This document shows, piece after piece, positions 1 through 64,000 of a stretch of DNA of 64,000 nucleotides. Origin of the DNA: Leptonemataceae bacterium (lineage in GTDB: Bacteria > Spirochaetota > Leptospiria > Leptospirales > Leptonemataceae); NCBI GenBank assembly GCA_965207725.1, contig OZ242290.1, positions 861,025 through 925,024 on the forward strand. Direction: 5' to 3'. The position numbers and the translations under genes are program-made. The notes under the pieces are model-generated. The model had not been told where the DNA came from, ran no database searches, and saw only the letters and a program-made list of their open reading frames with translations. Numbering within the stretch: the stretch's first letter is position 1; each line of letters opens with the position of its first letter.

Positions 1-72
1 AAAACTTGTAGAGCACTGCGCTTGGTAGCAAATTCTTCGAAATAGATACGTTTTAACCATGCAACTTCTTCT

Positions 73-1635
73 TTAAGTGAGTGCAGAAAATTTCTTGCGA
101 GATAAGGCAATTGCATTATTGATTTCCCTGTTATTGGCATTGAATAATTCTTTTAAATCGGCTACCATTGATAATTCTTTCACACGTTCTGGCAGATGGT
201 AAATAAAATCAACTGCATCAGAATAGATACCTGAAACTTGATTCTCAAAATGAGCAAAGGCTTGGCGGATCTTATTCAGTTGCGGATCCAACTCAAGTGT
301 TTCAGAATTTACTGTTTCAGTTAAATGTGGGTCACGAGGTTTGAGATTTACTTCTGGATCAGCTTGAAAAATGTTCCTATTTGCTAAATTGTTCTCGAGC
401 GTGGTAATCCCCAATCCATTGCGAAAGAGATGAGCTGCATCGACTCTCTTTTGCCCTGAGGATGTTCTCATCTGGTGAAATAAAAGATTGGCAAAGTATA
501 AGGCATCTTCTTCGTAATTTGTAGAATATTTATTCTGTAATAGCTGATAGCCAGCGCGCACACTACGAAAAATTAATTGACTGCCGGGATCTACATAGGA
601 AGCAAGGAAATTAGCAATATCGAAATTCCCAGTAAGATTGCCATTCTGGTCATAAGAGAGACTCTGCAACAATGTATTGGTAAAATTTCCGGCGCCCAAA
701 TAATTCACTAGACTCCCGCCAAGTCCTTGAAACCAGTCTGCATCAGAAATTCTTTTATTGCTAACAAAAAAACTCTCGGTAAATTTTCCCGTCCTTGTCT
801 TTTTTTATTGAGAAACGCTAATCCGAATTGTTCTTTAATGGCGAGGGCATCTGGCGATTGATCATAAATTTTCTGCCAAACAATATTTTTTTCTTCGGGG
901 ATGGTCAATTGAATTTGAATTTGACTTAAGTCTTGTAGATTATTCCAAGTGAGTAGTGACGTATGATTTGCAGCTTGCTTTTTTCCTTGAGGAAGAGCAT
1001 AAGCAATCAATTGATTGAGTACCCTGTTTGCTTCAAGTTCCACCTGATCTACTTTTATTCTTTGTAATTGGTTTTGAATCTGGATACGCGATAGTGTCAG
1101 CGGATTCATCCAGCCGGCTTGTCGTTGTGAGCGTGCCTGTCTTTCTCGCTGCTCTATTTTTTTTTTCTCCTCGTTCCAATAATAATTGCTGGTATTCAGT
1201 CATGGTTTCTAGATAGATGGACAACCCTTCCAATTGTATCTGACTTTGTAATATCTTCGCTCTATCATTGAGATTTTGGATTTGCATCAGATTGATCTTT
1301 CGATCGATCTGGTTCCTCCCACCATCGTAGATAGGTTGATTGATTTGAATCTGCCAATGGTTGCTCGTTTGATCGCTATTACTGTTTGCAACAACACGGT
1401 CTCTTTGGACGCTCAAATTGACCGATGGCAGGTATCTTCTCAAGCGTGCCTTTTTTTGCTGTAGTAAGACTTTTTTTTCTAGCTTTAATGCCTGCTGACG
1501 AGAGTCATTTTTAAGAGCGAGCTTTTGCAAATCATGCAAAGTCCAAAGCTGCTCGCTTTTCAATTGACTATGCTTTGTTAAAACTAGAAGTGAAAAAAAA
1601 ATGATAAATAAATTATAGATAAGATTTTTTTTCAT
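73..1635 (-). pseudogene. TolC-family outer-membrane efflux protein, disrupted by two frameshifts (pieces 1033..1635, 708..1109, 73..708)
   Basis: Three consecutive minus-strand ORFs in different frames; the first piece overlaps the second by 77 nt and the second abuts the third. The first piece has a signal peptide (MKKNLIYNLFIIFFSLLVL) followed by a TolC/OEP-like helical repeat pattern. Frame breaks coincide with a T10 run (1157-1166) and a T7 run (800-806). The out-of-frame tail of piece 1 is low-complexity read-through. Confidence 0.55.
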
Positions 1636-2378
1636 AATTGAGATGATTCAAACGATTGAAAGTTGCTTTTGAGCTGCGATCCTCTATTTTTATAGTAATT
1701 CTCTTTTTTCGGCAACTTGAGAACATGAAAAATGTTTGCAAGTTGGTAGTGTGCTTTTATAAAAAACCCTTCAAAACGCAAAATATAAGAGAGTTCGTTG
1801 ATTGCTAAAGGATATTCTTTTTGCCTGTGGTAATATTCTGCCAATAGTAGATGAGCGTGTAAATCGTCGGGATCCTCCATTACGATTTTTTTTAGAGAAG
1901 AAGGCAAGAAAGTGGTGTGCGGATCGAGCAAAGAGATCCTTGCCTTCCATTTGATCCATTGACGATGATCTAAAAAATGAGGATGCTTGTCTTCAGTTTC
2001 TGCTATGAGTCGTTGCGCCAATTTGACCTCATTGCGAACTAAGTATACTCGCAAAATTGCGATCTGTAACGGTAGATACCAAGAATATTCGTTAGATAAA
2101 TTCATTAAGATTGGCTGGGCCAGGGTAACATTCTGTTGTTCTAAGAATTTAAGAGCCTTCCTGAATTCTTTTTGATCCTCTTTTTTCGGTAGATGATTGA
2201 ACGTCAGAGGTTGCTTGGACAGCAGATGTCCATATTGATGGATCCAGCCCGCAGCAAGTAAAAGTAAAGCCACGCAAATCAAATGATTTGCAAGCTTGCC
2301 CAGCCTATATCTGTTTCGCATACGAGCAAACGTTAGTAGACTTTTCTTTCTTTTTTGCACATCGTTTAAAACGTGCAA
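1632..2378 (-). CDS. hypothetical membrane-anchored protein with TPR-like helical repeats
   Basis: 248 aa with one N-terminal TM helix (LICVALLLLAAGWI) and a helical repeat region. It overlaps the downstream TolC-like gene by 4 nt, so the two are probably co-transcribed. Confidence 0.45.
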   Translation of the reverse strand: MHVLNDVQKRKKSLLTFARMRNRYRLGKLANHLICVALLLLAAGWIHQYGHLLSKQPLTFNHLPKKEDQKEFRKALKFLEQQNVTLAQPILMNLSNEYSWYLPLQIAILRVYLVRNEVKLAQRLIAETEDKHPHFLDHRQWIKWKARISLLDPHTTFLPSSLKKIVMEDPDDLHAHLLLAEYYHRQKEYPLAINELSYILRFEGFFIKAHYQLANIFHVLKLPKKENYYKNRGSQLKSNFQSFESSQL

Positions 2379-2402
2379 AGGTGTTCAATGTTTCAAAAAA
2401 AT

Positions 2403-4049
2403 TTAGATTTTTACTGGTTCTAACGATTGCAGATCATTTTGGATTTGTAGAATGATTTTTCTTTTATAGAGCAATGCCAACTTAGTTCTTCGTCGAAAAA
2501 AATCTTGCCACTCTTCAACGTATTCAAATTGACGACAAAAAAACCATTCAAATTTGATTACCCCACAATCCTCAATCATCTCTTGCCAAAGTTCTTTTTT
2601 GCTTTCTGATTTTCTTAATTTCTCTAAGAAAACTTCGCTATGTAATAGATAGCGAGACCAGAGTCTTTGAGCCAGTTTTTCACTTTTCTCTGTTGAGTAG
2701 TATTGGTTCAGGAAAGAAGAAAAGTTATGAATTGCCTGATTTTTTAAATGTAGATTTTCGCCGTACCAAATTGAATTTCTCTTTGTTGTCTTGGCGGACG
2801 GTGGGAAAATTTGTATTTTTTTTAGCTGATTCAATACATCTTGTGCAATGTTAATGCAGTCTGTGAGCTTTCCACCTAATACTGCGAGAATTCTTTTATC
2901 TGGATAAACTTCTACAGCATGATTGCGCGAGAGCGAGAGCCATGATTTTTCTTTCTTTTTTTTTCTGGAGCTATGAAGATTTCTTTTTGTTTTTTTTGCT
3001 ACCAGAGTGCGAACGCCACAACGATCGCTAATGAGTTCGCTCGCGGGAAAATGATATTCACTGCCAAGGTGGTTCTGTAAGTTACTTCTAATAAATTCTC
3101 TATCTTCATCGTTTGCTTGATAAACTGGTTGATCGACGCGGGTATCGGTGGTGCCAATGCAAAGGGTTTGTTCCATTGGAATGACAAAGAAGGGACGGTG
3201 ATCGGAGGAAAGAAACGAGACGATGAAGTTTTGCAAATCTTTTTTTTTATCTTGTCCATCCGGTCGTGGATAGATCGAATGAATTCCTTTGGAAAAAAGA
3301 AGACTATATTTGCTAGACACTCCAATGAGCTTATTGATTTTTTGAATTTCGGCACCGCAGGCATTGATCAGAAACTTTGCGTGAATCTGCAGAGGAGCTT
3401 CAGCAGCTTGTGCTGTCTTTTGATCGCTCACCTTTATTTGCCAGATGTTCTTTTGTTCGATATCAATGACCTTGGTATAATTGCAAACAATGGCACCGAG
3501 ATGTTCTGCCTGGCGGATAAACGAATAGACAAATCGAGCATCATTCTCCACTAATATTGCGTCGGAATAGACGACAGCAAAGCGGTAGCGTGAGTTTTTT
3601 AGAGTTTTGGCAATAAAATGTTTTTTCCCATTAAAGACAAACTCTGGAGTTTGGGTTGCACACGATCCCATCAACCAATAAAACCAAGCTCCCAAATACA
3701 CTAAAAGAGATTTCCAAAAATTCAGTAAGAGGCAAAATCGAATTTCCTCTACTTGGCTGGGACAATGTTTCACAAGTAAGTTGCGGGCAAGGCAGAGTTT
3801 GCGTACTAACTTGAATTCACCATTTTCTAAATATTTGATACCACCCCAGATAAAATTTGAGCTCTCTTGGCTAGTCTGACTGGCAAAATCACCCTGATCA
3901 AGGACGACTACTCGATATCCTGCATCGGCCAAGGCAAGAGTGATTGCTGCTCCTTGAATACCCGCTCCGATAACACAGACATCATATTCTCTGGCAGTTA
4001 AAGCCTGCAGATTTCTTTTCCTTTTGGCAGAAGGAGAAAGCGCTATCAT
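2403..4049 (-). CDS. glpD: FAD-dependent glycerol-3-phosphate dehydrogenase (GlpD/GlpA family)
   Basis: N-terminal FAD Rossmann fold (VCVIGAGIQGAAITLALADAGYRVVVLD), 548 aa, and a GGKLT motif near the C-terminal domain. Confidence 0.65.
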   Translation of the reverse strand: MIALSPSAKRKRNLQALTAREYDVCVIGAGIQGAAITLALADAGYRVVVLDQGDFASQTSQESSNFIWGGIKYLENGEFKLVRKLCLARNLLVKHCPSQVEEIRFCLLLNFWKSLLVYLGAWFYWLMGSCATQTPEFVFNGKKHFIAKTLKNSRYRFAVVYSDAILVENDARFVYSFIRQAEHLGAIVCNYTKVIDIEQKNIWQIKVSDQKTAQAAEAPLQIHAKFLINACGAEIQKINKLIGVSSKYSLLFSKGIHSIYPRPDGQDKKKDLQNFIVSFLSSDHRPFFVIPMEQTLCIGTTDTRVDQPVYQANDEDREFIRSNLQNHLGSEYHFPASELISDRCGVRTLVAKKTKRNLHSSRKKKKEKSWLSLSRNHAVEVYPDKRILAVLGGKLTDCINIAQDVLNQLKKIQIFPPSAKTTKRNSIWYGENLHLKNQAIHNFSSFLNQYYSTEKSEKLAQRLWSRYLLHSEVFLEKLRKSESKKELWQEMIEDCGVIKFEWFFCRQFEYVEEWQDFFRRRTKLALLYKRKIILQIQNDLQSLEPVKI

Positions 4050-4098
4050 TTTTTACATGAATTTTCCTATTTGAAGAATATTAGCATGATCTGTGGTA

Positions 4099-5403
4099 TT
4101 ATTTATGTAAATTCAGGCGCCGATAAATCGCACCGATATTTTTAGTATAATTCGTACTATCAAAAATTTTTGTAAGAGTTTCTCTATTCAGGATTTTGGA
4201 GATTTTCTCGTCTTTTTCCAATTCCTTTTGGAAATCTAATTTCTCATCTTTCCAGACTTTCATGGCAATTTTTTGTAGCGATTCATAGGCTTCATTTTTA
4301 TCGATCCCTTTATTGACCAAATTGAGCATCACATGTTGGGAGAAGATCAAGCCGCGGGTGGTATTGAGGGTTTTTTTTATTGCCTGCGGATAGATCTGTA
4401 AATTCTTGATGACAAAACACATTCTCTCTAACATATATTCGCTTAAGATGAGAGTGTCCGGTAAAATAATTCTCTCATTGCTTGAATGAGAGATATCTCG
4501 CTCATGCCACAACGCCATATTGCGCAAACTGACTTGCAAATTAGCTTGGATGACGCGAGCCATTCCACAGATACGTTCACAGATTACTGGATTTCTTTTA
4601 TGGGGCATAGCACTGGAACCTTTTTGTCCCACCATAAAGGGTTCTTCAATTTCTCGGCTTTCTGTCTTCTGTAACAGACGGATTTCTTGGGCAAGACGAT
4701 CCAGAGTACCAGCAAGCAAGGCAAGGGCACTCATCATTTCACCGATACGATCTCGTGAGATCACTTGGGTTGAGATAGGATCAACTTCTAGGTCTAAGAG
4801 CCGGCAAACTTCTTCTTCAAAATCTGGCGTGAGTACCGAATAACTACCAACCGCCCCGCTGATTTTCCCAACTGCAATCGATTTCATCGTAGTGGTCAGA
4901 CGTTCTTTTTGTCTCATTAATTCGGCGTAGAAATGTGCAAATTTTAAACCAAGTGTGGTGATTTCCGCATGGACGCCATGAGTCCGACCAATCATAATTT
5001 GATCTTGATAGAGTTGTGCTTTTTCTTTGACTTCTGTAATCAGAGTGAGCAGCCTTTTTTCGATCACCTGTAAGCCATCGCGTAATTGCAAGGCGAGGGC
5101 GGTATCTACGACATCGGAGCTGGTAAGACCATAATGAATATAGCGGCCGTCTGTTTCACCCACACTTTTTTTGACACTCATCAAGAATGCGATCACATCG
5201 TGGTGGACTTTCTTTTCGTTTTCTAAGATTTCTTGTGCATCAAACGTGGCATTTTTTTTGATATTTTCTAGAGTCTTTTGGTCAAATAATCCACGCCGCT
5301 GCCAGACCTCACAGACCGCCAGTTCCACTCGTAACCAGTAGGTAAACGGTGCGGTGGCATAAAAAATTTCTGCCATTTCTGTATTGATGTATCGAGGGAT
5401 CAT
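4099..5403 (-). CDS. purB: adenylosuccinate lyase
   Basis: 434 aa with the fumarate-lyase signature GSSAMPHKRNP and PurB-like N- and C-terminal regions. Confidence 0.9.
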   Translation of the reverse strand: MIPRYINTEMAEIFYATAPFTYWLRVELAVCEVWQRRGLFDQKTLENIKKNATFDAQEILENEKKVHHDVIAFLMSVKKSVGETDGRYIHYGLTSSDVVDTALALQLRDGLQVIEKRLLTLITEVKEKAQLYQDQIMIGRTHGVHAEITTLGLKFAHFYAELMRQKERLTTTMKSIAVGKISGAVGSYSVLTPDFEEEVCRLLDLEVDPISTQVISRDRIGEMMSALALLAGTLDRLAQEIRLLQKTESREIEEPFMVGQKGSSAMPHKRNPVICERICGMARVIQANLQVSLRNMALWHERDISHSSNERIILPDTLILSEYMLERMCFVIKNLQIYPQAIKKTLNTTRGLIFSQHVMLNLVNKGIDKNEAYESLQKIAMKVWKDEKLDFQKELEKDEKISKILNRETLTKIFDSTNYTKNIGAIYRRLNLHK

Positions 5404-6005
5404 TGTTCGACTTCTTTCATTTTTTTGATGGCCTTTTTTATGTCTTGCCAGACTACTTTTTTGAGAGGACTTTTTTCACCGCCGTTACGGAGGACGTAGC
5501 TCGGATGAAAAATTGGCAAGACCGGTATCCCTGAGTACTGTCCCCAGATTCCATGGATTTTGGTAATGCCTGTGGTGGTGTTCAAAAGGAACTTTGTGGC
5601 AGGTGATCCCAGTGCAATGATAATTTTTGGTTTGATCAAGCTAATTTGCTTTTTTAAATAACCGTGACATGCGACAATCTCACTTTCTTGGGGTGGTCGA
5701 TCTTTGGTTTTCTCACCGATCTGTAAATAAGGGCGGCATTTCAATAAGTTAGTAATGAATGTTTCTCGCTGGCGATCAAGCTGCATCCCATTTTCAATAA
5801 TCCGTGTCAACAGTTGCCCAGCGGGACCAATAAAGGGGCGACCACTCAAATCTTCTTGCAGGCCGGGTGCTTCTCCAATGAACATAATTTTTGCTGTTGC
5901 TGATCCTTCGCCAAAGACAGTTTGCTTGCGTCCTTGTGCTAACGGACAGAGCGTACAATCAGCAACGATATCCTTGAGTTGACTTAATTCCTGTTGAATA
6001 TTCAT
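5400..6005 (-). CDS. uracil-DNA glycosylase, family 4
   Basis: The motif GEAPGLQEDLSGRPFIGPAGQLL matches the UDG4 active site (GEAPG...GxPFxGxAG), with Fe-S cysteines near the N-terminus. The gene overlaps the purB start by 4 nt. Confidence 0.85.
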   Translation of the reverse strand: MNIQQELSQLKDIVADCTLCPLAQGRKQTVFGEGSATAKIMFIGEAPGLQEDLSGRPFIGPAGQLLTRIIENGMQLDRQRETFITNLLKCRPYLQIGEKTKDRPPQESEIVACHGYLKKQISLIKPKIIIALGSPATKFLLNTTTGITKIHGIWGQYSGIPVLPIFHPSYVLRNGGEKSPLKKVVWQDIKKAIKKMKEVEQ

Positions 6006-6177
6006 GAGTTCCTTCAGTTCCTTCTTGGTTTATGATGGTTCTTTTGTCATCTATTATAGGGGCAGCTTCATTTGCAACCGCAGATTATTGGTTGGCAATA
6101 AAGAATTTAGAAGATAAGCATTGATCTTCTCTTTAGATCTGCAAGTCTTGACCGAACCAGCAAATAAACAAATAGTA

Positions 6178-7338
6178 ATGGCAAAAAAAATTTTGATCAT
6201 TCGCATGTCATCAATAGGTGATATCGTCTTGACTACAGCACTGATTCGCTGTCTGAAAAAACAAATTCCTCAGGTTCATCTCGATTACCTCTGCAAGGAA
6301 AAATATGGTGAGATTCTGAAGTACAATCCATACCTCAATCGTCTCTATCATTATCCAAAGAAAAAAAAATCCCAGCGTCTGCTCAGGGCGATTCTCAAAA
6401 AAAATGAGTACGATTGGGTGATTGATTTACAAAATAATCTCCGTAGTCATTATCTGTGTTCTATGATTCGGCGTTCCAACACGCAAATCTCACGTCTGGA
6501 AAAATATCGCTGGCAGCGTTGGCTGCACTGTAAATTGAAAATCGGAAAATACTCTAGCCAAGTTCATATCGTAGAAAAAACATTTTTGGCTGTCAAAACA
6601 CATAAACGCAGGTGGGTTGTCAATTCTGCTCATGTGAGTTCGTCAGTCGCTCATCAGCAGATTCGGATTGAAAACGATGGGCAAGGTTTAGACTTTTTTT
6701 TCCCAAAACAACTTACACAACAAGACGCCGACTTGTTAAAAGCTGGACTACCGCAAACAGAATATGTGGCTTTGGTGATTGGTGCGACTTATCAGACAAA
6801 AAAATTACCGTTGGAAAAACTGAGTGCATTGGTGCACCAGTTATCGCCGATTTTACCGCTTGTGATTGTGGGTGGCAAAAGCGAAGAAGAAGTTGCCCAA
6901 AAAATCACTATGGATATGGCGGCGACAAAGCAAGCGCAACAGCCGATTAATTTTTGTAATCGCCTCTCTCTTTTTGGTTCGGCCTGGGTTCTTAAGCGAT
7001 CGCAGGTTGTGATTAGTTATGATACCGGTCTGATGCACATTGCTGCTGCACTTAAAAAAAACGTAATCACAATTTGGGGAAACACTTCACCTCTCTTTGG
7101 TATGTGGCCTTACTACGGACAGAATTTTATCGAGCATTTTTCAAAGAATGTAGTAGGGGGGTCAAAGCAAATAAAACAAACCAGCCCCTTCCAAGTGATT
7201 CAGGTAGAAGGTCTTGCCTGCCGCCCGTGTTCACATTTGGGATATGCTCGATGCCCTAAAAAACATTTTCGCTGCATGCGATTGATCCAGATCGAGGAAA
7301 TAGTCAGGCAGGCAAAGGGCTATCTGACTTGTTTTTAG
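6178..7338 (+). CDS. glycosyltransferase family 9 (LPS heptosyltransferase-like)
   Basis: The N-terminus ILIIRMSSIGDIVLTTALIRCLKK is the classic GT9 RfaF/RfaC opening. The start is placed at MAKKIL, downstream of the ORF-track start at 6121. Confidence 0.8.
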   Translation: MAKKILIIRMSSIGDIVLTTALIRCLKKQIPQVHLDYLCKEKYGEILKYNPYLNRLYHYPKKKKSQRLLRAILKKNEYDWVIDLQNNLRSHYLCSMIRRSNTQISRLEKYRWQRWLHCKLKIGKYSSQVHIVEKTFLAVKTHKRRWVVNSAHVSSSVAHQQIRIENDGQGLDFFFPKQLTQQDADLLKAGLPQTEYVALVIGATYQTKKLPLEKLSALVHQLSPILPLVIVGGKSEEEVAQKITMDMAATKQAQQPINFCNRLSLFGSAWVLKRSQVVISYDTGLMHIAAALKKNVITIWGNTSPLFGMWPYYGQNFIEHFSKNVVGGSKQIKQTSPFQVIQVEGLACRPCSHLGYARCPKKHFRCMRLIQIEEIVRQAKGYLTCF

Positions 7339-7349
7339 CTCGAGAGGTA

Positions 7350-8927
7350 CTATTGATTCTTTTGCTTGTTTAGGTTTTTTAAAAAATCTACCGTTTTTAA
7401 GGCAATGCCATCAAAAGAACCGTTGGATAAAAATACCAAGGTGGTAGCTTTCATATTTTTGTGTTGATTCCTTTTATCATTCTGCCAATTTTTTTTGAAT
7501 TTTTCCAATAATTCTTGGGGATTTTTTCCATAATGTGCACAATCTGCTCTAGTTTTAATATTTTTCTGGGGCACAGATTTTTTCTGATTGATTGCATGAA
7601 CAATTGAGCGGCTATCCAATAGATTTTCTCGAGAGAATTTTTGTTTGTTAAAAACTGCGCTCAGGTAGATCTGATCTGCTTGCGCCAGTGAATCGATGTA
7701 GCCTTGGGTAAAGGATCGATGATGCGATGAGTTACTGCGCGGTTCAAAAAACACGACGATTTGTGTCAGCGAATTTAATTCACGAATTACTTGAATCAAG
7801 CCACTAACCGCAGTTGGATGATGAGCAAAGTCCTCATATACCGCCAGCAATCCGTCTTTACTTTGATAGAGAAGCTCCTGTCGGCGTTTTACTCCTTGAA
7901 AACTCGCCAGGCTCTGGTTGATAGAATTTTGCGAAAGTGAAAAATTTTTGCGCGGCTCAGTTCTTAAAAGAAACTGAAGAGTGAGGAGAGCCGCCATGGT
8001 GTTTTGCCGATTGATTTCTCCCGCCAGATCTGCTGGTAGTTGGAGATCGAGAGATTCACCTGGTGTCTCGAAAATCCAATGATCATTTTTTTGCCGATAC
8101 GAAAAAAACTGGAATTGTGCAAGACGATTGCTTGGGAGTTCCTGGTGGAATCGTTGTAGAGATGCTAATTTATCTGGTGAGCAATAGAAGACGACTGGTG
8201 AGAGTGCGTGTTCTTGCAGCATTTCACATATCTGCGGATAGTTCCCGTTGGCCACGATCAGGCCGTTTTCAGGTACCATGCGGATCGCCAAAATAAAAGC
8301 TCTTTGATAAGCAGCAAAATCAGGATAGATATCTAAGTGATCGTATTCCAACGAGGTGATCAGCAGAACGGTTGGAAAATAATGAAGAAATTTAGCCTGT
8401 TTATCAAAAAAAGCACTATCGTATTCATCGCCTTCAATCACAAAGAGATCATCTTTGCCCAATCTGGCACCAGCTTCACCATTTTTCAAGAAACCACCGC
8501 AAAATAAACCTGGTCGATATCCAGCGTGACCAAGCAGATGATCAATCAGAAAAGTAGTCGTTGTTTTGCCGTGGGTACCGCTCACAACAATATTTTTTTT
8601 CTTGAGCAAGAGCAACGAGTGGATGACCTGCGGCATGCTAAAAATAGGTAATTGCTGTGCAAGGGCAAATTCTAAGGCACGATTACCGCGTGAAATTGCA
8701 TTGCCTACGATCACTGCATCGGGCGCTTTCAGATCCTCTTGATTGAAATCATGATAATCAATGCCCCATTGTTCTAGTTTATGAGAAACCGGCGGATAGA
8801 GTTGCTTGTCCGAGCCAGATACTCGATAACCAAGTTTCTTTAACAGGTAGGCTAGCTGAGCCATAGCAATACCACCGATGCCAATCAAGTGAAAATGCAT
8901 TTTCTGATTTGTTTTGCTGAGAATCAT
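7350..8927 (-). CDS. mpl: UDP-N-acetylmuramate:L-alanyl-gamma-D-glutamyl-meso-diaminopimelate ligase
   Basis: Mur ligase motifs VSGTHGKTTTT, EGDEYDSAFFDKQAKFLHY, YEDFAHHPTAV and FEPRSN, with an Mpl-like N-terminus (HLIGIGGIAMAQLA...YPPVS). The real start may be the MHFHL codon at 8900. There is an insertion of about 25 aa near the C-terminus. Confidence 0.8.
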   Translation of the reverse strand: MILSKTNQKMHFHLIGIGGIAMAQLAYLLKKLGYRVSGSDKQLYPPVSHKLEQWGIDYHDFNQEDLKAPDAVIVGNAISRGNRALEFALAQQLPIFSMPQVIHSLLLLKKKNIVVSGTHGKTTTTFLIDHLLGHAGYRPGLFCGGFLKNGEAGARLGKDDLFVIEGDEYDSAFFDKQAKFLHYFPTVLLITSLEYDHLDIYPDFAAYQRAFILAIRMVPENGLIVANGNYPQICEMLQEHALSPVVFYCSPDKLASLQRFHQELPSNRLAQFQFFSYRQKNDHWIFETPGESLDLQLPADLAGEINRQNTMAALLTLQFLLRTEPRKNFSLSQNSINQSLASFQGVKRRQELLYQSKDGLLAVYEDFAHHPTAVSGLIQVIRELNSLTQIVVFFEPRSNSSHHRSFTQGYIDSLAQADQIYLSAVFNKQKFSRENLLDSRSIVHAINQKKSVPQKNIKTRADCAHYGKNPQELLEKFKKNWQNDKRNQHKNMKATTLVFLSNGSFDGIALKTVDFLKNLNKQKNQ

Positions 8928-9131
8928 GAAAGTTAATATTGCCCTAGGCAGCAGAATTATGTCTACCAGTCATGCTGATACTGTATTTTTTGTCATATAG
9001 AATTTGTCTATTTTGTAAAGAGTCAAAGAAGTCCGCTGCTGGTATACGTTTTTATTTCAGTAGCTTTTTACAGGGGAATAGCTGAAGTCGACAATGTAAA
9101 TCGAAGATTCGATTACGGTTGAGCCAATGGC

Positions 9132-9716
9132 TCAAAAAAAACTTTTATAAAGGAACAGAACATTTTGCCAAACATTCAGAATAAACAAGACTATAGCGAG
9201 GGGAATCAAGAAAAAAATCATAGACATGAGGTTGTGTCCCCAAATGACTGCGTGTGATTTTTTCTTTGCTCGAGCATAGAGATCTACTGCTAAAAACTGA
9301 GCATAGACTAAACTTATCAGCAAAAAAATAATTCCTAGCCCCGGATGAAAGAAAAAGAATGGAAAACTTGCCCCCACACTGAGATGTGCTAATAATGAAA
9401 AATGATTGATTTTTTCTGCACGCTCACTGACCGGTGAACCAAAGTAGTACTGAACATAGTCGTGCGAACTTGCCAGCACCAAAGAAATCACCAGTAATCC
9501 ACAGGGGATTGCATAGTACTTCAAAGAAAAAAGCGAATAGTACATGGCGAATGGCGATGACAAGAGGAATGGCAAGATCAACAGATAGATCGGCAAATGG
9601 AGGCGCCAAATCACTTGATTTTTATGGAGACCATCCCATTTTTTAAGATCCTCTAAAAGATCATGAGGACGATAATACAGTTTTTCTAAGATTGCAATCG
9701 CCTGTCTTAAATTCAT
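9132..9716 (-). CDS. hypothetical polytopic membrane protein
   Basis: 194 aa with five or more hydrophobic helices; no recognisable catalytic motif. Confidence 0.45.
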   Translation of the reverse strand: MNLRQAIAILEKLYYRPHDLLEDLKKWDGLHKNQVIWRLHLPIYLLILPFLLSSPFAMYYSLFSLKYYAIPCGLLVISLVLASSHDYVQYYFGSPVSERAEKINHFSLLAHLSVGASFPFFFFHPGLGIIFLLISLVYAQFLAVDLYARAKKKSHAVIWGHNLMSMIFFLIPLAIVLFILNVWQNVLFLYKSFF

Positions 9717-9906
9717 GCAAAGTTCATTTTTTGTAATTCAGCTGAATGCTACAGCCCTCCGATCTCACCACCGCTTGCTGCTCTCATTGGATGATCGGTT
9801 ATTCTTTCTTAACCTACTCTTTAATCTCTTATTGAATCTGGGCATCATCGGAAATTCTTAAAATTAGAGCAACTCTTTTGCCTGCCCTCCCCATCAAAGA
9901 CAGAAA

Positions 9907-10443
9907 TTATTGCGATAGATGTTTGAGTGCGTCCTGATAATCTGGTTCGTCAGTTATTTCTGGCACAAGCTGAGCATAGCTGATCTCATCTCGATTATTT
10001 TTATTTTCTGAAATAAAAACTGCCCGGGCAGAAAGTCCGCTGAGCGGCCCGTTAGTCATCGCCACCCCTAAACCCTCCGCAACTCCTGAATTTCGATAAT
10101 GAGAGTATGCTTGAATTTGATCGATTTGGTGCTGATCAAAAAATCTTTTTTGTGCAAAGGGTAAATCTGCGGAAATCATAACTACGGTAAAATCGTTTGC
10201 AGAATCTGCTTCACGGATTTTTTTTATCTGTTCGTTGAATTTTTTTACTTCATTAGCACAAACGTCGGTGTCTACACTTGGTAGCGTGAGGATCATTTTT
10301 TTGCCTTGGATGTCCCCGAGTGAACTTTCTTTTAGATCAGGGGAAATCAAGGAATTATTTGGAAGAGAATCTCCAATTTCTGGGAAGTCTTCTGCCAATT
10401 CTACTTTTTCATTATGGTGGAGGGTTACTTGCTTTTTACTCAT
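9907..10443 (-). CDS. tpx: thiol peroxidase (atypical 2-Cys peroxiredoxin, Tpx)
   Basis: Tpx motifs LPSVDTDVCANEVKKFN, SADLPFAQKRF and GLSARAVFI; 178 aa. Confidence 0.8.
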   Translation of the reverse strand: MSKKQVTLHHNEKVELAEDFPEIGDSLPNNSLISPDLKESSLGDIQGKKMILTLPSVDTDVCANEVKKFNEQIKKIREADSANDFTVVMISADLPFAQKRFFDQHQIDQIQAYSHYRNSGVAEGLGVAMTNGPLSGLSARAVFISENKNNRDEISYAQLVPEITDEPDYQDALKHLSQ

Positions 10444-10554
10444 ACTTTTACACCCCTAACATCTACTGACACACTCTCCTGTCAACATTTTCTTAGCCAT
10501 TTTTGCTTGTGGAGGATTTTTTTTTTGAAGTTTCTCTTTACACATGAAGGAGCA

Positions 10555-10797
10555 TTATTGAAAAAACTCGCGAACCACTGCAGTTACATCACCAATGCCA
10601 ATCAACAAGAAAAGCCATGCGAGACGAAAATGGATCCGTTTTTTAAAGCGAGTTTGTTTATCTCCACGAAAATAGGAGATAATCATAAAAAGACTCCAAG
10701 CGGTCATGAGCAATCCGACTAAAGCCGTCAGCATTAAAGCGAATATTTGAAAAAATTGTGGAATCTCAATCATTTCTAGAGTCCATTCTATAAACAA
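10555..10797 (-). CDS. small hypothetical membrane protein (2 TM)
   Basis: 80-aa ORF with two hydrophobic helices. Orientation fits its neighbours, but there is no other support. Confidence 0.3.
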   Translation of the reverse strand: MFIEWTLEMIEIPQFFQIFALMLTALVGLLMTAWSLFMIISYFRGDKQTRFKKRIHFRLAWLFLLIGIGDVTAVVREFFQ

Positions 10798-11068
10798 AGC
10801 GGTGCAAAGTCGACTTTTGTCGATTTTGCCATATTCGCATTTGAGAAATCATCAGTATATTTGAATTTTTAGATGGGGTTCTATTTGGCAATTTTTTTCT
10901 CAGAAATCGACTCCGTTTCTAGTCAATGAGCCCGCCGACCTTTTGCGCTTGCCGTTATGAAGCAATATCGAATTGGCAGAATACTCTTTTGCCAGGAAGC
11001 TTCAAAAATCTGTTGGCTGATTTTGATTTTCTTATAAACTCGGTTCATATGTTGGATTTGCTAGATAG

Positions 11069-12076
11069 ATGAGGCGTATATTGTCTGGAATTCAACCGAG
11101 TGGAATTTTTCACTTGGGCAATTATTTTGGAATGATGCAGAGAATGATTGCCTATCAAAATCAAGAAGACTCTCCAGCCTCAGATGGTAAAAAAAATAAT
11201 CAACTGTTTGTGTTTATTGCCAATTATCACGCGCTTACTTTGAAGCCTGATCCAGAGAAATTGCAGCAACAAACGCTAGAAATGGCTGCTGATTACGTAG
11301 CTCTTGGGCTTGACCCGCAAAAAAGTATTTTCTGGGTGCAGAGTGATCTACCACAGATAGCCGAGCTCACTTGGATTTTGACTCACCATGCCAGCGTTTC
11401 ACGATTGGAGCTCGCTCACGGTTATAAAGATAAAGTTGCGCAGGGACAGCAGGCTACTGCCGGTCTGTTCACCTATCCGATTTTAATGACTGCTGATATT
11501 TTAGCCTTTGCTACCAATATTGTGCCAGTTGGCAAAGATCAAGCTCAACATCTTGAGATTTGCCGCGAAATTGCTCGTAGTTTTAATCATCTTTTTGGTA
11601 AAGTCTTTACTATCCCCCAAGCTGATATTTTACCCGACCAACAATTAGTTGTAGGAATTGATGGGCGGAAGATGTCCAAGAGCTACCAAAACATGATTTG
11701 TCCGTTAGCGGCAGAAAACCTACTCAAAAAGAGCATTATGAGCATTCGCACCGATTCTGCTCAGCTTCAGGATAAAAAAGATTCGAGCGAAACTCCTCTT
11801 TTTCAGATTTTCTCTCTGTTCGCATCTACAGCTGATGCCAAAGATCGATTGATTGAAAAGTTTAACCAGCAAGGAAGTAGCTATCAAAAAATAAAATTAG
11901 AACTATTTTCTTTGATCATGGATACTTTTGCTCCAGCACGAGCACGCCGGCAAAAAATCAGTAAACCAGAGATATTAGAAATTCTGGCCGATGGCAGCAA
12001 AAAAGCAAAAGAAGTCGCTCAGCCTATTTTAAAAAAATGTCGTGATGCCTGTGGAATTTCCTATCGCTCTGGGTAA
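11069..12076 (+). CDS. trpS: tryptophan--tRNA ligase
   Basis: HIGH-type motif GIFHLGNYFG, KMSKS motif RKMSKS, and the class I TrpRS length of 335 aa. Confidence 0.9.
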   Translation: MRRILSGIQPSGIFHLGNYFGMMQRMIAYQNQEDSPASDGKKNNQLFVFIANYHALTLKPDPEKLQQQTLEMAADYVALGLDPQKSIFWVQSDLPQIAELTWILTHHASVSRLELAHGYKDKVAQGQQATAGLFTYPILMTADILAFATNIVPVGKDQAQHLEICREIARSFNHLFGKVFTIPQADILPDQQLVVGIDGRKMSKSYQNMICPLAAENLLKKSIMSIRTDSAQLQDKKDSSETPLFQIFSLFASTADAKDRLIEKFNQQGSSYQKIKLELFSLIMDTFAPARARRQKISKPEILEILADGSKKAKEVAQPILKKCRDACGISYRSG

Positions 12077-12156
12077 CAGCAAGATTTTTGATATTTCGAT
12101 TCTGTAAGTGTATCTGTGCCACTAAAAAAGAAATGTTTTTTTTTATTTTTTTTTTA

Positions 12157-14013
12157 TCAATGAAAATTGGATTCTAAACCAAAAACTTTTCTTTCAATAA
12201 AACGATGATACTCCCTGTTTGTTTGCTTTGCCCGCCCAAAGAAAAATTGGCGAAATTTCTGACGGAAACTAAGATGATCACGATGGGCTATCCGCACAGA
12301 TCGTTTCATAAGCTTATAGTATTCTTGCGGAATATTGTGTGTTTGCTTTAAATGCAAAAATAGATATTCTAAAATAAAAAGATCCTCATATTTTTCTTCT
12401 GTTTCAATTTTCATGAGAGCTTTTTCAAAAGCACTCTTGATTATTTTTTTGTGATTGTACAACAGATAAACTTGATAATCGTTTGGGTTCTTATTAAAGA
12501 CGCTCAATGGATTTATATTTTCGTTATCATCGATAAAGGGAACCAAGCAAATAAAGATTTCTGGGAATGGCCTTTGCATTATGTTTATCATTGAGTCAGT
12601 CAATAGAAGTTCAGTTCTTTTTAAATGGTAGGTTTGCCCGTAGTTTTTTAGAAAATCAATTAACCGACTAACTTCTTGAGAATCTGTGTGTTTTTTTCCA
12701 AAATCTTTTTCAGCAAGAGACTTGCCTTTTTTGTCAAGGTCATGGTCTTTATGCCAGCTACCTGTAGCAGTGCTTTTTTTTTGTTGATCTTTGTCGTTCA
12801 TTGGTATCGGCTGGCTTTTTACGAGTGGGAGCTCCTCGGTAGGTTTTTTGTCATCTATTTGCTGTTCCTTAAAAAAGGATGGAGTTTGCGAAATTATTGG
12901 ATGAGTCTTACCTTCGGTTATCCATTGCTCAAGTTGGAGAAACTCAATACTTAATTGGTGTAAGATTGATGGAATATTCTTTCTCCCTGCCTTCACAGAA
13001 TATAAGATCATCTTCGCATATTGTTGTTGCAAAGATGATTGCCCTGTTTGAGCATTTTTTTGTAGCGATAATAGGAGAGACTCATCATAGTAAGGAGAAA
13101 AAAAAGCTGGGCGCATGATTTCTTTGAGGATTGAATAGCGTTGCTGCAAGTAGGATGATGAATTCAAATAAAGAAGATCATAAATTGCAACTGAAGAGAG
13201 GTCGAGCTGATCATTTCTCTGAATTCTTTTGACTAAGTCTTCGCCACGAAAATTCAGTAAAAGATTTTTTGCCAAGGATTTTTGGATCAACGGCAGAACG
13301 ATGTGCAAGTGAATTCGCTGATTGACTTGATTGAGAACTTGGCTATTTTTTGTTTCTCGATTGAAATTTTTTTCACCATCCTCTTCTCTTTTCGTTGAGG
13401 AAGGAGCTGTTAGCTCACTCGGGAAAAGATAAAAACCTTGGAACTGACGATTCAGCCCGCTTAATTGCATCGGGAAATTTTGGTAATGGGTTACTTTTTG
13501 TAGGGCCTTTGCTTCTTCTGTGAGTAGTAGCTGATCAGTTTGTAGTTTTTCTATTTGTCGGATGGAATGCGCAATGATTACTTCAAGAGCTTCTTGAATG
13601 CCATGCGGTTGCTGATTGGTATTGACTAAAAAATGGCTAGAAAAAGAAAATGTAGCACGTTGATAGTTGAGCGCTCGAGCGATAAAAAGCGCACTGTAGC
13701 TCGATAATCGTAAGCATTCAACCCAAAGATCTTTTGTTTCAATAGTGTCCACTGGAGCGTCATTTTTTTTTTGCATTTTTTTTTCGACCACCCAAGAGAG
13801 AATTTCCTCTAAGGTTGGATATTTGGCGATGGATTGTTGTTGTTGTCGATTTGGGGTAGAATATTCGGCTTTACTCCTCTCGATAATTGCCTGATAGGTC
13901 GATCTCATTAATCTATGAGAAGACCAGTGTTGTTTTTCTTCTTCTTCTAAAAGAAACGTCTCTGCCAGCTGAAAACTAGAAAGTAGGCTGCTCTGCTGAT
14001 CGTTATTGGGCAT
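12157..14013 (-). CDS. hypothetical protein (618 aa, soluble)
   Basis: Long ORF with no recognisable motifs and A/T homopolymers read in frame. It overlaps the downstream membrane-protein gene by 1 nt. Confidence 0.5.
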   Translation of the reverse strand: MPNNDQQSSLLSSFQLAETFLLEEEEKQHWSSHRLMRSTYQAIIERSKAEYSTPNRQQQQSIAKYPTLEEILSWVVEKKMQKKNDAPVDTIETKDLWVECLRLSSYSALFIARALNYQRATFSFSSHFLVNTNQQPHGIQEALEVIIAHSIRQIEKLQTDQLLLTEEAKALQKVTHYQNFPMQLSGLNRQFQGFYLFPSELTAPSSTKREEDGEKNFNRETKNSQVLNQVNQRIHLHIVLPLIQKSLAKNLLLNFRGEDLVKRIQRNDQLDLSSVAIYDLLYLNSSSYLQQRYSILKEIMRPAFFSPYYDESLLLSLQKNAQTGQSSLQQQYAKMILYSVKAGRKNIPSILHQLSIEFLQLEQWITEGKTHPIISQTPSFFKEQQIDDKKPTEELPLVKSQPIPMNDKDQQKKSTATGSWHKDHDLDKKGKSLAEKDFGKKHTDSQEVSRLIDFLKNYGQTYHLKRTELLLTDSMINIMQRPFPEIFICLVPFIDDNENINPLSVFNKNPNDYQVYLLYNHKKIIKSAFEKALMKIETEEKYEDLFILEYLFLHLKQTHNIPQEYYKLMKRSVRIAHRDHLSFRQKFRQFFFGRAKQTNREYHRFIERKVFGLESNFH

Positions 14014-14564
14014 TATGTTGGAATTTTCTTGAGATAACGAATGATGAGCGAAAATTTAAACCAAGAGTGCCGCAAGCATGCAGTCGAAAAGAAAATAGTA
14101 GGTAGCAAGATCAGCCCAAAAAGATAACTGGTTACAGTAAAAGAATATTCATTGGCCTGCAGTGATGTATGAATTTCTTGAGGTTGAACAAATCCATAAA
14201 TATAAAAGACAAATATCATCAATAATAAAAAAAAAGTGAAGCGATGGATCAATGGTAGGGCGCTCATGATGAGGCTCAGCAGGGAGGCTAAAAAAAAGAA
14301 CAGGCGAGATGAGCTTGGATTCTGTTTGACTACTTGTTCTCCTCCATCCCAAACTATTTGATATTCAATCCAATGGGAAATACTCAAAAAGAGCAACACA
14401 ATATTGCCGAGCAGAAAGTAGGCAAGCAACTTATCCCTTTGTAAAAAAGTATTAAAAAAATCCTTTGCGCTGATACGGAATAGATGATAGTACGCCGCAA
14501 AGGAAATGAATAGATAGCGCCGTACAAGGGCAATCACATTACTAGAATTTTCTTGTTCTTTCAT
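14013..14564 (-). CDS. hypothetical membrane protein (4-5 TM)
   Basis: 183-aa hydrophobic ORF translationally coupled to the upstream 618-aa ORF. Confidence 0.45.
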   Translation of the reverse strand: MKEQENSSNVIALVRRYLFISFAAYYHLFRISAKDFFNTFLQRDKLLAYFLLGNIVLLFLSISHWIEYQIVWDGGEQVVKQNPSSSRLFFFLASLLSLIMSALPLIHRFTFFLLLMIFVFYIYGFVQPQEIHTSLQANEYSFTVTSYLFGLILLPTIFFSTACLRHSWFKFSLIIRYLKKIPT

Positions 14565-14577
14565 AAAAGAAAAGATC

Positions 14578-15060
14578 TCATCTTAATGCAAAAAGGGCTT
14601 CCATTTCCACAGTCGAGTTGAGCGGCAAATCAATTACGCCAATCGTCGTCCGGGTATGTTTACTTGCTGGAAATAATTTTTCGGCAAATTGGGAAACTGG
14701 GTTTGCAATTAAATGATGTTCGTGAAACTGTGTGTCCGATTGCACAAAAATACCCAAGCGGATAATTTCTTGAATATCGTCAAGGTTTTGGATAGCCTTT
14801 ACCGCCGCAATTGCGTTTATCAAACACAAGATCAGAGCTTCAGCCGCCCGCTTTTTTTCTGTCGACGAGAGTTCTGCGCTAAGCGGCCCGCACATTGCTA
14901 GTTCACCATTTTCCTGTATCGGTAGCTGTCCACTGGTATAGACCAGCCCATTGTGCTTTTTTGCGGGAATGTATAGAGCCACTGATTTTGGTGCATCTGG
15001 TAGAGTATAACCCAAGCTCTCAATTCTTTGTTGTAAATCACTAACGTTTGGATCAGTCAT
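14578..15060 (-). CDS. RidA/YjgF/L-PSP family reactive-intermediate deaminase
   Basis: 160 aa; the C-terminal signature RTTIGVIDLPLNSTVEMEALFAL matches the RidA family motif. Confidence 0.75.
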   Translation of the reverse strand: MTDPNVSDLQQRIESLGYTLPDAPKSVALYIPAKKHNGLVYTSGQLPIQENGELAMCGPLSAELSSTEKKRAAEALILCLINAIAAVKAIQNLDDIQEIIRLGIFVQSDTQFHEHHLIANPVSQFAEKLFPASKHTRTTIGVIDLPLNSTVEMEALFALR

Positions 15061-15098
15061 AGAATTTCCTCATCATCCTGTTATATATTTCCACTTGT

Positions 15099-16280
15099 CT
15101 ATATCTGGTATTGTTGGTACCATTTGGGGTTTAGGGCGCGTTGTAGCAGATAGCAATCGACGAGAACCAAATTCAACATTGCTTCGACAATTGGTACGGC
15201 ACGTGGTAAAACACATGGATCGTGTCGCCCGCCAGGGCGTATAGTTTTACTCTCTCCCTTGGCATTGACAGTTTCTTGCTGGCGGTGGATGGTCGCAGTA
15301 GGTTTAAAGGCCAGCCGAACGGTGATTGGCATCCCATTACTGATCCCACCTTGGATTCCACCAGAATGATTTGTTTTTGTCTTTATGACCGGATGGCTTG
15401 ATTGTTGCCGTTTGCTTGGCTTGGATTTTTTTTCCCCTTGTATTTGTTGATCTATGGGCGATTCATCGCAACTATTATAGAAAGGATCGTTATGCTCGCT
15501 GCCGAATAGCTCAGTACCAGAAAAACCACTCCCCACTTCAAACCCCTTACAGGCCGGGATAGATAAACAAGCCTTGCTTATTTCTGCATCTAACTTGCCA
15601 AACACCGGTTCACCGAGACCTGGTGGTACATTTTGTACATAGCCACGAATGATTCCTCCCAATGAATTGCCATCCTTTTGTGCTTCTTTAATTCTTGTGA
15701 CCATTTTTTCACTTGCTATTAGGTCCGGGCAGCGGACGATACTCGCTTCAATTTTTTTTCGATCAATTTCATTTTCGTCTCTAATGCTACTGGCTACAGT
15801 ATGAATTTTTTCAACCCAAGCATTGGTCTTTACTCCCAGTTCGATTTGGAGTATCTGTTGCGCGATCGCACCCGCTGCGACTCTGCCGATTGTTTCTCGC
15901 GCTGACGAACGACCGCCACCGAGCGGGTTTCTATGAGCATATTTAATATGAGATGTATAATCTGCATGCGATGGACGGAAGATGTCCTCCCATTTAACAT
16001 AATCCTTACCGCGCTGGTCTTTGTTGATTACCAGCAGGCAAATTGGCGACCCGATCGTCTTTTGCTGGTAGAGCCCGCTCATTATCTGAATTTCATCGGG
16101 TTCTTTACGCGGTGAACTAATTGTACTTTGCCCCGGCCTGCGACGTGCTAACTCTTGCGAGATCAAATCTACATCAATAGTCAAGCCAGAGGGACAACCG
16201 TCGATGACGACACCCACTGCTGATCCATGTGATTCTCCAAAGGTGCTGATGCGAAAGATTCTACCTAAGAGAGAGGACAT
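15099..16280 (-). CDS. aroC: chorismate synthase
   Basis: The N-terminus [28 protein letters not shown] and the later GRHDPCV and [14 protein letters not shown] motifs are all AroC signatures. Confidence 0.9.
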
Positions 16281-16281
16281 T

Positions 16282-17319
16282 CTATAGATACTGACGTACG
16301 TTATTAAATAAATCGCTACTATCTTTTATGATCGTTTTTAACATTTTGGGAGAAATTGCCTGTTTAGGATCATCGCCAATACCCAAGCTGGGATTGCTGT
16401 GCACTTCTACAATGATGCCGTCTGCACCGTAAGAAAATGCAGCAAAAATGGCGTGGGGTACGTAATTGGCGCGTCCAACTGCATGCGATGGATCCACCAC
16501 AATTGGGGCCCATGTTTTTCCCTTCAACAGTGGTGTAATGCACTCGTCTGGGTAGTTGCGATAGCCATCGATACTGGGTTGCGTTCCCCGGGGACATAGC
16601 ATTATATTAGGATTCCCTTGGGCAACAACATATTCCGCTGCACAAATAAATTCATCTAACGATCCCATATGCATGCCACGTTTTAAGAGGATGGCGATTT
16701 GGTTATTTTTCTTTGGCTGGCCGATTGCCTTGAGTAACGAATAATTCAATGCATTCCGTGCACCAATTTGAATAACGCTGACTCCCGCCTCAATTACCAA
16801 ATCAATCTGTGAGGGCTCCATGACTTCGGTGACGATTCCTATCTTGCATTCTTCTTTGGCTCGGACTAATATATCTAAGGCTTGATTGCTTCCTTGATAA
16901 GAGTGCGGGCTGGTGCGTGGTTTCCAGACACCGCCACGGAGTAAATCTGCACCTGCTTCTTTGATTGCATGTGCGCTTTCAATAAAGAGCTGGGGATTCT
17001 TTATATCGATTGTGCAATGACCGGCAATAAACAGAGGATCTTCTTTTAAGATTTTCCCAGCAATTTTAATACGATGCTCCGCAAGATGTGATTGTATGTC
17101 CATGAGTTTATACGGTGATTGCACTGTATCGACTCGTGATAGATAGTCTAGTCCAAGTAGACGATTGATCATTGTTTCACTCCGCTCATCTCCCAATATT
17201 GCATAGACATGTCGAGTCTCTCCTTTTATACCCTGTAACCGACAGTTGAATTCATTGAGAATTTTGCTTACTTCCGTTAATTGGTTTTCTGTGAGATAAG
17301 CGGCCTTAGGAATAATCAT
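16282..17319 (-). CDS. 3-deoxy-7-phosphoheptulonate (DAHP) synthase, type I-beta (KDO8PS-like fold) with N-terminal extension
   Basis: The core resembles the NeuB/KdsA/DAHPS I-beta family ([20 protein letters not shown]). It is 345 aa with an extra N-terminal domain of about 80 aa. Its position directly next to aroC favours DAHPS over KdsA. Confidence 0.65.
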
Positions 17320-18988
17320 TGTTAAATCCTAGCTCTTTTTTTCTATTTTCATTTTCTTTTTTTTTATGGTTAATGACGCTATTCTGTACTGTTCTATTTC
17401 TTGCCAGTTTTGCTTTTTGCAGTATTTTTGTATAGTCAAAATTTAGTGCTAACGTTTCGGTAAACTGTGCGCTTGAATATTTTTTTAATGATTGCTTCAA
17501 AGTAGAGTAGAGTTGTTGTGCGGGGAATGTTTCTTTAGTAAACATTGAGACTGGTTTGTCGCTTTTGCTTTGTGGGTTAGTTTTTGCAAGAATCTGCATC
17601 ATTTCCCCAGATTTATTTTGTCTGAGAAGCTGCTTCAATCGTTTGAGCTTGATCTTCCTTTTTCTTGCCATATGGATGCAGGCTTGCCAATTTCTTTTAT
17701 CAGCTGCGAGCAACTGTTGAGGGTAATGTGAATTTGTAGTCAGCTGATTGAGCATACTGTTGGTACGATGATAGAGACATTGTGCATAATAGGTATAACC
17801 ATTGCCAACGACATGACTTTGTCCTTGTCGACTAACAAATGAAACGCCAGCGATATAGAGATTTTGACTTTTTTTGAGTTCTGCGAGTAAGATCGCTAGC
17901 CCAACCATGGTATTGCTAGGATTTTCCATTAACGGCAGTTGTGCTAATTGTTCTTCTGCTAATAATTGATCGAGCGGATAAGTCGATCGATAGTAGATAA
18001 CTTCTGAGAACCACTGATCTAGTTGCGGTGCTCCACCGAGCCAAGTCAATAGTGGAATTTGAGATTTGATCTGACTTTTATTTTTTTTCTGCTTTGTTGG
18101 TAGAAAATGTGCAAGGTTTGCAAAATGCATGAGAGTACCCCGGCCGCTATCGACACTGATAATTAAGTCAATGGGAATTTTTGCTTGAGAGAGAGGAATG
18201 ACTGCGCTATCACTAGCGATCACCAAACTCTCCGTCAAAAAATTGGGATTTTTTTCTCGGAGCATTTCTAGTTCCGGGAGTAAGCTGCTGCTTGCTCCAC
18301 AAAATAGGATCGGTTGCCCCGTTATTTTAATCTGCTCACGTTTGTTCATTGTGAGAAAAGAAAGATTTTCTTTACCGAGATTGATGAGATAATGATGGAA
18401 CCATTGTCGCGCGAATTTTTCCTTGGTTTTTTTTTGCCGTGTCGATTGAGACAGATAGCTATTCAGTTGATCGCACCACTGGGGGAAATAACGATAATAT
18501 ACCGGCGAAAAAATAATTTGGATAGGGCTTACGCTTGGTCTTTTTTGAGATTTCAGCCAAGAGGGTAAATCTTCGATAATGTCTGTGATTTTCGTGTCAG
18601 TAGTCGCGACCTCTGAATTCATCAATTTTTTCCACTGTTGGTAGCGACCGTTCTCTTTTAATTTTTTTCTCATTTCTTGTATCGGTTCATAGAAAAAAAC
18701 TGTCGGTTCACAGTACCTTGTGTGCTGAAGAGCAGTGTTCTGTTCATTTTTTTTAGTTCTTGCCTTGAATGCAGCGTCCACAATATATCCGTAACCCATA
18801 CCGATATAGAGGATGCTCTGATATTTTCTTGACTGTAGATTGAGCCATTGTCGCTGAGCTTCTCGTTCTGGATCGGCACTGCTATGAAGGGCTCCCAACT
18901 CTGGGATAACCACCTGATCGGCTTTCTGATTGGGCTGCCCTTGGAAGCAGATATTTGGTATCTGTAACGAAAATAGAGAATCTTTCAC
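17306..18988 (-). CDS. DUF115/MptE-like domain protein (motility-accessory-factor, Maf-like)
   Basis: The central segment ILFCGASSSLLPELEMLREKNPNFLTESLVIASDSAVIPLSQAKIPIDLIISVDSG matches the DUF115 pattern found in Maf proteins of flagellin-glycosylation loci. 560 aa. Confidence 0.5.
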   Translation of the reverse strand: MKDSLFSLQIPNICFQGQPNQKADQVVIPELGALHSSADPEREAQRQWLNLQSRKYQSILYIGMGYGYIVDAAFKARTKKNEQNTALQHTRYCEPTVFFYEPIQEMRKKLKENGRYQQWKKLMNSEVATTDTKITDIIEDLPSWLKSQKRPSVSPIQIIFSPVYYRYFPQWCDQLNSYLSQSTRQKKTKEKFARQWFHHYLINLGKENLSFLTMNKREQIKITGQPILFCGASSSLLPELEMLREKNPNFLTESLVIASDSAVIPLSQAKIPIDLIISVDSGRGTLMHFANLAHFLPTKQKKNKSQIKSQIPLLTWLGGAPQLDQWFSEVIYYRSTYPLDQLLAEEQLAQLPLMENPSNTMVGLAILLAELKKSQNLYIAGVSFVSRQGQSHVVGNGYTYYAQCLYHRTNSMLNQLTTNSHYPQQLLAADKRNWQACIHMARKRKIKLKRLKQLLRQNKSGEMMQILAKTNPQSKSDKPVSMFTKETFPAQQLYSTLKQSLKKYSSAQFTETLALNFDYTKILQKAKLARNRTVQNSVINHKKKENENRKKELGFNNDYS

Positions 18989-19096
18989 TGATGTGAAATA
19001 TTATCGGTGTGTATATCTACACTTTGTTGATCAATTTTGCTGGTGGTTAACTCAAGCAAGCAAGGAACCGTTTCAGGGCAGTGGAGCGGCGTGCTC

Positions 19097-19633
19097 CTAA
19101 TCGCTATCCTCGACAATCAATCTTTTTACCGGGTTGCTCCTGTAATCAGAATCATCTTCGACCTCTGTTAGTCTCTCTTTTCTTTTCCCCAATACATGAC
19201 TATCTGTATCAAATCCTGGGATTTCTTCTCCAAGTTCGCTATCATCATCCGTGTCGGCATTCTTGAATTCCGCTAATTCTTCGGCGGTCGGTTTGCGATT
19301 ATTATCGTAAGAATGTCTTTCATCATCTTCCCAAGTATTATCAATTAATTGGCCGTATCGTGCCCCTCGTGCCATCGCCTGAGTGTGTTCTTGTTCTCGT
19401 TCTCCGAGTTCTGTTTCTAATTTTAATCGATCTTCTTCCGAGATGTAGCTCCACTGGATGTGGTCATCGGCGAGGAGATCCATAACCTGCACGCCTACTT
19501 TTTTGCTTTTACTCTTTTTGTGTGAATCTTCCATTTGATCGATTAAATCAATCGCAGAGAATGCAGCAACAGTAGTGGCATATTTGCCTCTTTCTACTAG
19601 ATCCATCAATTTTTTGATATCAAAGGTATACAT
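19097..19633 (-). CDS. hypothetical acidic protein
   Basis: 178 aa, rich in D and E, no recognisable motifs. Confidence 0.4.
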   Translation of the reverse strand: MYTFDIKKLMDLVERGKYATTVAAFSAIDLIDQMEDSHKKSKSKKVGVQVMDLLADDHIQWSYISEEDRLKLETELGEREQEHTQAMARGARYGQLIDNTWEDDERHSYDNNRKPTAEELAEFKNADTDDDSELGEEIPGFDTDSHVLGKRKERLTEVEDDSDYRSNPVKRLIVEDSD

Positions 19634-19738
19634 GTAGTATGTTTAAGTCTAGTAAACTGGCGCTATTTAATTTGTCAATGATTTTTTCTTTTTTTCTGTC
19701 ATTGATAATGGAGAAAAAAGCAACAACGAAAGAGCACT

Positions 19739-20980
19739 CTAAGCGTTCTTTTTTTTAAAAAACCGACGGACAACTTCAATGACGCGCATAATTTGCGTAT
19801 CGGTCAATTTCGCCGATAACGGCAGACTAAAAGTAGTTTCGCCAAATTCTTGGGCATTGGGAAGCTGTTCTCCTTGAATAGCGAGTTTTTTTTGATAAAA
19901 GGGAAAATCAGCAATACTGCGGTAATGAATGCTCACAATTATTTTTTTTTTGAGCAGGTAGTTGACGATTTCGTCGCGAATGGTTTTGCTCTGTGTCTTG
20001 CTTATTTGGACGGTATACAAATGGAGAGCATGGCGATTTTTTGGCTTTTTTTGTTGTCGGTTGGGCAAAATTTCAATCTTTTGCGGTAGGATGAGCGGGA
20101 GCCCAGTCAAGTTCTCTTGGTAGAGTTGCCAAATTCGTTGGCGGCGCAAATATCGTTCTTCTAGTTTTGCCAGTTGGATCGCGCCAAGGGCGGCTTGTAT
20201 ATCGGTTACATTGTATTTAAAGCCGGCTTCTTTAATTTCATAGGCGAGCCGATTCTTGGTTTTTCTTTTTTTTGCTGGCAAAGCCTGCAGTTGCCAGCTG
20301 CTTTGATCTCGCCCATGGTTGGCCAGGCAGCGAATGATATCTTCTTTGTCTCCGTCTCGCACGAGGACTGCACCACCTTCCCCCATCGTCAGGTTTTTGC
20401 TGGCATAAAAGCTAAAACAACCGTATTCACCAAAAGTCCCCGATTCTCGCCCATTTTGTCGACTTTCAATCGCATGCGCACAATCTTCAATTAAGATCAA
20501 AGACTGTTTTTTTTGCTTTTTGTCGATGATCGCGAGGATTTCCGCCATAGCACACATTCTTCCAGAAAAGTGGACCACAAGGATAGCTTTGGTTCGTTGG
20601 GTGATTTTCTTTTCTATTTCCCGAGGCGAGATATTCAAGGTAGTTGGATCGATGTCTGCAAGGATAGGCTGGGCTCCGCTATGAATGATTGCGTTTACCG
20701 TGGCAGGGAAAGTCATCGCACTGGTAATCACTTCATCGCCTGGACCAATGCCCGCTGCTAGCAAAGATAAGTGGAGCGCTGCGGTGCAAGAGTTGACGGC
20801 TACGGCTTTTCTCCCTTTGTACTGCGTGAAATCGCGTTCAAACGCCGCTACTCTTCTGCCGCTCGTAAGCCAGCCACTTTTCAAGGTATCGACCACCTCT
20901 TGGATTTCTTCTTCTCCGATGATTGGTTGTGAAAAGGGAATCAGTTCTCGATCAATATTGCCTTTATTTTTAGATATCAT
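19739..20980 (-). CDS. DegT/DnrJ/EryC1/StrS family PLP-dependent sugar aminotransferase (PseC/WecE-like)
   Basis: The pattern HFSGRMCAMAEIL...IEDCAHAIESR...FSFYASKNLTMGEGGAV is typical of DegT-family aminotransferases and includes the PLP-binding lysine region. There is a C-terminal extension of about 60 aa. Confidence 0.8.
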   Translation of the reverse strand: MISKNKGNIDRELIPFSQPIIGEEEIQEVVDTLKSGWLTSGRRVAAFERDFTQYKGRKAVAVNSCTAALHLSLLAAGIGPGDEVITSAMTFPATVNAIIHSGAQPILADIDPTTLNISPREIEKKITQRTKAILVVHFSGRMCAMAEILAIIDKKQKKQSLILIEDCAHAIESRQNGRESGTFGEYGCFSFYASKNLTMGEGGAVLVRDGDKEDIIRCLANHGRDQSSWQLQALPAKKRKTKNRLAYEIKEAGFKYNVTDIQAALGAIQLAKLEERYLRRQRIWQLYQENLTGLPLILPQKIEILPNRQQKKPKNRHALHLYTVQISKTQSKTIRDEIVNYLLKKKIIVSIHYRSIADFPFYQKKLAIQGEQLPNAQEFGETTFSLPLSAKLTDTQIMRVIEVVRRFFKKKNA

Positions 20981-21095
20981 TGCTTATCAGTTATTGATTT
21001 TTTATTGTTGCTTGAGTCCATGCTCTATCTTGCTTGCTGAGCTGTTATCAAAAACAATCTTTCAAGCACTTGGTGAAAAACACCGTTAATGAAGT

Positions 21096-22721
21096 ATGCA
21101 TAAGTTCACATTTGTGATATCCGTCTTGTTGGTAACGAATTTTTTTTTCTATAATCTGCAAGGACAAGAGGTCTATCCTTTAAATTGGGGGGGGGATGAC
21201 TATGCACCTCATGTTTTCCCCGATGGTAAGACTTTAATTTTTCAATCCAAGAGAAATGCCCCTCGTGCACATTCCAATTTTTGGGTGAGCCGTCTCAATT
21301 CTAAAGGTAGTTGGAGCAAGCGTGAATTTCCGCTTTTTTTCGCCGCAAATAAAAAAACTTCTGTCTTGAATACTGACGGCTTTGAGGGTGGACTGACAAT
21401 TTATTATCAGGACAATCAACCGCAAGAAATTTATTTTACTTCGGTCGCTAATGAAAAGACTGGACGTTCGGGGTCTGCTGGCCTGAATATCTATTATACA
21501 CGCAAAGAAATCGAGGGTAAAATGTGGACAATCAGTGAACAGGTGACAGTACTCAGTAGTGATTTTAATGAAGGATCTCCTGCCATCTCGAGTGATGGCA
21601 GGGCGTTGATTTTTTCTTCGGATCGCCCCGGTTCGTACGGCAATGCAGATATCTGGATAGCCTACCGCAAATCGGCAAGCGATGGTCTGTCTTGGTCCAC
21701 GCCGATCAATCTTGGAAAAAACATCAATACCACTGCGAATGAGATTTCACCAACGATTTCAGCGGACGGTAAGGTGTTGTTTTTCAGTTCAGATCGGAGC
21801 GATGGTTTTGGTGGATATGATCTTTATTATTCAAGAGCGAATCAGAAGCAGTCTCCAGACGAGTTGAGCCGGGCTTGGCAAACCGTCTATCCACTACCTT
21901 TCCCCTACAATAGTTCAAGCAACGATGAGGCACCGAATGTCAATGATGGTGAAAATATTTATTTTAGTAGCGATCGTTTGGTCTATAAAGGAGCAGGGCA
22001 AGGTTTTTTTAATCTTTATCGCATGCCTATTCTTACCGCCCTTGCCTCGACTAAGCAACGTCAAGTCACTTTTCGCGTGGTTGAGAAAAAGGGCAAGGAA
22101 ACCCGAGATATCGCGGCGATCATCGAAATCCAAGGCAAGAATACTCGCAGTCTCTTTTATAGTGGGAATGCTCCACGTCAAATTATGCCGCTTTTACAAC
22201 AAGTCTACCAATTGCGTATTGTCGCGCGCGGCTACCAAACGAGTGAGCAGACTTTGGATCTACGCAAAGAAAAACAGTCCTCAGCAGGGCGCAAAGATCC
22301 GCTCGAGAAAATATATGTTCTTCAACCAATCGGCAATATCGATCTTTCGCAGCAATGCGAACTTCAGGAGCTTGCTTGTCTGCAGGAATTACGCATTTTC
22401 TTTGATCTTAATCAAAAAAAAATCAAACCGCTCTATCGGCAGAAAATTCTCTTGGTTGCTGATATTTTAAAACTTTTCCCGCTTGAGCGGATTCGTATTC
22501 TTGGGCATACTGATACTAGCGGCGAGGAAAACTATAACCTTCAGCTTTCCAAGCAACGAGCCCAGCAAGTGAAAGCTACCTTAGTGAAATTAGGAATTGC
22601 CTCCAGTCGCTTAGATGTGGTTGGTTTAGGGTCACGGCAGCCGCCACTCGATCAAGCGGAGAAAGACAAGGCTCAATTTCAACGACGGGTGAACTTTGCA
22701 ATCATTAGCACACCTCGTTAG
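21096..22721 (+). CDS. OmpA-family protein with N-terminal TolB-like PD40 beta-propeller repeats
   Basis: Signal peptide, then repeated SxDG...SSDR PD40 units, then a C-terminal OmpA_C domain (LGHTDTSGEENYNLQLSKQRAQQV...RRVNF). Confidence 0.8.
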   Translation: MHKFTFVISVLLVTNFFFYNLQGQEVYPLNWGGDDYAPHVFPDGKTLIFQSKRNAPRAHSNFWVSRLNSKGSWSKREFPLFFAANKKTSVLNTDGFEGGLTIYYQDNQPQEIYFTSVANEKTGRSGSAGLNIYYTRKEIEGKMWTISEQVTVLSSDFNEGSPAISSDGRALIFSSDRPGSYGNADIWIAYRKSASDGLSWSTPINLGKNINTTANEISPTISADGKVLFFSSDRSDGFGGYDLYYSRANQKQSPDELSRAWQTVYPLPFPYNSSSNDEAPNVNDGENIYFSSDRLVYKGAGQGFFNLYRMPILTALASTKQRQVTFRVVEKKGKETRDIAAIIEIQGKNTRSLFYSGNAPRQIMPLLQQVYQLRIVARGYQTSEQTLDLRKEKQSSAGRKDPLEKIYVLQPIGNIDLSQQCELQELACLQELRIFFDLNQKKIKPLYRQKILLVADILKLFPLERIRILGHTDTSGEENYNLQLSKQRAQQVKATLVKLGIASSRLDVVGLGSRQPPLDQAEKDKAQFQRRVNFAIISTPR

Positions 22722-22791
22722 TCTAGTCTACCTTTTAACTACTAGATAGGATAATTGGCTAGCCATAGGGAAGATTGTTGGAACTAGAATA

Positions 22792-24138
22792 ATGAAGATG
22801 CAAAGGTACATTGGCACGCGCGACTTTTATCCAGCGACCATGAAGTTTAGAAATTGGCTGTTTGCAAAACAGCGGCAGGTTTGTGAGTCTTTTGGTTATC
22901 AAGAATATGGTGCGCCTGTTGTTGAATACATGGAAATCTATCGCAATAAAACATCCAATGAAATTGTCAATGAGCAAATCTATAATTTTTTTGATCGAAA
23001 AAATCGAGAAATTGCGATTCGCCCAGAAATGACTCCTACACTAGCTCGCATGGCTATGGCGAAGATCCGTCAGTTTCCCGTACCTTTGCGCTGGTATAGT
23101 ATCGCAAATTTTATGCGCTATGAACGTCCCGGACATAACCGTCTGCGTGAATTCTATCAGTTGAATGTGGATTTGATTGGCTTGCAGGAGACATGGGTAG
23201 ATTTAGAAATTATTCGCTTGGCAATTGCGATTCTTCAGGGTTATCAGGCACAAGCCGGTCAATTTATTTTATATTATTCTGATCGTAGATTGATTTATTC
23301 AATGCTTTCAAACAAAAATGATAAGAATGAAGTAATGCGCCTGCTAGACAAAAAGGATAAAATGTCTAGTCAGAAATTTCAAGAAAACTTAAAATTACTC
23401 GTGCCAGATAATCAAGAACGAGAGAAATTACAGAAAATTATTGCGAGCAAAAATCCGCTGGAGGAACTTTCGTCATGTGAAAACCATGAGAATGCCAATA
23501 TCATCGCTGAGATTCGTTGTCTTGCGCAAGGATTGACAGAATTTGGTCTGGCGGATTGCTGTCATTTTAACCCTAGTTTGGCGCGAGGTTTTGATTATTA
23601 TACCGGTATGGTTTTCGAAGTCTTTGATTGCCACCCTCAGAATCGTCGCTCGATTTTTGGCGGTGGTCGCTATGATTCTTTGCTGACAAAATACAGCAGC
23701 GATCAAAAGAATGCCCCTTTGGTGCCAGCAGTGGGTTTTGGGCTAGGTGATATTCCTCTAGAGAGTTTTCTTAATTCTCATTCACTCAATCCTTTTTTTA
23801 GTCCAGTTTCTGCGACGAAAGATCGCTCCAAATTAGCGGGGGAATATGAATTTACTAGCAGAAGCTGTATGATCGTGTGCACTCAACCAAAAAAACTCTG
23901 GCAAAATGTTGTCTTGGCTCAACGCTTGCGTAAGATGGGATGGATTGTCGAGGAGAGTTGTGGTGATAAATTGAGTAGACAGATTAAAATAGCTGTACAA
24001 AAAAAACATGAATATGTATTGATTTTAGATCAGTATGAGCAAAGAGAAGGTGAAATTATTGTGAGAAATCTAAAAACCTCGCAACAATTTAATGCGACAA
24101 TTCAACAAGCGATGAGTGCTCTTAAAAAATGCTTGTAG
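22792..24138 (+). CDS. hisS: histidine--tRNA ligase
   Basis: Class II motifs GTRDFYP, IRPEMTPTLAR and FGGGRYDSL, plus a C-terminal anticodon-binding domain. That domain argues for HisS and against the HisZ paralogue. Confidence 0.75.
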   Translation: MKMQRYIGTRDFYPATMKFRNWLFAKQRQVCESFGYQEYGAPVVEYMEIYRNKTSNEIVNEQIYNFFDRKNREIAIRPEMTPTLARMAMAKIRQFPVPLRWYSIANFMRYERPGHNRLREFYQLNVDLIGLQETWVDLEIIRLAIAILQGYQAQAGQFILYYSDRRLIYSMLSNKNDKNEVMRLLDKKDKMSSQKFQENLKLLVPDNQEREKLQKIIASKNPLEELSSCENHENANIIAEIRCLAQGLTEFGLADCCHFNPSLARGFDYYTGMVFEVFDCHPQNRRSIFGGGRYDSLLTKYSSDQKNAPLVPAVGFGLGDIPLESFLNSHSLNPFFSPVSATKDRSKLAGEYEFTSRSCMIVCTQPKKLWQNVVLAQRLRKMGWIVEESCGDKLSRQIKIAVQKKHEYVLILDQYEQREGEIIVRNLKTSQQFNATIQQAMSALKKCL

Positions 24139-24197
24139 AAGATCGGTTGACTGATAGTTAAGGAAAGCAGGAGAGAGAGGGAAAAAGAAAGAAAGAA

Positions 24198-25409
24198 GTG
24201 AGCTTGCGATACGAGATTACATTGATTGATAGTCAACCGGTCAACACTACTGGAAAAATTGAAACCACCAAGGCATCCGTCGGGCAGCCAAAAAAAATCA
24301 ACATTAAGCTCCTTGGAATATTGCAGAGGAGTGAGATTTCTAGCCTGTGGGCTACAACCAAAAAATACTTTGATAAGCATACCAAGGAATCGGAGAAGAT
24401 TTTGGCTTGGGAAATTGATTGTGAGGGGCTTAAAGAAATCGATAGCTTTGGTGTCGCCTATTTTCTGGAATGTGAGAGGTTAGCAAAGAAAAGGAGCCTA
24501 CCTTTTTCCATCTCTCATTTAACTACAGTCGTCCAAGAGAAAATAACCTACTATAAGACAAGAAAAAAGGAAAGTCTTGATGTGCAGAGTTACTCATCAA
24601 CCACCTTGTCAGCGTTGATTGAAATTCCCACAGGCTTGGGAAGATTTTTTTATCATTGGTCTGCACATGTATTGGCAAGAATCTCTTTTTTGGGTGAGGT
24701 GATACAATCGATTGGCTATGTCCTCCGCCACCCGCGTTTTTTTCGCAAACAGGATTTCCTTGCAGTTATGCAGCAGATGGGAGTGACTGGACTCTTCATT
24801 ATTTTGATTATTGGGATGATGGTTGGGGTTGTGCTTAGTTTCCAGACTATGGTTGCTCTGCGAAACTTTGGTTCTGATGTATTCGTGGTAAATGCCGTTT
24901 CCATTGCAATTTTTCGTGGCTTTGGTCCGTTTGTCACTGCAGTTATAGTAGCTGGTCGAACAGGATCAAGCTTTGCCGCCGAGCTTGGCGCAATGAAAAA
25001 AAATGAGGAAATCTATGCCTTGAAAACTATGGGAATTAATCCTACGGTTTTTTTGGTCATTCCTCGTCTTCTTGCCATGACGATCGTGACCCCTTTACTC
25101 AATATCTTTTTTGTCGCTAGCTCGATGGTTGGCACCGCTCTGGTGGTTGTGTCTTCGGGGATGCCTGTTTCAATTTTTCTGATTCAGCTCCAAGAGGCGA
25201 TTGGCTTGAGTAGTGTTTTGATCACAATGATTAAGCCGATTTTTTTTGGTACCTTAATCGCTTTTGTTGGCTGTTATCGCGGCCTCTATTCAGCTAGTGA
25301 TTCACGGGCAATTGGTAAGGCCACTACTGCTTCGATGGTCGATAGTTTGATTGGAATTATTTTTTTAGACGGTATTTATTCTGTATTTATTTATGTCTTT
25401 GAACTTTGA
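24198..25409 (+). CDS. mlaE: MlaE-type ABC permease fused to an N-terminal STAS (MlaB-like) domain
   Basis: Residues 1-120 look like a STAS anti-sigma-antagonist fold (ILAWEIDCEGLKEIDSFGVAYFLECERLA...LPFSISHL). The remainder is a canonical MlaE permease (GPFVTAVIVAGRTGSSFAAELGAMKKNEEIYALKTMGINP). Confidence 0.8.
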   Translation: MSLRYEITLIDSQPVNTTGKIETTKASVGQPKKINIKLLGILQRSEISSLWATTKKYFDKHTKESEKILAWEIDCEGLKEIDSFGVAYFLECERLAKKRSLPFSISHLTTVVQEKITYYKTRKKESLDVQSYSSTTLSALIEIPTGLGRFFYHWSAHVLARISFLGEVIQSIGYVLRHPRFFRKQDFLAVMQQMGVTGLFIILIIGMMVGVVLSFQTMVALRNFGSDVFVVNAVSIAIFRGFGPFVTAVIVAGRTGSSFAAELGAMKKNEEIYALKTMGINPTVFLVIPRLLAMTIVTPLLNIFFVASSMVGTALVVVSSGMPVSIFLIQLQEAIGLSSVLITMIKPIFFGTLIAFVGCYRGLYSASDSRAIGKATTASMVDSLIGIIFLDGIYSVFIYVFEL

Positions 25410-26211
25410 GTTAAATGTGAAAGATTTGCAATTAAAAGATGATTTGCCGTCAAAGGGAAAACAAGAAAAACAGCCGTCTCCTATTCTCTCAGTAAAAAAT
25501 CTTTCGGTTGGTCACAATCCAGATCAGATTCTCTTAGAGAATATCAATTTTGAAATATATAGCGGCGAGATTTTTATGATTGTCGGAGGATCAGGGGTCG
25601 GCAAGACCACTCTTTTACACAATTTGATTGGCTTGCTTCCACCACAGAGAGGAGAGGTGAGACTTTTCGATACGAATCTCTTTGAAATAGATGAGGCAGA
25701 AAAAAATAAGATACTGCAATCGATCGGTGTGACATATCAACAGGGGGCTTTGTTCAGCTCTTTAACGGTTTATGAGAATTTAGCGTTAACTCTGCGAGAA
25801 TTCTCAGATCTACCAGAAAATATGATCCGGCGAGTCTGCAACATGAAATTAAAATTGGTATCACTAGAGGGCTTCGCTGATTTTTTACCCGATCAATTGA
25901 GTGGCGGGATGGTCAAGCGGGTAGCAATCGCTCGTGCTCTCATAACAGATCCAAAAATTATTTTTTTTGATGAACCAGGATCGGGGTTGGATCCTGTTTT
26001 AGTGAGCGAGCTTGACGATCTGATCTTGGATTTATCAAAGAATATTGGGATTACTTTTGTCATTGTTAGTCATGATCTCAGAAGTGTTTTTCATATTGCG
26101 GATCGTGTCGCTGTATTGGATAAATCAGCGAAAGGAACTTCCTTTATTGGTGCTCCTCGAGATTCAGAACAATTAAAGAAGAGTCTTAAAAAATTAACAA
26201 TTATTGATTAG
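25393..26211 (+). CDS. mlaF: MlaF-type ABC transporter ATP-binding protein
   Basis: Walker A GGSGVGKTT, ABC signature LSGGMVKRVAIARAL and Walker B IIFFDEPGSGLD. It overlaps mlaE by 17 nt. Confidence 0.85.
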   Translation: MSLNFELNVKDLQLKDDLPSKGKQEKQPSPILSVKNLSVGHNPDQILLENINFEIYSGEIFMIVGGSGVGKTTLLHNLIGLLPPQRGEVRLFDTNLFEIDEAEKNKILQSIGVTYQQGALFSSLTVYENLALTLREFSDLPENMIRRVCNMKLKLVSLEGFADFLPDQLSGGMVKRVAIARALITDPKIIFFDEPGSGLDPVLVSELDDLILDLSKNIGITFVIVSHDLRSVFHIADRVAVLDKSAKGTSFIGAPRDSEQLKKSLKKLTIID

Positions 26212-26353
26212 ATTTTCCCACGCATCTTTCTGCAAGAAATTATCTCAATTTTTTTGCCCGGCATTTTCCTCCCTTTCCCGTGAGAGGCAAAAAATATGAG
26301 CTACTGATAATCGGCTCTTGTGAGTCAAGCAAGCTAGATAATCTGCTAGTCTT

Positions 26354-26385
26354 ATGACGACTGGGGTTGCTCGTCATTTTTTTTA
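26354..26385 (+). terminator. intrinsic terminator-like hairpin in the mlaF-mlaD gap
   Basis: A 7-bp stem ATGACGA/TCGTCAT with a 10-nt loop (CTGGGGTTGC), followed by T8 (26378-26385). Confidence 0.45.
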
Positions 26386-26499
26386 TGCCTGCCAGATTGT
26401 TGAATTCAAGAAAAATTTAATTATTTTTTTTAAAAAGAGTGGCAAAAATCAGCAATTTATCGATAATAGGCGAGTAATAGGTAACTATACGGATTCATC

Positions 26500-27318
26500 A
26501 TGAAAAAAAAGAGACATTTATTGTTAGGGAGCGTTTTATTAGCATCATTTATTATCGGGATTACCGCAATCATATTCTTTGGTAGCAATAAATTATTGCG
26601 ACTGGGCTATAACGTCGAAACTTATTTTGATGAGTCAGTGCAGGGAATCGAAGTCGGGACAATTGTCAAGCATCGTGGCGTGCGGGTTGGTGTCGTCGAT
26701 AAAATAGCTTTTGTTGGTGAAGAATATCCACAGGCCAATGAAAAATGGAAGCGGCAAGTGTTGATTCGATTTAAAATTGACCATTTGGATACGATGAGTA
26801 GTTCTTTACTGCGTACATTAATTGATGAAGGGTTACGGACAAAAATAATGCCCCAGGGAATTACCGGTATCTCCTATATAGACTTGGATTATGAGAGTGC
26901 GGCTCATATAAAATCTGAGGAACCTTTGAACTGGCAACCGAAGTACATCTATATTCCCTCTACTCCTAGTTTTCTGAATGCGATTAGTAGTACGATCAGC
27001 AAGCTGAGCCAAGATATTAATGAAGCACATTTGGAGCGAACTTTTGCTGATCTAAATCGGATTTTGAAAAGGATAAGAATTGAGCTAGGGAAAAGCAAAA
27101 TCAGTGATACAGTCAATAACATAAACGGGTTAGTCAGTGATGTTCGGCAAACAAATGACTTGATCCAGACGATCTTAATCGATAATAAAGCATCCTTTCG
27201 ACAAACGGTGCGGAACCTGAATAAAATTAGTAAAAATCTAGGAGAAGTTTCAGAGAAAGCCACGAAATACCCATCGTATATCCTTTTTGGCGATCCTCCA
27301 CCTAGAAGCAAACGCTAG
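26500..27318 (+). CDS. mlaD: MlaD-like MCE-domain protein
   Basis: N-terminal TM anchor, then an MCE domain (YNVETYFDESVQGIEVGTIVKHRGVRVGVVDKI), with good spacing from an upstream RBS. Confidence 0.8.
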   Translation: MKKKRHLLLGSVLLASFIIGITAIIFFGSNKLLRLGYNVETYFDESVQGIEVGTIVKHRGVRVGVVDKIAFVGEEYPQANEKWKRQVLIRFKIDHLDTMSSSLLRTLIDEGLRTKIMPQGITGISYIDLDYESAAHIKSEEPLNWQPKYIYIPSTPSFLNAISSTISKLSQDINEAHLERTFADLNRILKRIRIELGKSKISDTVNNINGLVSDVRQTNDLIQTILIDNKASFRQTVRNLNKISKNLGEVSEKATKYPSYILFGDPPPRSKR

Positions 27319-27342
27319 TTTATTGGGTAGAGAAGAGAAAAA

Positions 27343-27984
27343 ATGAAAAATAGAGAGTCGTTTCCATATAATTTTTTGGGATTTATTGTAATTTTCTTTA
27401 TGATTTCTGCTTGTAATCTTAATAAAAAACCGATTGAAAAAGACACCTATGTCCTTATGGTCAACAATCCAAGAAAAGGTTCTCAAGTATCGCCACCGAG
27501 ATTTACAGGTAACCTAAAAATTCGAGAAATTGTCATTGTGTCGGCGTATAATCAGCGGAGCTTAACCTATCGCCTAGGGGATAATAGATTTAAAACGGAC
27601 TTTTATAACGAGTATCTCATCGATCCAGAAGATATGTTTGCCGATCAATTGAGGCAATGGTTTACCGACAGTGGGCTTTTTAGTAAAGTCGAATTTTATC
27701 GGGGAAGCACTGGGACATGTTATTACTTGGATGCTCTGATCGAAGCTTTTTATTATGATTTGCGAGAGAAAAACAATCAGCGAGCAGTTTTGAAAATAGC
27801 GATAACACTTGATCAGCCGTCAAAAAAGCCCTTGTATTACCGAAATTTTGACAAACAGATGATATTAAAGAATGATAAGATCAGTAGTTTAATTATTGCT
27901 CAGAATCAATTATTAGGGGAAATTTTAGTGAGCATGGAAAAAGATCTCAGAGAACTTTCGGTTCAACCGTGTATTTCACTATAG
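27343..27984 (+). CDS. ABC-transport auxiliary lipoprotein (DUF330, PqiC/YmbA-like)
   Basis: Lipobox FMISAC. Size and sequence pattern match the DUF330 lipoproteins that follow MCE genes. Confidence 0.55.
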   Translation: MKNRESFPYNFLGFIVIFFMISACNLNKKPIEKDTYVLMVNNPRKGSQVSPPRFTGNLKIREIVIVSAYNQRSLTYRLGDNRFKTDFYNEYLIDPEDMFADQLRQWFTDSGLFSKVEFYRGSTGTCYYLDALIEAFYYDLREKNNQRAVLKIAITLDQPSKKPLYYRNFDKQMILKNDKISSLIIAQNQLLGEILVSMEKDLRELSVQPCISL

Positions 27985-27990
27985 AGATTC

Positions 27991-28752
27991 GTGTTGACCA
28001 AGAGGATTATTCCTTGTCTGGATATTTTGGCCGGACAAGTGGTCAAAGGAACTCATTTTAAACATTTACGAAAAATGGGTGAACCATTGCCGCTGGCTGC
28101 ACGTTATCAAAAAGAAGGCGCCGATGAACTTTGTTTTTTGGATATCAATGCCAGTCATGAGAAGAGAAAAATCTTTTTAAAATTAGTCGAAGAAATTGGC
28201 CGAACAATTTTTATCCCTTTTACTGTTGGCGGCGGACTGAGCGACTTTCAGGCCTTGGAGGATGTCCTCTTGAGTGGGGCGGATAAATTTTCTATCAATA
28301 CTGCAGCTGTCAATAATCCACAATTAATTGAAAAAGCAGCGAAAACATTTGGTTCTCAGTGTGTCGTCGTCGCCATCGATGCGAAATTCAATCATTCTAA
28401 ACAAGATTACGAAGTTTTTTTATTTGGCGGTCGTAAGCCAAGTGGAATTTTTGTGCGAGAATGGATTCATCAGATCGAAGACTTGGGTGCTGGGGAAATT
28501 CTGTTAACGAGTATGGATCGTGATGGTACCAAACTAGGATATGATCTTAAATTACTGGCAACGGCATGTAGTAGCTGCAAACTACCGGTGATTGCTTCAG
28601 GTGGAGTAGGTAATGTCGATCATGTGATCCAAGCAATGAAACAGAGTGAGGCACAAGCCTTTTTAGCTGCGAGTATTTTCCACCAAAAGAAGGTTACCAT
28701 TCGTCAGTTGAAAGAAAAAGTAAGAAGTGAGAAAATTCCAATCCGATTATAG
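27991..28752 (+). CDS. hisF: imidazole glycerol phosphate synthase, cyclase subunit
   Basis: HisF motifs KRIIPCLDI, GADELCFLDI, PFTVGGG and VIASGG; 253 aa. Confidence 0.9.
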   Translation: MLTKRIIPCLDILAGQVVKGTHFKHLRKMGEPLPLAARYQKEGADELCFLDINASHEKRKIFLKLVEEIGRTIFIPFTVGGGLSDFQALEDVLLSGADKFSINTAAVNNPQLIEKAAKTFGSQCVVVAIDAKFNHSKQDYEVFLFGGRKPSGIFVREWIHQIEDLGAGEILLTSMDRDGTKLGYDLKLLATACSSCKLPVIASGGVGNVDHVIQAMKQSEAQAFLAASIFHQKKVTIRQLKEKVRSEKIPIRL

Positions 28753-28756
28753 CAAC

Positions 28757-29176
28757 ATGATAAAAGGGGAACATCAGCGAGAATACTCAAGCCAGCAGAT
28801 TATCTTTGAGATAGAAGATTTACTGATAAAAAAGAGAAAAAAAATCAGCAACAGTCTGCAAGATAATCAGAAATCAGGAGTCGATGCCAGAGTATCTTAC
28901 ACGAATAATCTATTGCAGCAATTTTTTCAAGAGAAGCCAGAAGCTTTGCTCAAAAAAATCAATGAGGAAGCAGGGGAGACGGTCATGGCCATTTTGAAGA
29001 AGAGCATCGAGCGAAATAACAAAGAAAAAGAAAAAGGGAAAGAAGATGCTCGTCTGCGGCACGAAGTTATCCATGAGGCTGCAGATTTAATTTTTCATCT
29101 ATTATTGGCACTGGTGGCAAGTGATATTAAATGGCACAGCGTGTTAGATGAATTGAAAGCACGAAGACATCCTTAG
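28757..29176 (+). CDS. hisE: phosphoribosyl-ATP pyrophosphatase
   Basis: MazG-like HisE signature EEAGETVMA...HEAADLIFHLLLAL...VLDELKARR. The start is placed at the ATG (28757) just after the hisF stop; the ORF-track start at 28727 would overlap hisF. Confidence 0.75.
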   Translation: MIKGEHQREYSSQQIIFEIEDLLIKKRKKISNSLQDNQKSGVDARVSYTNNLLQQFFQEKPEALLKKINEEAGETVMAILKKSIERNNKEKEKGKEDARLRHEVIHEAADLIFHLLLALVASDIKWHSVLDELKARRHP

Positions 29177-29261
29177 TGAGCTATGCTTTTTTCTAGGGTA
29201 ATACTTTTTTTCTTTCTGTTGCCAAACAGATAATGGCTTAGGCTTCGGGGAATTTGCTTCT

Positions 29262-31526
29262 ATGATTAAACGTGAGTTTAAGGAGTTTCGTGAGAATTTG
29301 GCGCAAACAAAGGCAAAAAACCAGCGTCACTTATCCTTGCGCAATGGATTGTTTGTTGTCATTCTTATTTTTATCTATTTTGGGCTACAGTTAGTTCAAC
29401 ATCCAAATCATTTTTCCAATTTTTCTGCTCTTGAAAAAGAATCAAAATTTTCTTTTAGTGAAATGGTAGGTCAAATGCGATTTTTCTTTATGCACAACGA
29501 TCTGAATTTATATGAGTGGCAGTATTTTATTCCCGCTCACGGTTTTGAGAGTGGGAATTCGATCGACAGGTTAAATCAGTCACAAGGAGAATGGAAACCC
29601 CTTCAAGAGTTAAAACGGAATCAATTAGGTAACCATTTATGGATTAGAATTGAGGCGGCGGATATGCGGCAACAATGCGAAAGGCTCAATTCTCAATCGT
29701 GGCAAATCACTAGACCAAAACAGACGGAAAATTCCTGTGATAATTTATATTTATTCAGTGGTAAGTGGACTCATCCACTCACTATTTATAACGATCGCAA
29801 ACAGATATTAATGGCAGATCAAGATACAAATCTAAAAGATTCCCACCTAGCAAGATTTTTGAGATGGAAATGGATCCCCATCAAGTTACCAACGGAGGTT
29901 CTTTATTTTGCTATTCAGATCAATGGAAATCCTAGTGAGTTCTTTATGGCATTGCCTTGGATAAGTACGCGACAGTCGGTATTCTATACCATATTTTGGC
30001 GAAATCTTGATTTGCTGATTGTAATCGCGCTCTTATTCTGGCTCTTTGCAAAAATTGGGGCAGCCACCCAGTTTTCTAAATTTTTTCTCAGTCTACTGAC
30101 TTTTACTTTTATTTGGATTGGGCTGTTATTGATGGAAGGGATACCGTTTTTAGCGGGCACAATTGTCTCTTTTGTCACGATTACAAATGTTGTACTATTT
30201 TTCCCTTTAGTTTCTTTCTTTTACGTAATGTTATTTCGGAGGTGGCGATGGGATACTTGGGGTTGGAAAGCACTGGTCAAAACTGGCAGCAAATCCTTTT
30301 TTGCTGCCAGTTATCTCTTGCTTTGCCTGCTCGTGAGTATCATTGTATTCGTGAGTCCTTGGGCAGTCTATTTTGTCTACTTTGTTTTGCCGTGTTGTCT
30401 AGTTATACTCTTGATGTATTCGATGATTTTTGTCTCGCACAAGAAGCATCGGTGGCAGTTAGGGGGCTTACTTTTGCTTACAATTGCCATTGTCCATCAG
30501 GCAGTCTATACCTGGGAAATTCCGCTAATGCTTCCGCAAAAATTTGTCCTTTGGGCGGGAATTTTCTTTATTTATTTTCTCACAACAAAAATGGTCGCTG
30601 AAAAGGACTATCGTGATCAATTTTTGATATCCTATCTCGCCTATAAGCGCAAGATCAGCTTTGAGTTAGCCCAGCTCAATCAATCGTATAGTCGGTTTGT
30701 TCCTATGGAGTTTGTACGGATTTTACAAAAGGAGAAAATCACCGAGGTCGCCCTTGGTGATAATATCGAAATCAAGGTCACCATCATGGTTACGGATATG
30801 CACTCCTTTACAACATTTTCCGAAAAAATGTCACCATCAGAAAATTTCCGTTTTGTCAATTCCTATCTGGATCAAGTAGGGCCAGTGATTCGTAGCCACT
30901 ATGGTTTTGTCATGAAATTTCTTGGCGATGGGCTTATGGCCGTCTTCCCGGCTAAACCAGAAGATGCGATTCATGCAGCAATTAAAATTCAAAAAAACAT
31001 GATCCACTACAATGAATACCGGAAAAAGAAAAATCGTCAGGCAGTACTTACTGGAATTGGTATTCATACCGGGGTCGTGAGGCTCGGGACAGTGGGTGAA
31101 GTAGAACGGATCCAAGGAGATATTATTTCGGATGCGGCAAATCTAGCCTCGCGGATCGAAGGTTTAACCCGAGAGTATGGAGCAACCATTCTCATGAGTC
31201 AAGACACCAAGATGGAATTAGAAGAATATTCAGATTTTGATATGCGTACTCTTGATCGAGTCAAAGTAAAGGGTAAGAATAAAGAAACCAAAGTAATTGA
31301 AGTTTTATCGTCACAAATAGATCCCTATGCCACCTTAAAGATATCGAGCAAGTCTACCTTTGAGGATGGCTTTCGCGCGCTCTATTTTGACAAGAAATAT
31401 CTCCACGCCGTAGATTGTTTTGAAGCCGTTTTACGAGAAAATCCAAATGATTCATCGGCACAGGTTCTCATGGATCGAGCCACTTACAAAGTCTTGAATG
31501 AAAGCGGCTTGCAAGCTACACACTAG
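29262..31526 (+). CDS. class III adenylate/guanylate cyclase with N-terminal periplasmic sensor + 7TM (7TMR-DISM-like) module and C-terminal TPR-like tail
   Basis: A domain of about 200 aa outside the membrane, then seven hydrophobic helices, then a CYCc domain (VTIMVTDMHSFTTFSEKM...FLGDGLMAVF...GIGIHTGVVRLGTVG...GDIISDAANLASRIE). Confidence 0.85.
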   Translation: MIKREFKEFRENLAQTKAKNQRHLSLRNGLFVVILIFIYFGLQLVQHPNHFSNFSALEKESKFSFSEMVGQMRFFFMHNDLNLYEWQYFIPAHGFESGNSIDRLNQSQGEWKPLQELKRNQLGNHLWIRIEAADMRQQCERLNSQSWQITRPKQTENSCDNLYLFSGKWTHPLTIYNDRKQILMADQDTNLKDSHLARFLRWKWIPIKLPTEVLYFAIQINGNPSEFFMALPWISTRQSVFYTIFWRNLDLLIVIALLFWLFAKIGAATQFSKFFLSLLTFTFIWIGLLLMEGIPFLAGTIVSFVTITNVVLFFPLVSFFYVMLFRRWRWDTWGWKALVKTGSKSFFAASYLLLCLLVSIIVFVSPWAVYFVYFVLPCCLVILLMYSMIFVSHKKHRWQLGGLLLLTIAIVHQAVYTWEIPLMLPQKFVLWAGIFFIYFLTTKMVAEKDYRDQFLISYLAYKRKISFELAQLNQSYSRFVPMEFVRILQKEKITEVALGDNIEIKVTIMVTDMHSFTTFSEKMSPSENFRFVNSYLDQVGPVIRSHYGFVMKFLGDGLMAVFPAKPEDAIHAAIKIQKNMIHYNEYRKKKNRQAVLTGIGIHTGVVRLGTVGEVERIQGDIISDAANLASRIEGLTREYGATILMSQDTKMELEEYSDFDMRTLDRVKVKGKNKETKVIEVLSSQIDPYATLKISSKSTFEDGFRALYFDKKYLHAVDCFEAVLRENPNDSSAQVLMDRATYKVLNESGLQATH

Positions 31527-31628
31527 CGGCGCTTTCAATACGCTTTTCCTACTTCCATGTTTTTGGCGACACCTTGATTACCCATCAGGTATCTTTATTC
31601 TTCTACCTATACTCTTAGGAGATGGGTT

Positions 31629-32378
31629 TTATTTTTTGTAATTATCGAGGAACCCTTTGATCAGGTCAATCGGTAGCGGGAAGATCGTAGTGGAATTTTT
31701 ATCCCCAGCAATCTCCGAAAGAGTTTGTAGGTAGCGAAGCTGGATGGTCACTGGGTTTTTTGCAATCATATCTGCTGCTTGTGCTAATTTTTCAGACGCT
31801 TGATATTCTCCTTCACTGGCAATAATTTTTGCTCGTCGTTCACGTTCCGCTTCGGCTTGTCGTGCCATCGCCCTTTGCATGTTTTCTGGTAAATCCACAT
31901 GTTTTACTTCTACCATTGAGACCTTAATTCCCCAAGAATCAGTGGATTCATCTATGACACTACGAAGTTTTCGATTTATTTCTTCTCTATTTGAAAGAAT
32001 ATCATCTAAATCTGATTCACCAATGATTGATCGTAATGAAGTTTGCGCTAATTGTGAGGTTGCGTACAAATAATCTTGTACTTCAATGATTGCCTTTTCG
32101 GGGCTCATGACGCGAAAGTAAATTACCGCATTGACCTTCATGGTCACATTGTCTTTGGTAATTACATCTTGCGGAGGCACATCCATTGCAATGACTTGAG
32201 TGGTTACTTTGATCATCTTATCTATAACAGGAATCAGAAGGATGAGCCCTGGTCCTTTCACTTTTAAGAAACGACCCAGCCGAAATACTACCGCACGTTC
32301 GTACTCGTTGAGAATACGGATTGCAAGAGCAAGAAAAGTTATCGTTAATACTATGAGTGCTAAAAGTTGCATATTCAA
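31629..32378 (-). CDS. SPFH/band-7 (stomatin-like) membrane protein
   Basis: N-terminal TM helix followed by an SPFH domain (VVFRLGRF...[13 protein letters not shown]...[30 protein letters not shown]). Confidence 0.85.
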
Positions 32379-32544
32379 ATTATGTTTATCAGCAGGTGAC
32401 TTACCAAGACCAAGTTAATTTCATTGCTTTCAATAGTCAAGTTTTTTGAGTTTCTTGTGAGAATAGGAAAAAAAATCTCTGCAGATAGGCGATTTGTATC
32501 GTTGGATATCAAGATGACAGCTCAATCGCTGGCGACAGTCGTCA

Positions 32545-34308
32545 CTACTTGCTCTCTATTCGATTCGCCGACACCTCGATTGGTCGATTTATTTGTTCTT
32601 TAATTGAGGGAAGAGCTTCTTTTTTCCTTCTTAGGCGGTGGTACTGCAGGGCAAAGCGATGAGCTTCATCACGGATGTGGCGCAGCAATAAGAGCGCCGG
32701 CTCGTTTTTTTTTAAACGTAATAATTTATTCTCAAAATAAATTTCTTCGTTTGCTTTGGCTAGAGCGATAATCGGCATTGAATAAAGATTATTCTGCCGA
32801 GCAGCTTTTTTTGCGGCATTCAATTGTCCTTGCCCGCCGTCTATAATGAGAAGGTCTGGCTGCACGAGGTTTTCGTGCTGTAAACGTCTCAGGCGACGGA
32901 ATAAGACTTCAAAGATCGCTTGAAAGTCATCAATTTTGTGGGCAGAGACGCTACGGATTTTGTAGCGTCGATAAGATGAACTATTGGGGACCCCATCGAG
33001 GAACTGAACACTGCTGGCACTGGTTGCTTGTCCAGCGGTATGAGAAATATCAAAGCATTCCATGATGGCTGGTGTCGCTGGCAATTGAAAAAGCTGTTTG
33101 ATTTCTTGGAGGGCAATTTCCCGCTCTTTGCGGTACTGTACTGCTAACAAGTGTTCGTTCAGTAAAAGGGCAGCATTTTTCTGTGCTAGTCGATAAACGC
33201 CAATTTGCTTTATTTTGCTCAGGATTCTCGACTTTTGTTGCCATTTTTTGTGAAAGGTTTGCTCCAATAATTTTTTATCTTCGACTTTGATCGGCGAGAG
33301 AATTCTTGCGGGAGGCAGATTTTCCAAATAGTGATCGCGGAGAAAACTGCGAATAATTTCACCATCGGAATATTTCTGCACTCCGATAATGAGGAATGCC
33401 AACTTACTCAAAATATTGCCGTTGCGTAACTGAAAAATCACTATCTGGGCAGTATCGCCGTCGTTTCTCGCCAAGGCAATCAAGTCAGCATCTGCTTCTT
33501 GATGGAGTACGTTGCGTCTTTGTTGAAACTTGGAAATCGATCGCAAAATATTGCGAATTTGTGCGGCCTGTTCGTATGATTGTTTATCACTATAAGTAAT
33601 CATCTTTTTTTCCAGTTCGCTCATGAGAACGTCATGCCTACCCTGCAAGAACAAGGTTACCTGATGAACTATTTGTGAGTACTTTTGCACATCGACATTT
33701 CCTTGGCAGGGTGCGAGACAACGTTGGATATGATAATTCAAGCAAGGAGCTTTTTTATTTTTTAAGGGCAGTTTTTGCCGAATCTTGCGGAGTTTGAAAG
33801 ATTTATCAACAAAGGCAAGAATATTCCGTGTCGCGCGAACATTGGTATACGGGCCAAAATAGAGCTGGCTATCTGCTTTCTTTTGTCGAGTGATGACCAA
33901 CTGTGGATAGGTATCATGGATGGTCAATTTCAGATATGGATACTTTTTATCGTCCTTTAAGCGAGCATTGTATTTGGGCTGATGGGACTTCACCAAATTT
34001 GCTTCTAAAAGATAGGCTTCTTCTTCGTTTTCAGTAATAATCCAATCAAGGCGATTGGCCTCGCTGATCATCGCTTGAGTCTTGCGAAGTTTTTCATTCA
34101 GATATGACTTCAAGCGGTTGCGAAGATTTTTTGCTTTGCCGACATAGAGTAACTCATCGTTTTTTGACCAAGAATAGCAGCCGCAACTGAGCGGTGCATT
34201 GGCGATTGTTACTCGTAGCTCTGTGAAATCCTGGAAGCATCTACCTTTTCTAGGTGCCTTTCTGCTCAAATTTAAAGGTGATTGTCCTCTATTAGTAATG
34301 ACTTTCAT
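32545..34308 (-). CDS. uvrC: excinuclease ABC subunit C
   Basis: GIY-YIG motif (LYVGKAKNLRNRLKSY...DWIITENEEEAYLLEANLVKSHQPKYN), a UvrC central domain, and a C-terminal RNase H-like/HhH region. The N-terminal 35 aa or so may be an over-extension. Confidence 0.85.
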   Translation of the reverse strand: MKVITNRGQSPLNLSRKAPRKGRCFQDFTELRVTIANAPLSCGCYSWSKNDELLYVGKAKNLRNRLKSYLNEKLRKTQAMISEANRLDWIITENEEEAYLLEANLVKSHQPKYNARLKDDKKYPYLKLTIHDTYPQLVITRQKKADSQLYFGPYTNVRATRNILAFVDKSFKLRKIRQKLPLKNKKAPCLNYHIQRCLAPCQGNVDVQKYSQIVHQVTLFLQGRHDVLMSELEKKMITYSDKQSYEQAAQIRNILRSISKFQQRRNVLHQEADADLIALARNDGDTAQIVIFQLRNGNILSKLAFLIIGVQKYSDGEIIRSFLRDHYLENLPPARILSPIKVEDKKLLEQTFHKKWQQKSRILSKIKQIGVYRLAQKNAALLLNEHLLAVQYRKEREIALQEIKQLFQLPATPAIMECFDISHTAGQATSASSVQFLDGVPNSSSYRRYKIRSVSAHKIDDFQAIFEVLFRRLRRLQHENLVQPDLLIIDGGQGQLNAAKKAARQNNLYSMPIIALAKANEEIYFENKLLRLKKNEPALLLLRHIRDEAHRFALQYHRLRRKKEALPSIKEQINRPIEVSANRIESK

Positions 34309-34491
34309 AGGTACCGGCTCAAATATGCCCCATTTTTTAAGTTTTCACAACAAAAAAACTTGTTAGCAATAAACTCGTGAACTCAATTTTTATGAAACAG
34401 CTGTTTGCTTGCGAGCAATCGGTAATTTATGCGATGAATGGCATATTTTTCCCTTTTTGACTCATTCTCATCAAAAGAAAGAAAAAAAAGT

Positions 34492-34521
34492 TTGACATGA
34501 TTTATCTTTTGTACTTATACT
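34492..34521 (+). promoter_or_regulatory. sigma70-like promoter candidate for the 34.5-42.3 kb operon
   Basis: TTGACA (34492-34497), an 18-bp spacer, then TATACT (34516-34521). It is followed by GGAGG (34543-34547) 5 nt before the ATG at 34553. Confidence 0.4.
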
Positions 34522-34552
34522 GGCGATATTGTATAAAGGAATGGAGGTATGA

Positions 34553-36556
34553 ATGAGTTTTTCACAATTTCCTAAGAGTCCGAATAAGATTGATCCGATA
34601 ATCCCGAGCGCGGTAGCCTCGCGGACATCCCTAGTTTGGGAAGGTCGGAGTAAGCCAGCGGAATCGAAGAAAATAATTGATGAGGCGGCAAAATATATTT
34701 CAGAATATACGAAAATTAAATTGCCACCGGAGATCACAAAAGATCTGGACGTTATGGCCAGTCTTGAAGATAAAATATACAACTATGTGAATCAAGCTTA
34801 CGTGAACATGTTCAATCGTTATGCGATAACGGTTGAAGATGAGATGGTAAAGAAGGTTCGTGATTTTGTAGATAAAGAAGAGATAAAGAATTTAGCCCGC
34901 TATACGCCACGGGAAATCACTGAGATCCTTGATAAGGTTGGTGGTGCCGATAAGTTCAATACTGGTGAAGTTGAAAAATCAGTGGTGAATATGTATGGTC
35001 ACTTGCAAGGTCATATCCAAAGAGGTGTGTATGATCTAGAGGTAGAGACAAATGCGATTTTACGGCAGAAACAAGACGTTGGTTCGTTTGTCCGCGGGGA
35101 AAACGCCTATGCCATCGTAAAGTGTGCTTTTAAGGACAGTCGCGCTAAGCCAAAGACCGTTACTGATATTAAATTATCTGTAAATATTTTGGATTCTGAG
35201 TTGATCAGTCCTATTTTTCACTATCAGGTAACAGTTGAGCATTTGCTCAAAGAGCAATTGGCGTCACATATAACCTATCTGATTGATCGTGAAATTGAAA
35301 AATTAAAGGATGAAATTGTCGATGCTGGGAAACAAGAGATGTCTTCTGGTGAAGTTATGTTTGCGAAGATTAAGTCTACTGAGAGTTTTACGGATGACAA
35401 TGTCAGCGATCCAAACTCTAGGAGATATACAATTCTATCGAAAAAATTTATAGATAGAATTGAAGGATTGCGGGCAGAAATTGATCAGGATGAATATGAT
35501 CCACTTAATTTGCGAGAGCAAATTAAATCGATTATCGATTCTGAGAATATTCGTAATCGTGGCTTCAATACTGCAGTAAACACAATTACTTCGATATTGG
35601 ATAGCTCAAAATTGGGATATCAGTACTGCGATAACAAAAAGAATGCCCGTGAGGCAATCATCCGCGAATATGAGGATCAGAACGAAGATCATCTACCCGA
35701 TGAACGCTATCAGCTGAGATTGGTGTACTACGATCAAAATCAAATCCGCGACTTAAAACGGATATATGATCAAAGGATAAATGCATTTTTCCGCGAGGTT
35801 CAAGTGGTTTGGGACGTTGTTAATGCGCTTCATGAAAGAAGTAAGAGACGAGCGTTTGGCTTTCTCCCCAAGAAAATCACTGATTTTGAGGATCTTTGTA
35901 TGTCCATAATGCCAGCTCAATGGCGAAAAGAACGCAAGGAGCTAGCAGAAGATGAAGACGAATTGCAATGGCGCACACTTCAGTTCCGCGATCATTCGAG
36001 TACTTTTGTTGAGAAAAACAATCGCACTTATTCCACTGAGATTAAGAATAATGGTGATATGTTGAATCAAATGCGCAAGGATTTACAAAAGCTCTTTGGC
36101 TACCAAAATCCCATGGAAAGGGTATTGGTAGAGGAGAGATTAATGTTTCTTGAACACGAATTCAATGATTTCACCTACGAAGTCAATCCACATCATCTGC
36201 AGCCAGGAGTATTGCTGGACGTTGATATGACGACTACGAAACGTAAACAGTATATGATGCGGGCAATGGCAAATGTATTAAATGAATTCCTGTTTGGAAT
36301 TTCACAAGGTTTTGCTGATGCTGCCTTTGCTACATTCTCTCGAAGAAGATCTACGACGAGAGATACTGCCGACTATACTTTTACTGAAGTTCAAGAAGGA
36401 GAATCTGTGAGTAGCACTGCCTACGAGCAAAGAATGTCCTCTTTTTCCTCTGGTCAGAGTCAGACTATGGGTGGATCACAAAGTTCCGCAAATGTAACCC
36501 CAAGGTCGCTTAAGGATTCTAATCCAGATAAGGGTTCGGGTTTGCAAGAACTGTAA
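34553..36556 (+). CDS. hypothetical soluble protein, 667 aa (first gene of uncharacterised operon)
   Basis: Long ORF with a strong SD. There are no Walker or other catalytic motifs. The N-terminus is Pro-rich and the C-terminal tail (about 80 aa) is Ser/Thr/Gln-rich and low-complexity (RRRSTTRDTADYTFTEVQEGESVSSTAYEQRMSSFSSGQSQTMGGSQSS). Confidence 0.6.
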   Translation: MSFSQFPKSPNKIDPIIPSAVASRTSLVWEGRSKPAESKKIIDEAAKYISEYTKIKLPPEITKDLDVMASLEDKIYNYVNQAYVNMFNRYAITVEDEMVKKVRDFVDKEEIKNLARYTPREITEILDKVGGADKFNTGEVEKSVVNMYGHLQGHIQRGVYDLEVETNAILRQKQDVGSFVRGENAYAIVKCAFKDSRAKPKTVTDIKLSVNILDSELISPIFHYQVTVEHLLKEQLASHITYLIDREIEKLKDEIVDAGKQEMSSGEVMFAKIKSTESFTDDNVSDPNSRRYTILSKKFIDRIEGLRAEIDQDEYDPLNLREQIKSIIDSENIRNRGFNTAVNTITSILDSSKLGYQYCDNKKNAREAIIREYEDQNEDHLPDERYQLRLVYYDQNQIRDLKRIYDQRINAFFREVQVVWDVVNALHERSKRRAFGFLPKKITDFEDLCMSIMPAQWRKERKELAEDEDELQWRTLQFRDHSSTFVEKNNRTYSTEIKNNGDMLNQMRKDLQKLFGYQNPMERVLVEERLMFLEHEFNDFTYEVNPHHLQPGVLLDVDMTTTKRKQYMMRAMANVLNEFLFGISQGFADAAFATFSRRRSTTRDTADYTFTEVQEGESVSSTAYEQRMSSFSSGQSQTMGGSQSSANVTPRSLKDSNPDKGSGLQEL

Positions 36557-36748
36557 TTGATTGAGATACTACTTCAGTAGCGATTGATGCAATATCAGTT
36601 GCTATTGAAGTGAGGCAGATGTAATATCTATCAAGATTGATGGACTGAAGCACGGAACTGAGAAAAAAATATATAAAAAAGGAAAAAATAATCAAACTGA
36701 GTATAATAATAGATGTGTAGATTATTTCATGAATGAGGGTAAGATCAA

Positions 36749-37729
36749 ATGATAGATAATGTAAAAGTTGATTTTAGTAACATTGGGCGAAAAAAATCTT
36801 ACAATACTGTCTTACGTCATATGTTGAACGTGACAGACATGGTCAACAGAGTAGGGAAGGGTGAAAATCTCGCAGAAATATTAAATGCTGCGCTTGAGGA
36901 AAAGAAGATAATGGAAGATCAGCTTCTTCCGTTGGTTTCATTGATTTTGGTGCAGAAGTACAACTATCAATATCGAGCCGAAAATTTGAGTATGGAATTC
37001 AATGACTTTGAATCTCTAGTGGCTATGTGTCAAAAATGCGAGTCGTTAGATTTTGTGATCACCTATTTTCATCCGAATTCTAAAGTATGCGTTTTGAATC
37101 CTAAGAAAATTGGCCTTTGGCAGGAGCATGTGCAGAGTCTGCACAAAAACGAGCTGTTGGTGGTCTATGTCCAGAATAAAAGGAAAGATAAGGAATTGAA
37201 CCAACGAGCACTAAAGATTTTATTTGATTTTTTTAATGGCCAAGATATCAAGGAACTTGATACGGATTTCACATCGCATGTAACAGATGCTGCTACTTGG
37301 GAAGCCCCTAACAAGAGCGAAGGAGACCCTGCAAGCGTTGCTGTTCTTACGGAAAAAAAAGTATCCACCCAAACTGCTCCATCAACAGCAAAGCAAAAGA
37401 AAAATTTGACTCCACAATATTCAGTTCAGGTAACCAATGAACTATTTCATAATGGAAACGTGGAGGCTTGGAAAAATATTATTGCATCGTATCAGGATCG
37501 ATATCCAAGTTGCCGAGTCTTAGTCTACTACGAAGGTGAACTAATTCAAGATTTAAATGCCCTCTTTAAGTGGGGTAAAGTGAAACATGGTGGAGTCCTC
37601 TTGTTTCAGGTTTTGGGAGAAGATATTAGTGACGTGAGACGTTTACAAAAATATTTGTTTGAAGGTGCTTCCTCACGTTATGAAGCATTTCTTAAGCAAG
37701 ACATTTATCGCCATTTAAATCTCTTTTAA
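36749..37729 (+). CDS. hypothetical protein, 326 aa
   Basis: Same-strand ORF with no recognisable motifs; part of the cluster. Confidence 0.5.
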   Translation: MIDNVKVDFSNIGRKKSYNTVLRHMLNVTDMVNRVGKGENLAEILNAALEEKKIMEDQLLPLVSLILVQKYNYQYRAENLSMEFNDFESLVAMCQKCESLDFVITYFHPNSKVCVLNPKKIGLWQEHVQSLHKNELLVVYVQNKRKDKELNQRALKILFDFFNGQDIKELDTDFTSHVTDAATWEAPNKSEGDPASVAVLTEKKVSTQTAPSTAKQKKNLTPQYSVQVTNELFHNGNVEAWKNIIASYQDRYPSCRVLVYYEGELIQDLNALFKWGKVKHGGVLLFQVLGEDISDVRRLQKYLFEGASSRYEAFLKQDIYRHLNLF

Positions 37730-37762
37730 TAAATGACAATTTGTTGGGAACGGAACTGAAAA

Positions 37763-38485
37763 ATGTTTTCCAAGTACTTTTCGCAGCAACAAACAAGTAT
37801 TCTTAAATCAAAAAAGAATACTCCGGTCAAAAAGCCAAATCAGGCTAGCAAGACAAAAAATCTCAAAGCATACCGATCTTTTTTTTCGTTTTTGAAGGAT
37901 CACTTGCCTTATGAGTATGCGTTAGCGACTGGCAAGGTCCGCAATCATCAAAAAATATTGAGTAAAAACTGTGATCTACTTGTATATAAGAAATGGTGTG
38001 ATGCCTATTTAGAATTGAGCGGGGGCTATGTTATCGTCGATGATATATACGCTTTTATGACTGTGGAGATGGCCGCATCTCCTGCGAGCTTACGTGCTCA
38101 TGTAAACTTGACCAGTGCCATGAAAAATCTGAAGTCTAGTGAAATTAACGCAGAAAAAAAGCAAGAGGAATTAATTCCTATTTATTCGGTTTATTTTTCT
38201 TACTCATCTTTACAACAATTACCAGATGTCAAAGAGGCACTATTGTCCTTATGTGAAGAAAAAAAAATTCCAATAAATGAAAGGCCGGATATTCTCTGTA
38301 TTTTAGATCAGGGAATTTTGGTTCGAGACTGGGAGAAAGGAGGGGATTACCGGGGGCTACTTACGGAAAATGAAACTCTTATGTGGTTTTATATTTTATT
38401 TTTGGAGCACATTGATGTAAAAGGTGGTTTGAGTATTAATTTGCGGAATTTTGTCAAAAGCAACAGGGTCTATGATGAATGCTGA
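37763..38485 (+). CDS. hypothetical protein, 240 aa
   Basis: Same-strand ORF 33 nt after the previous gene, with a Lys-rich N-terminus and no recognisable motifs. Confidence 0.5.
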   Translation: MFSKYFSQQQTSILKSKKNTPVKKPNQASKTKNLKAYRSFFSFLKDHLPYEYALATGKVRNHQKILSKNCDLLVYKKWCDAYLELSGGYVIVDDIYAFMTVEMAASPASLRAHVNLTSAMKNLKSSEINAEKKQEELIPIYSVYFSYSSLQQLPDVKEALLSLCEEKKIPINERPDILCILDQGILVRDWEKGGDYRGLLTENETLMWFYILFLEHIDVKGGLSINLRNFVKSNRVYDEC

Positions 38486-38604
38486 TTGGACGAATTCGGG
38501 GGAAAATCAAATTACAAGGAGAGTCTTTGAAATATTGTTGGACAAAGGTATAGTCTGAGCGATAATAAGAGATAAATACTGAAAGGAAGCAAATTAATTT
38601 TCTT

Positions 38605-39753
38605 ATGAATATTATCAAAAACAAAATGAGCAAACCAAGAGGACTTGCGAGAACTTTGTCTAGAGTTACCATGAAATCTTTTGTTTTGCTTTTGTTTCTT
38701 GTAGCTTCTTGCCAGAGTGATTCTCCTCGAGATTTTATTTTATCGATTGATACCTCTGGTTCTATGTTTCAGGGCAATTCACCGGATGAGAAGATGATCA
38801 ACCGAGTAAAAGATGCGATAGAGCCTTTGGTTGATCTTACAAAAAAGGATGACCGAGTTTACTTAATATCTTTCGATGATGGTGTGCAAACTCATCTTGA
38901 TTTTGAAATTCAAGACGAAAGCGATAAGCAGATGATCATTGAAACGGTCCGATCCTTTGATGCCAAGGGAGCGTATACTGATATGGGGAGCATGGTTCTT
39001 TCTATACGCGAATATTTAATCGAGAGACATGAGGAGGATCGAGACACATTTGTGATTATTCTCTCAGATGGGATTGATGATCCTAATCCGCAACGGGAAT
39101 CAAGTTTTCAAATTCAGCTAGAAGATTTGGCGATAGATGGGAATAAACCGATTGGATCCTTTGAGGACACTTACATTTATTATTTGAGTGTGGGACTCTT
39201 GGTAGACGAAGGATTGATCAAGGATTTAGAAGGTATTGCCCCAGATCAAGTTCGGACCATTGAGGATGGAGATCCTTCCTCAAGTATTGCATCTTTGATT
39301 AATGATTTGGAGAGCAAAAGAAGGATACAGTATATCGAAAATTTAGTAAAGGAATACGATATGGAAATTGGAATTCTCATCATGCTCATCATTTTATTAC
39401 TTTTTATTCGGATACAGATTACTCGAAACAAGGTAAAGGGCAAATTCTTTTATTATAATCGGAAATTGGGTAGCTATACTGAGAAGTCATTTGTCTTAGA
39501 TCGATTAAAGAAGCATCGAGTGGTCATTGGCTCCAAGATAGGCGTAGATTTGCTCATCCGTGGATTGAAACTCAAAAAGCCGTTGGTACTGAGAGCAGTG
39601 AACCTAGAAGATGGATTCGGTTTAATCGCAAGTAAAAAGAGTAGAGGTCTCATATCGTATAGTCAGCAAAAGGAAGAGGGAAAAATTTCGATTGATGATA
39701 GATTCTCGATTGGAGATTTTGATTTTAGATATGCTAAGAAAAAAAGAAATTAG
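38605..39753 (+). CDS. lipoprotein with periplasmic von Willebrand factor A domain, one TM helix and a cytoplasmic FHA-like domain
   Basis: Lipobox LVASC; the likely true start is MKSFVLLL at 38671. VWA MIDAS motif ILSIDTSGSM...ISFDDG...SDGIDD. TM helix IGILIMLIILLLFIRI. The C-terminal FHA-like pattern is HRVVIGSKIGVDLLIRG...GLISYS...FSIGDFDFRY. Confidence 0.6.
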   Translation: MNIIKNKMSKPRGLARTLSRVTMKSFVLLLFLVASCQSDSPRDFILSIDTSGSMFQGNSPDEKMINRVKDAIEPLVDLTKKDDRVYLISFDDGVQTHLDFEIQDESDKQMIIETVRSFDAKGAYTDMGSMVLSIREYLIERHEEDRDTFVIILSDGIDDPNPQRESSFQIQLEDLAIDGNKPIGSFEDTYIYYLSVGLLVDEGLIKDLEGIAPDQVRTIEDGDPSSSIASLINDLESKRRIQYIENLVKEYDMEIGILIMLIILLLFIRIQITRNKVKGKFFYYNRKLGSYTEKSFVLDRLKKHRVVIGSKIGVDLLIRGLKLKKPLVLRAVNLEDGFGLIASKKSRGLISYSQQKEEGKISIDDRFSIGDFDFRYAKKKRN

Positions 39754-42277
39754 AGAACAATTAGATCACGAATTACGTGGTTTGCGAGCCAATGAGCGCG
39801 TATTCTGTCTAGATAAAAACCTTTTTCTCGTCTATACTGGTACCAATAGTTCTGATTTACAGCCATTTATTCGCGTGGGTAGCGGTGAAAAAATACATCG
39901 CAATTCAGCGGCATGGATTGGGCATGTAATCCTGTCCGAACAGGATCCAGTCAATCTCGGGCGAGAAATCGAATGGATTGAACATGCGATTGAGAAAGGC
40001 TTTGCGTCAATCAAATATGTAGGCAGTAAAAAACGTCTTGATCAAATTTATAATATCACAGGAATGCCTCAGCTTGAAGATAAGGGGCGCAATGTTCCGA
40101 TCCAAATTTTGCCGTATGGAAAAATTAACGGTGAGAAAGACAAGATACAAGTATATGCGATTCAAGAAAGAGAGAATTTTTCAATACAAATAAATAATAG
40201 AAGAGTCTTTGACTATAATGATCGAGTCAAAAATAAATCTTGGTCAGTTGAAACCGAGTACAAATTGTTTGCAGAAGCATTGCAGAAGATGCCAAGAACC
40301 AAGGCCAGTGACCCACAAGATATAAGTTTTGTCTGGGTTAAAGGAAGAAAATTTGATAAATTGTTGCCGACACTCTATTGGAATTGTCTTGGCAAGGGAT
40401 TTATTTTCGAGCCATCATCTGGCTTTCATCAAGACCTATTTGAATGTCACATTGATCCCACGAATGTAGTCGGATATTCTGCGAGCGATGGATTGACATC
40501 AGGGTTAAATAACGGCCTTTTATATGCTCATCAAGAGCATCAAGAAATATGTGTGAATATCGCCGATGAAAATCAGTTTGTTGGTCTTAAAAAAATATAT
40601 AATTCAGCTAACCTACGGCAAATGACCGCTGGTGTGGCGCTTCCATTTGCCAAAAGCATGTTTTTGAGCAAGTCGAGACGAGGAAACTATAGTGCATTGA
40701 GTTGGCGTTTTTCTGCTCAGAGTGATTACTTTGTGAACGTACTTTTCCCTAGCATGCGAAAATCTGCGAAGAAGCAAATAGAGAATATTCGTGCCCCGTA
40801 TGATGTCGAAATTCAGAAAATTGATACCCATGATGATTTTAAGCTGTCAACCGCAAATCTGCAACTTCAGTATCCCGGAGCAATCGACCAAGAGACCTTT
40901 GAGCTAAAAAAAATTAGGGGAAAAAACTTCCCACTGATTCCGAATACCGAGTATATCTTCCATCAAGCAGAGAATCTTAATGATATTATGGATGTGGCAC
41001 TGCGTTGTTTCCGTGACACAGAGTATTTAAGTAGCCTAACAAAGATCTATCAGTTTCATCAGGTCGCGGAACTCAAGTCTGAGACCGATTATTTGCGTCA
41101 ATCGCTTGAGGAGCTATTGTATATCCACAGATCAATCGAGAATAGTCAGACAACTGAGTTTGTCAATTTGGCTAGTTTTGTTCAAGTGTTAAAATATACG
41201 GTAACTTTTGGTAACTATACCAAAGAGCAGATGTCTCGCTATAATAAATTAGAAAAGACAATATCTTTGACCAAGTATCGCAACAGCGATTTGCTCGGGT
41301 TACAAAGCAAAGAGGTGACTATTCAGATCTTATCTTTTGGCAATAGGGAAAAAAAATCCATATTATTCATCGATAATCTGCAAAAAGATAAACTCCCTTG
41401 GCACTTGCCAAGAGAAATACTGACATCTCGGCAGCAAGAAAAACAATACGGTAAAAAATTGATTTTATGGCAAAAAATTATCGGCAGAAAGAAAGAATAC
41501 GAAGAATACTTACCGATTCTCCAAGTGCTTGAGAAAATGGTCAATCAACAACAATTTTTCAAGGAACAATGGATTGCTTTTCGAAAGTTAGTAGAACGTT
41601 TGGGAACGAGCGTGGTTGGAGAAAGTATTTTTGGTGAGCGGCCCTACTTAAAACAGAGCAAAAAATCTTGGTCAGATTTGGTATCGAACGGTTTTAATCT
41701 AGGTTCTTTGAAAGACGTTCTGATAGACTTAAAAGAGAAAATAATGAACCCTAAGGGCTTGATCATTTTTGCCTTGCTAGCATTGAGTTCTTTTCTTCTG
41801 GTGATAATGGTCAGCAGATACTCACCATCAACTCCAGAATTCATTGGGTTGGTTGACGTTGGTAATTTTCAGGAAAATGAGAATATTCCCGGAGCAGAAG
41901 AGATTGAGATCACTGATGCTGAAATCTTTGAATATGCGAATATTTTGGCTACGCAAAATAATTTTCAATCGTTAGAAGCATCGATAGACAACAATGAAAA
42001 TGCGAAAAGAAATCCGAATTTGATCTTTCCAAGTGACTTATTGAGGTTACCGGATCAACGATTGACACGAGTAAAATCTGGCAGTTATATCTGGGAAATT
42101 GCCCGTAACCAGTATCAACAGGATTTTGCTCGCTTATTATTGCTCGAAAAAGAGATCAGTGAAAATGGCAGCAAAAAAGATATCGAGAAATATATTGCTT
42201 GGGTCAAACGATTAGCTGTTACTAAAAAAATGAAAGAAGTTTTGCTACGATTACAGCCAACTATTGAATCCCTATAG
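39692..42277 (+). CDS. hypothetical bitopic membrane protein, 861 aa: large cytoplasmic N-domain, single TM, periplasmic C-terminal LysM-like domain
   Basis: TM helix GLIIFALLALSSFLLVIMVS at about residue 690. The C-terminal segment FEYANILATQNNFQSLEASIDNNENAKRNPNLIFPSDLLRLP fits the LysM pattern (...L...N.l.nPnlI.pGd.L.lP). The gene overlaps the upstream gene by about 60 nt, suggesting translational coupling. Confidence 0.55.
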   Translation: MMIDSRLEILILDMLRKKEIREQLDHELRGLRANERVFCLDKNLFLVYTGTNSSDLQPFIRVGSGEKIHRNSAAWIGHVILSEQDPVNLGREIEWIEHAIEKGFASIKYVGSKKRLDQIYNITGMPQLEDKGRNVPIQILPYGKINGEKDKIQVYAIQERENFSIQINNRRVFDYNDRVKNKSWSVETEYKLFAEALQKMPRTKASDPQDISFVWVKGRKFDKLLPTLYWNCLGKGFIFEPSSGFHQDLFECHIDPTNVVGYSASDGLTSGLNNGLLYAHQEHQEICVNIADENQFVGLKKIYNSANLRQMTAGVALPFAKSMFLSKSRRGNYSALSWRFSAQSDYFVNVLFPSMRKSAKKQIENIRAPYDVEIQKIDTHDDFKLSTANLQLQYPGAIDQETFELKKIRGKNFPLIPNTEYIFHQAENLNDIMDVALRCFRDTEYLSSLTKIYQFHQVAELKSETDYLRQSLEELLYIHRSIENSQTTEFVNLASFVQVLKYTVTFGNYTKEQMSRYNKLEKTISLTKYRNSDLLGLQSKEVTIQILSFGNREKKSILFIDNLQKDKLPWHLPREILTSRQQEKQYGKKLILWQKIIGRKKEYEEYLPILQVLEKMVNQQQFFKEQWIAFRKLVERLGTSVVGESIFGERPYLKQSKKSWSDLVSNGFNLGSLKDVLIDLKEKIMNPKGLIIFALLALSSFLLVIMVSRYSPSTPEFIGLVDVGNFQENENIPGAEEIEITDAEIFEYANILATQNNFQSLEASIDNNENAKRNPNLIFPSDLLRLPDQRLTRVKSGSYIWEIARNQYQQDFARLLLLEKEISENGSKKDIEKYIAWVKRLAVTKKMKEVLLRLQPTIESL

Positions 42278-42405
42278 GTTTTTCAGATACAGCAACCACA
42301 AATATGTGATATCTGCTGATTGTAAGTGAACTGTTTTTACTTGCGTTATTGCAAGAAAAGAGGCTGAGAATAATTTTATTGGAGCAAATGAATGATATTC
42401 ACAAA

Positions 42406-42816
42406 TTATTTGTCCAGATTTTTCTTGTGTATTTCTTTGTCAGACTTGGTTGCAAGGAGGGTAAGAATATCACCGATGAATTTATGATGCTCATTCAAGA
42501 TCATTTCTAGCTGTTTTTTTTTATCCACTTCAATAAGAGTTTTTACTAGTTTTCCTAGATTTTTGCGGATACTGGCATCTAAATAAATTGGATCATCATC
42601 AATTTTATTATCGGCCTCCGAGGTTTGCTGAATACTACCCAGTAATTGTTCAATAGATCGCTTGCGAGCACCTTTACCAAGATTACTGATTTGTTGACTC
42701 AATGATTCTGGATTTTGCGAATCTTTGTTGCTCAAATTTTCTTTGGGCATTTTTGGCCTCTGTTCCCTCATCTCGGTGATCAATGATTTCAAGCTATCTG
42801 CGTTCAGATTGTCCAT
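42406..42816 (-). CDS. hypothetical small charged protein (136 aa)
   Basis: ORF only, no motifs. It lies antisense between the cluster and the GGDEF gene. Confidence 0.35.
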   Translation of the reverse strand: MDNLNADSLKSLITEMREQRPKMPKENLSNKDSQNPESLSQQISNLGKGARKRSIEQLLGSIQQTSEADNKIDDDPIYLDASIRKNLGKLVKTLIEVDKKKQLEMILNEHHKFIGDILTLLATKSDKEIHKKNLDK

Positions 42817-42972
42817 GATGATTATTCTGATTTACTTTCTTTCAGGCGGGGAAAAATGTCAATCAACAAATAGTTCTTCATTGTTTGCCTCCTGAAAAGA
42901 ATATTGATGATTTCTATTAGGATTTAATATTTTATACTTGTTCTAGAAATAAATAGTTGTTTTTTTGGAAAC

Positions 42973-44073
42973 ATGAGTGCAGAAAGTACAGTATCACTGT
43001 TGAAAAAAGAGAATCAGAGATTAAAAGCACAACATAAGAGAATGCTCAAGATCATAAATCTGAGTGGGTCATTGACGAGCACTCATCACATTGACGTTAT
43101 TTTAGATGCTGTCTTGGAAAAAACCCAAGAGATCTGTGAAGCGGAGGCAAGTAGTCTTTGGATGGTCGACGAAGATAGGGGGGATATCTATCTGTATATG
43201 ACGGGGGAACAAAATGAATTCGCAAAAGTCTTGCAGACGACCCGTCTAAAAAAAGGACAGGGAATTTGTGGTTGGGTCGTGCAAAAAAATAAACCGGTCC
43301 TCGTTGCTGATTGCCAGTCCGATTCGCGATTTCAAGGAGAGATCGATAAAAAGACAAAATTCATTAGTCGAACAATGATTTGTGTCCCATTGGTTGTTAG
43401 AGAAAATGTGATTGGTGCCTTGCAAATACTCAACAAAAAAAAGAATAAGACATTTGATAAAACCGATCTAACGATTACGACGATTTTAGGTCATCAGGTA
43501 GCAATTGCCGTCCAAAATGCTCGTCTGAACCATTCGGTAACCGTCGATGCAGATACGAATCTTTATCGGCGAGCTTATTTTCGAGAAGTTTTAAATGCAG
43601 AATTTAATATAGCGAAAAAGAAGATGCAAAATCTTGCAGTCCTTATGTGTGACATTGATCATTTTAAAAAAGTCAATGATACGTACGGTCATCAATCGGG
43701 CGATATCGCTATCTTGCATTTGTCGAATATTTTGCACCAGACTCTTCATAAATTGGGGAGTCGAGATATTGCTGGTCGATACGGAGGTGAGGAGTTTTGT
43801 GCTTTACTGATTGGATATTCATTGGAGACAGTGAAGGATATTGCGGAAAATTTACGGATTCAAATTGAACAATCGCAAATCCCTTTGAATAATGGAAAAA
43901 CGATTCAGATTACTGCATCAATTGGCATTGCACATTTTCCTGTCCATCAAGAGTATTTGACTTCTGCTGATGATTTTATTGCCCTTGCCGATGAAGCCTT
44001 ATTCCTCTGCAAAAGTAAAGGGAGAAATTGTATTTCCTCTTTCAATGCGCAACAGACAAAAGTTCTTAAATAA
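42973..44073 (+). CDS. GAF-GGDEF diguanylate cyclase
   Basis: N-terminal GAF domain (about 170 aa), then a GGDEF domain with an intact active site RYGGEEF and the DxFK/VND motifs (DIDHFKKVNDTYGH). Confidence 0.85.
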   Translation: MSAESTVSLLKKENQRLKAQHKRMLKIINLSGSLTSTHHIDVILDAVLEKTQEICEAEASSLWMVDEDRGDIYLYMTGEQNEFAKVLQTTRLKKGQGICGWVVQKNKPVLVADCQSDSRFQGEIDKKTKFISRTMICVPLVVRENVIGALQILNKKKNKTFDKTDLTITTILGHQVAIAVQNARLNHSVTVDADTNLYRRAYFREVLNAEFNIAKKKMQNLAVLMCDIDHFKKVNDTYGHQSGDIAILHLSNILHQTLHKLGSRDIAGRYGGEEFCALLIGYSLETVKDIAENLRIQIEQSQIPLNNGKTIQITASIGIAHFPVHQEYLTSADDFIALADEALFLCKSKGRNCISSFNAQQTKVLK

Positions 44074-44270
44074 TATTTTTGATAGAAAAACTCTTGACAA
44101 GTTAACGTTTATCAGTAGAGTCGATCTTTGTGTGTTTTATCAGTTTACTCCGATAGTTAAATTTATAAGCTCGGTGGCTTTATGAAAAAAAATGGTTTTC
44201 AAAGAAAAGTGAAAATTCATTATGGAGTTGAACTCAAAGAAACTACTGAAAATGAGATGAGAAAAATATA

Positions 44271-46901
44271 ATGATTGTTCATGAATTTAGCCAAGAGGGA
44301 TGCACTCAAGACAAAGATATCTGGCGGCGGTGTGGTAGTCGTGGCAGAAGTGTATTTGAATTAGCTTCTTCGAAACTTCCTATTGTACCGGGATTTATTA
44401 TTGATGCGAGGACATGTGCAAAATTGAGTGAATATGATGATTTGGATTTTATATGGGCAAATGTTGATAGAATTGGCAAAAGATTGGGCCGACGCTTTGG
44501 TGATGTCTCCAACCCATTGCTCTTAAAACTAGTCTGTAGTTCAAACTTGCTGATGTCTGCTCATCCATCGGTGTTTAATGTGGGGCTCTCGCCAACCACT
44601 TTGCCAGGATTAACTAAATTAATGGATGCTGATGAAGATAAGTCTTGGTTTGAGTACTGTTATCTTTTGCAAACGAGCGGAGAAAAGGTATATAATATTG
44701 ATCCTCAAGAATTTGAACAAATTTCGAATCAGTATACCGGAGTACTCGAAAGTAGGATGGAGATCGTTGCAAAAATGCGAAAGCTGGTAGATGAAGAAAA
44801 ATTGGCAGATGATCCGTATAAACAATTGGAGACATTAATCAAGAATTTAGCAAAGAATTATTATGATCCTGATCTTGATATGGATGATAATGTCGCAATT
44901 TTGGTGCAAGGAATGGTCTTCGCTAATATGGATAGTCAGTCGATCGTAGGACATTACTGTAATCGCGATATCGTTACTGGTAAAAAAAAGCCAAGTGGTG
45001 AATTTGCGAGAAATCAATATACGCTGTTCAAGGGAACCGGTGAAAATATTGAAAATTTAGAAGTTAAATACCTAGATACTTTGCAAAAAATTGGAGATTT
45101 GGTTGAGAGAAAGTTCAAAGACATCTATGAGATCAAATTTATCGTCGAATCTGGAATATTATGGCTGCTTAGTCAAACTCGACAAGAAAAAAAATCAACC
45201 CAAGCTCATCTTCGCATCTTGTTAGATCTTTACCGTGATGGTGCAATAACTGATAAATGGTTGATCCAAGAAGTCAACCCAAGTTACTTAGCGAGTTTAT
45301 TGTATCCCATTATTGATCCGCTCACTTTAGGTAATTTAGCAAAAACGGAAGGAGGTCTTTCTGGATCACCGGGTGCTGCCGTTGGCAGAGTATTCTTTGA
45401 TGCAGAGCGATTAATGGATGTTTATCGTGAATCGATACAAAAAGGTGAAGATACTCGATTAATTTTATGTGTTAAATCAAGTTTTGCCGAGGATGTAAAA
45501 GCAATTGAAATCGGGCAAGGGGTTATTGCAGTTGAGGGTGGATATTCTTCTCATGCTCCTGTGGTGGCACGCTCAATGGGTAAAGTCGCGATGGTTAATC
45601 CAGAAATAAAAATTGATGGCAAATCCTTTGAACTCAATGGGCAAATAGTAAAAGAAGGTGATTATATTACTTTAGATGTACCAATCTACAAAAAACCCAC
45701 GATATATTTTGGTGAAGCAGGGCTCATCAGTCCTGACATTGAGAAAAATGGCCTCTTAGAGCTAACTGAAATTTCCAAGAAATTTATAAAAGATGATTTT
45801 GTTGTGCGAGCTAATGCAGACTTACCTCGTGATGCAAAACTTTCCAAAAAAATGGGAGCTTTTGGGATTGGGCTGTGCCGGACTGAGCATATGTTTTTTT
45901 CCGAAGATCGAATTCAATTTTTTCGCCAAATGATCTTGTCCGAGAATACAGAACAAAGGATTGACTTTTTAAAAAAACTAGAAGCGATACAGATTCAAGA
46001 TTTTTACGAACTCTTTAAAATATCCCATCCAGATCGGGTGACAATCCGTCTCTTGGATGCGCCATTACATGAATTTCTGCCCCGCAATGATCAAGTTCTT
46101 AAAGAGTACCTAGATCATTTAAAAAAACAGGATTTAGAAGTAGATGCAGAGCAGATTAAACAGAGAATTGAGCACCTGTCGGAATTTAATCCGATGTTAG
46201 GACATCGGGGTTGTCGAGTTGGTGTAACCTATCCTGAGATTTATGAAATGCAAGTACGAGCGATCTTTATTGCGGCGTGTCGCTTGAAGGCAGAAAAAAT
46301 GAATGTTGTCCCCGAAATTTTGGTTCCGATCATTATGAATAGTCATGAGATGAGAATGATCCGCAATGGTAAAAAAATCACTGGCAAAGTTGTCAAAGGG
46401 ATTACTCAAATCAGCGAGGAAATATTTGAAAAGGAAAATCAATCGGTCGAATATCTTGTCGGCTCAATGGTCGAACTTCCTGCTGCGGCGCTCGCCTCTG
46501 ATGAGATCGCAAAATATGCCGATTTCATTAGTTATGGAACCAATGATCTAACTCAAACAACTTTTGGCCTTTCTCGAGATGATGCAAATTCCTTTTTTCC
46601 AGATTATACTGAATATGATTTATTATCAGATAATCCTTTTAGAGTTTTAGGGTCACAAGTGAAAGAATTGATTGATATTAGTGTAATGCGAGCACGCTTG
46701 ACTAGACCGGATATTAAAATTGGTCTTTGTGGCGAGCATGGAGCCGATCCAGAGAATATACTATTCTGCTATAATATAGGTTTGAATTATGTGTCATGTT
46801 CAGCATACAGTGTGCCAATTGCTTTGTTAACAATTTCACAATTAAATATCAAATTGGAAGAAGCAAAGGCTGGAGAGCAACAGCGACCATTGGTAGCTTG
46901 A
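44271..46901 (+). CDS. ppdK: pyruvate, phosphate dikinase
   Basis: 876 aa. Phospho-histidine region GGYSSHAPVVARSMGKVAMV, a PEP-utilising TIM-barrel region (GLCRTEHMFF, LCGEHGADPENI), and an N-terminal ATP-grasp domain. Confidence 0.9.
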   Translation: MIVHEFSQEGCTQDKDIWRRCGSRGRSVFELASSKLPIVPGFIIDARTCAKLSEYDDLDFIWANVDRIGKRLGRRFGDVSNPLLLKLVCSSNLLMSAHPSVFNVGLSPTTLPGLTKLMDADEDKSWFEYCYLLQTSGEKVYNIDPQEFEQISNQYTGVLESRMEIVAKMRKLVDEEKLADDPYKQLETLIKNLAKNYYDPDLDMDDNVAILVQGMVFANMDSQSIVGHYCNRDIVTGKKKPSGEFARNQYTLFKGTGENIENLEVKYLDTLQKIGDLVERKFKDIYEIKFIVESGILWLLSQTRQEKKSTQAHLRILLDLYRDGAITDKWLIQEVNPSYLASLLYPIIDPLTLGNLAKTEGGLSGSPGAAVGRVFFDAERLMDVYRESIQKGEDTRLILCVKSSFAEDVKAIEIGQGVIAVEGGYSSHAPVVARSMGKVAMVNPEIKIDGKSFELNGQIVKEGDYITLDVPIYKKPTIYFGEAGLISPDIEKNGLLELTEISKKFIKDDFVVRANADLPRDAKLSKKMGAFGIGLCRTEHMFFSEDRIQFFRQMILSENTEQRIDFLKKLEAIQIQDFYELFKISHPDRVTIRLLDAPLHEFLPRNDQVLKEYLDHLKKQDLEVDAEQIKQRIEHLSEFNPMLGHRGCRVGVTYPEIYEMQVRAIFIAACRLKAEKMNVVPEILVPIIMNSHEMRMIRNGKKITGKVVKGITQISEEIFEKENQSVEYLVGSMVELPAAALASDEIAKYADFISYGTNDLTQTTFGLSRDDANSFFPDYTEYDLLSDNPFRVLGSQVKELIDISVMRARLTRPDIKIGLCGEHGADPENILFCYNIGLNYVSCSAYSVPIALLTISQLNIKLEEAKAGEQQRPLVA

Positions 46902-46929
46902 CGACTCGGTCGTTATTCCTTTGATATAA

Positions 46930-48021
46930 ATGGGATTATCTTGTGCCATTGTTGGTTTACCGAATGTGGGTAAATCAACAATTTTTAATGCGATCACCGA
47001 TGCGGGTGCCGAAGTAGCTAATTATCCATTTTGTACAATTAAGCCCAATAGAGGCAGAATTTCCGTCCCCGACAAACGATTGGATCAACTTGCCGAACTT
47101 GTGAAACCTGAAAGAACAATCCCAGCATGGACAGAATATGTGGATGTTGCGGGATTAGTCAAAGGAGCCAATCAAGGAGAAGGTTTGGGCAATAAATTTT
47201 TAGGACATATTCGGGAATGTCAGGCAATTCTTCATGTCGTTCGATGTTTTGACGATGATAGTTTAATACATGTCAGCGGAAAAGTTAATCCATTGGAAGA
47301 TGTTCAGTTGATTGAGTATGAATTATTAATTGCCGACAAGCAGTTTATGGAAAAACAACTGAACGCAATCAAAAAAAAAAGAACGATCGCTGAAAAAGAA
47401 AGAAAATTTCAGTTGTCCTGTTTGACAAAAGTAATTGATCAGTTAGCGCAAGGTATTCCCGTGCGTAATTGTGAATTAGCTGATGATGAGCATGTTTGGC
47501 TCAAGAAAGAATATCAACTTCTATCGAATCTGCCTATTCTTTTTGTCTGCAATGTAAGAGAGGAAAGTCAGAAAAATGCCTATACTGATTTGATTTTTGA
47601 ATACGCGAAAAATCATAATAATCAGGCAATTATTCTTGCCGGACAATCTGCTGCACAGATCAGCAAGCTCAGAGGAGATGAACAAAGTGAGTATTTATCT
47701 CTGATGAATATGAAAGAGAGTGCATTGGATACCGTTGTGCGAGCGACGTTTCATTTACTGGAACAACAAGTTTTTTTTACGGTCGGTGAAATGGAGGTAA
47801 AAGCATGGAATCTGCGTCAAGGGGAATATGCGATTGATGCTGCGGCTACAATTCACACCGATATTCAGCGAGGATTCATTCGTGCGGAAACTGTTAGCTG
47901 CCAAGATTTTATTAGTTGCGGTTCTTGGACGCAAGCTAAAAAAGAGGGGAAAGTTCGTCTTGAAGGTCGAGATTATAAAATGTGTGACGGGGATATTGTA
48001 TATTTTCGCTTCAACGTGTAG
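46930..48021 (+). CDS. ychF: ribosome-binding ATPase YchF
   Basis: MGLSCAIVGLPNVGKSTIFNAIT (G1/Walker A), NYPFCTI, and a TGS C-terminal domain; 363 aa. Confidence 0.9.
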   Translation: MGLSCAIVGLPNVGKSTIFNAITDAGAEVANYPFCTIKPNRGRISVPDKRLDQLAELVKPERTIPAWTEYVDVAGLVKGANQGEGLGNKFLGHIRECQAILHVVRCFDDDSLIHVSGKVNPLEDVQLIEYELLIADKQFMEKQLNAIKKKRTIAEKERKFQLSCLTKVIDQLAQGIPVRNCELADDEHVWLKKEYQLLSNLPILFVCNVREESQKNAYTDLIFEYAKNHNNQAIILAGQSAAQISKLRGDEQSEYLSLMNMKESALDTVVRATFHLLEQQVFFTVGEMEVKAWNLRQGEYAIDAAATIHTDIQRGFIRAETVSCQDFISCGSWTQAKKEGKVRLEGRDYKMCDGDIVYFRFNV

Positions 48022-48092
48022 CCCCTGTAGCTCAGTGGATAGAGCACTGGCCTCCGGAGCCAGGTGCGGTGGTTCGATTCCACCCAGGGGTA
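48021..48092 (+). tRNA. tRNA-Arg (anticodon CCG)
   Basis: Cloverleaf folded by hand: acceptor stem GCCCCTG/CAGGGGT, D-arm GCTC-AGTGGATA-GAGC, anticodon stem CTGGC/GCCAG with loop CTCCGGA, T-arm GGTGG-TTCGATT-CCACC. The first base lies within the ychF stop codon. CCA is not encoded. Confidence 0.85.
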
Positions 48093-48116
48093 ATTTTTTT
48101 TCGTGTTTTTTAGTAG

Positions 48117-48941
48117 TTAGATTCTCTTATTTTTTTTACCGAATAGGATTTTATCATTGAGATATTTCTTAATAAGAATGAGACTAAAATAATCACAGCG
48201 ATCACTGAGCGCATCGGGGAGATATCGGATGACTTGCTCACCTTCCAGCATCGTCGCACGACGAATATAAATCGCTCGATCTAGAAATTTCTCTTTGGTT
48301 AAAATCTTTATAATCTCAGGTAAAACACGTGACACTTTGAGTAACAGGATCGTATCAAATAATTGAAGGATCTGTGCTAAACTCTGCAAACCGTAACTTG
48401 CTGGTATAATTGCCATTTTCTCTTGTCCGTCAACCAAGGGGATTTTTGCAACTGCAGCACCAGCGGTAATGCTAGAGATGGCAGGAACTATTTCAATGTT
48501 TCTGTCAGGAAATTTTTCTGATATTTTCTCAAATATGTAATTAAAAGTACTATAAAACAGAGGATCTCCCTGAGTAATAAAGGCTGACTTTTCGTTTCTG
48601 CCCAAGGCCTGTTCAAATTGATCAATGATTTTCTGCCAAGCTGGAATAATGATTTGCGGATCTTTAGTCATGGGAAAGAACAATTCAGTTTTTTTTTGTC
48701 GGCTATTGTCTAAGTATTTGTGCACAGTTCTCCAAGCAACCGAGGGTACATACTGAGAACTACGTGGAATAAATAAATGGTCGACTGAGCGGAGAATCGA
48801 TAGTGCGCGGATTGTAATTAACTCAGGAGCACCGCTACCAACACCAATACCATACAGATCTGCGAGCTTGCTTCGTTCAATTTCATCTACAACGATTGGT
48901 TGATCAAAGTGAGTAGGCTTTTTCATTTTCTGATTCTGCAT
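48117..48941 (-). CDS. tetrapyrrole (corrin) methyltransferase, CbiL/CobI-like (precorrin-2/cobalt-factor II C20-methyltransferase)
   Basis: The LYGIGVGSGAPELITIRALSILRSVDHLFIP opening and overall layout match the CbiL/CobI family of TP_methylase proteins. It sits next to cobL and cbiC. Confidence 0.65.
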   Translation of the reverse strand: MQNQKMKKPTHFDQPIVVDEIERSKLADLYGIGVGSGAPELITIRALSILRSVDHLFIPRSSQYVPSVAWRTVHKYLDNSRQKKTELFFPMTKDPQIIIPAWQKIIDQFEQALGRNEKSAFITQGDPLFYSTFNYIFEKISEKFPDRNIEIVPAISSITAGAAVAKIPLVDGQEKMAIIPASYGLQSLAQILQLFDTILLLKVSRVLPEIIKILTKEKFLDRAIYIRRATMLEGEQVIRYLPDALSDRCDYFSLILIKKYLNDKILFGKKNKRI

Positions 48942-48946
48942 TTTGC

Positions 48947-50266
48947 TTATGAGCGTTCCTTTCTCAGTTCATTCGTATCATTTTTTTTAAAAGTAAAAAT
49001 ATGGATGGGATTCTGTGCCTCGTAGCGCAGGTATTTGCTCAGTGCAACGGCACGCGAAATCTGCACGAGGCGGATTGATAAAAAATCTGACAAATGATAA
49101 TCATTATCCTCTTGTTCAGTAAGAGCGATCTTCTTGAGGGTTTGATAGCAGGTGGTTATATTTTCCAGAGTGATGGCGTTTACTACAAGGCGGCCGGGTC
49201 GAAGTAGGCGCTGGTAACATACTTTGATGAGCTGTTCTAGATTTCCTTTACTCCCGCCAATGAAAATTGCATCTGGGTCAATGGGAATAGTACGCAGAAT
49301 TTCGGGTGCTAAACCAGCAATAATTTCAACATTATCAGCTTGAAAAGCATAAATATTTTTCTGTAAGTATTCCAATGATTTTTCTTCCACTTCGATCGCA
49401 AATATTTTTCCTTTCTTTGCCCATTTTCCGGCCTCAATAGCAATAGAACCACTAGCTGCACCAATATCCCAAATGACACTATTTTCTTTTAGATCTAGAC
49501 TTTCAATACTTAAAATCCGTACCTCTTTCTTGGTGATCAATCCTCGCTTAAAGACTTTCTTCGCATAGGCGTCTTCATTTAAGTGCAACCTGAGACGTGG
49601 TTTCACATAGCCTTTTCTTCGTACTAGAATCAAGATATTGAGTAAAGAAAAATCTTGCTTTTTTTTACTTGCGAGCTTCTCTAAATTATCAAAAAAAGTA
49701 ATTTTTTCCAAAGTGGGATGAATACTTCCCATATTTTCGCACACATAAGCCTGCCATTCAGTTTCATTGTAATCTATCAGATGCTGTGCGATCAGCGATG
49801 GATTATTATTTGTATCGGTGAACAACATGATTTTTTCTGCAGAGCGTATCCGAGCAGTGATTCCTTGTAAGTTCCGTCCATGCACTGAATAAAAAAAAGC
49901 ATCCTGCCAACTGATCCCGATTTTTGCAAAGGCGAGCTGCATACTAGAGAGACTGGGAATAACAATAAGTTGTTTCCAGTATTTTCGCGCAAGATCGGCA
50001 ATTCCAAAAAAATGAGGATCTCCTGAGGCTAATATGACCAAATTTTTTTCCGTACTCATCTCGACTAAACTTTGTATACTCTCCAACATGTTCTTTTTTG
50101 CCATCGGTAAGGGAAAAGCTTCCCCTTGAAAGTCTGGGAAAAAATCGAGGAATCTTTTACTACCACACAAGACTTGTGCTTTTGCAATAAATTCTATGGC
50201 TTGATTGCTGAGGCTAGAACAGCCTATTTCTCCCATACCTACAATGACTGGGAAAATCTCTTGCAT
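48947..50266 (-). CDS. cobL: precorrin-6Y C5,15-methyltransferase (decarboxylating), fused CbiE-CbiT
   Basis: N-terminal TP_methylase (CbiE-like) domain, then a C-terminal SAM-MTase CbiT domain (VIWDIGAASGSIAIEAGKWAKKGKIFAIE). The start is placed at MQEIFPVIVGMG (50266) so that it abuts cbiC. The ORF-track start at 50356 would overlap cbiC. Confidence 0.75.
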   Translation of the reverse strand: MQEIFPVIVGMGEIGCSSLSNQAIEFIAKAQVLCGSKRFLDFFPDFQGEAFPLPMAKKNMLESIQSLVEMSTEKNLVILASGDPHFFGIADLARKYWKQLIVIPSLSSMQLAFAKIGISWQDAFFYSVHGRNLQGITARIRSAEKIMLFTDTNNNPSLIAQHLIDYNETEWQAYVCENMGSIHPTLEKITFFDNLEKLASKKKQDFSLLNILILVRRKGYVKPRLRLHLNEDAYAKKVFKRGLITKKEVRILSIESLDLKENSVIWDIGAASGSIAIEAGKWAKKGKIFAIEVEEKSLEYLQKNIYAFQADNVEIIAGLAPEILRTIPIDPDAIFIGGSKGNLEQLIKVCYQRLLRPGRLVVNAITLENITTCYQTLKKIALTEQEDNDYHLSDFLSIRLVQISRAVALSKYLRYEAQNPIHIFTFKKNDTNELRKERS

Positions 50267-50268
50267 TA

Positions 50269-50940
50269 TTATGATTGTATGGCTAATGAAAGTAAGGCAT
50301 GGATGATGGCGACTGCAATAGGACTGCCCCCCTTTCTCCCTTGCGTGATAATCCAAGGGACTTTAGTTTGGCAACTGATTCTCTGTTTTGACTGGGCTGC
50401 AGAGATAAAGCCTACAGGTACACCAATGACAAGTGCTGGCTGATTGTCTTGCTGATCTTCGATAATCTTTGCTAAATGTAGTAAGGCAGTCGGTGCGTTG
50501 CCAATGGCTATAACACTATTCTTTAATAGATTTTTTTTCTGGGCTTTTTTCATGGCCTCAATTGCCCTTGTCGTATTTTGTTGTTGCTTCGCTGTCTTGA
50601 TGACATCTTGATCATTGATAAAGCAATAGGTTTTACATCCATAATGGTCGAGGCGATTCTGATTCAAACCAATCGAAATCATATGTACATCGACTAAAAT
50701 ATTGCATCCGCTACGTAAGGCGTCGATACCATTGCTTATTGCTTGTGGATGAAACTTACAGATTTTTGTGAATTCAAAATCTGCTGTTGCGTGGATGACT
50801 CGACGCACTACTGTCCATTGATCTTTGGGCCATTTATGTTCTCCGATTTCTGCATCAATGACGGCAAAACTTCCCTTTTCTATCGATTTTCCAAGGGTAG
50901 TCATTTGGAGCATGTCCTCTGGTGGTTTAAGTTGACTCAT
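50269..50940 (-). CDS. cbiC: precorrin-8X methylmutase
   Basis: CbiC/CobH pattern VIHATADFEF...ILVDVHMISIG...AIGNAPTAL...LVIGVPVGF; 223 aa. Confidence 0.8.
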   Translation of the reverse strand: MSQLKPPEDMLQMTTLGKSIEKGSFAVIDAEIGEHKWPKDQWTVVRRVIHATADFEFTKICKFHPQAISNGIDALRSGCNILVDVHMISIGLNQNRLDHYGCKTYCFINDQDVIKTAKQQQNTTRAIEAMKKAQKKNLLKNSVIAIGNAPTALLHLAKIIEDQQDNQPALVIGVPVGFISAAQSKQRISCQTKVPWIITQGRKGGSPIAVAIIHALLSLAIQS

Positions 50941-51030
50941 ATATTAATTTTTGCTAAACTGGGTATACCGTCAATAGATTCCCATATTAAAGAATCAAAT
51001 AGCAGACGATCTTCTATATCGATATCAATA

Positions 51031-52209
51031 ATGTTAAAGGCCAAAGCACGACTCAAGATACAACCTATCTTGAATAAGCTTCCAGTGAAACGGCCAATAA
51101 AAAATACCAAGAAAATTGTAAAAAAGATTTCTAGTCGCCTTTTACGAAATAAGAGGATAGATGGTCGCGACAGGAGAAAAACATATGACAGTCCGCATTA
51201 CTCGGTCGGGAGATTTCATAATTTTGAAGAGGATGATAAGACTCTTGCTCTGCGGAGTTTTCAAAAATTCGTCAAGTGGAAGTGGTTTACTCCTTTGGAG
51301 AAACCTAGTATTCCAGAAGAGGATTGGCTGATCATTGAAGAACCACCATCGATCAATAAACTGACAGAAGATTTATTTGTTGAGAGGAATCAGGAAAACA
51401 TGCGTGTTTTTTGGTTAGGACATTCTACTCTTTTATTCACTATAGCAACGAAAAAGAATCAATTCTTAAACATTATAACAGATCCAATTTTGGGGGATAT
51501 CTCCTATGTTATGAAAAGATTGGCGCCAATACCAATTCATAAATCCTTGCTACCGAAGATCGATATAATTTTAATCAGCCATGCTCATCGTGATCATTTA
51601 GACATGAAGAGTATTCGTTATTTGATGCAGAGGAATCCTCATCTAAAGATTTATTCTCCACAAGGTTCGGAAGATTTTTTTCGTAGCAAAAAGATAATAT
51701 CATCTGTCAGAATCATAAAGTGGTATGAAAAAAAAACCATTGGTCATTTAAAGATTCAGTTTCTACCGGCCCAACATTGGAGCCAAATGAAACTCAATGA
51801 CTATTTACAGATTCATTGGGGGAGTTATGCTCTTTCAATGGGCGGCAACCATTTATATTTTGCGGGGGATACCGCTTATGCTGGACATTTCAAGGAAATA
51901 TCGACAATGTATCCCCAAGGTTTTGACTATGCATTTATTCCTATCGGTTCCTATAAGCCACGTAGTTTTATGCGCACTTCACATATTGCTCCAGAAGAAG
52001 CTCTTCAGGCGACTTTGGATCTGGGTGCACGAAAACTTTTGCCGATTCATTGGGGTGCTTTTCAATTGGGAGATGACCTACCACAGGAAGCAATTTATCA
52101 TTTACGCTATTATGCCCAACAATTGTTTCAGGATAAAGTTGATCAACATATCCATTTTTGGTATCCCGGTAAATACATTGATGTACCATTACAAAAAGTA
52201 GAACACTGA
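51031..52209 (+). CDS. MBL-fold metallo-hydrolase (NAPE-PLD-like/COG2220 family)
   Basis: HxHxDH motif ILISHAHRDHLD, with a leading MRVFWLGHSTLLF strand and later D/H metal ligands. The start is placed at MLKAKARL. The ORF-track start at 50743 would run antisense through cbiC. Confidence 0.65.
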   Translation: MLKAKARLKIQPILNKLPVKRPIKNTKKIVKKISSRLLRNKRIDGRDRRKTYDSPHYSVGRFHNFEEDDKTLALRSFQKFVKWKWFTPLEKPSIPEEDWLIIEEPPSINKLTEDLFVERNQENMRVFWLGHSTLLFTIATKKNQFLNIITDPILGDISYVMKRLAPIPIHKSLLPKIDIILISHAHRDHLDMKSIRYLMQRNPHLKIYSPQGSEDFFRSKKIISSVRIIKWYEKKTIGHLKIQFLPAQHWSQMKLNDYLQIHWGSYALSMGGNHLYFAGDTAYAGHFKEISTMYPQGFDYAFIPIGSYKPRSFMRTSHIAPEEALQATLDLGARKLLPIHWGAFQLGDDLPQEAIYHLRYYAQQLFQDKVDQHIHFWYPGKYIDVPLQKVEH

Positions 52210-52294
52210 TTAGCTATTGTTTAATTGCAATCGATACCGTGGTTTTGTTCACAAACGGGAAGAAAGAAAAAAAGAGAAAGTAGCGAGCTTGTTA

Positions 52295-54637
52295 TTAATG
52301 ATCTTTTGCCTGAAAGCCTGAAGATTTCATTTTTTCTTTTATTATGGCTGGGTTTTTCTTCATTTCCATGCCAATATGTACCACTTCGGCAACATCGACT
52401 ACTGCAATTTGCTCGTCCATTCTTTCACTTTTCACACCGTCACTAATCATAGTCATACAGAAAGGACAAGCAGTGGCAATTGTATCTGCACCGGTATTGA
52501 TAAGTTGTCGGCTCCTGACATGATTCATTTTTGTCTTTTTTTCCTCCATCCACATTTGTGCCCCACCAGCTCCACAACAAAGTGAGTTTGCGTGATGATC
52601 TTTGGCTTCGCCAATACTATTTCCCAATGTCTCTCTGATAATCTTCCTCGGTTCTTCGTAGACTTCATTCATTCTCCCCAGATAACAAGCGTCATGATAT
52701 ACCATTCTTCTCGTTGCTAGGTTTTTTTTGTTTTCTGCATGTACAGAAATTTTCTTTTGATCAATCAATTGGGCAATGAATTCACTATGGTGCTGTACTT
52801 GATAATCGCCTCCTAATTGTTGATATTCGTTACCAAGGGTGTTGAAACAATGTGGACATGCTGTAACAATTTTTTTAAACTTATATTTATTCAGGGTTTC
52901 AATATTGTTTTTTGCTAAAGTTTGATACAGATATTCATTGCCAGCGCGTCGGGCAGAATCACCTGTACACTTTTCTTCGTTGCCTAGAATCGCAAAATTG
53001 ACATTTGCTTCTTGCATAATACTCACAAACGAGCGAGCAATTTTTTTATTTCGATCATCAAAGGAAGCAGCACAGCCTACCCAGTAGAGCACGTCTGCTT
53101 GCATATTTTCAGCCATCGTCTTGACATTCAAATCCTTGCACCAATCACTTCTTTGTTCTGCGGAAATACCCCATGGATTGGATTGTTTTTCAATATTATT
53201 GAGTGCATTTTGTAATTCCATGGACATTGATCCTTCATTTAAAACCAGATGACGTCGCATTTCAATGATTGCATCTAGCTGATTGTTGCCGACTGGGCAG
53301 GCTTCCACGCAAGCATTGCAAGCAGTACACGCCCAAATCTCTTCTTCTGTTGTTAGATTTTCATTGAGAACCTCATCTTTTATGTGTCCGTTAGTCAGAT
53401 TCTTATCCTGCCCATTGAGCTGCGTTACCAATTTTAGATCTGTCATGATTTTTTTTGGATCCAATAGTTTCCCAGTTCGATGAGCAGGGCATTCCACGGT
53501 ACACCTGCCACATTCAATACAGGAGAGGCCGTCTAAGATATTTAACCACGAGAAATCATGTATTTTTTTGGCACCAAAGTTATTTGTTTCATCATCATCT
53601 GAATCCGCTGTCTCCAAGTTGAGCAGTGCGAGTTCACCTGGTTTGCGATGGGGAATGAAAAAGTAATTCAACGGTGCAAATAGAAGATGTGCGTGTTTTG
53701 AAATCGGTATGTAGACTAGAAAAAGATAGACACTCATGAGATGCATCCACCAAAAAAAGTGGCTACTTGCTTGCCAAGCATAACGATCGTTGCCAGCAAA
53801 CAAGCCGATCAAGACTTGAGCCGACAACAGGCGCGGCTCTCGATCACCGAGCAAATAATTTTGACTGCTGAGCAAGCCGATTGTAGACATCATCAGTAGG
53901 GAAATGAGCATGAGGACGATTAAAGATTGGCGAGAAGGCACATCCAATCCTTCTCCTTGCAAGAACCAGCGTCGAATGGCAAAGACAGATAGAGCCAGAA
54001 AAACTAGTAACGAAATATAATAGAGTATATCTTCATAAAAGATGCGCCCATTGGCTAGAATAATCGTAAAGGCTACAATAATGAGCGGTAGAAGAATTCC
54101 GATACTACACCATTGTAGAGCTGGAGAATTATGCAGACGGAGAGAACCCTTTTTGGAGGATATGCGTATTCTGGTAAAAAAGTTGGCTATAATTGCGATA
54201 GATCCAATCAGCCCTATCAGAATAAATGCGGTGGATTGATGATCGAGAGATTCTAAGGTCGCACCGATAACTGAGCTTGACGGAAACTGTAACATATCAA
54301 CAAGGCTAAAGTCATATGGATTTAATCCTGAGTTTTTCAACGGGAGCCAAGCAACTCCAGCAATAATCTGGCTGAGCGAATGAACCACATATACTAAGAA
54401 AGCGTAAAAAATAATGGCGTGAGCCATCCCTCGCAGTGGATGACGATACATTTTTACTTGTAAAACTACGTTAGTAAAAAAGGAACCAAAGCGGCGGAAG
54501 TAGGAAGCTAAGCGAAATGGCGAATCTTTTGCCTGTCGCATGACTTGCATTCTGCTATAGATTACATATCCAAAAATGCTCATGCTACCTAGGAATAGCA
54601 ACAGGTGAAGAATTTGTAAACGGATGTCTTCCATCAT
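52295..54637 (-). CDS. membrane-anchored iron-sulfur oxidoreductase: N-terminal polytopic (NarI/HdrE-like) domain fused to 2x[4Fe-4S] ferredoxin and CCG (HdrD/GlpC-like) domains
   Basis: About 330 aa of TM helices containing conserved His residues, then CIECGRCTVECP and CTACNACVEACP ferredoxin motifs, then two CCG cysteine-rich segments (CPHCFNTLG..., CCGAGG...CPFC). 780 aa. Confidence 0.7.
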   Translation of the reverse strand: MMEDIRLQILHLLLFLGSMSIFGYVIYSRMQVMRQAKDSPFRLASYFRRFGSFFTNVVLQVKMYRHPLRGMAHAIIFYAFLVYVVHSLSQIIAGVAWLPLKNSGLNPYDFSLVDMLQFPSSSVIGATLESLDHQSTAFILIGLIGSIAIIANFFTRIRISSKKGSLRLHNSPALQWCSIGILLPLIIVAFTIILANGRIFYEDILYYISLLVFLALSVFAIRRWFLQGEGLDVPSRQSLIVLMLISLLMMSTIGLLSSQNYLLGDREPRLLSAQVLIGLFAGNDRYAWQASSHFFWWMHLMSVYLFLVYIPISKHAHLLFAPLNYFFIPHRKPGELALLNLETADSDDDETNNFGAKKIHDFSWLNILDGLSCIECGRCTVECPAHRTGKLLDPKKIMTDLKLVTQLNGQDKNLTNGHIKDEVLNENLTTEEEIWACTACNACVEACPVGNNQLDAIIEMRRHLVLNEGSMSMELQNALNNIEKQSNPWGISAEQRSDWCKDLNVKTMAENMQADVLYWVGCAASFDDRNKKIARSFVSIMQEANVNFAILGNEEKCTGDSARRAGNEYLYQTLAKNNIETLNKYKFKKIVTACPHCFNTLGNEYQQLGGDYQVQHHSEFIAQLIDQKKISVHAENKKNLATRRMVYHDACYLGRMNEVYEEPRKIIRETLGNSIGEAKDHHANSLCCGAGGAQMWMEEKKTKMNHVRSRQLINTGADTIATACPFCMTMISDGVKSERMDEQIAVVDVAEVVHIGMEMKKNPAIIKEKMKSSGFQAKDH

Positions 54638-55062
54638 GAAATATAAAAATAAATATCCTTATTTAGTGCGATTCTTTATTGTTCATCCTTGTCGATTTTG
54701 TTGATTATCAATGAGCTACTTCTTAAGTATGAGCTTATTTTTTTTGAGCGAATCAATTTGTCATTATTTTTATTATCGATATGAGATCAGCACGGGCTTC
54801 TACTTTCACTGAGCCAAATATGGCTGAATCCTCCGAGTCAATAAACTGATGAACATATTTGCAAAAAGGGGTCTGCTGGTACCAGTTTTTTGTCGGCTCT
54901 TGTCGAAACATTCTGCTACTAGGGGCTTGGCCGAGAGTGCGGTTGCTTCAAATCTACGATTATCGTTTTCTATATAAGTGTACTTTATTTGCAATTCAAG
55001 TTTTTTAAAATATTTTTTATTGTAGTCATTGTAGCGTCAATCTATTTTAAGCGAGTAAAGGG

Positions 55063-56118
55063 ATGACTCAACAGATCACAACTATTCTGGAGAAGCGAAA
55101 AAACGGTATGCGAATTAGCTCGCAGGAAGCACTCCTTTTGCTCAAAGAAGGAGATTTTTTAGAGATTCAAAAAATTGCCCGTGATATTCGCAACCAAATG
55201 CACGATCCAAAGATTGCAACCTACACCGTCTTTCAAATCGTCAATTATAGCACATTTTGCAATGTCGATTGTAATTTCTGTAGCTACTATGAGCCCTATG
55301 GCTCTTCACGTGGCAAGAGGTTAACTGTCGCGGAAATTGTCGCCAAGATGAAAAAGGCCAATCAACAAACTGGAGTCGAGCAAATGTTTTTACAAGGCGG
55401 CGTGGATATGAATCTGCCATTTGATTATTATTTGCAGGTAATTTCGGCAGTAAAGCGGGAAGTAGGGCAGCATATTCATATTAGAGCTTTTTCGCCAGTG
55501 GAATTGCTCGGTATGGAAAAAAAAACAGGTAAGAAATTATCTTGGGTTTTAAATGAATTGAAAAAGGCTGGTTTAGACTCTGTGCCTGGTGCTGGTGCCG
55601 AAATTTTGAGTGATCGAGTTCGCAATATTCTCTCGCCAAAAAAGATTGGTAGCCAAGAGTGGCTTCGTATAATGCGTATCTGTCACGAAGAGAATCTACC
55701 CGGTAGTGCCAATATTGTCTTTGGCAGTGTGGAGAAACCGGAAGAGATTATTGAACATTTACAGCATGTGCGTGATTTACAAGATCAGACTCAGGGTTTT
55801 TTATCTTTTATCCCATGGATATTTCAGCAGCAGACAAAGAAATTTAAGGTGCGAACAGTTCTCGGCCCCGAATATCTGCGAGTCCTTGGTGTTTCTCGGA
55901 TTTTTTTGGATAATATTGCCCATCTGGAGACTTCACTCATGGTGATGGGACAACAGTTGGGGAGTCTGGCGTTGCACGGTGGCGCAGACGACGTGAGTTC
56001 AGTGGTACTAGAAGAAAACGTTCTGCGAAATCACGGATTTAAGGATGAGGAAAAAACTCTTATTTTTTTACGAAATTGTGGTTTTCAACCACGAAAAAGA
56101 ACTTTGCTTTATGAGTGA
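55063..56118 (+). CDS. radical SAM enzyme of the MqnC/MqnE/CofH family (probable futalosine-pathway menaquinone biosynthesis)
   Basis: The CxxxCxxC cluster motif is present as [11 protein letters not shown], and the overall length and later conserved blocks resemble the family. Which member it is cannot be resolved from sequence alone. Confidence 0.65.
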
Positions 56119-56381
56119 ATGGTCACGGATGTTCGCACCTAGATTCTTTGCCTCAAATGGTTCATCTCAATGTTTTTTTGATAATCAATGCTGCCATAGA
56201 TGCTTGGGTTCTTCTTTATCCATTATCGTTAGTTACAATTTTTAACATTGAGAGAATTTCCTAGTTTTTTGCTCTACTACTCATTTCGCTCAGCTAAACT
56301 GACAAATTGACATTGTTTTGCCTATTTTGGCAGGGTATTTGCTAGAGAATGCTACCAATTTGCAGTTAATGCGAAGCAAGT

Positions 56382-56398
56382 TTGGCACGCTTTTTGCT
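56382..56398 (+). promoter_or_regulatory. sigma54 (RpoN) -24/-12 promoter upstream of hsp20
   Basis: TGGCACG-CTTT-TTGCT at 56383-56398 matches the consensus TGGCACG-N4-TTGCW exactly, with GG at 56384-85 and GC at 56396-97. The predicted TSS is near 56409, about 31 nt upstream of the ATG at 56441. Confidence 0.5.
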
Positions 56399-56440
56399 TA
56401 ATACTCATGTAGACACAAACTTGTGATAAGGAGGTATACT

Positions 56441-56917
56441 ATGTACGAGATGTCTTATAAATCACCCTGGCAAGAATACTTGTTGGAGTCAGATCAATCG
56501 GGTAATGGCAAGGCTGTTGAAGGACGAAGAGAAGAAAGAACTCCCAGTATCGAAATTCATAAAGATGAAAATGAATATTCGATTTTTGCCGAAATTCCAG
56601 GCGTAAAGAAGGATGATCTAAAAATTTCGGTCGATGGTGATAAATTGACCTTTAGTGGTCAGGTCTTCTTCGATAACGTGAACTTGGAAAAAACAGGTGA
56701 GAAAAATGAAAAAAAGGATAAAAACGAGGAGAATCAGGCTGAAAAAAAAGTGGTTTACTCGGAATTTCAGAATGTTCGCTCTTATCAGAGAACTTTGGTA
56801 TTGGATGTCAATCACTTTGAGCTGAATAAGGTCAAAGCAGAGTTAAAAGATGGAATCTTGAAACTTTCAATTCCACTAAAAGAAAAAAGTAAACCAAAAA
56901 AAATTGAAGTTGCCTAA
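56441..56917 (+). CDS. Hsp20/alpha-crystallin family small heat-shock protein
   Basis: Alpha-crystallin domain (SIEIHKDENEYSIFAEIPGVKKDDLKISVDGDKLTFSG...LKDGILKLSIP). A perfect SD AAGGAGG (56428-34) sits 6 nt before the ATG at 56441. The ORF-track GTG at 56423 would include the SD within coding sequence. Confidence 0.85.
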   Translation: MYEMSYKSPWQEYLLESDQSGNGKAVEGRREERTPSIEIHKDENEYSIFAEIPGVKKDDLKISVDGDKLTFSGQVFFDNVNLEKTGEKNEKKDKNEENQAEKKVVYSEFQNVRSYQRTLVLDVNHFELNKVKAELKDGILKLSIPLKEKSKPKKIEVA

Positions 56918-56928
56918 ATCAACTTTAG

Positions 56929-56962
56929 CTTATAAAGGGAGGTGCATGCCTCCCTTTATAAG
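56929..56962. terminator. bidirectional intrinsic terminator between convergent hsp20 and NMO genes
   Basis: A perfect 14-bp stem CTTATAAAGGGAGG / CCTCCCTTTATAAG with loop TGCATG. It is flanked by a T-rich stretch (GTTTTG) on the plus side and an A-tract (AAATCAACTTTAG, T-rich on the minus strand) on the other. Confidence 0.65.
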
Positions 56963-56988
56963 GTTTTGAGAATTTCTAGCGGCGAAAG

Positions 56989-57990
56989 CTAGCATTCAAG
57001 GGTATTGCGGAGTGCAGATCGAGCAGCATCATACTCTATTATCAAATTATCGATAATCTGTGCCACTGGCTGAGTTTGGTTTATCCGTCCGACCCCATGA
57101 CCACAAGACCAGATGTTCCGCCAAGCCTTACCCTTGGGCTCGGCCAATTCTTGAAAATCAATTTTTCTCCGTTCTTGGAGGTCTTTACTCTTATATCCAG
57201 CTTCTAGTAACGTCCGCCGGATGAAATTTGCTGGCACTCCAGTGATTGCACCGGTCAGAACAATGTCATCTGCGTCGGTTTCTGTGAGTAACTGCTTGTA
57301 TTCATCTGATGCGAGGCTTTCTTCACTCGCAATAAAGCGTGTTCCCATGTAGGCAAGTTGGGCACCTAGAGCCTGACTTGCAAGGATATCTTGCCCATTC
57401 ATCAAGCCACCCGAGATCAGCACAATTCCCGAAAAAAATTCACGAACTTCTGCAGAGAAGGCGAATGGGTTAATCATTCCAGTATGTCCTCCTGCACCTG
57501 CACTCACCAAAACTAAGCCATCGACTCCAGTTGCTGCGGCTTTTTTTGCGTATGGAACGCTATTGACATCGGCAAAAACCAAACCTCCGTAGCGATGGAC
57601 TACATCAATGACTGGAATTGGACTCCCGAGAGCAGTGATTACAATCGGTGGCTCATATTTTTTTACTAGTTGTAGTTGATCGTGAAAGGGCTTGTAAGTG
57701 GAGTGAGTAATCATATTAATGAGCCAAGGAGCAATCAAAGCAGAGGGGTTTTCTTTTTTCTTAGTATCAAGCGTCGTGGTTATCTGTTTTATCCATGATT
57801 CTAGCTGCTCAATTGAGCGGGTGTTGGGACAGGGAAAGCCAGATAGTACGCCATTTTCGCAGCAACTTATAACCAGTTCTGGCCCGGAAACCAAAAACAT
57901 TGGTGCACAAACGAGAGGGAGTCTGATGTTGTCACGAATAAAACTGGGGAGAGATTTTACAGGTTGCATTTTTTGACCATCCGAATTCAA
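56989..57990 (-). CDS. nitronate monooxygenase / 2-nitropropane dioxygenase family (FMN TIM-barrel, FabK-like)
   Basis: The PLVCAPMFLVSGPELV...GVDGLVLVSAGAGGHTG pattern matches NMO-family signatures; 333 aa. Confidence 0.7.
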   Translation of the reverse strand: MNSDGQKMQPVKSLPSFIRDNIRLPLVCAPMFLVSGPELVISCCENGVLSGFPCPNTRSIEQLESWIKQITTTLDTKKKENPSALIAPWLINMITHSTYKPFHDQLQLVKKYEPPIVITALGSPIPVIDVVHRYGGLVFADVNSVPYAKKAAATGVDGLVLVSAGAGGHTGMINPFAFSAEVREFFSGIVLISGGLMNGQDILASQALGAQLAYMGTRFIASEESLASDEYKQLLTETDADDIVLTGAITGVPANFIRRTLLEAGYKSKDLQERRKIDFQELAEPKGKAWRNIWSCGHGVGRINQTQPVAQIIDNLIIEYDAARSALRNTLEC

Positions 57991-58032
57991 TCAAGGCAAA
58001 CATGAGTCTGACGGTTTATTTTACAAGTAATT

Positions 58033-59400
58033 TTGATGAATCTCTATAAGAGTAAATTTTATTGTGAGCAAGAAAAAATAAAACCGCCAACGGTTGTGGA
58101 TTTCGTTGCTCTTTATTCTTGGTTTGTCAAACATCAGCGAAAATTAGTTTTTCGCCGTTCAAAAAATCCCTATTACGTGTATCTGAGTGAGGTGATGCTT
58201 CAACAAACCCGTGTGGACAGATTGAATAAATACTTCACCATTTTTATCAATCGATTTCCGACGATAAAAAAGTTAGCCTTTGCACATTTGCCAAGCGTGC
58301 TCCGCTATTGGAGCGGTCTGGGTTACTACATGCGTGCAAAGAATCTGCATCAGAGTGCAAAAATTATTGTAAAAAACTATGGTGGTCAAATTCCGAATAA
58401 TTTACCAGATTTATTGGCCTTGCCGGGTATCGGTGCCTACACTGCACGTGCTATTTTGAGTATTGCCTATCGGCAAAAATATGCGGTGGTGGATGCTAAT
58501 TTGAAAAGAGTGCTGGGTCGCTATTATCATCAGGATAAGGAGATTACGACTCTTGATTTTCAAAACTTGGCTGATCAATGGCTGGGACAAGGTCTCGTTG
58601 CTGGGAAAGAATTAGGATCCATCGATAGTGGTGTCCACAATGAAGCTTTAATGGAATTAGGAGGGGTGCTTTGTCTGCCCCGCAATCCCATTTGTGATGC
58701 CTGTCCATTGAGCAAAGGTTGTCAATATTCTTCTGGAAAAGCAAATCGAACAACAAACACAATCAAGTTGCAAAGAAATGCTATTCGCCAGGGCATTTCG
58801 AATAATGGAAGTATTAATAAAAAATCTTTTTTACGTATAGGATGGCATAGTGTCCTGATCTATTGCCATCCAGTGCCCACCGCAATGACAAGAAACTTGA
58901 TTTTGATGGTCAAGAGCCAGGAATTTCCGTTTCTTATTGATCATTGGCACTTGCCTTATTTTTTGTCGATCAGCGAACAGAATAAGCTAGATAGACCGAC
59001 GCAAAAAAAAGCGAAGGAAAAACTTCGGATTAATCAACTGCATGAAATGGTCGGTCAGTTGGTTGAACACTTTGCTCTGCCAATGGATATCGGACAAAAA
59101 AAAACCGGGCTCAGCCATCATGGAAAGTTTCGCCATAGCATTACCAGATACCAAATTAATGGAGATATCCGAGGCACCTTTGATAATTCAAAGTTACACT
59201 CAGAAATTTCTTTGGCGTATTTAACCAAGAAAGTATCAATGATTGATTTCCCGTTGGTTTTTTCTTGGCAACCCCTGCACATCTTACAGACCGCATCTAA
59301 TCTCAACAAAAAGATTGGAGATTGTATTTCTGCTGACAACCAATCGCCTGGGACAGCAAAAGCCAGCAATACTAGCAAATCCAAAAAATTTGTTCAATGA
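58033..59400 (+). CDS. mutY: A/G-specific adenine DNA glycosylase
   Basis: HhH-GPD core (PYYVYLSEVMLQQTRV...WSGLGYYMRAKNL...LPGIGAYTARAILSIAY) and a 4Fe-4S loop (CLPRNPICDACPLSKGC), plus a long C-terminal MutT-like domain. Confidence 0.7.
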   Translation: MMNLYKSKFYCEQEKIKPPTVVDFVALYSWFVKHQRKLVFRRSKNPYYVYLSEVMLQQTRVDRLNKYFTIFINRFPTIKKLAFAHLPSVLRYWSGLGYYMRAKNLHQSAKIIVKNYGGQIPNNLPDLLALPGIGAYTARAILSIAYRQKYAVVDANLKRVLGRYYHQDKEITTLDFQNLADQWLGQGLVAGKELGSIDSGVHNEALMELGGVLCLPRNPICDACPLSKGCQYSSGKANRTTNTIKLQRNAIRQGISNNGSINKKSFLRIGWHSVLIYCHPVPTAMTRNLILMVKSQEFPFLIDHWHLPYFLSISEQNKLDRPTQKKAKEKLRINQLHEMVGQLVEHFALPMDIGQKKTGLSHHGKFRHSITRYQINGDIRGTFDNSKLHSEISLAYLTKKVSMIDFPLVFSWQPLHILQTASNLNKKIGDCISADNQSPGTAKASNTSKSKKFVQ

Positions 59401-59531
59401 TCTATCGATAACTACAGGATATAATTGTTGTTTGAAGAAAGTACTACAGATTGAATAGTCGTCACTAGAAATTCTTATAAACTTTGACAAGCAGGTTCTT
59501 GCCCGAATAAGCGTACTGTACTCGAGATCAT

Positions 59532-60464
59532 ATGACGATTCTTTCCTTTCCTTTTTGGAAGCAGACTTTTTTGATAGCCGTTAAATCTGGCTATGTTGTC
59601 TTGAAGTGGATGCTACCGGCGATTATCGCTGTTCGCTTATTGGAGATATGGGGGATGGCAGATAATCTGGCCGGTGTATTTGCACCCTTTATGCAAGTCA
59701 TGGGTCTACCAGAGTGGACGGGTTTGGTCTGGGTAACGGCAATCCTGTCTAATCTTTATGGCGGCTTGGCAATATTGGTAAGCAGTAGTGAGACTTCGAC
59801 GTTGAGCGTCGCACAAATGAGTATTCTTTGCACGGTAATGTTAGTAGCCCATTCGCTACCGGTCGAGGCACGTATCACTCAAGCTTTGGGATTTCGTTTC
59901 TGGTCGATGATTGGCTTTCGTCTACTGGTTGCCTTTTCTTTGGGTATAGGATTAAATATTGTGTATACTTCGTTTGGTCTTTTACAGGAATCGGTTGTTT
60001 TTCAATGGGCATTGAATAATCAGAATAATCAGGATACGGAGGATGGCTTGATGCGATCGTTCGGACAGGAAACGATTTCTTTGCTCTGGTTGTTTACAAT
60101 AGTTGTGGTTCTTGTTATCATAATGGAGATATTTAAGAAAATACGAGTGATTTATTATTGTGAACTACTGATGCACCCCTTGTTACGAATGATGGGTTTG
60201 TCGCCAAATCTTTCCCATATTATGGCAGTCAGTGGATTGTTGGGACTCACGTATGGTAGTGGGCTCTTGATTGCAGAATCGCGCAAACAGAATTTCACGA
60301 ATCTCTACGTGGCCGTTGCATTTATTAGTATCTGTCATGCTTTGATTGAAGATACGATAATCATGGTTATGGCTGGTGCTCATTTATCTGCTGTTTTGTT
60401 CGCTCGCTTTTTTTTCAGTCTCTTAGTGGCAGTCATCCTGCTGAAATGGCCAACTGCGTCATAG
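59532..60464 (+). CDS. polytopic membrane protein with nucleoside-recognition (Gate)-like domains
   Basis: 310 aa with eight or more hydrophobic segments. The N-terminal region resembles Gate/SpmA-B-type nucleoside-transporter-associated domains, but the assignment is weak. Confidence 0.45.
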   Translation: MTILSFPFWKQTFLIAVKSGYVVLKWMLPAIIAVRLLEIWGMADNLAGVFAPFMQVMGLPEWTGLVWVTAILSNLYGGLAILVSSSETSTLSVAQMSILCTVMLVAHSLPVEARITQALGFRFWSMIGFRLLVAFSLGIGLNIVYTSFGLLQESVVFQWALNNQNNQDTEDGLMRSFGQETISLLWLFTIVVVLVIIMEIFKKIRVIYYCELLMHPLLRMMGLSPNLSHIMAVSGLLGLTYGSGLLIAESRKQNFTNLYVAVAFISICHALIEDTIIMVMAGAHLSAVLFARFFFSLLVAVILLKWPTAS

Positions 60465-60745
60465 TGGATCTTCTATATCATAAGAAATAAGACTTGATAA
60501 TGCTTCTCTCGGAGGAACCAACATGTAGAGAATTTGAGGTGGTTACAGTAAAATCAAAGACAGTAGCTTCGGTGCTATTTTATTTGTAATGGATTGCATT
60601 GTTATTTTTTACTGGGCAGTAAATGGTTCTTTTTTGATTCTATTACATGAGTTTTGGCTAAACAAAGTTTGATTTATCTGAATCTATCAGAACCATACAG
60701 AATAATTATGGAGATAACTCAGGCAAGAGTCATCAGTGGACTGTC

Positions 60746-61624
60746 ATGAAAATCCGTCAAAAACGAGAAAAATCGTCTAATTCTATGAGGGTATTTGTAC
60801 TCAGAGGCATCATGATCCTCATGGTGATTTTCCCTTTACAATCAGCTCTACAAGCACAAATTCTTTTAGCAGAACCAAATTGGCTAACGCTCCAGTTGAT
60901 GCATTTGATTCCAGAACAATCATTGCATGATAGGGCAAATAGTGAGTACGAACAAATACTGAGGTCTGCCAAAGAAAAGAATCTCATTGTTCGAGAAACC
61001 CAAAAACCGGCAGTTCACATCCGAGCAATCGCTGAACGAATAATAGCTCGAGTGCCAGCGAGCGGCTATCACCTGGCCAAAGATTGGGATTGGCTCGTGA
61101 CAACGATCGATAATCCAACAATGAATGCATTTTGTTTGCCCGGCGGTAAGATTATTATTTTTACCGGTCTCATCAACAAACTCGCCTTAAATGAAGAAGA
61201 AATTGCCATTGTTTTAGGGCATGAGATTGCTCATGCCTTGCGTCAGCATAGTCGGATTCAACTGATAAAATCACTTGGTACGCGAATACTTTTGTTGATA
61301 GCCAGCTATTTATTGGGGCTCGGCGATCTGGGGATGCTTGCTGCCGATTACGGTAGTCATCTGCTCAGTTTAAAATACGGACGGGATGACGAAGAGGAAG
61401 CCGATTTGCTGGCGATTGAATTGTCTGCTAGAGCGGGCTACAATCCACAGGCGGCTTTGAGCCTCTGGCAAAAAATGTCTGATTATGAAACCGCCAACGC
61501 GGCAATTGGCTCTTCATCTTCTTTGGAATTTTTATCGACTCATCCGACTTCAAAAAGCCGAATGACCGTTATTAGAGAAAACTTAGCCAAAGTAATGCCT
61601 TTGTATCGCCAATCTCAAAAGTAA
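60746..61624 (+). CDS. M48-family zinc metalloprotease (HtpX/BepA-like), exported
   Basis: Signal peptide, an HExxH motif VLGHEIAHALRQH, and a downstream EEEAD third-ligand region typical of M48. Confidence 0.8.
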   Translation: MKIRQKREKSSNSMRVFVLRGIMILMVIFPLQSALQAQILLAEPNWLTLQLMHLIPEQSLHDRANSEYEQILRSAKEKNLIVRETQKPAVHIRAIAERIIARVPASGYHLAKDWDWLVTTIDNPTMNAFCLPGGKIIIFTGLINKLALNEEEIAIVLGHEIAHALRQHSRIQLIKSLGTRILLLIASYLLGLGDLGMLAADYGSHLLSLKYGRDDEEEADLLAIELSARAGYNPQAALSLWQKMSDYETANAAIGSSSSLEFLSTHPTSKSRMTVIRENLAKVMPLYRQSQK

Positions 61625-61759
61625 AAATTGAGGGCAGTGGTTAGGGCTTATCCCAATGGTGAGTTATTTGGTATAATTATCTATCATTGGGGAATCTCTA
61701 GAAAATTTCTTGACAACCATAATTAGAATTGCAATTTGCAATAGTTATCTGCGTTACAA

Positions 61760-61832
61760 TCCCCTGTAGCTCAGCTGGTAGAGCAGTTGGCTGTTAACCA
61801 ATTTGTCGTAGGTTCGAATCCTACCGGGGGAG
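61760..61832 (+). tRNA. tRNA-Asn (anticodon GTT)
   Basis: Cloverleaf folded by hand: acceptor TCCCCTG/CGGGGGA, D-arm GCTC-AGCTGGTA-GAGC, anticodon stem GTTGG/CCAAT with loop CTGTTAA, variable loop TTGTC, T-arm GTAGG-TTCGAAT-CCTAC, discriminator G. It is followed by a T6 run. Confidence 0.85.
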
Positions 61833-61916
61833 CACTTTTTTGGAGGGAGATGATTGAAAGCTGGTAGTGGCGTTTGAATTTTTAGATATGTTTTTAGAAT
61901 GAGCTTCTTCCCATTC

Positions 61917-62693
61917 TTATTTATAGTTCTTAAAATGAATATCTATCTCATCTCTCATTTCGATACCTACCTCTGTAAAGCATTCGATTAAAGCGTCATA
62001 GGTATTGTCACCACCGAGGAAATCCCAAAACTCATTAGCTACTTTCAATTCTTTTTTTAAGTCGAACATCCCCGCCATAGTCCATCTGCTATAAGCTTTT
62101 GGGTAATAGGGGTTATAAGGGATGGCTATGAGACTATGGATTCTTTTTTCTTTATTTTTTTCATTGAGCAAGGCAATTGCAATCCATTCAAGTAAGGTTC
62201 TTTTAAAAACAGAAAAACCACTTTTGTTAGGCTTTGCTGTTTTTATGTCTATTAAGAAAATATTCTTTTTATAATCTTCTAAGTAAATATCTGCTTTAAT
62301 TGGCTTTATTTTATTTAGCTTTCCTTTGTTAAAAACTTCTCTAATAGTATTAATTTCTTTGCATTTGTTGGGATTTCCATTACTACTCAATTGATTTATA
62401 ATATCAGAAATAACTCTATTACTTTCTGTACTAATACAATTTCCTACAGCAACTTGTCTTGAAACAACTTTAAATTTTTTCTGGGCTAGTTTCTCAGCAA
62501 CAGGTTCAAAAATAGAAGTTCCAAAAGCTGTATTTAGAGAGTGGATAAACTGATATAGAGCTAGTCGATCTTTCCCTATCAGACTTGTATGAAAAGGCAT
62601 ATGAGCAGGCTCTGGATTGTAAGATTTGAATTTCTTGCGTAAACAATTTCCAATAATTTCCTTTAAGCTGTTTCGTTCTTCTTTTGAAAGCAC
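61917..62693 (-). CDS. type II restriction endonuclease candidate (TdeIII-like, PD-(D/E)xK)
   Basis: 258 aa. Candidate catalytic motif ADIYLEDYKK...FLIDIKTAKPN (D...(D/E)xK). It overlaps the upstream MTase gene by 1 nt, and the region is very AT-rich and next to a tRNA. The family assignment comes from memory of the TdeIII-type motif, not from a search. Confidence 0.45.
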   Translation of the reverse strand: MLSKEERNSLKEIIGNCLRKKFKSYNPEPAHMPFHTSLIGKDRLALYQFIHSLNTAFGTSIFEPVAEKLAQKKFKVVSRQVAVGNCISTESNRVISDIINQLSSNGNPNKCKEINTIREVFNKGKLNKIKPIKADIYLEDYKKNIFLIDIKTAKPNKSGFSVFKRTLLEWIAIALLNEKNKEKRIHSLIAIPYNPYYPKAYSRWTMAGMFDLKKELKVANEFWDFLGGDNTYDALIECFTEVGIEMRDEIDIHFKNYK

Positions 62694-64000
62694 TATTCCC
62701 GCTCTCTCAAATGAAAAATAATTTCACAATAAGCATTATTTCTATTCTTTTCAGTTCGATTTAAGACAGGTCTCTTAAATTGATTGATGATTTGCATATT
62801 TGCTTCTTTTGCAATAATAGGATAAAGATTATACTTGTCATTGGCAACCAAAAAAACATTGTAATTCTTGGTGAGTAGCTTTTTTGAATGAATTAATACT
62901 CTGGCTATTTCTTCAATATACATTTTCCTTGCTGTTTCTTTCTGTCCTTTTGCAAGGGAACCGATTTCTGCTTTATCTCTTCTCGGAAAGCCAAATAGCT
63001 CATATGCATAAGCGTGTTGCTCGTGATAATCAATGAGCCCGACATAAGGAGGGCTTGAAAAGATTCCTTGAATTTTTTTTCTCAGAATCAGCTTTGTGAA
63101 GGCAGGATTTTCTTTTTGGAGAACTTGTACTAGATCAATATTTTTTGCATTACCTGTTAAACAGCTCTGATGTGTCTTTGTTCTCAACATTCGAAAATCC
63201 TGATACCTTTTAATTGTGTCTTTACAGTAGCGATTCCACCAATTTTCCAAAGAAAAAAGAGGTTTACACATTTTCCCATGCTTTTTACAATAATAGGGAG
63301 CTAACTGTGGTTCTATTAATGTTGTTAGGTCTGCATGGGTTGTGGCTCGACAAGATCGCATAGTCCTACTTAAAATAAGTTTTAATACATTTTTCAATGG
63401 GCTTTCTTCTTTTTCAATTTGCCTAAGAGTATAATGAGCTTGATCTAAAATATGAGGGATATACCATTTATTTAGGAAGGTATTGCGGACAGAATTTTTT
63501 AAATGGATATCATATTTTTCAACAAGGAAAAAATATTCCTCCAATAGGGCTTTTTCCTTTTCTCGGGCGTAATTTCTTTCATCAACTATTTTTTGTCTTA
63601 CCTTAATTTTGAAAGAGGGAGAGGGAAAATATTTAAGATTAATCTCCTGTATTTTCTTGATTAATTCTTGATCAAAGGCAATAAATCGTGTCTTAGCAAA
63701 TTTAGTACGTAAATTATTTGAGATTCGAGTACAAGCAATTCTTAGTTTAGAAATATCAACATTTAATAGCTTATTTTTTGCTATAAAAGTATTAAAGTAA
63801 GAAATGTCAATACCAATTCCGTTAAGTCCCATTTCATTGGCTTGAATGAGCGTAGTTCCACTGCCACTAAAAGGGTCTAAAATAATATCCTCTTTTTCAA
63901 AAAAAGTCTCTCTCTTAAAATTATCCGTTTTATCGTTCAAAAAATATTCTACTAACTGAGGAATAAACTTCCCCTTATAAGGATGAAGACGATGAACATG
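62693..64000 (-). CDS. DNA amino-methyltransferase (N4-C/N6-A; motifs DPFSGSGTT and SPPY), 5' end beyond window
   Basis: Motif I-like DPFSGSGTT sits near the window edge and motif IV SPPY lies about 280 aa downstream. The reading frame stays open for all 20 codons upstream of the ORF-track TTG start, out to position 64000, so the gene is truncated by the window. Confidence 0.7.
   Translation of the reverse strand, partial: HVHRLHPYKGKFIPQLVEYFLNDKTDNFKRETFFEKEDIILDPFSGSGTTLIQANEMGLNGIGIDISYFNTFIAKNKLLNVDISKLRIACTRISNNLRTKFAKTRFIAFDQELIKKIQEINLKYFPSPSFKIKVRQKIVDERNYAREKEKALLEEYFFLVEKYDIHLKNSVRNTFLNKWYIPHILDQAHYTLRQIEKEESPLKNVLKLILSRTMRSCRATTHADLTTLIEPQLAPYYCKKHGKMCKPLFSLENWWNRYCKDTIKRYQDFRMLRTKTHQSCLTGNAKNIDLVQVLQKENPAFTKLILRKKIQGIFSSPPYVGLIDYHEQHAYAYELFGFPRRDKAEIGSLAKGQKETARKMYIEEIARVLIHSKKLLTKNYNVFLVANDKYNLYPIIAKEANMQIINQFKRPVLNRTEKNRNNAYCEIIFHLRERE

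What the first reader, a model, noticed from the sequence alone, without database searches (positions are those of the whole stretch)
34492..42277. Uncharacterised five-gene operon encoding a putative envelope-spanning VWA / FHA / LysM module
Five co-directional ORFs (667, 326, 240, 382 and 861 aa) sit behind a TTGACA-18-TATACT promoter candidate and a GGAGG RBS. They are divergent from uvrC and lie upstream of a GAF-GGDEF gene. None of the five has a recognisable enzymatic motif. Two have clear domain logic. One is a lipoprotein with a periplasmic VWA (MIDAS DxSGS) domain, a single TM and a cytoplasmic FHA-like phosphothreonine-binding domain. The other is an 861-aa protein with a large cytoplasmic domain, one TM and a periplasmic LysM-like peptidoglycan-binding tail. 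The first gene ends in a long Ser/Thr-rich tail, which is a plausible FHA ligand. Taken together this looks like a trans-envelope signalling or scaffolding assembly (peptidoglycan, periplasmic adhesion domain, cytoplasmic phospho-dependent recruitment) that does not match any named system I know.
Basis: partly seen in the sequence, partly recalled or inferred. Interest (0 to 1): 0.75.

Follow-up and report, generated by a model that had tools for sequence, protein, structure and literature searches.

The report
Spirochaete cfpA cytoskeletal filament gene cluster
The region is the locus for CfpA, the known cytoplasmic-filament (cytoskeleton) protein of spirochaetes, followed by four conserved but unstudied partner genes, two of which span the inner membrane and are candidates for the unidentified parts that tie the filament ribbon to the cell envelope.

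Summary
The five co-directional ORFs exist as described, but the first one is not anonymous. It is CfpA, the spirochaete cytoplasmic filament protein (NCBIfam NF040882, 836 bits against a cutoff of 500).

- **Gene 2** belongs to the TP_0747 family. It follows cfpA in 66 of 70 loci.
- **Gene 3** is a NucC-like nuclease-fold protein that lacks the catalytic lysine.
The FHA fold is confirmed by a pLDDT 92 model whose top 50 PDB hits are all FHA domains. The phosphothreonine-binding residues are missing.
- **Gene 5** has a cytoplasmic metallo-beta-lactamase-like region without the HxHxDH motif, then a TM, then a circularly permuted LysM-like tail.

All five genes keep this order in 27 species-level genomes. 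In other spirochaetes the order is rearranged (C-D-cfpA-B, VWA<->cfpA-B, E'-cfpA-B), yet the genes stay next to cfpA. That argues for a functional link.

A strong stem-loop follows cfpA, so a single five-gene transcript is doubtful.

Best reading: the four genes encode accessory and envelope-anchoring factors of the CfpA ribbon. This is inferred, not shown. The locus is a known system with an undescribed accessory module.

The parts
34492..34521 (+). sigma-70-like promoter candidate TTGACA-18-TATACT upstream of cfpA
   Evidence: 11 of 12 matches, the best in the scanned 8.9 kb. The total number of promoter-like sites (30) is not above the shuffled expectation (27.2 +/- 4.4). Function was not tested.
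34543..34547 (+). GGAGG ribosome-binding site, 5 nt before the cfpA ATG
   Evidence: sequence read directly.
34553..36556 (+). Gene A: cfpA, cytoplasmic filament protein (667 aa). Core is about residues 6-611. The Ser/Thr/Gly-rich tail ends in the motif ...NVTPRS...GSGLQEL.
   Evidence: NCBIfam NF040882 cfpA equivalog, E 1.5e-251, 836.5 bits (cutoff 500), model positions 2-604 of 605. 97 genome loci encode relatives. Neighbouring homologues carry Pfam PF27473 CfpA_C. Tail composition. Conserved C-terminal motif. No solved structure found by sequence.
36570..36612 (+). Perfect 20-bp stem-loop directly after the cfpA stop codon; no U-tract. Likely attenuator or mRNA-stabilising element.
   Evidence: intergenic fold -39.2 kcal/mol, z -3.3, 0 of 200 shuffles as stable; a strong stem-loop, mostly followed by a U-run, lies after cfpA in almost all of 33 related loci examined.
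36749..37729 (+). Gene B: TP_0747-family protein (326 aa). N-terminal domain, Pro/Ala/Lys-rich linker, and a very conserved C-terminal ~105 aa (NELFHNGNVEAWK ... LFKWGKVK).
   Evidence: Present in 66 of 70 loci that have at least 1.5 kb downstream of cfpA, immediately downstream in all but two (B-ppdK-cfpA in L068 and L070). Alignment with 33 invariant columns across Leptospirales, Treponema and unclassified MAGs. Homologues carry PF27497 TP_0747_N. At least 2604 clusters; every name given is 'hypothetical protein'. No PDB or local Pfam hit.
37763..38485 (+). Gene C: NucC-like PD-(D/E)xK-fold protein (240 aa). Keeps D71 and E102 but lacks the Lys of NucC's IDx30EAK motif.
   Evidence: Family profile against PDB: Serratia NucC 8.9e-9, Vibrio NucC 9.2e-6, E. 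coli NucC 0.0042. PADLOC PD_DExK 2.5e-10, and NucC effector 3.7e-7 over residues 3-223. 22 of 23 members hit Pfam DUF6602. NucC motif taken from bioRxiv 10.1101/694703. Column inspection of alignment A5.
38605..39753 (+). Gene D: bitopic lipoprotein-type protein (382 aa). Signal/lipobox (Cys36); periplasmic VWA with complete MIDAS (about residues 45-220); TM 255-273 (39367-39423); cytoplasmic FHA-fold domain about residues 280-382 (39442-39750).
   Evidence: Pfam VWA_2 1.3e-11 and VWA 1.9e-10. Invariant D49/S51/S53/T125/D155 and near-invariant C36. TM. C-terminal domain model pLDDT 92.4, pTM 0.84. Foldseek PDB top 50 are all FHA domains (GarA, Ki67, OdhI, MDC1, PscD, YscD, EssC). 7 of 29 members hit Yop-YscD_cpl weakly. 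pThr-binding residues are not conserved.
39692..42277 (+). Gene E (861 aa from TTG; more likely starts at ATG 39695 or ATG 39731, overlapping the end of gene D). Cytoplasmic metallo-beta-lactamase-like region (about residues 37-566) without HxHxDH; long helices 580-636; TM 687-710 (41750-41821); periplasmic circularly permuted LysM-like unit (about residues 738-812, 41903-42127).
42973..44073 (+). GAF-GGDEF diguanylate cyclase gene (GGEEF intact). Syntenic with the module in the window's clade; membership in the module is uncertain.
   Evidence: Pfam GGDEF 3.4e-38, GAF 3.6e-19. Present between E and ppdK in 22 of 27 type-I loci. Absent from the other locus types.
44271..46901 (+). Pyruvate phosphate dikinase gene (ppdK). 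It is the conserved downstream neighbour of cfpA-B across spirochaetes. In this clade genes C-D-E-GGDEF lie between B and ppdK.
   Evidence: Pfam PEP-utilizers_C 6.9e-63. The order cfpA-B-ppdK is seen in Treponema-type and other loci.

Best explanation
This is the cfpA locus of a Leptospirales (Leptonemataceae-like) spirochaete. The parts below are marked as shown or inferred.

- **Gene A (shown).** It encodes CfpA, the subunit of the cytoplasmic filament ribbon that in treponemes runs under the inner membrane parallel to the periplasmic flagella.
- **Gene B (inferred).** The TP_0747-family protein is a near-universal partner of CfpA. It probably acts in ribbon assembly or bridging.
- **Genes C, D and E (inferred).** They are lineage-variable accessory factors of the same structure.
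- **D (architecture shown, role inferred).** It exposes a metal-dependent VWA binding domain in the periplasm. It presents a degenerate FHA domain in the cytoplasm. That domain most likely works as a phospho-independent protein-protein scaffold, as in YscD, PscD or EssC.
- **E (architecture shown, role inferred).** Its translation is probably coupled to that of D. It provides a large non-catalytic metallo-beta-lactamase-like platform plus coiled coil in the cytoplasm. In about half of the family it also has a TM and a permuted LysM-like tail that could hold peptidoglycan.
- **D and E together (inferred).** They would fix the ribbon to the envelope.
- **C (inferred).** This NucC-like protein without the catalytic lysine would be a DNA- or nucleotide-binding adaptor. 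It may link the nucleoid to the ribbon.
- **Transcription (inferred).** cfpA has its own strong stem-loop, so B-E are probably expressed at lower levels by read-through or from internal promoters.
For: **Identity of CfpA**
- NF040882 at 836 bits against a cutoff of 500.

**Linkage**
- 27 species-level genomes keep A-B-C-D-E in this order.
- B occurs in 66 of 70 cfpA loci, immediately downstream of cfpA in all but two.
- In a second clade the order is C-D-cfpA-B-ppdK. This holds for L032 and for 6 of 6 sampled D-family proteins.
- In 30 Treponema-type loci a VWA gene lies directly upstream of cfpA and divergent from it.
- In L031 a distant E-like gene with TM and LysM-like tail lies directly upstream of cfpA.
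- Adjacency that survives four different rearrangements argues for functional coupling.

**Architecture**
- D: lipobox, complete MIDAS, TM and FHA fold.
- E: MBL-like fold, TM and permuted LysM.
- D and E overlap by 23-62 nt.

**Literature**
- The filaments lie just under the cytoplasmic membrane, parallel to the flagella (PMC13398306).
- Tomography reported unidentified 'bridging and anchoring components' (title of Izard 2004, cited).
- The cfpA mutant shows chromosome condensation and filamentation (PMC3398590).
Against: - There is no experimental or interaction evidence for any of B-E. The case rests on gene neighbourhood and domain logic.
- About 10 of 27 E homologues have no TM or tail, and in four more the tail is a separate ORF.
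- Distant E-like proteins occur away from cfpA.
- Treponema-type loci lack C and E. Their long VWA proteins have an unrelated cytoplasmic domain (hhalign probability 0.2%).
- The T. pallidum VWA protein TP0750 has been assigned a host-interaction role with TP0751.
- NucC-like, MBL-like and GGDEF genes together could point to a nucleotide-signalling function instead.
- Filaments were described as made of a single protein (PMC3398590).
Confidence: 0.55

Rival explanations
1. This is a phosphothreonine-dependent trans-envelope signalling assembly. A Ser/Thr kinase phosphorylates the S/T-rich CfpA tail (or another ligand), and the FHA domain of D reads that mark.
For: The FHA fold is real. The CfpA tail is 33% Ser/Thr. 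It contains a conserved 'DVTPKS'/'NVTPRS' Thr-Pro site in Leptonemataceae. In the wider D family the FHA 'GR' Arg is present in 20 of 33 members and an 'SR' in about 14 of 33, so some relatives may still bind pThr.
Against: The window protein has GS instead of GR and no SxxH. Among the 29 cfpA-linked Leptonemataceae proteins Arg is present in 4. No canonical FHA Pfam hit was found; the only hits are weak ones to the pThr-independent YscD type. No kinase or PP2C gene is syntenic with the locus in any of the ~90 loci examined. The low-complexity part of the tail is not conserved.
Confidence: 0.12
2. Genes C-D-E, with the GAF-GGDEF gene, form an independent nucleotide-second-messenger or defence-like module: a NucC-like effector or sensor, an MBL-like phosphodiesterase relative, a VWA/FHA sensor and a diguanylate cyclase. 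It sits beside cfpA only by descent.
For: C is homologous to NucC and to CRISPR-associated PD-DExK proteins. The fold of E matches cyclic-nucleotide and nucleic-acid phosphodiesterases such as Apyc1, PhnP and RNase Z. GGDEF is syntenic in 22 of 27 loci.
Against: C and D stay adjacent to cfpA in two different gene orders. All 6 of 6 sampled D-family members are cfpA-linked. The module is inherited vertically at 22-46% identity across 27 species, not patchily like defence islands. C lacks the NucC Lys and E lacks HxHxDH. No cyclase of the CD-NTase or Cas10 type is present. D and E have no PADLOC hits.
Confidence: 0.15
3. D and E act on the periplasmic side only, for example in peptidoglycan or periplasmic-flagella organisation or in cell division. 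They do not contact the CfpA ribbon. The shared location reflects co-regulation of envelope and morphogenesis genes.
For: Both have periplasmic binding domains: VWA-MIDAS and LysM-like. TP0750 of T. pallidum is described as periplasmic and as binding TP0751. The type-II locus L081 is flanked by flagellar genes.
Against: The conserved cores of D and E include substantial cytoplasmic domains. The ~650-aa cytoplasmic part of E is the only part present in all homologues. Flagellar neighbours are not conserved across loci.
Confidence: 0.1

Closest known systems
CfpA cytoplasmic filament ribbon of Treponema (T. pallidum TP0748, T. denticola, T. phagedenis)
   Same: Gene A is a full-length CfpA equivalog. 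It is 51-56% identical to Treponema-type CfpA. The downstream neighbours B and ppdK are the same.
   Different: The organism is a Leptospirales-type spirochaete. Three extra genes (C, D, E) and a GGDEF gene lie between B and ppdK. The tail linker is Ser/Gly-rich rather than Lys/Ala/Pro-rich. The papers I could search attribute no accessory genes to the ribbon.
TP_0747 family (Pfam PF27497 TP_0747_N)
   Same: Homologues of gene B carry this Pfam domain and occupy the same position after cfpA.
   Different: The family has no assigned function. PF27497 is not in the local Pfam copy, so the window protein itself was tied to the family through homology and not by a direct scan.
TP0750, the VWA-domain protein of T. 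pallidum (partner of TP0751/pallilysin)
   Same: It is a VWA protein with a signal sequence, encoded close to cfpA. In 30 Treponema-type loci a D-like VWA gene lies divergent from cfpA. TP0750 is described as a periplasmic VWA protein.
   Different: TP0750 is 224 aa and has no TM or FHA domain. Its adjacency to cfpA in T. pallidum rests on locus-tag numbering and my memory, not on a locus examined here. Its reported role is host-matrix interaction.
NucC (CBASS / type III CRISPR cA3-activated endonuclease)
   Same: Gene C shows homology over nearly its full length, and the Asp of 'ID' is conserved.
   Different: The Lys of IDx30EAK is absent. No CD-NTase or Cas10 gene is nearby. C is inherited vertically inside a cytoskeletal locus.
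FHA-fold scaffold domains of secretion systems (YscD/PscD, EssC) and classical pThr-binding FHA domains (GarA, OdhI, Ki67)
   Same: The fold matches (TM 0.5-0.65, probability 1.00). As in YscD, the domain is the cytoplasmic part of a bitopic inner-membrane protein.
   Different: Here the domain is C-terminal and follows a periplasmic VWA. The canonical GR/SxxH residues are lost in the window protein.
ELAC2 / RNase Z and other metallo-beta-lactamase-fold phosphodiesterases
   Different: There is no HxHxDH motif and only 8-14% identity. E is fused to a coiled coil, a TM and a LysM-like tail.
LysM peptidoglycan-binding domain
   Same: Both halves of the LysM signature are present (…NPDLVFPGDxLxLP and …GEYIWEIAR). 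After in-silico re-ordering they give full-model Pfam matches.
   Different: The order of the halves is swapped (alpha2-beta2-beta1-alpha1), that is, a circular permutation. The window's own copy is too divergent to score. Binding to peptidoglycan is untested.

Membership tests
CfpA (NCBIfam NF040882 equivalog) | Whole-protein score above the curated cutoff, with near full-length model coverage | tested here: met
   836.5 bits against a cutoff of 500; model positions 2-604 of 605.
CfpA (NCBIfam NF040882 equivalog) | Forms cytoplasmic filament ribbons under the inner membrane | not testable with these tools
   Needs electron microscopy or cryo-ET of the organism. From memory, Leptonema illini was described as having cytoplasmic tubules.
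TP_0747 family (PF27497) | Homology to proteins that carry PF27497, and a position next to cfpA (normally immediately downstream) | tested here: met
   A family HMM that includes the window protein scores 5e-117 to 2e-116 on PF27497-annotated genes. All 120 listed homologues carry PF27497. A direct scan with PF27497 was not possible because it is absent from the local Pfam copy.
VWA domain with MIDAS | Pfam VWA above cutoff, and DxSxS...T...D metal-site residues | tested here: met
   VWA_2 45.5 bits (cutoff 27) and VWA 41.7 bits (cutoff 23.8). D49, S51, S53, T125 and D155 are invariant.
FHA domain | 11-stranded beta-sandwich FHA fold | tested here: met
   Model pLDDT 92.4. All top 50 Foldseek PDB hits are FHA domains.
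FHA domain | Profile-level sequence match to PF00498 or a clan member | tested here: inconclusive
   No PF00498 hit. 7 of 29 family members hit Yop-YscD_cpl weakly (best E 0.0017). The window protein itself does not hit. The family profile finds nothing in PDB sequences.
FHA domain | Conserved pThr-binding residues (Gly-Arg, Ser-x-x-His, Asn) | tested here: not met
   The window has Gly-Ser and no SxxH. Arg is present in 4 of 29 close relatives and 20 of 33 wider relatives.
LysM | Pfam PF01476 match at the gathering cutoff in native order | tested here: not met
   The window tail has no hit. 6 of 13 relatives hit only weakly (best E 0.0023).
LysM | beta-alpha-alpha-beta signature present, allowing for circular permutation | tested here: met
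   The SafA LysM halves align in swapped order. 7 of 10 re-ordered constructs hit LysM; 4 reach the 20.9-bit cutoff and 3 of those cover model positions 3-43 of 43 in one stretch. The model shows alpha-beta-beta-alpha. The window's own construct does not score.
NucC / PD-(D/E)xK nuclease | Sequence homology to NucC | tested here: met
   Profile against PDB 8.9e-9. PADLOC NucC 3.7e-7 over residues 3-223.
NucC / PD-(D/E)xK nuclease | Active-site motif IDx30EAK (Asp, Glu, Lys) | tested here: not met
   D71 is invariant and E/D102 is present in 22 of 23 members. No Lys at the motif position in any of the 23 members.
NucC / PD-(D/E)xK nuclease | Encoded with a CD-NTase or a type III CRISPR cyclase | tested here: not met
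   No such gene in the window flanks or in ~90 related loci.
Metallo-beta-lactamase superfamily | alpha-beta/beta-alpha sandwich fold | tested here: met
Metallo-beta-lactamase superfamily | HxHxDH metal-binding motif | tested here: not met
   Absent from 37 of 38 family members. Only H246 and H333 are conserved histidines.
Single operon | Co-transcription of all five genes | not testable with these tools
   Gaps are 192, 33 and 119 nt, and the last pair overlaps. The stem-loop after cfpA suggests at least attenuation. RNA-seq or RT-PCR is needed.

The most novel reading that the evidence does not exclude
The CfpA ribbon is not a one-protein filament. It is the cytoplasmic face of a conserved trans-envelope assembly.
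- TP_0747-family proteins bridge the filaments.
- A VWA-TM-FHA protein and an MBL-like-TM-permuted-LysM protein bolt the ribbon to periplasmic partners and to peptidoglycan.
- A catalytically disabled NucC-like trimer tethers the nucleoid to the ribbon, possibly under c-di-GMP control.

This would put names to the 'bridging and anchoring components' seen by tomography in 2004. It would also explain how the ribbon tracks the periplasmic flagella, and why cfpA mutants have condensed chromosomes and division defects.
Probability: 0.3. Interest if true: 0.8.

Novelty: new variant of a known kind. Interest (0 to 1): 0.55.

Why it matters
CfpA filaments have been known since the 1990s. They matter for division, chromosome organisation and virulence in treponemes. 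How the ribbon is assembled, bridged, anchored to the membrane and aligned with the periplasmic flagella is still unknown. The papers I could search name no accessory protein.

The comparative data here nominate specific testable candidates:
- one partner found at 66 of 70 cfpA loci (the TP_0747 family);
- a VWA protein linked to cfpA in all three major locus types, including treponemes;
- in free-living Leptospirales-type spirochaetes, a VWA-TM-FHA protein, an MBL-like/LysM membrane protein and a NucC-like protein.

The data also suggest that the T. pallidum VWA protein TP0750, studied as a host-interaction factor, may belong to a cytoskeleton-associated gene neighbourhood.

Two further points are of general interest. 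One is the re-use of a CBASS-type nuclease fold and an RNase Z-type fold as probable non-enzymatic parts. The other is the circularly permuted LysM.

Tried and rejected
- **Single-sequence database search with gene D** found only itself and a 95% relative. An alignment query was needed.
It worked with substrings of proteins from the protein search.
- **Profile of the D C-terminal domain against PDB sequences:** no hit. Only the structure model revealed the FHA fold.
- **Profiles of B and of the E core against PDB and Pfam:** nothing meaningful.
- **PADLOC on A, B, D, E and the 136-aa ORF:** no defence-family hits. This argues against a catalogued defence system.
- **Cytoplasmic tails of the long Treponema-type VWA proteins:** not related to the D FHA domain (hhalign probability 0.2%). 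D orthology in treponemes therefore rests on the VWA domain and on position only.
- **Exact-sequence contig look-up for the window's D protein** found nothing. Cluster look-ups gave no names. The organism is placed only by similarity, near Leptospiraceae/Leptonemataceae MAGs.
- **The afdb50 fold library** was unavailable.
- **Literature:** no paper held with TP0748/0749/0750 together or on TP0747. The Izard and You primary papers are not in the library.
- **Rejected idea, cfpA-to-E as one obligatory operon.** The stem-loop after cfpA and its terminator-like counterparts elsewhere speak against it.
- **Rejected idea, uvrC as part of the unit.** It is not syntenic.

Full report
**1. What is there**

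The window holds five co-directional ORFs:
- A: 34553-36556, 667 aa
- B: 36749-37729, 326 aa
- C: 37763-38485, 240 aa
- D: 38605-39753, 382 aa
- E: 39692-42277, 861 aa from a TTG

The promoter-like TTGACA-18-TATACT at 34492-34521 is the best match in the region (11 of 12). The overall count of such sites is at chance level. A GGAGG lies 5 nt before the first ATG.

Gaps between genes are 192, 33 and 119 nt. D and E overlap. ATG 39695 has a good AGGAAGAGGG upstream, and ATG 39731 (M14) aligns with the start of 36 of 38 homologues. Two details need correction (sections 2 and 4).

**2. Identity of the first gene**

Gene A is CfpA, the cytoplasmic filament protein of spirochaetes. It hits the NCBIfam equivalog NF040882 with E 1.5e-251 and 836.5 bits against a cutoff of 500, covering model positions 2-604 of 605. 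The local Pfam copy has no CfpA model, which explains why Pfam found nothing.

A scan of one genome per species found 97 loci encoding relatives:
- 63-75% identical in Leptospiraceae/Leptonemataceae MAGs
- 51-56% in Treponema and allies
- 47-50% in a few unclassified MAGs

No solved structure is related by sequence.

From the literature:
- The filaments lie just beneath the cytoplasmic membrane and run parallel to the periplasmic flagella (PMC13398306).
- The T. denticola cfpA mutant shows chromosome condensation and filamentation (PMC3398590).
- A 2004 tomography paper is titled as revealing 'novel bridging and anchoring components' (reference list).

I found no paper that names such components.

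**3. Is the gene set conserved?**

I searched the 80 fetched loci with the window proteins (tblastn) and with family HMMs. The loci fall into these types:

| Type | Gene order | Where seen |
|---|---|---|
| I | cfpA-B-C-D-E, usually then GAF-GGDEF (22 of 27) and ppdK | 27 loci |
| II | C-D-cfpA-B-ppdK | L032, plus all six D-family proteins looked up independently (P0017, P0098, P0077, P0093, P0123, P0114) |
| III | a VWA gene immediately upstream of and divergent from cfpA, then cfpA-B-ppdK | 30 Treponema-type loci |
| IV | E'-cfpA-B-ppdK, where E' is a distant E-like 941-aa gene with the family's N-terminal motif, a TM and the LysM-like tail | L031 |
| V | B-ppdK-cfpA | L068, L070 |

Gene B is present in 66 of 70 loci that have enough downstream sequence. 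The upstream uvrC-like gene is never syntenic.

Genes B, C, D and, less strictly, E therefore remain neighbours of cfpA through several independent rearrangements. This is the main argument that they work with it. In the type II and III loci the database annotates the neighbours with Pfam PF27473 (CfpA_C) and PF27497 (TP_0747_N). Gene B is thus the TP_0747 family. That fits TPANIC_0748 = cfpA and, from memory, the T. pallidum order ppdK(0746)-0747-cfpA(0748)-0749-0750(VWA).

**4. One operon?**

Directly after the cfpA stop codon lies a perfect 20-bp stem-loop (36570-36612). The intergenic fold is -39.2 kcal/mol with z -3.3, and it has no U-tract.

In 33 related loci a strong stem-loop sits at the same place, in most cases followed by a U-run typical of an intrinsic terminator. 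cfpA is therefore probably transcribed mostly on its own. B-E would be expressed by read-through or from their own promoters; weak candidates lie at 38527 and 38539. Co-transcription of all five genes cannot be decided here.

**5. Gene B**

B has three parts: an N-terminal ~170-aa domain, a Pro/Ala/Lys-rich linker of variable length, and a C-terminal ~105 aa of very high conservation. 33 columns are invariant across all clades, for example NELFHNGNVEAWK and LFKWGKVK.

At least 2604 sequence clusters exist. Every name given by a source is 'hypothetical protein', and the only Pfam domain is PF27497. B has no PDB, Pfam-local, NCBIfam or PADLOC match.

**6. Gene C**

A profile of 23 family members hits NucC structures: Serratia 8.9e-9, Vibrio 9.2e-6, E. 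coli 0.0042. PADLOC gives PD_DExK 2.5e-10 and the NucC effector 3.7e-7 over residues 3-223. 22 of 23 members hit DUF6602.

The active-site motif of NucC is IDx30EAK, with Asp73 and Glu104 binding Mg2+ (bioRxiv 10.1101/694703). In the C family:
- the Asp is invariant (D71);
- an acidic residue sits 31 residues later (E102 in the window, E/D in 22 of 23);
- no member has the Lys.

C is therefore a NucC-fold protein with an incomplete catalytic site. I take it as probably non-catalytic, but residual metal binding cannot be excluded.

**7. Gene D**

- VWA passes Pfam cutoffs.
- MIDAS residues D49/S51/S53/T125/D155 are invariant, and the Cys of a lipobox (LVASC) is nearly invariant.
- A TM at 255-273 is followed by a positively charged stretch and a ~105-aa domain.

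For that domain sequence methods are weak. There is no PF00498 hit. 7 of 29 relatives hit Yop-YscD_cpl (best E 0.0017). There is no PDB sequence hit.

An AlphaFold2 model built from 33 sequences is confident (pLDDT 92.4, pTM 0.84). All top 50 Foldseek hits in the PDB are FHA domains, including GarA, Ki67, kanadaptin, OdhI, MDC1, KIF13, PscD, YscD, EssC and DgcB (TM 0.5-0.65, probability 0.94-1.00, E from 1.6e-3).

The fold is FHA, but the phosphothreonine-binding signature is not kept. The window has Gly-Ser instead of Gly-Arg and no SxxH. Arg occurs in 4 of 29 type-I relatives and in 20 of 33 of the wider family. I therefore read it as a scaffold-type FHA, as in YscD or EssC, and not as a pThr reader.

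The long Treponema-type VWA proteins have a different cytoplasmic tail (hhalign probability 0.2%).

**8. Gene E**

E has no sequence-level family. An exhaustive phmmer search gave 38 full-length relatives at E <= 1e-30. It also gave about 100 distant 750-990-aa proteins that share only the N-terminal ~160 aa and the tail, plus stand-alone tail proteins. One distant member is not near cfpA.

The model is confident (pLDDT 89.2, pTM 0.76).
- Foldseek matches ELAC2, the long RNase Z with tandem metallo-beta-lactamase domains, over ~600-670 columns (E 5.9e-6). It also matches single-domain RNase Z, Apyc1 and PhnP-like enzymes.
- The HxHxDH motif is absent from 37 of 38 family members. Only two histidines are conserved. 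E is probably a pseudo-enzyme platform.

After long helices (580-636) and a disordered stretch comes a TM (687-710) and a ~150-aa periplasmic tail.

The tail carries both halves of the LysM signature, but in swapped order:
- SafA LysM residues 26-47 align to the upstream half and residues 3-16 to the downstream half.
- In native order only 6 of 13 relatives give weak LysM hits.
- When I moved the beta1-alpha1 half in front of the alpha2-beta2 half in silico, 7 of 10 constructs hit LysM. Four reached Pfam's 20.9-bit cutoff, and three of those covered model positions 3-43 of 43 in one stretch.
- The model shows helix-strand-strand-helix.

This is a circularly permuted LysM-like unit. The window's own copy is too divergent to score by itself.

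Only about half of the type-I E proteins have the TM and tail. In four genomes the tail is a separate downstream ORF, and in about ten it is absent.

**9. The CfpA tail**

The last 70 residues are 33% Ser/Thr. Across homologues the low-complexity stretch varies freely: Ser/Gly/Pro-rich in Leptospirales, Lys/Ala/Pro-rich in treponemes.

A short terminal motif is conserved:
- GSADVTPKSYEDKLKEMGLKEL in Leptonemataceae
- SSANVTPRS...GSGLQEL in the window
- KKGVVDS...GLTEI in treponemes

The CfpA-like proteins of unclassified MAGs (611-620 aa) lack the tail. Three of these five loci also lack gene B. The terminal motif looks like a docking peptide. Its partner is unknown.

**10. Mechanism**

Shown:
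- The filament subunit is identified.
- The partners are linked to cfpA across rearrangements.
- The topologies and folds are established. D and E are bitopic inner-membrane proteins of opposite orientation. Each has a periplasmic binding domain and a cytoplasmic protein-interaction-type domain. Their genes overlap.

Inferred:
- D and E anchor the ribbon to the envelope and peptidoglycan.
- B bridges or assembles filaments.
- C links DNA or a nucleotide signal to the ribbon.

Confidence levels:
- That the locus is the cfpA locus: about 0.97.
- That B-E act functionally with CfpA: about 0.75.
- The specific anchoring roles: about 0.4.

They are weighed in their own section of this report.

**11. 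Novelty**

CfpA and its locus are known. TP_0747 and TP0750 have names but no cytoskeletal role. In the literature I could search I found no description of the conserved association of cfpA with four other proteins:
- a TP_0747-family protein;
- a VWA(-TM-FHA) protein;
- a NucC-like protein;
- in this clade, an MBL-like/permuted-LysM protein.

I rate this a new variant of a known kind, of moderate to good interest. It turns an old open question, what anchors and bridges the ribbon, into a short list of testable genes.

Noticed in passing
window 36570-36612; loci L002-L076, just after cfpA: A perfect 20-bp stem-loop follows the cfpA stop codon. Almost every related locus has a strong stem-loop there, mostly with a U-tract. 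This suggests that cfpA is expressed separately from, or at higher levels than, its partner genes.
   Followed up: partly
window 36350-36556 (CfpA residues ~600-667); C-termini of CfpA in L001-L080: The CfpA tail is a freely varying low-complexity linker. It ends in a short conserved motif (…DVTPKSYEDKLKEMGLKEL / …GSGLQEL / …GLTEI). The tail is missing from the 611-620-aa CfpA-like proteins of unclassified MAGs (L068-L071, L078).
   Followed up: partly
window 42973-44073: A GAF-GGDEF diguanylate cyclase gene (GGEEF intact) lies between gene E and ppdK in 22 of 27 loci of this clade and in no other clade. Together with the NucC-like and MBL-like folds, this hints at a nucleotide-signal input.
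   Followed up: partly
window 44271-46901 and all cfpA loci: The pyruvate phosphate dikinase gene is the conserved neighbour after cfpA-B across Leptospirales, Treponema and unclassified MAGs. No reason for linking a glycolytic/gluconeogenic enzyme gene with a cytoskeletal gene is apparent.
   Followed up: no
window 42406-42816 (- strand): A 136-aa ORF on the opposite strand lies between gene E and the GGDEF gene. It has no Pfam or PADLOC hit. Related loci (L003, L017, L018, L023, L033, L066) show only weak partial similarity.
   Followed up: partly
L085 10001-12406; P0171-P0274: About 100 distant relatives of gene E (750-990 aa) share only the N-terminal ~160 aa and the TM plus permuted-LysM tail. 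The one examined is not near cfpA, so the wider family is not restricted to the filament locus.
   Followed up: partly
L069, L071, L078 (and L068, L070): CfpA-like genes (47-50% identity) occur in MAGs labelled 'bacterium', 'SAR324 cluster' or Spirochaetia UBA6919. Three of these loci lack gene B nearby, and two have the order B-ppdK-cfpA. CfpA may not be confined to classical spirochaetes, or the bins are mislabelled.
   Followed up: no
L072 and L073 (same Treponema MAG, Co191P3bin12): Two contigs of one MAG each carry a cfpA copy, one with gene B and ppdK and one without. This is either a gene duplication or a mixed bin.
   Followed up: no
window 29262-31526, 31629-32378, 26500-27984: Upstream neighbours are a multi-TM class III adenylate/guanylate cyclase, an SPFH/Band 7 protein, and MlaD-like plus ABC-auxiliary lipoprotein genes. 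None is syntenic with cfpA elsewhere.
   Followed up: partly
window 62001-64000: G+C drops to 0.32 at the end of the window, against about 0.40 elsewhere.
   Followed up: no

Follow-up and report, generated by a model that had tools for sequence, protein, structure and literature searches.

A spirochaete VWA protein with a single transmembrane helix and a predicted FHA-fold domain is encoded at the cfpA locus

Introduction

CfpA filaments form an intermediate-filament-like cytoskeleton in spirochaetes. These cytoplasmic filaments run parallel to the flagella, just under the cytoplasmic membrane (PMC13398306), and the loss of cfpA in Treponema denticola leads to chromosome condensation, filamentation and loss of virulence (PMC3398590). 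A tomography paper cited in PMC13398306 reports "novel bridging and anchoring components" in its title. Our literature search found no description of the genes around cfpA and no named membrane anchor of the filaments.

Several described proteins resemble the one reported here in part of their layout. Two proteins, P0014 and P0015, carry an extracytoplasmic MIDAS-containing VWA domain, a single transmembrane (TM) helix and a C-terminal cytoplasmic domain of the FHA fold. They are arranged as signal peptide-VWA-Big_7-TM-FHA where the FHA domain is canonical (PF00498) and keeps the GR...SxxH...NG signature, and P0015 has a PP2C gene and four Ser/Thr kinase (Pkinase) genes as neighbours. Eukaryotic integrins, VWA/I-domain proteins that connect to the cytoskeleton across the membrane, and the integrin-like adhesin CglD of Myxococcus combine a MIDAS VWA ectodomain with one TM helix and a short cytoplasmic part that adjoins a cytoskeletal system. 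An FHA and a VWA domain are also found as a pair in Sulfolobus ArnA (FHA) and ArnB (VWA), which are two separate cytoplasmic proteins with a phosphorylation-dependent interaction and no transmembrane fusion. In addition, membrane-proximal and phospho-independent FHA domains are present in YscD/PscD, MxiG and PrgH of the type III secretion system (T3SS), in EssC/YukB of the T7SS and in GltG of the Myxococcus gliding system, and that of GltG docks cytoplasmic scaffolds (PMC11761067).

Here we describe a gene of a Leptonemataceae bacterium that joins a lipoprotein-type signal, a VWA domain, a TM helix and a predicted FHA-fold domain in one protein and that lies close to cfpA. The window referred to below is the whole stretch of 64,000 nucleotides that was analysed (contig OZ242290.1).

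Results

The VWA–FHA gene corresponds exactly to an open reading frame (Table 1) with a product of 382 aa, and further in-frame ATG starts are found at 38626, which is used in the public call P0001, and at 38671. The protein consists of four parts, and the lipoprotein-VWA-TM-FHA architecture given in a preliminary description of this DNA is real. It is not a chance open reading frame because 127 homologous C-terminal domains can be aligned and their core residues are conserved. The family is small, with 99 clusters among 1.84 billion (1.84e9) representatives, and has a fixed architecture. Public records label the protein merely as a "VWA domain-containing protein". The structure models were built on an alignment of eight sequences and the full-length AF2 model has a pLDDT of only 70.

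Table 1. Coordinates of the VWA–FHA gene, its parts and the neighbouring cluster genes in the window
Feature	Position	Strand	Remarks
cfpA, cytoplasmic filament protein A	34553..36556	+	conserved cluster anchor; NCBIfam NF040882, 836 bits
TP_0747_N-family gene (orf326)	36749..37729	+	directly downstream of cfpA in 70/80 loci
orf240, PD-(D/E)xK-like (DUF6602 / NucC-like)	37763..38485	+	next gene upstream of the VWA gene, whichever the gene order
Gene for the lipoprotein-signal / VWA / TM / FHA-fold protein	38605..39753	+	orthologues in 28 cfpA-anchored and 40 family-anchored metagenome loci
Signal peptide with lipobox L32-V-A-S-C36	38605..38712	+	Cys36 codon 38710-38712; putative cleavage and lipidation
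VWA domain, aa 42-220, probably periplasmic	38728..39264	+	MIDAS D49-T-S51-G-S53 (nt 38749-38763), T125, D155
Helical stalk (aa 224-252) running into TM helix (about aa 253-273)	39274..39423	+	AF2 helix, hydropathy, charge flanks
FHA-fold domain (predicted), aa 279-376, probably cytoplasmic	39439..39732	+	basic; without canonical pThr-binding residues
orf861, second single-pass membrane protein	39692..42277	+	TM aa 687-710; type-A clusters only

The lipobox (LVAS followed by C36) is preceded by a basic n-region and then a hydrophobic h-region, and the Cys36 column was observed to be at least 90% conserved in 29 orthologues. Across the family, 78 of 94 members have a lipobox-like Cys with A, S or G favoured at the -1 position. 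When the loci are separated by gene order (types A and B, described below), the lipid-anchor Cys is present in all ten type-A loci but only in 13 of 27 type-B loci. The lipid anchor is thus limited to a subfamily and is therefore dispensable for the family as a whole. The N-terminus is expected to be exported. In this subfamily, signal peptidase II would probably remove the signal peptide and leave Cys36 to be lipidated. The combination of this lipobox with an internal TM helix holds, and the resulting topology, which the preliminary description had called odd, has precedents. A lipobox Cys and TM helices occur together in the cytoplasmic-membrane proteins CyoA of E. coli and QoxA, CtaC and SpoIIIJ/YqjG of B. 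subtilis, although these proteins and their functions are unrelated to the one described here.

The alpha/beta Rossmann-like fold of VWA domains was found in the second part of the protein. The search for VWA profiles that had been suggested earlier gave significant matches, where both VWA_2 (PF13519; 45.5 bits, cutoff 27) and VWA (PF00092; 41.7 bits, cutoff 23.8) score above their curated thresholds. The MIDAS (DxSxS...T...D) is complete and its residues D49, S51, S53, T125 and D155 are invariant among the 29 orthologues. The VWA domain is acidic and would lie against the inner membrane on its periplasmic side. Its ligand probably bears a carboxylate and would be held by way of a divalent cation, in the manner of integrin I domains. 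A DUF58 match was sub-threshold and is owed to the VWA fold. No MoxR AAA+ ATPase, DUF58 or other Bat genes were found around the VWA gene (window 26.5-50 kb), and the gene thus lacks the operon context of BatA/BatB-type or MoxR-associated VWA proteins.

The stalk and the TM helix form one continuous helix in the AF2 model (aa 224-274) and the Kyte-Doolittle maximum, 2.66, lies at about aa 247-275. Every one of the 28 full-length orthologues from cfpA loci has a matching TM segment, as do almost all full-length members in the databases. The charges on the N-side and the C-side of the TM helix are -2 and +6 in the window protein, against family means of +0.24 and +2.57. This asymmetry supports a single-pass inner-membrane protein with its VWA domain in the periplasm, its FHA-like domain in the cytoplasm and one TM helix between them; the sidedness proposed earlier is borne out by the single helix and its more positive C-side flank. 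Only about six residues separate Cys36 from the first VWA strand. In the VWA fold, as in integrin I domains, the N- and C-termini lie on the same face. With such a short spacer and both termini on one face, the two anchors are therefore expected in the inner membrane, with the MIDAS pointing outward. Tethering to both membranes, one of the two options raised before, is therefore unlikely while the other, attachment to the inner-membrane face, is the arrangement that we infer.

The C-terminal domain is predicted to adopt the beta-sandwich FHA fold, an assignment that comes from the predicted structure. ArnA and ArnB are among the structural matches (8s05_B, 5a8j; 5a8i). PF00498 did not match the window protein at E<=1 or any of 29 members at E<=10. 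A sequence-profile search of the PDB with this domain returned 0 matches at E<=10, and phmmer with a canonical FHA query recovered no FHA protein from the window or from the 80 loci. There was no signal in hhalign against a single canonical FHA sequence, and against an alignment of five canonical FHA sequences the match was marginal (E 0.0022, probability 13%), with the "IG" and "GD.F.iG" blocks aligned. Weak matches to Yop-YscD_cpl (PF16697), a non-canonical FHA profile from inner-membrane ring proteins of the T3SS, were observed in 7 of the 29 members (best E 0.0015) and none in the window protein itself. There are no T3SS genes nearby, and the FHA-fold domain is C-terminal to the TM helix, not N-terminal as in the T3SS proteins. 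No secretion genes, T3SS included, or gliding genes lie near the VWA–FHA gene (window 26.5-50 kb).

Our alignment of 127 domains shows that position 310, which follows an invariant Gly, is Arg in 18% of the sequences. In the loops 320-326 and 343-349 none of the columns conserves Ser, Asn or His, whose shares peak at 20%, 18% and 4%, respectively. In canonical FHA domains phosphothreonine is bound by an Arg after the Gly of beta3, by Ser-x-x-His in the beta4-5 loop and by an Asn in the beta6-7 loop. With all of these unconserved, phosphopeptide binding would seem unlikely from the sequences. At two positions, G364 (Asp) and N371 (Asp), the window protein differs from the family consensus. Of the FHA-like domain claimed previously, the fold stands as a prediction; a significant profile match, whose absence the preliminary description had itself named as refuting, is missing, and so are the canonical residues. 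The domain is basic (median pI 9.6, net charge +7) and CfpA is acidic (pI 5.5, net charge -14). The basic charge could, however, be a mere effect of membrane proximity.

These observations bear on whether the protein is a transmembrane receptor for phosphorylation-dependent signalling, with the periplasmic VWA domain as ligand sensor and the cytoplasmic FHA domain as the binding site for a phosphothreonine protein in a circuit of Ser/Thr kinase and phosphatase. Such a role is consistent with the predicted FHA fold and with P0014 and P0015, where the same layout comes with a canonical FHA domain and with PP2C and kinase neighbours, and the Ser-rich C-terminal tail of CfpA is, speculatively, phosphorylatable in principle. 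The missing PF00498 match speaks against it, as does the loss of the conserved Arg and of the loop Ser, His and Asn. Furthermore, no kinase or phosphatase gene was found in the window at 26.5-50 kb, about 12 kb either side of the gene, or among the called genes of two independently found contigs (L082 and L083). We therefore consider a signalling receptor very unlikely.

The genomic context, which was absent from the preliminary description, is the most informative feature of this gene. The VWA–FHA gene is present in 28 of 29 Leptospirales-type cfpA-anchored loci, the exception being locus L031 from a Leptospira biflexa MAG. Conversely, cfpA is present in all 33 informative metagenome loci that were retrieved through the VWA–FHA family itself, and L082 and L083 also carry it. 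The family is thus found essentially only in the cfpA context. Two gene orders were observed for the pair made up of orf240 and the VWA/TM/FHA gene. In type A the pair comes after cfpA and the TP0747-like gene, and in type B it directly precedes cfpA. The contig with the Brevinematia relative P0009 ends 100 nt upstream of the gene and is uninformative on its context. The earliest possible start of orf861 overlaps the end of the VWA gene, and an overlap of 4-56 nt was seen in 23 of 27 loci. PF27497 is the precomputed Pfam label on the orf326 homologues in L082 and L083. PADLOC models of anti-phage defence systems gave matches to orf240, all with generic PD-(D/E)xK models, and none to the VWA–FHA protein, orf326, orf861 or orf136. 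In a scan of the cluster for promoters and terminators, promoter-like sites did not exceed those in shuffled sequences and no convincing internal terminator was found.

The protein could instead be a VWA protein of a generic kind, periplasmic and metal-dependent, that is Bat-like or serves in adhesion or as a chaperone and is next to cfpA through inherited synteny without any function in the filaments. This is unlikely, as the linkage outlasts the rearrangement of the pair of orf240 and the VWA/TM/FHA gene to the other side of cfpA, and cfpA is present in every one of the 33 loci that were retrieved independently of it. The family is, in addition, essentially confined to this context and has no MoxR, DUF58 or Bat neighbours, as described above.

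A GAF-GGDEF cyclase gene is conserved downstream of the cluster, which brings up a c-di-GMP or nucleoid module. The FHA-fold domain would then recruit or regulate this cyclase, as might be thought from the FHA-GGDEF protein DgcB, or would act with Orf240 on DNA as a link between envelope and chromosome. However, the GGDEF gene is absent from the 27 type-B clusters, in the window a gene on the opposite strand separates it from the cluster, and the FHA domain of DgcB is a canonical pThr-binding one according to the title of entry 6hc1. Nothing connects the FHA-fold domain to nucleotides or to DNA, and we regard both forms of this module as highly improbable.

Of 37 other spirochaete loci, 30 also have a VWA gene directly upstream of cfpA. 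The VWA protein encoded next to cfpA in Treponema proper is short, soluble and periplasmic with neither a TM helix nor a cytoplasmic domain, and a transmembrane link through the VWA–FHA protein is therefore not universal for CfpA filaments. Long VWA-TM forms are present beside cfpA in Spirochaetales (for example at 8465-9937, minus strand, of locus L040); their cytoplasmic tails of about 100 aa show no similarity to the FHA-fold domain by HMM or hhalign and no Pfam signal, and a shared FHA-fold domain was rejected for these tails. By position and description, the VWA–FHA protein can be compared with TP0750 (WP_010882195) of T. pallidum, a secreted periplasmic VWA protein encoded two genes from cfpA (TP0748). 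TP0750 differs in being a non-lipoprotein of 224 aa that has no TM helix or cytoplasmic domain. The Treponema MAG loci contain a short signal-peptide and VWA gene directly upstream of cfpA. We do not assert that it is an orthologue of TP0750, since the gene that follows codes for an N-terminally anchored protein of about 490 aa, unlike the lipoprotein TP0751.

Discussion

The layout of the VWA–FHA protein is real, and it is not unique as the preliminary description of an uncommon fusion might suggest, because P0014 and P0015 share it with a canonical FHA domain. The cfpA-linked family differs from these two proteins in having no GR...SxxH...NG signature and no PP2C or kinase neighbours, and in having a lipobox and a tie to cfpA. 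What is new is the cfpA linkage of the VWA–FHA family, whereas the VWA-TM-FHA layout itself was already known. The C-terminal domain resembles the membrane-proximal FHA domains of YscD, MxiG, PrgH, EssC and GltG. The order of the domains is reversed here, with the N-terminus in the periplasm and the C-terminus in the cytoplasm, a VWA domain takes the place of periplasmic ring-building or TonB-like domains, and the sequence similarity is under the family thresholds. The likeness to integrins and CglD is an analogy of working principle only; homology is limited to the VWA fold, the coupling to a cytoskeleton is hypothetical, and the protein would be in the inner membrane facing the periplasm and not the outside.

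From the architecture and the gene linkage, we propose that the protein acts across the membrane as an integrin-like connector or anchor, with the CfpA filament ribbon or a protein associated with CfpA at one end and a periplasmic partner at the other, and give this reading a probability of roughly 45%. In this arrangement the stalk and the single TM helix would lead directly into the small basic FHA-fold domain, which has no phosphothreonine pocket. This domain is most likely a phospho-independent docking module like those of the secretion and gliding proteins above. The protein would then couple the sub-membrane CfpA ribbon, or a protein associated with it, to the partner in the periplasm. 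The gene linkage alone gives no mechanism and physical contact with CfpA is a proposal.

In a more specific form, which we hold to be rather unlikely, the cytoplasmic filaments of spirochaetes would here have their first identified membrane anchor. The degenerate FHA domain would grip the CfpA ribbon, either directly or through the TP0747-like protein or Orf240, and the MIDAS would grip an envelope component so that the ribbon is kept in register with periplasmic structures such as the flagellar bundle.

The family spans the membrane with a ligand-binding ectodomain and a docking-type cytoplasmic domain and is adjacent to cfpA in every informative locus retrieved through it, and on these grounds is a concrete candidate for the missing connection between filament and membrane. 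Three further conserved cluster genes share this candidacy, namely the TP0747-like gene, the PD-(D/E)xK-like orf240 and the gene for the bitopic Orf861. The C-terminal domain also represents a divergent FHA-fold family, one that goes unrecognised by current profile libraries. If the more specific form is true, the VWA proteins encoded next to cfpA in treponemes, perhaps with TP0750 among them, would be housekeeping factors that connect the cytoskeleton with the envelope and not host-interaction factors.

Association of the family with the cytoplasmic-filament gene cluster

Proteins that share the C-terminal FHA-fold domain of the window protein (the product of the VWA/TM/FHA gene) were found to be constantly associated with the cytoplasmic-filament (cfpA) gene cluster and this is our main new finding; no paper describing the association was found in the literature. 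A direct protein search with the window protein returned only two near-identical sequences and therefore CfpA was taken as a synteny anchor, through which 80 loci were fetched. Its cfpA gene shows the window to be spirochaete DNA, and the nearest CfpA matches are Leptospirales MAGs (Leptonemataceae and Leptospiraceae, 66-75% identity). The VWA/TM/FHA gene was observed in 28 of the 29 Leptospirales-type cfpA loci with enough sequence, the exception being L031, and these 28 loci encode full-length orthologues (23-32% identity) in the common gene order cfpA, orf326, orf240, VWA/TM/FHA gene, orf861 and GAF-GGDEF. L031 is the sole Leptospirales-type cfpA locus with full flanks in which the gene is absent (within 10 kb); an orf861-like match is present there. 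Contigs reached via the database proteins P0008 and P0005 carry the same cluster, with cfpA labelled PF27473 (CfpA_C) and orf326 placed in TP_0747_N (PF27497) by precomputed Pfam labels.

As a test independent of cfpA, 48 metagenome loci were fetched through the protein family itself. The C-terminal domain is encoded in 40 of them; cfpA is adjacent in 33 and the contigs of the other seven end exactly where cfpA is expected, so that linkage is found in 33/33 informative loci. Two gene orders were observed. Type A is the order of the window: cfpA is followed by the TP0747-like gene (orf326), orf240, the VWA/TM/FHA gene, orf861 and the GGDEF gene; the MIDAS reads DTSGS, and 10/10 loci have the lipobox Cys. 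In type B, orf240 and the VWA/TM/FHA gene are followed, after a gap of 163-422 nt, by cfpA and the TP0747-like gene, and the MIDAS is mostly DTSLS with a lipobox-like Cys in 13/27. The pair of orf240 and the VWA/TM/FHA gene has swapped sides of cfpA yet remained adjacent, which speaks for selection on this linkage rather than for synteny that was simply inherited.

Across 1.84 billion representative proteins, an exhaustive search with a C-terminal-domain profile (E<=1e-3) gave only 99 clusters. Nearly all family proteins are 340-440 aa long, with a MIDAS-bearing VWA domain, one TM helix and then the domain at the extreme C-terminus, and are publicly named 'VWA domain-containing protein' and nothing more; shorter entries seem to be fragments, and a few proteins exceed this range: P0063, P0075 (609 aa), P0078 (581), P0100 (904), P0101 (784) and P0116 (627). 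In P0073 (1592 aa) only a sub-segment of the domain was matched, repeated six times. P0073 and the last five of the longer proteins may represent other architectures built on this domain. It is unlikely that the window protein is a generic VWA protein whose cfpA linkage is without functional meaning, as the linkage survives rearrangement and the family distribution is narrow.

Table. Coordinates of genes in the window and in comparison loci
Sequence	Feature	Position	Strand	Remarks
Window	cfpA	34553..36556	+	NCBIfam NF040882, 836 bits; immediately upstream of cluster
Window	orf326	36749-37729	+	homologues in L082 and L083 carry PF27497 (TP_0747_N)
Window	orf240	37763-38485	+	PADLOC PD_DExK 2.5e-10, NucC-like effector 3.7e-7; Pfam DUF6602 2.8e-5, below threshold
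Window	VWA/TM/FHA gene	38605..39753	+	ORF, exact bounds; 382 aa
Window	orf861	39692-42277	+	single-pass membrane protein, TM aa 687-710
Window	small ORF	42406-42816	-	136 aa; between orf861 and GGDEF gene; no family match
Window	GAF-GGDEF diguanylate cyclase gene	42973-44073	+	downstream of cluster
Window	pyruvate phosphate dikinase-like gene	44271-46901	+	downstream of cluster
L031	cfpA	10001-11983		Leptospira biflexa MAG
L040	Spirochaetales VWA-TM gene	8465-9937	-	divergent from cfpA
L054	Spirochaetales VWA-TM gene	8467-9867	-	divergent from cfpA
L056	Spirochaetales VWA-TM gene	8470-9939	-	divergent from cfpA
L059	Spirochaetales VWA-TM gene	8469-9971	-	divergent from cfpA
L060	Spirochaetales VWA-TM gene	8402-9895	-	divergent from cfpA
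L044	in Treponema-type VWA and ~490-aa pair	7713-9233	-
L039	in Treponema-type VWA and ~490-aa pair	7651-9129	-
L041, L043, L079	Treponema-type VWA and ~490-aa pair

Neighbouring genes

The orf326 gene follows cfpA in 70 of the 80 loci across spirochaete orders, which points to cfpA and the TP0747-like gene as the ancestral core pair; orf326 itself had no match in the searched Pfam copy. A PD-(D/E)xK nuclease-fold protein is encoded by orf240. In both gene orders, nearly every locus that retains the upstream flank has orf240 as the gene directly preceding the VWA/TM/FHA gene. The orf861 gene is confined to type-A clusters and has no Pfam or NCBIfam matches. The first possible start of its homologues overlaps the end of the VWA/TM/FHA gene by 4-56 nt in 23/27 type-A loci, suggesting translational coupling of the two genes. 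The periplasmic C-terminal part of Orf861 (...NPNLIFPSDLLRLP...SGSYIWEIARNQY...) is LysM-like by eye, without profile support. Weak homologues of the 136-aa ORF occupy the corresponding place in 17 loci.

The same GGDEF and dikinase-like genes follow the cluster in the independent type-A contigs L082, L083, L088, L089, L102, L123 and L125; both are absent downstream of type-B clusters. A cfpA mutant shows chromosome condensation (PMC3398590). The reading of the family as a c-di-GMP or nucleoid module is very improbable because type-B clusters are without GGDEF, although a PD-(D/E)xK-like neighbour is constant.

VWA genes beside cfpA in other spirochaetes

Of 37 other spirochaete loci, 30 have a VWA gene on the opposite strand as the immediate upstream neighbour of cfpA. 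Several Spirochaetales loci encode a signal peptide, VWA domain, middle domain, TM helix and beta-rich cytoplasmic tail of ~100 aa; this design matches that of the window protein, with no detectable sequence similarity between the tails and its C-terminal domain. In Treponema-type loci, the cfpA-adjacent gene encodes a short protein (~200 aa) with a signal peptide and VWA domain. It overlaps a downstream gene, whose ~490-aa product is membrane-anchored at its N-terminus (MKR...hydrophobic). This two-gene arrangement, which is unlike the reported T. pallidum pair tp0750-tp0751, may split functions that are fused elsewhere. In T. pallidum, where cfpA corresponds to TP0748, a periplasmic VWA protein that is not a lipoprotein (TP0750, 224 aa) is a plausible candidate for orthology.

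Membrane topology of the window protein

Alternative in-frame ATG starts are found at 38626 and 38671, and one public gene call (P0001, 375 aa, 100% identity) uses the start at 38626. In the N-terminus, MNIIKNKMSKPRGLARTLSRVTMKSFVLLLFLVAS followed by CQSDS, a basic n-region and a hydrophobic h-region precede the lipobox L-V-A-S-C36. The h-region ends in Cys in at least 90% of aligned orthologues, in agreement with the lipobox of the preliminary description, and 78/94 family members have a lipobox-like Cys, usually preceded at -1 by A, S or G. Its VWA domain was likewise recovered by Pfam above gathering thresholds (VWA_2 1.3e-11, VWA 1.9e-10, aa 45-164), and MIDAS residues D49, S51, S53, T125 and D155 are invariant in the orthologue alignments.

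One very hydrophobic segment (Kyte-Doolittle 2.1-3.7) occupies the same position in 28/28 full-length orthologues. Net charge over the 15 residues on each side of this TM helix is -2 before and +6 after in the window protein, and averages +0.24 and +2.57 in 102 family members. By the positive-inside rule, the VWA domain is predicted to be periplasmic and the C-terminal domain cytoplasmic, as had been proposed. Exactly one TM helix separates the two domains, which therefore lie on opposite sides irrespective of cleavage, lipidation or retention of the N-terminal signal; a plain signal-anchor, earlier taken to place both on the same side, would not do so.

Cys36 and the first VWA strand are only ~6 residues apart, and a VWA fold has its two termini on the same face. 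We therefore infer that lipid and TM helix are both in the inner membrane with the MIDAS face toward the periplasm; the suggested tether to both membranes, which would reach across to the outer membrane, is unlikely. The topology is unusual, as had been remarked, but has precedents among lipoproteins with additional TM helices (CyoA, QoxA, CtaC and SpoIIIJ). Taken alone, this structural and topological description is very probably correct.

A divergent predicted FHA fold

The C-terminal domain (~105 aa) has the conserved consensus G.L.YYE...L.KL....IG...G...RI..LG....LK....G...LKP......F..QK..GLIS.GD.F..GNY.FEY. Its earlier assignment to FHA is right at the level of fold: Yop-YscD_cpl (FHA clan) was matched weakly by 7/29 members (best E 0.0015), and hhalign against a small set of aligned canonical FHA sequences gave E 0.0022, with the 'IG' block opposite canonical 'GR' and 'GlIs.GD.F.iGN' opposite 'l..GDei.iG'. 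Pfam gave no FHA match to the window protein even at E<=1. Conservation was scored over 127 aligned domains, where conservation falls on structural columns (G279, L281, Y283, L298, G309, I318, G364, D365, F367, N371, F374 and Y376). The canonical-Arg position after G309 holds Arg in 18%, Ser in 33% and Lys in 13%, and the loops expected to bear Ser-x-x-His and Asn reach per-column maxima of Ser 20%, Asn 18% and His 4%. Residues 364 and 371 (window 39694-39717), in 'GD.F.iGN', the most conserved block, are Asp in the window protein and in P0002 (95% identical), in place of the family residues Gly364 (94%) and Asn371 (76%).

The fusion had been called uncommon, but the layout also occurs in P0014 and P0015 (signal peptide, VWA, Big_7, TM and FHA), which match PF00498 with the textbook GR...SRHH...NG...GD signature. 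The P0015 gene directly adjoins a PP2C gene and four protein-kinase genes and therefore the general layout occurs elsewhere as a phospho-signalling receptor. A phospho-dependent receptor is nevertheless highly doubtful for the window protein, given the loss of the phosphothreonine-binding residues across the 127 domains, the cfpA-linked context and the absence of Ser/Thr kinase, PP2C, MoxR and DUF58 genes at 26.5-50 kb of the window. Judging from these residues, the domain does not appear to be a canonical phosphothreonine reader and the family is probably a derived variant of the layout with its phospho-chemistry lost. The component domains, the layout and dual membrane anchoring were already known; the divergent FHA-fold family, unrecognised by current profile libraries, and its fusion to a lipoprotein-type VWA ectodomain are new.

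Proposed role

Membrane-proximal FHA domains of YscD, MxiG and PrgH are phospho-independent docking modules, and MIDAS VWA domains bind a ligand carboxylate via a divalent cation. A tomography study reportedly concerns, by its title, 'novel bridging and anchoring components'. The C-terminal domain is strongly basic (median pI 9.6, net charge +7) and CfpA is acidic (pI 5.5). Phospho-independent FHA docking has been proposed for GltG of Myxococcus (PMC11761067), and cytoplasmic filaments run parallel to the periplasmic flagella, immediately under the cytoplasmic membrane (PMC13398306). Our tentative reading, with a probability of about 0.45, is that the window protein would act as a transmembrane connector, where the basic FHA-fold domain would dock either to the acidic ribbon of CfpA or to a partner encoded in the cluster, and the VWA domain would hold a periplasmic ligand, possibly the Orf861 periplasmic tail in type-A organisms.

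Follow-up and report, generated by a model that had tools for sequence, protein, structure and literature searches.

A candidate peptidoglycan-tethered membrane anchor encoded in a spirochaete cfpA cluster

A gene cluster that opens with the cytoplasmic filament gene cfpA ends, in the 64,000-nucleotide stretch of Leptonemataceae DNA that we analyzed (the window), with a gene for a large bitopic membrane protein. Our best reading, to which we assign a probability of about 40%, is that this protein is tethered to peptidoglycan and serves the CfpA filament module as a membrane anchor or adaptor, working together with the VWA protein encoded just upstream.

The cfpA cluster and its coupled gene pair

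The cluster, with the bitopic-protein gene last, is arranged as follows:

34553..36556, + strand: cfpA, cytoplasmic filament gene, first of the cluster (NCBIfam NF040882)
36749..37729, + strand: TP0747-like gene (orthologues carry PF27497 TP_0747_N)
37763..38485, + strand: DUF6602 / PD-(D/E)xK-like gene (Pfam DUF6602, E 2.8e-5; PADLOC PD_DExK, E 2.5e-10)
38605..39753, + strand: VWA partner (Pfam VWA; lipoprotein-type signal, TM helix, cytoplasmic tail)
39731..42277, + strand: probable CDS of the bitopic protein, 848 aa (start from nine related loci; the maximal ORF opens at TTG 39692 or ATG 39695)

The cfpA product matched NF040882 with 836.5 bits (cut-off 500; E 1.5e-251) over profile positions 2-604 of 605, and a strong promoter-like site (34492-34521, 11/12 match) precedes the gene. 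The TP0747-like gene followed cfpA in nearly all loci examined by tblastn, and the PD-(D/E)xK-like gene adjoined cfpA in 42 loci. The full order was kept in the window and in L001, L002, L007, L008, L009, L011, L013, L048, L055, and L060; L062 and L065 have the same order, but their cfpA end is out of view or truncated where the contig stops. We considered and rejected a defence island as a description of this stable core locus, which recurs across ~50 genomes and yielded no PADLOC match for either membrane protein. An Rfam scan returned two tRNAs only.

The window shares with the CfpA system of Treponema a clear cfpA and a downstream TP0747-like gene. Unlike the window, the T. pallidum locus has no bitopic-protein gene at the equivalent place, and TP0747 is presumably followed directly by TP0746 (dikinase). 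Tp0749, which lies just upstream of T. pallidum cfpA, was also tried as a family member and rejected: it is described as a miniprotein, and the published models end at K65 (PMC9200625).

The reading frame of the bitopic protein runs uninterrupted on the + strand over 39692..42277 (861 codons from TTG 39692, 860 from ATG 39695), and the stop codon of the VWA gene (39751-39753) lies inside it, as originally described. Residues are numbered throughout from ATG 39695 (860-aa form). The original prediction had the gene start about 60 nt inside the VWA gene; the overlap and close coupling held up, while the length of the overlap was revised. In nine related loci, the gene starts at most 9 nt downstream and at most 23 nt upstream of the VWA stop, which makes ATG 39731 (23-nt overlap, 848 aa) a more likely start than TTG 39692 (~60-nt overlap). 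The alignment of orthologue P0002 to the window protein begins at M13. Tight coupling to the VWA gene was kept across the nine loci, with an overlap of varying length. A protein search recovered an orthologue with 44% identity in identical synteny, which, together with a family of 167 cluster representatives, establishes the ORF as a real gene.

None of these representatives carries a functional name (the few named ones are “hypothetical protein”), and every family context that we identified belongs to Spirochaetota. This is an uncharacterized, unnamed family found only in spirochaetes. Searches of Pfam, NCBIfam, and PADLOC with the window protein gave no match. A word-indexed protein search returned only the window protein and one orthologue, the same two being recovered with a 44-member alignment, and a scan of species-representative genomes with a two-sequence alignment gave no match. 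A 25-member alignment varied too much for a search pattern to be drawn from it; related loci were gathered with CfpA as bait. Some members are split at the juxtamembrane linker into two overlapping ORFs (L013, and L065 with 648 aa + 206 aa), and stand-alone family matches of ~650 aa and ~125-205 aa are also present.

The partner has a signal (LVAS|C), a periplasmic VWA domain, a TM helix at ~aa 263-282, and a cytoplasmic FHA-like tail of ~100 aa, an architecture that recurs in ~45 cfpA loci. It had been labeled a VWA-FHA protein. The first half of that label is borne out by matches to Pfam VWA_2 (45.5 bits, cut-off 27) and VWA (41.7 bits, cut-off 23.8) and by a MIDAS motif (DxSxS) that reads DTSGS at aa 49-53 and is invariant in 42 orthologues. 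The FHA half has weak support: the tail of the window partner had no FHA match in Pfam, the best PDB matches of the partner-tail profile were FHA domains at sub-significant values (E 0.057-0.8), and 3/27 orthologue tails matched the FHA-clan models Yop-YscD_cpl or FHA_2 (E ~0.01).

Predicted architecture of the bitopic protein

The protein can be divided into the following regions:

39782..40984 (aa 30-430), + strand: beta-rich cytoplasmic region, HxHxDH absent (secondary-structure map)
40985..41602, + strand: helical cytoplasmic domain, including a beta-hairpin (aa 539-565) and a pair of long helices (aa 579-635)
41603..41749 (aa 637-685), + strand: juxtamembrane linker, low-confidence and poorly conserved (pLDDT <50 for aa 639-672)
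41750..41818 (aa 686-708, core GLIIFALLALSSFLLVIMV), + strand: single TM helix (Kyte-Doolittle maximum 2.83; predicted helix aa 686-706)
41819..41893 (aa 709-733), + strand: periplasmic linker with the acidic motif LxxxGxxQ....PG(A)E(E) (conserved columns)
41894..42160, + strand: putative LysM-derived module with swapped halves (best-conserved region of the protein; family profile)
42161..42274 (aa 823-860), + strand: C-terminal periplasmic helices, RLAVT motif

There is a single hydrophobic segment (aa 688-706), the sole window above 1.4 in a Kyte-Doolittle scan, with ~685 residues before it and 154 after it. This agrees with the layout proposed at the outset, in which a single TM helix joins a large cytoplasmic part to a wall-binding-type periplasmic tail of ~150 aa. 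There is no signal peptide, and the protein spans the inner membrane once, probably with a cytoplasmic N-terminus and a periplasmic C-terminus. The juxtamembrane linker has the highest column entropy of all regions.

The cytoplasmic part had been called an orphan domain, a description that no longer fits, as its fold is recognizable in the structural model. It shows the alpha-beta/beta-alpha sandwich of the metallo-beta-lactamase superfamily, most likely located in aa 30-430 according to the secondary-structure map, with RNase Z, ELAC2, Apyc1, and PhnP-type phosphodiesterases as its top structural matches. Identity to enzymes of this fold is 8-11%, and a search of PDB sequences with the whole-family profile returned nothing relevant to this part. 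The most conserved block of the region reads RVFxxDRDxFxIYTG...PFxRxG...PxNxGxE...YxGS. Comparing aa 30-205 with aa 206-430 by hhalign detected no internal duplication, and we therefore claim no tandem-domain origin. The protein thus differs from ELAC2 and long-form RNase Z in its membrane anchoring, in the missing HxHxDH motif, in giving no profile-level match, and in having no detectable internal duplication.

A motif search of the window protein found no Walker A, HRD, DFG, HxHxDH, or HExxH, which confirms and extends the original statement that kinase and Walker motifs are absent. A regular-expression search of 25 close members likewise found neither HxHxDH nor any other His-rich motif. 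A lone pattern match (HCHKD at residue 458 of P0017) lacks conservation and lies beyond the fold region. After the fourth strand, the sequence is PxNxGxE; E82, N87, and E91 are kept near the old motif site, D370 is also conserved, and the only conserved histidines are H245 and H332. We infer a metallo-beta-lactamase-like fold that has lost its metal-binding motif and probably its catalytic activity, bearing in mind that loss of the motif alone is no proof of inactivity. The fold by itself leaves the function unexplained.

Beyond the membrane, the conserved columns of the linker are S712, E715, L719, G723, Q726, P732, G733, and E734. The acidic motif was present in 11/11 VWA-coupled members of known context and in 0/7 others. 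It is followed by a helix (aa 741-754), NPNLIFPSDLLRLP (corresponding to the C-terminal half of LysM), a tight turn, TRVKSGSYIWEIA (the N-terminal half), and a long helix, which forms a small helical bundle with the helices of aa 823-860. In the prediction, the two strands pair as a hairpin, and the model order is helix, strand, strand, helix rather than the canonical beta-alpha-alpha-beta of LysM.

The LysM-like motif reported earlier is indeed present (NPNLIFPSDLLRLP, then RVKSGSYIWEIA) and is related to LysM at the family level, but it fails the Pfam profile and has its halves swapped. The window tail did not match Pfam LysM (PF01476) even at E<=10 (cut-off 20.9 bits), the outcome that the original prediction had itself named as speaking against its assignment. 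The orthologue tail scored 12.2 bits, below the cut-off and over profile positions 27-43 only, and distant members reached 27.9-30.2 bits, above it; 10/44 members matched at E<=0.01. Searched against PDB, the tail profile retrieved LysM proteins only (E 2e-6 to 1e-5), with the halves reversed, and in the HMMER alignment tail-profile positions 29-54 correspond to the C-terminal half of LysM and positions 56-74 to its N-terminal half. Re-ordering the halves of P0063 gave a single stretch over LysM profile positions 2-43; the same construct of the window protein gave no match to Pfam LysM. Both halves of the LysM domain known from SafA, LytE, TsaP, and Kbp can be recognized in the family, as VxxGDxxWxIA and NPxLIFPGDxLxLP. 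Their swapped order in the family profiles suggests a natural circular permutation, and the tail appears to be a diverged LysM derivative, with similarity that is significant at the family level only. It probably binds peptidoglycan.

Proposed role and competing readings

Cytoplasmic filaments run just beneath the cytoplasmic membrane (PMC13398306), and Treponema denticola requires its CfpA filaments for virulence as well as for normal division and chromosome structure (PMC3398590). An electron tomography study of treponemal cytoplasmic filaments by Izard et al. 2004 speaks in its title, as cited in PMC13398306 and PMC3398590, of “bridging and anchoring components”. We found no paper that names these components or links the bitopic-protein family to CfpA.

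We propose that the bitopic protein, whose translation is closely coupled to that of the VWA membrane protein encoded upstream, would be tethered to peptidoglycan by its periplasmic tail, comprising the order-swapped LysM module and the helical bundle. The acidic PG(A)EE motif outside the membrane may provide a carboxylate ligand to the metal site of the partner's VWA domain. On the inner side, the ~640-residue cytoplasmic part, a fold with a lost metal motif plus a helical domain, would offer a docking platform without catalytic function. Given that the gene is part of the cfpA cluster, the likeliest cargo would be the CfpA ribbon or its accessories (the TP0747-like protein, the PD-(D/E)xK-like protein, or the FHA-like tail of the VWA protein), and the bitopic protein would attach the filament ribbon to both membrane and cell wall. 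Both the partner contacts and CfpA as cargo are speculative, the latter being deduced from gene order. This position in the cluster also argues for the filament ribbon rather than a generic divisome or secretion platform. Of the original suggestion of a divisome, polarity, or secretion-platform component, the scaffold or platform is retained as the best reading and the generic divisome or secretion role is dropped. In its most explicit form, which we consider distinctly doubtful, the pair would make an envelope-spanning ribbon anchor: a dead metallo-beta-lactamase-like platform would hold CfpA, the permuted LysM would grip peptidoglycan, the PG(A)EE loop would plug the VWA metal site, and the ribbon would thereby be kept aligned with both the wall and the periplasmic flagella.

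Comparable arrangements exist elsewhere. The polar hub proteins FimV and HubP of Pseudomonas and Vibrio are bitopic, with a periplasmic LysM wall anchor and a large cytoplasmic scaffold that organizes machines. By analogy, the window protein would combine the same elements at the inner membrane, a LysM-type periplasmic part and a large cytoplasmic part. The topology of FimV is opposite, however: its LysM is canonical and N-terminal, and its TPR-containing cytoplasmic part is C-terminal. Nor are FimV and HubP known to have a metallo-beta-lactamase-like domain, sequence similarity to the window protein, a CfpA link, or a VWA partner. Csd5 of Helicobacter pylori is a small single-pass adaptor that binds the bactofilin CcmA and carries an SH3-type wall-binding domain. 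It would share with our protein the concept of joining a cytoplasmic filament to peptidoglycan through a periplasmic domain. In contrast to Csd5, the wall module here seems to be LysM-derived, the cytoplasmic part measures ~640 aa, and the link to CfpA comes from gene order only.

The reading that competes best, although we regard it as somewhat unlikely, keeps a peptidoglycan-tethered envelope scaffold or sensor acting with the VWA protein and detaches it from CfpA. The protein would serve, for example, in wall growth or in flagellar or envelope organization, and its adjacency to cfpA would be an inherited order with no functional meaning. Consistent with this, most cfpA loci have no family member nearby: in ~35/52 the order is PD-DExK / VWA / cfpA / TP0747-like / PPDK, with no member within 10 kb. 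On one complete chromosome of this type, ~530 kb separate the family member from the cluster, and the small gene to which it is coupled is a different one; other distant members are likewise unlinked to cfpA and coupled to other genes. Pyruvate phosphate dikinase (PPDK), an unrelated metabolic gene, also stably adjoins the cluster, and synteny alone is therefore weak evidence here. A class A penicillin-binding protein gene is found near family members in L060 and L063. Against this reading, members adjoin cfpA in three gene orders, that of the window and two others, and they include very divergent relatives (14-17% identity) directly upstream of cfpA in L019, L036, and L058. The adjacency has thus survived rearrangement, which makes passive inheritance a less easy explanation.

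Far less probable is a hydrolase, either a nuclease or a phosphodiesterase, that remains active through a non-canonical site. Its substrates, shared with the PD-(D/E)xK-like protein, would be nucleic acids or nucleotides, for example in chromosome handling or defence. The structural matches to RNase Z, ELAC2, Apyc1, and PhnP-type phosphodiesterases would fit such an enzyme, and E82, N87, E91, H245, and D370 could make up a new site. The 240-aa PD-(D/E)xK-like neighbor matched the PADLOC models for PD_DExK and a NucC-like effector, and cfpA mutants show chromosome condensation and filamentation (PMC3398590). However, the 25 members lack HxHxDH or any His-rich motif, identity to the enzymes stays at 8-11%, and the PDB profile search was empty. 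Moreover, PADLOC recognized neither the bitopic nor the VWA protein, and the cluster behaves throughout the phylum as a stable core locus rather than a variable island. Least probable of all is transmembrane signalling, in which the tail would sense the state of the wall and signal through phospho-threonine binding by the partner's FHA-like tail or through the GAF-GGDEF cyclase encoded downstream in the window and in L001, L008, L011, L013, L048, and L060: the FHA similarity is sub-significant, the phospho-threonine-binding SxxH position is not conserved, the cluster holds no kinase or phosphatase (Pfam), and a convergent minus-strand gene stands between the bitopic-protein gene and the GGDEF gene.

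An anchor of the CfpA filament module is the reading that we favor, and the bitopic protein and its VWA partner would offer a concrete candidate for the filament anchor seen by tomography two decades ago. The family is also of structural interest in its own right, for a very common module, LysM, that appears to have been circularly permuted in nature and, judging by the model, for what may be a membrane-anchored pseudo-enzyme of the beta-lactamase fold.

Layout and fold of the bitopic protein

The gene for the bitopic protein lies in a plus-strand frame that is open without interruption from TTG 39692 or ATG 39695 to the stop codon at 42275-42277. Residues are numbered here from ATG 39695 (860 aa); 12 is subtracted for the form starting at ATG 39731. 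Searches against Pfam, NCBIfam, and PADLOC returned no match, and a word-indexed search of 5.8 billion proteins recovered only the protein itself and its closest orthologue, P0002 (885 aa, 44% identity). A two-sequence HMMER profile run against 1.84 billion cluster representatives found 167 proteins at E<=1e-3 (38 at E<1e-30), most of them 750-980 aa long; in distant members the match was limited to the N-terminal ~170 and C-terminal ~150 residues. None of 22 family clusters looked up carried a functional name, the few named ones being “hypothetical protein”, and every identifiable context was in Spirochaetota. The gene is real, and its family is uncharacterised and restricted to spirochaetes.

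A Kyte-Doolittle scan identified a sole hydrophobic segment, GLIIFALLALSSFLLVIMV (aa 688-706), with ~685 residues before and 154 after it, bearing out the original prediction of a large N-terminal part, a single transmembrane (TM) helix, and a ~150-aa tail. Its claim that kinase HRD/DFG and Walker motifs are absent agreed with regular-expression checks, which found no Walker A, HRD, DFG, HxHxDH, or HExxH. The protein is probably oriented N-in/C-out, since it has no signal peptide and LysM-type modules are extracytoplasmic; we judge the proposed cytoplasmic part, one TM, and periplasmic tail to be right. The boundary between cytoplasmic and membrane domains is independently supported by members split at the juxtamembrane linker, in which overlapping genes specify a cytoplasmic protein of ~650 aa and a membrane-plus-tail protein of ~200 aa. 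The following forms may reflect either genuine gene splits or frameshift errors of metagenome-assembled genomes (MAGs):

L013, 7887-10256 and 10181-10783: TM and tail in a separate overlapping ORF
L065, 2036-3982 and 3940-4560: TM and tail in a separate overlapping ORF
L008, 14886-16919: relative without TM and tail, only ~330 nt remaining to the next gene

The AlphaFold2 model, built from a 44-member alignment, had a mean pLDDT of 87.5 and a pTM of 0.74, with low confidence confined to aa 639-672 and 704-712. Its top Foldseek match in the PDB was ELAC2, the long-form RNase Z (E 9e-7, ~600 columns), followed by RNase Z, beta-CASP nucleases, Apyc1, and PhnP-type phosphodiesterases. Because of these matches, the cytoplasmic domain, earlier described as an orphan without catalytic motifs, is no orphan but has a predicted metallo-beta-lactamase fold. 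HxHxDH, the motif that defines this fold's metal site, was missing in all 25 close family members, whose only conserved histidines are H245 and H332, and the family consensus at the expected place, after the fourth strand, is PxNxGxE. The domain thus resembles RNase Z/ELAC in fold but lacks the catalytic motif. The family profile, run against every PDB sequence, returned nothing, and no internal duplication was found in the cytoplasmic part; residues 431-636 are modelled as one helical domain that includes a beta-hairpin and two long helices. Our reading is that the cytoplasmic part would be a catalytically dead scaffold, with residual or new chemistry possible.

Origin of the periplasmic tail

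A LysM-like motif had been proposed in the tail, with the Pfam LysM profile as its own test. The window tail failed that test (no match at E<=10), and the P0002 tail scored 12.2 bits (cut-off 20.9) over profile positions 27-43 only. At the family level, however, the similarity is genuine. The Pfam profile was matched at E<=0.01 by 10 of 44 members, and when a profile of 33 tails was run against the PDB, the leading matches were LysM proteins without exception (SafA, 2.3e-6; LytE, 2.7e-6; 6ve2, an entry named 'LysM domain-containing protein', 1e-5); Kbp and TsaP (3jc8) ranked below these. The two LysM halves are swapped, the C-terminal half (NPxLIFPGDxLxLP) occupying tail-profile positions 29-54 and the N-terminal half (VxxGDxxWxIA) positions 56-74. 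In both AlphaFold models, strands aa 782-784 and 790-792 form a hairpin between helix aa 741-754 and a later long helix, and this predicted topology is that expected of a LysM circularly permuted between its two helices. We placed the tail halves in canonical LysM order in silico and rescored them.

LysM profile scores of native and re-ordered tails
P0063 (related protein): native, two fragments, 27.9 bits; re-ordered, one stretch over profile positions 2-43, 30.2 bits
P0015 (related protein): native, 17.0 bits; re-ordered, 19.4 bits
Window bitopic protein: native, no match; re-ordered, no match

From the profiles and models, we conclude that the tail is a LysM-derived module with order-swapped halves. 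It differs from canonical LysM in this order, and the window copy falls below the Pfam threshold. Our text search of the literature found no account of a natural circularly permuted LysM. Across the family, no part of the protein is better conserved than the tail. The window copy is strongly diverged, with FPSD in place of FPGD and SGSYIW in place of GDTLW. Wall binding by the tail is plausible.

The VWA partner and the cfpA cluster

The key point absent from the original prediction is the linkage of the bitopic gene to cfpA, which encodes the cytoplasmic filament protein A of spirochaetes and was identified by an NCBIfam equivalog model (836.5 bits, cut-off 500). Such a clear cfpA identifies the source as a spirochaete that bears filaments. 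The cluster and nearby sites in the window are:

34492-34521: promoter-like site just 5' of cfpA, 11/12 sigma-70-like
34553-36556 (+): cfpA, 667 aa
36749-37729 (+): TP0747-like gene, following cfpA in nearly all loci; its product has only a faint integrase-core (rve) match, E 0.031
37763-38485 (+): DUF6602/PD-(D/E)xK-like protein, 240 aa; PADLOC PD_DExK E 2.5e-10, NucC-like effector E 3.7e-7
38527-38566 (+): two overlapping promoter-like sites (10/12) in the 119-nt gap 5' of the VWA gene
38605-39753 (+): VWA gene, stop codon TAG 39751-39753
39692-42277 (+): bitopic protein gene
42406-42816 (-): small convergent gene, 136 aa, acidic, helical, no family

The order is uvrC (-), cfpA, TP0747-like, DUF6602, VWA, and bitopic gene, then the small (-) gene, GAF-GGDEF, pyruvate phosphate dikinase (PPDK), and YchF, and it is identical on the contig of the P0002 orthologue. 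The small gene is conserved at the equivalent place in L001 (42% identity), and a minus-strand gene of similar size lies there in L060. The VWA and bitopic genes may also have their own promoter at 38527-38566, in a region where promoter-like sites are no more numerous than in shuffled sequence. Elsewhere in the window, GC content is 0.32 at 62001-64000, just past tRNA-Asn (61760-61833), against ~0.40 in the remainder, which could mark the edge of an inserted element.

The frames of the VWA and bitopic genes do overlap, as predicted, but the ~60-nt coupled overlap is probably too long. Because nine related same-order loci each have a single plausible ATG, from 9 nt after to 23 nt before the VWA stop, and the P0002 alignment begins at Met13, ATG 39731 is the likely start (848 aa, 23-nt overlap), the 62-nt overlap being merely that of the maximal ORF. 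Among same-order loci the tight spacing is conserved, which fits coupled expression; the length of overlap is not.

The VWA partner begins with a lipoprotein-type signal (LVAS|C). Its VWA domain scores over the Pfam cut-off and contains the MIDAS motif DTSGS; the protein also has another hydrophobic helix around aa 263-282 and a ~100-aa cytoplasmic tail. This architecture recurs in ~45 cfpA loci. The FHA half of its former “VWA-FHA” label fared less well. FHA domains were the best PDB matches of the tail (DgcB FHA, E 0.057; aprataxin, 0.26; Ki-67, 0.66), and 3 of 27 orthologue tails touched FHA-clan Pfam models at E ~0.01, but the window tail had no Pfam match and the SxxH position, which binds phospho-threonine in FHA domains, is not conserved. 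The topology of one protein mirrors that of the other, and each could touch its partner on both membrane sides. Just outside the membrane, the VWA-coupled subfamily conserves the motif LxxxGxxQ...(V/I)PG(A)E(E/D), present in all 11 members whose gene is known to lie after a VWA gene and in none of the seven in arrangement C (listed below) or unlinked. Since the metal of a VWA MIDAS site usually takes its last coordinating group from a carboxylate of the ligand, as in integrin I-domains, this acidic motif is a candidate contact with the VWA partner, although only a lead, because the correlation coincides with phylogeny.

Using CfpA as bait, we collected 52 cfpA loci from species-representative genomes, all MAGs (Leptospirales, Leptonemataceae, and other Spirochaetota), the closest CfpA being 74-75% identical, in Leptospiraceae/Leptonemataceae MAGs. 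Gene orders were read by tblastn and hmmsearch, which gave three arrangements across Spirochaetota.

Gene orders at cfpA loci
Arrangement A: cfpA / TP0747-like / PD-DExK / VWA / bitopic-family gene; window, L001, L002, L007, L008, L009, L011, L013, L048, L055, and metagenome contig L060
Partial cluster, cfpA end truncated or outside the contig: L062 and L065
Arrangement B: PD-DExK / VWA / cfpA / TP0747-like / PPDK, no family member within 10 kb; ~35 loci
Arrangement C: family member immediately 5' of cfpA, no VWA between; L019, L036, and L058

Across L006-L057, the TP0747-like gene and PPDK were almost always downstream of cfpA, and the PD-DExK-like and VWA genes were downstream in ~10 loci and upstream in ~35. 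The PD-DExK-like gene is a stable cfpA neighbour in 42 loci; its product has invariant D71, K121, G184, W190, T201, and R228, no canonical (D/E)xK after D71, and may be another non-catalytic or atypical member. Class A penicillin-binding protein genes (transglycosylase/transpeptidase), a possible link to wall synthesis, lie directly 5' of cfpA in L060 (1-2493) and, in L063 (3998-6649), near a family member not linked to cfpA.

A candidate filament-envelope anchor

Cytoplasmic filaments run parallel to the periplasmic flagella, just under the cytoplasmic membrane (PMC13398306), and cfpA mutants are defective in division and in their chromosomes and are no longer virulent (PMC3398590). The title of the tomography study by Izard et al. 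2004, cited in both papers, names “novel bridging and anchoring components”. This literature motivates a model, to which we give a probability of roughly 0.4, in which the bitopic protein and its VWA partner anchor the CfpA ribbon to the envelope. By inference, the bitopic protein's tail would tether it to the wall and its cytoplasmic part would be a non-catalytic scaffold. More speculatively, this cytoplasmic platform would hold the ribbon or proteins accessory to it, and the two membrane proteins together would fix the ribbon to membrane and wall.

A wall-tethered scaffold unrelated to CfpA is a somewhat less likely alternative. In one complete arrangement-B chromosome, the family member is coupled to a downstream gene of ~192 aa and lies ~530 kb away from cfpA; other distant members are likewise unlinked, and the conserved PPDK is an example of stable synteny here between genes of unrelated function. 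Against this, cfpA adjacency persists in different orders and in highly divergent members (identity of arrangement C members to the window protein is only 14-17%), and inertia accounts for this less easily than it would for static synteny. Distant family members away from cfpA are each followed by an overlapping gene:

L004, 10403-10990
L061, 3014-3610
L064, 10259-10837

The products of these overlapping genes are soluble, helical, 192-198 aa long, and without a Pfam family, suggesting a different conserved partner in that subfamily. An active enzyme, for which the fold but not the metal motif would speak, is improbable, and a signalling module equally so.

Treponema pallidum Tp0749, upstream of cfpA, was considered as a family member and rejected, being a miniprotein (PMC9200625).

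FimV/HubP are wall-anchored bitopic scaffolds and Csd5 is a bactofilin adaptor; these are closest in function to the bitopic protein but share no sequence with it, and FimV has the opposite topology. For the filament-envelope anchor, the cfpA linkage turns a generic membrane protein into a concrete, testable candidate.
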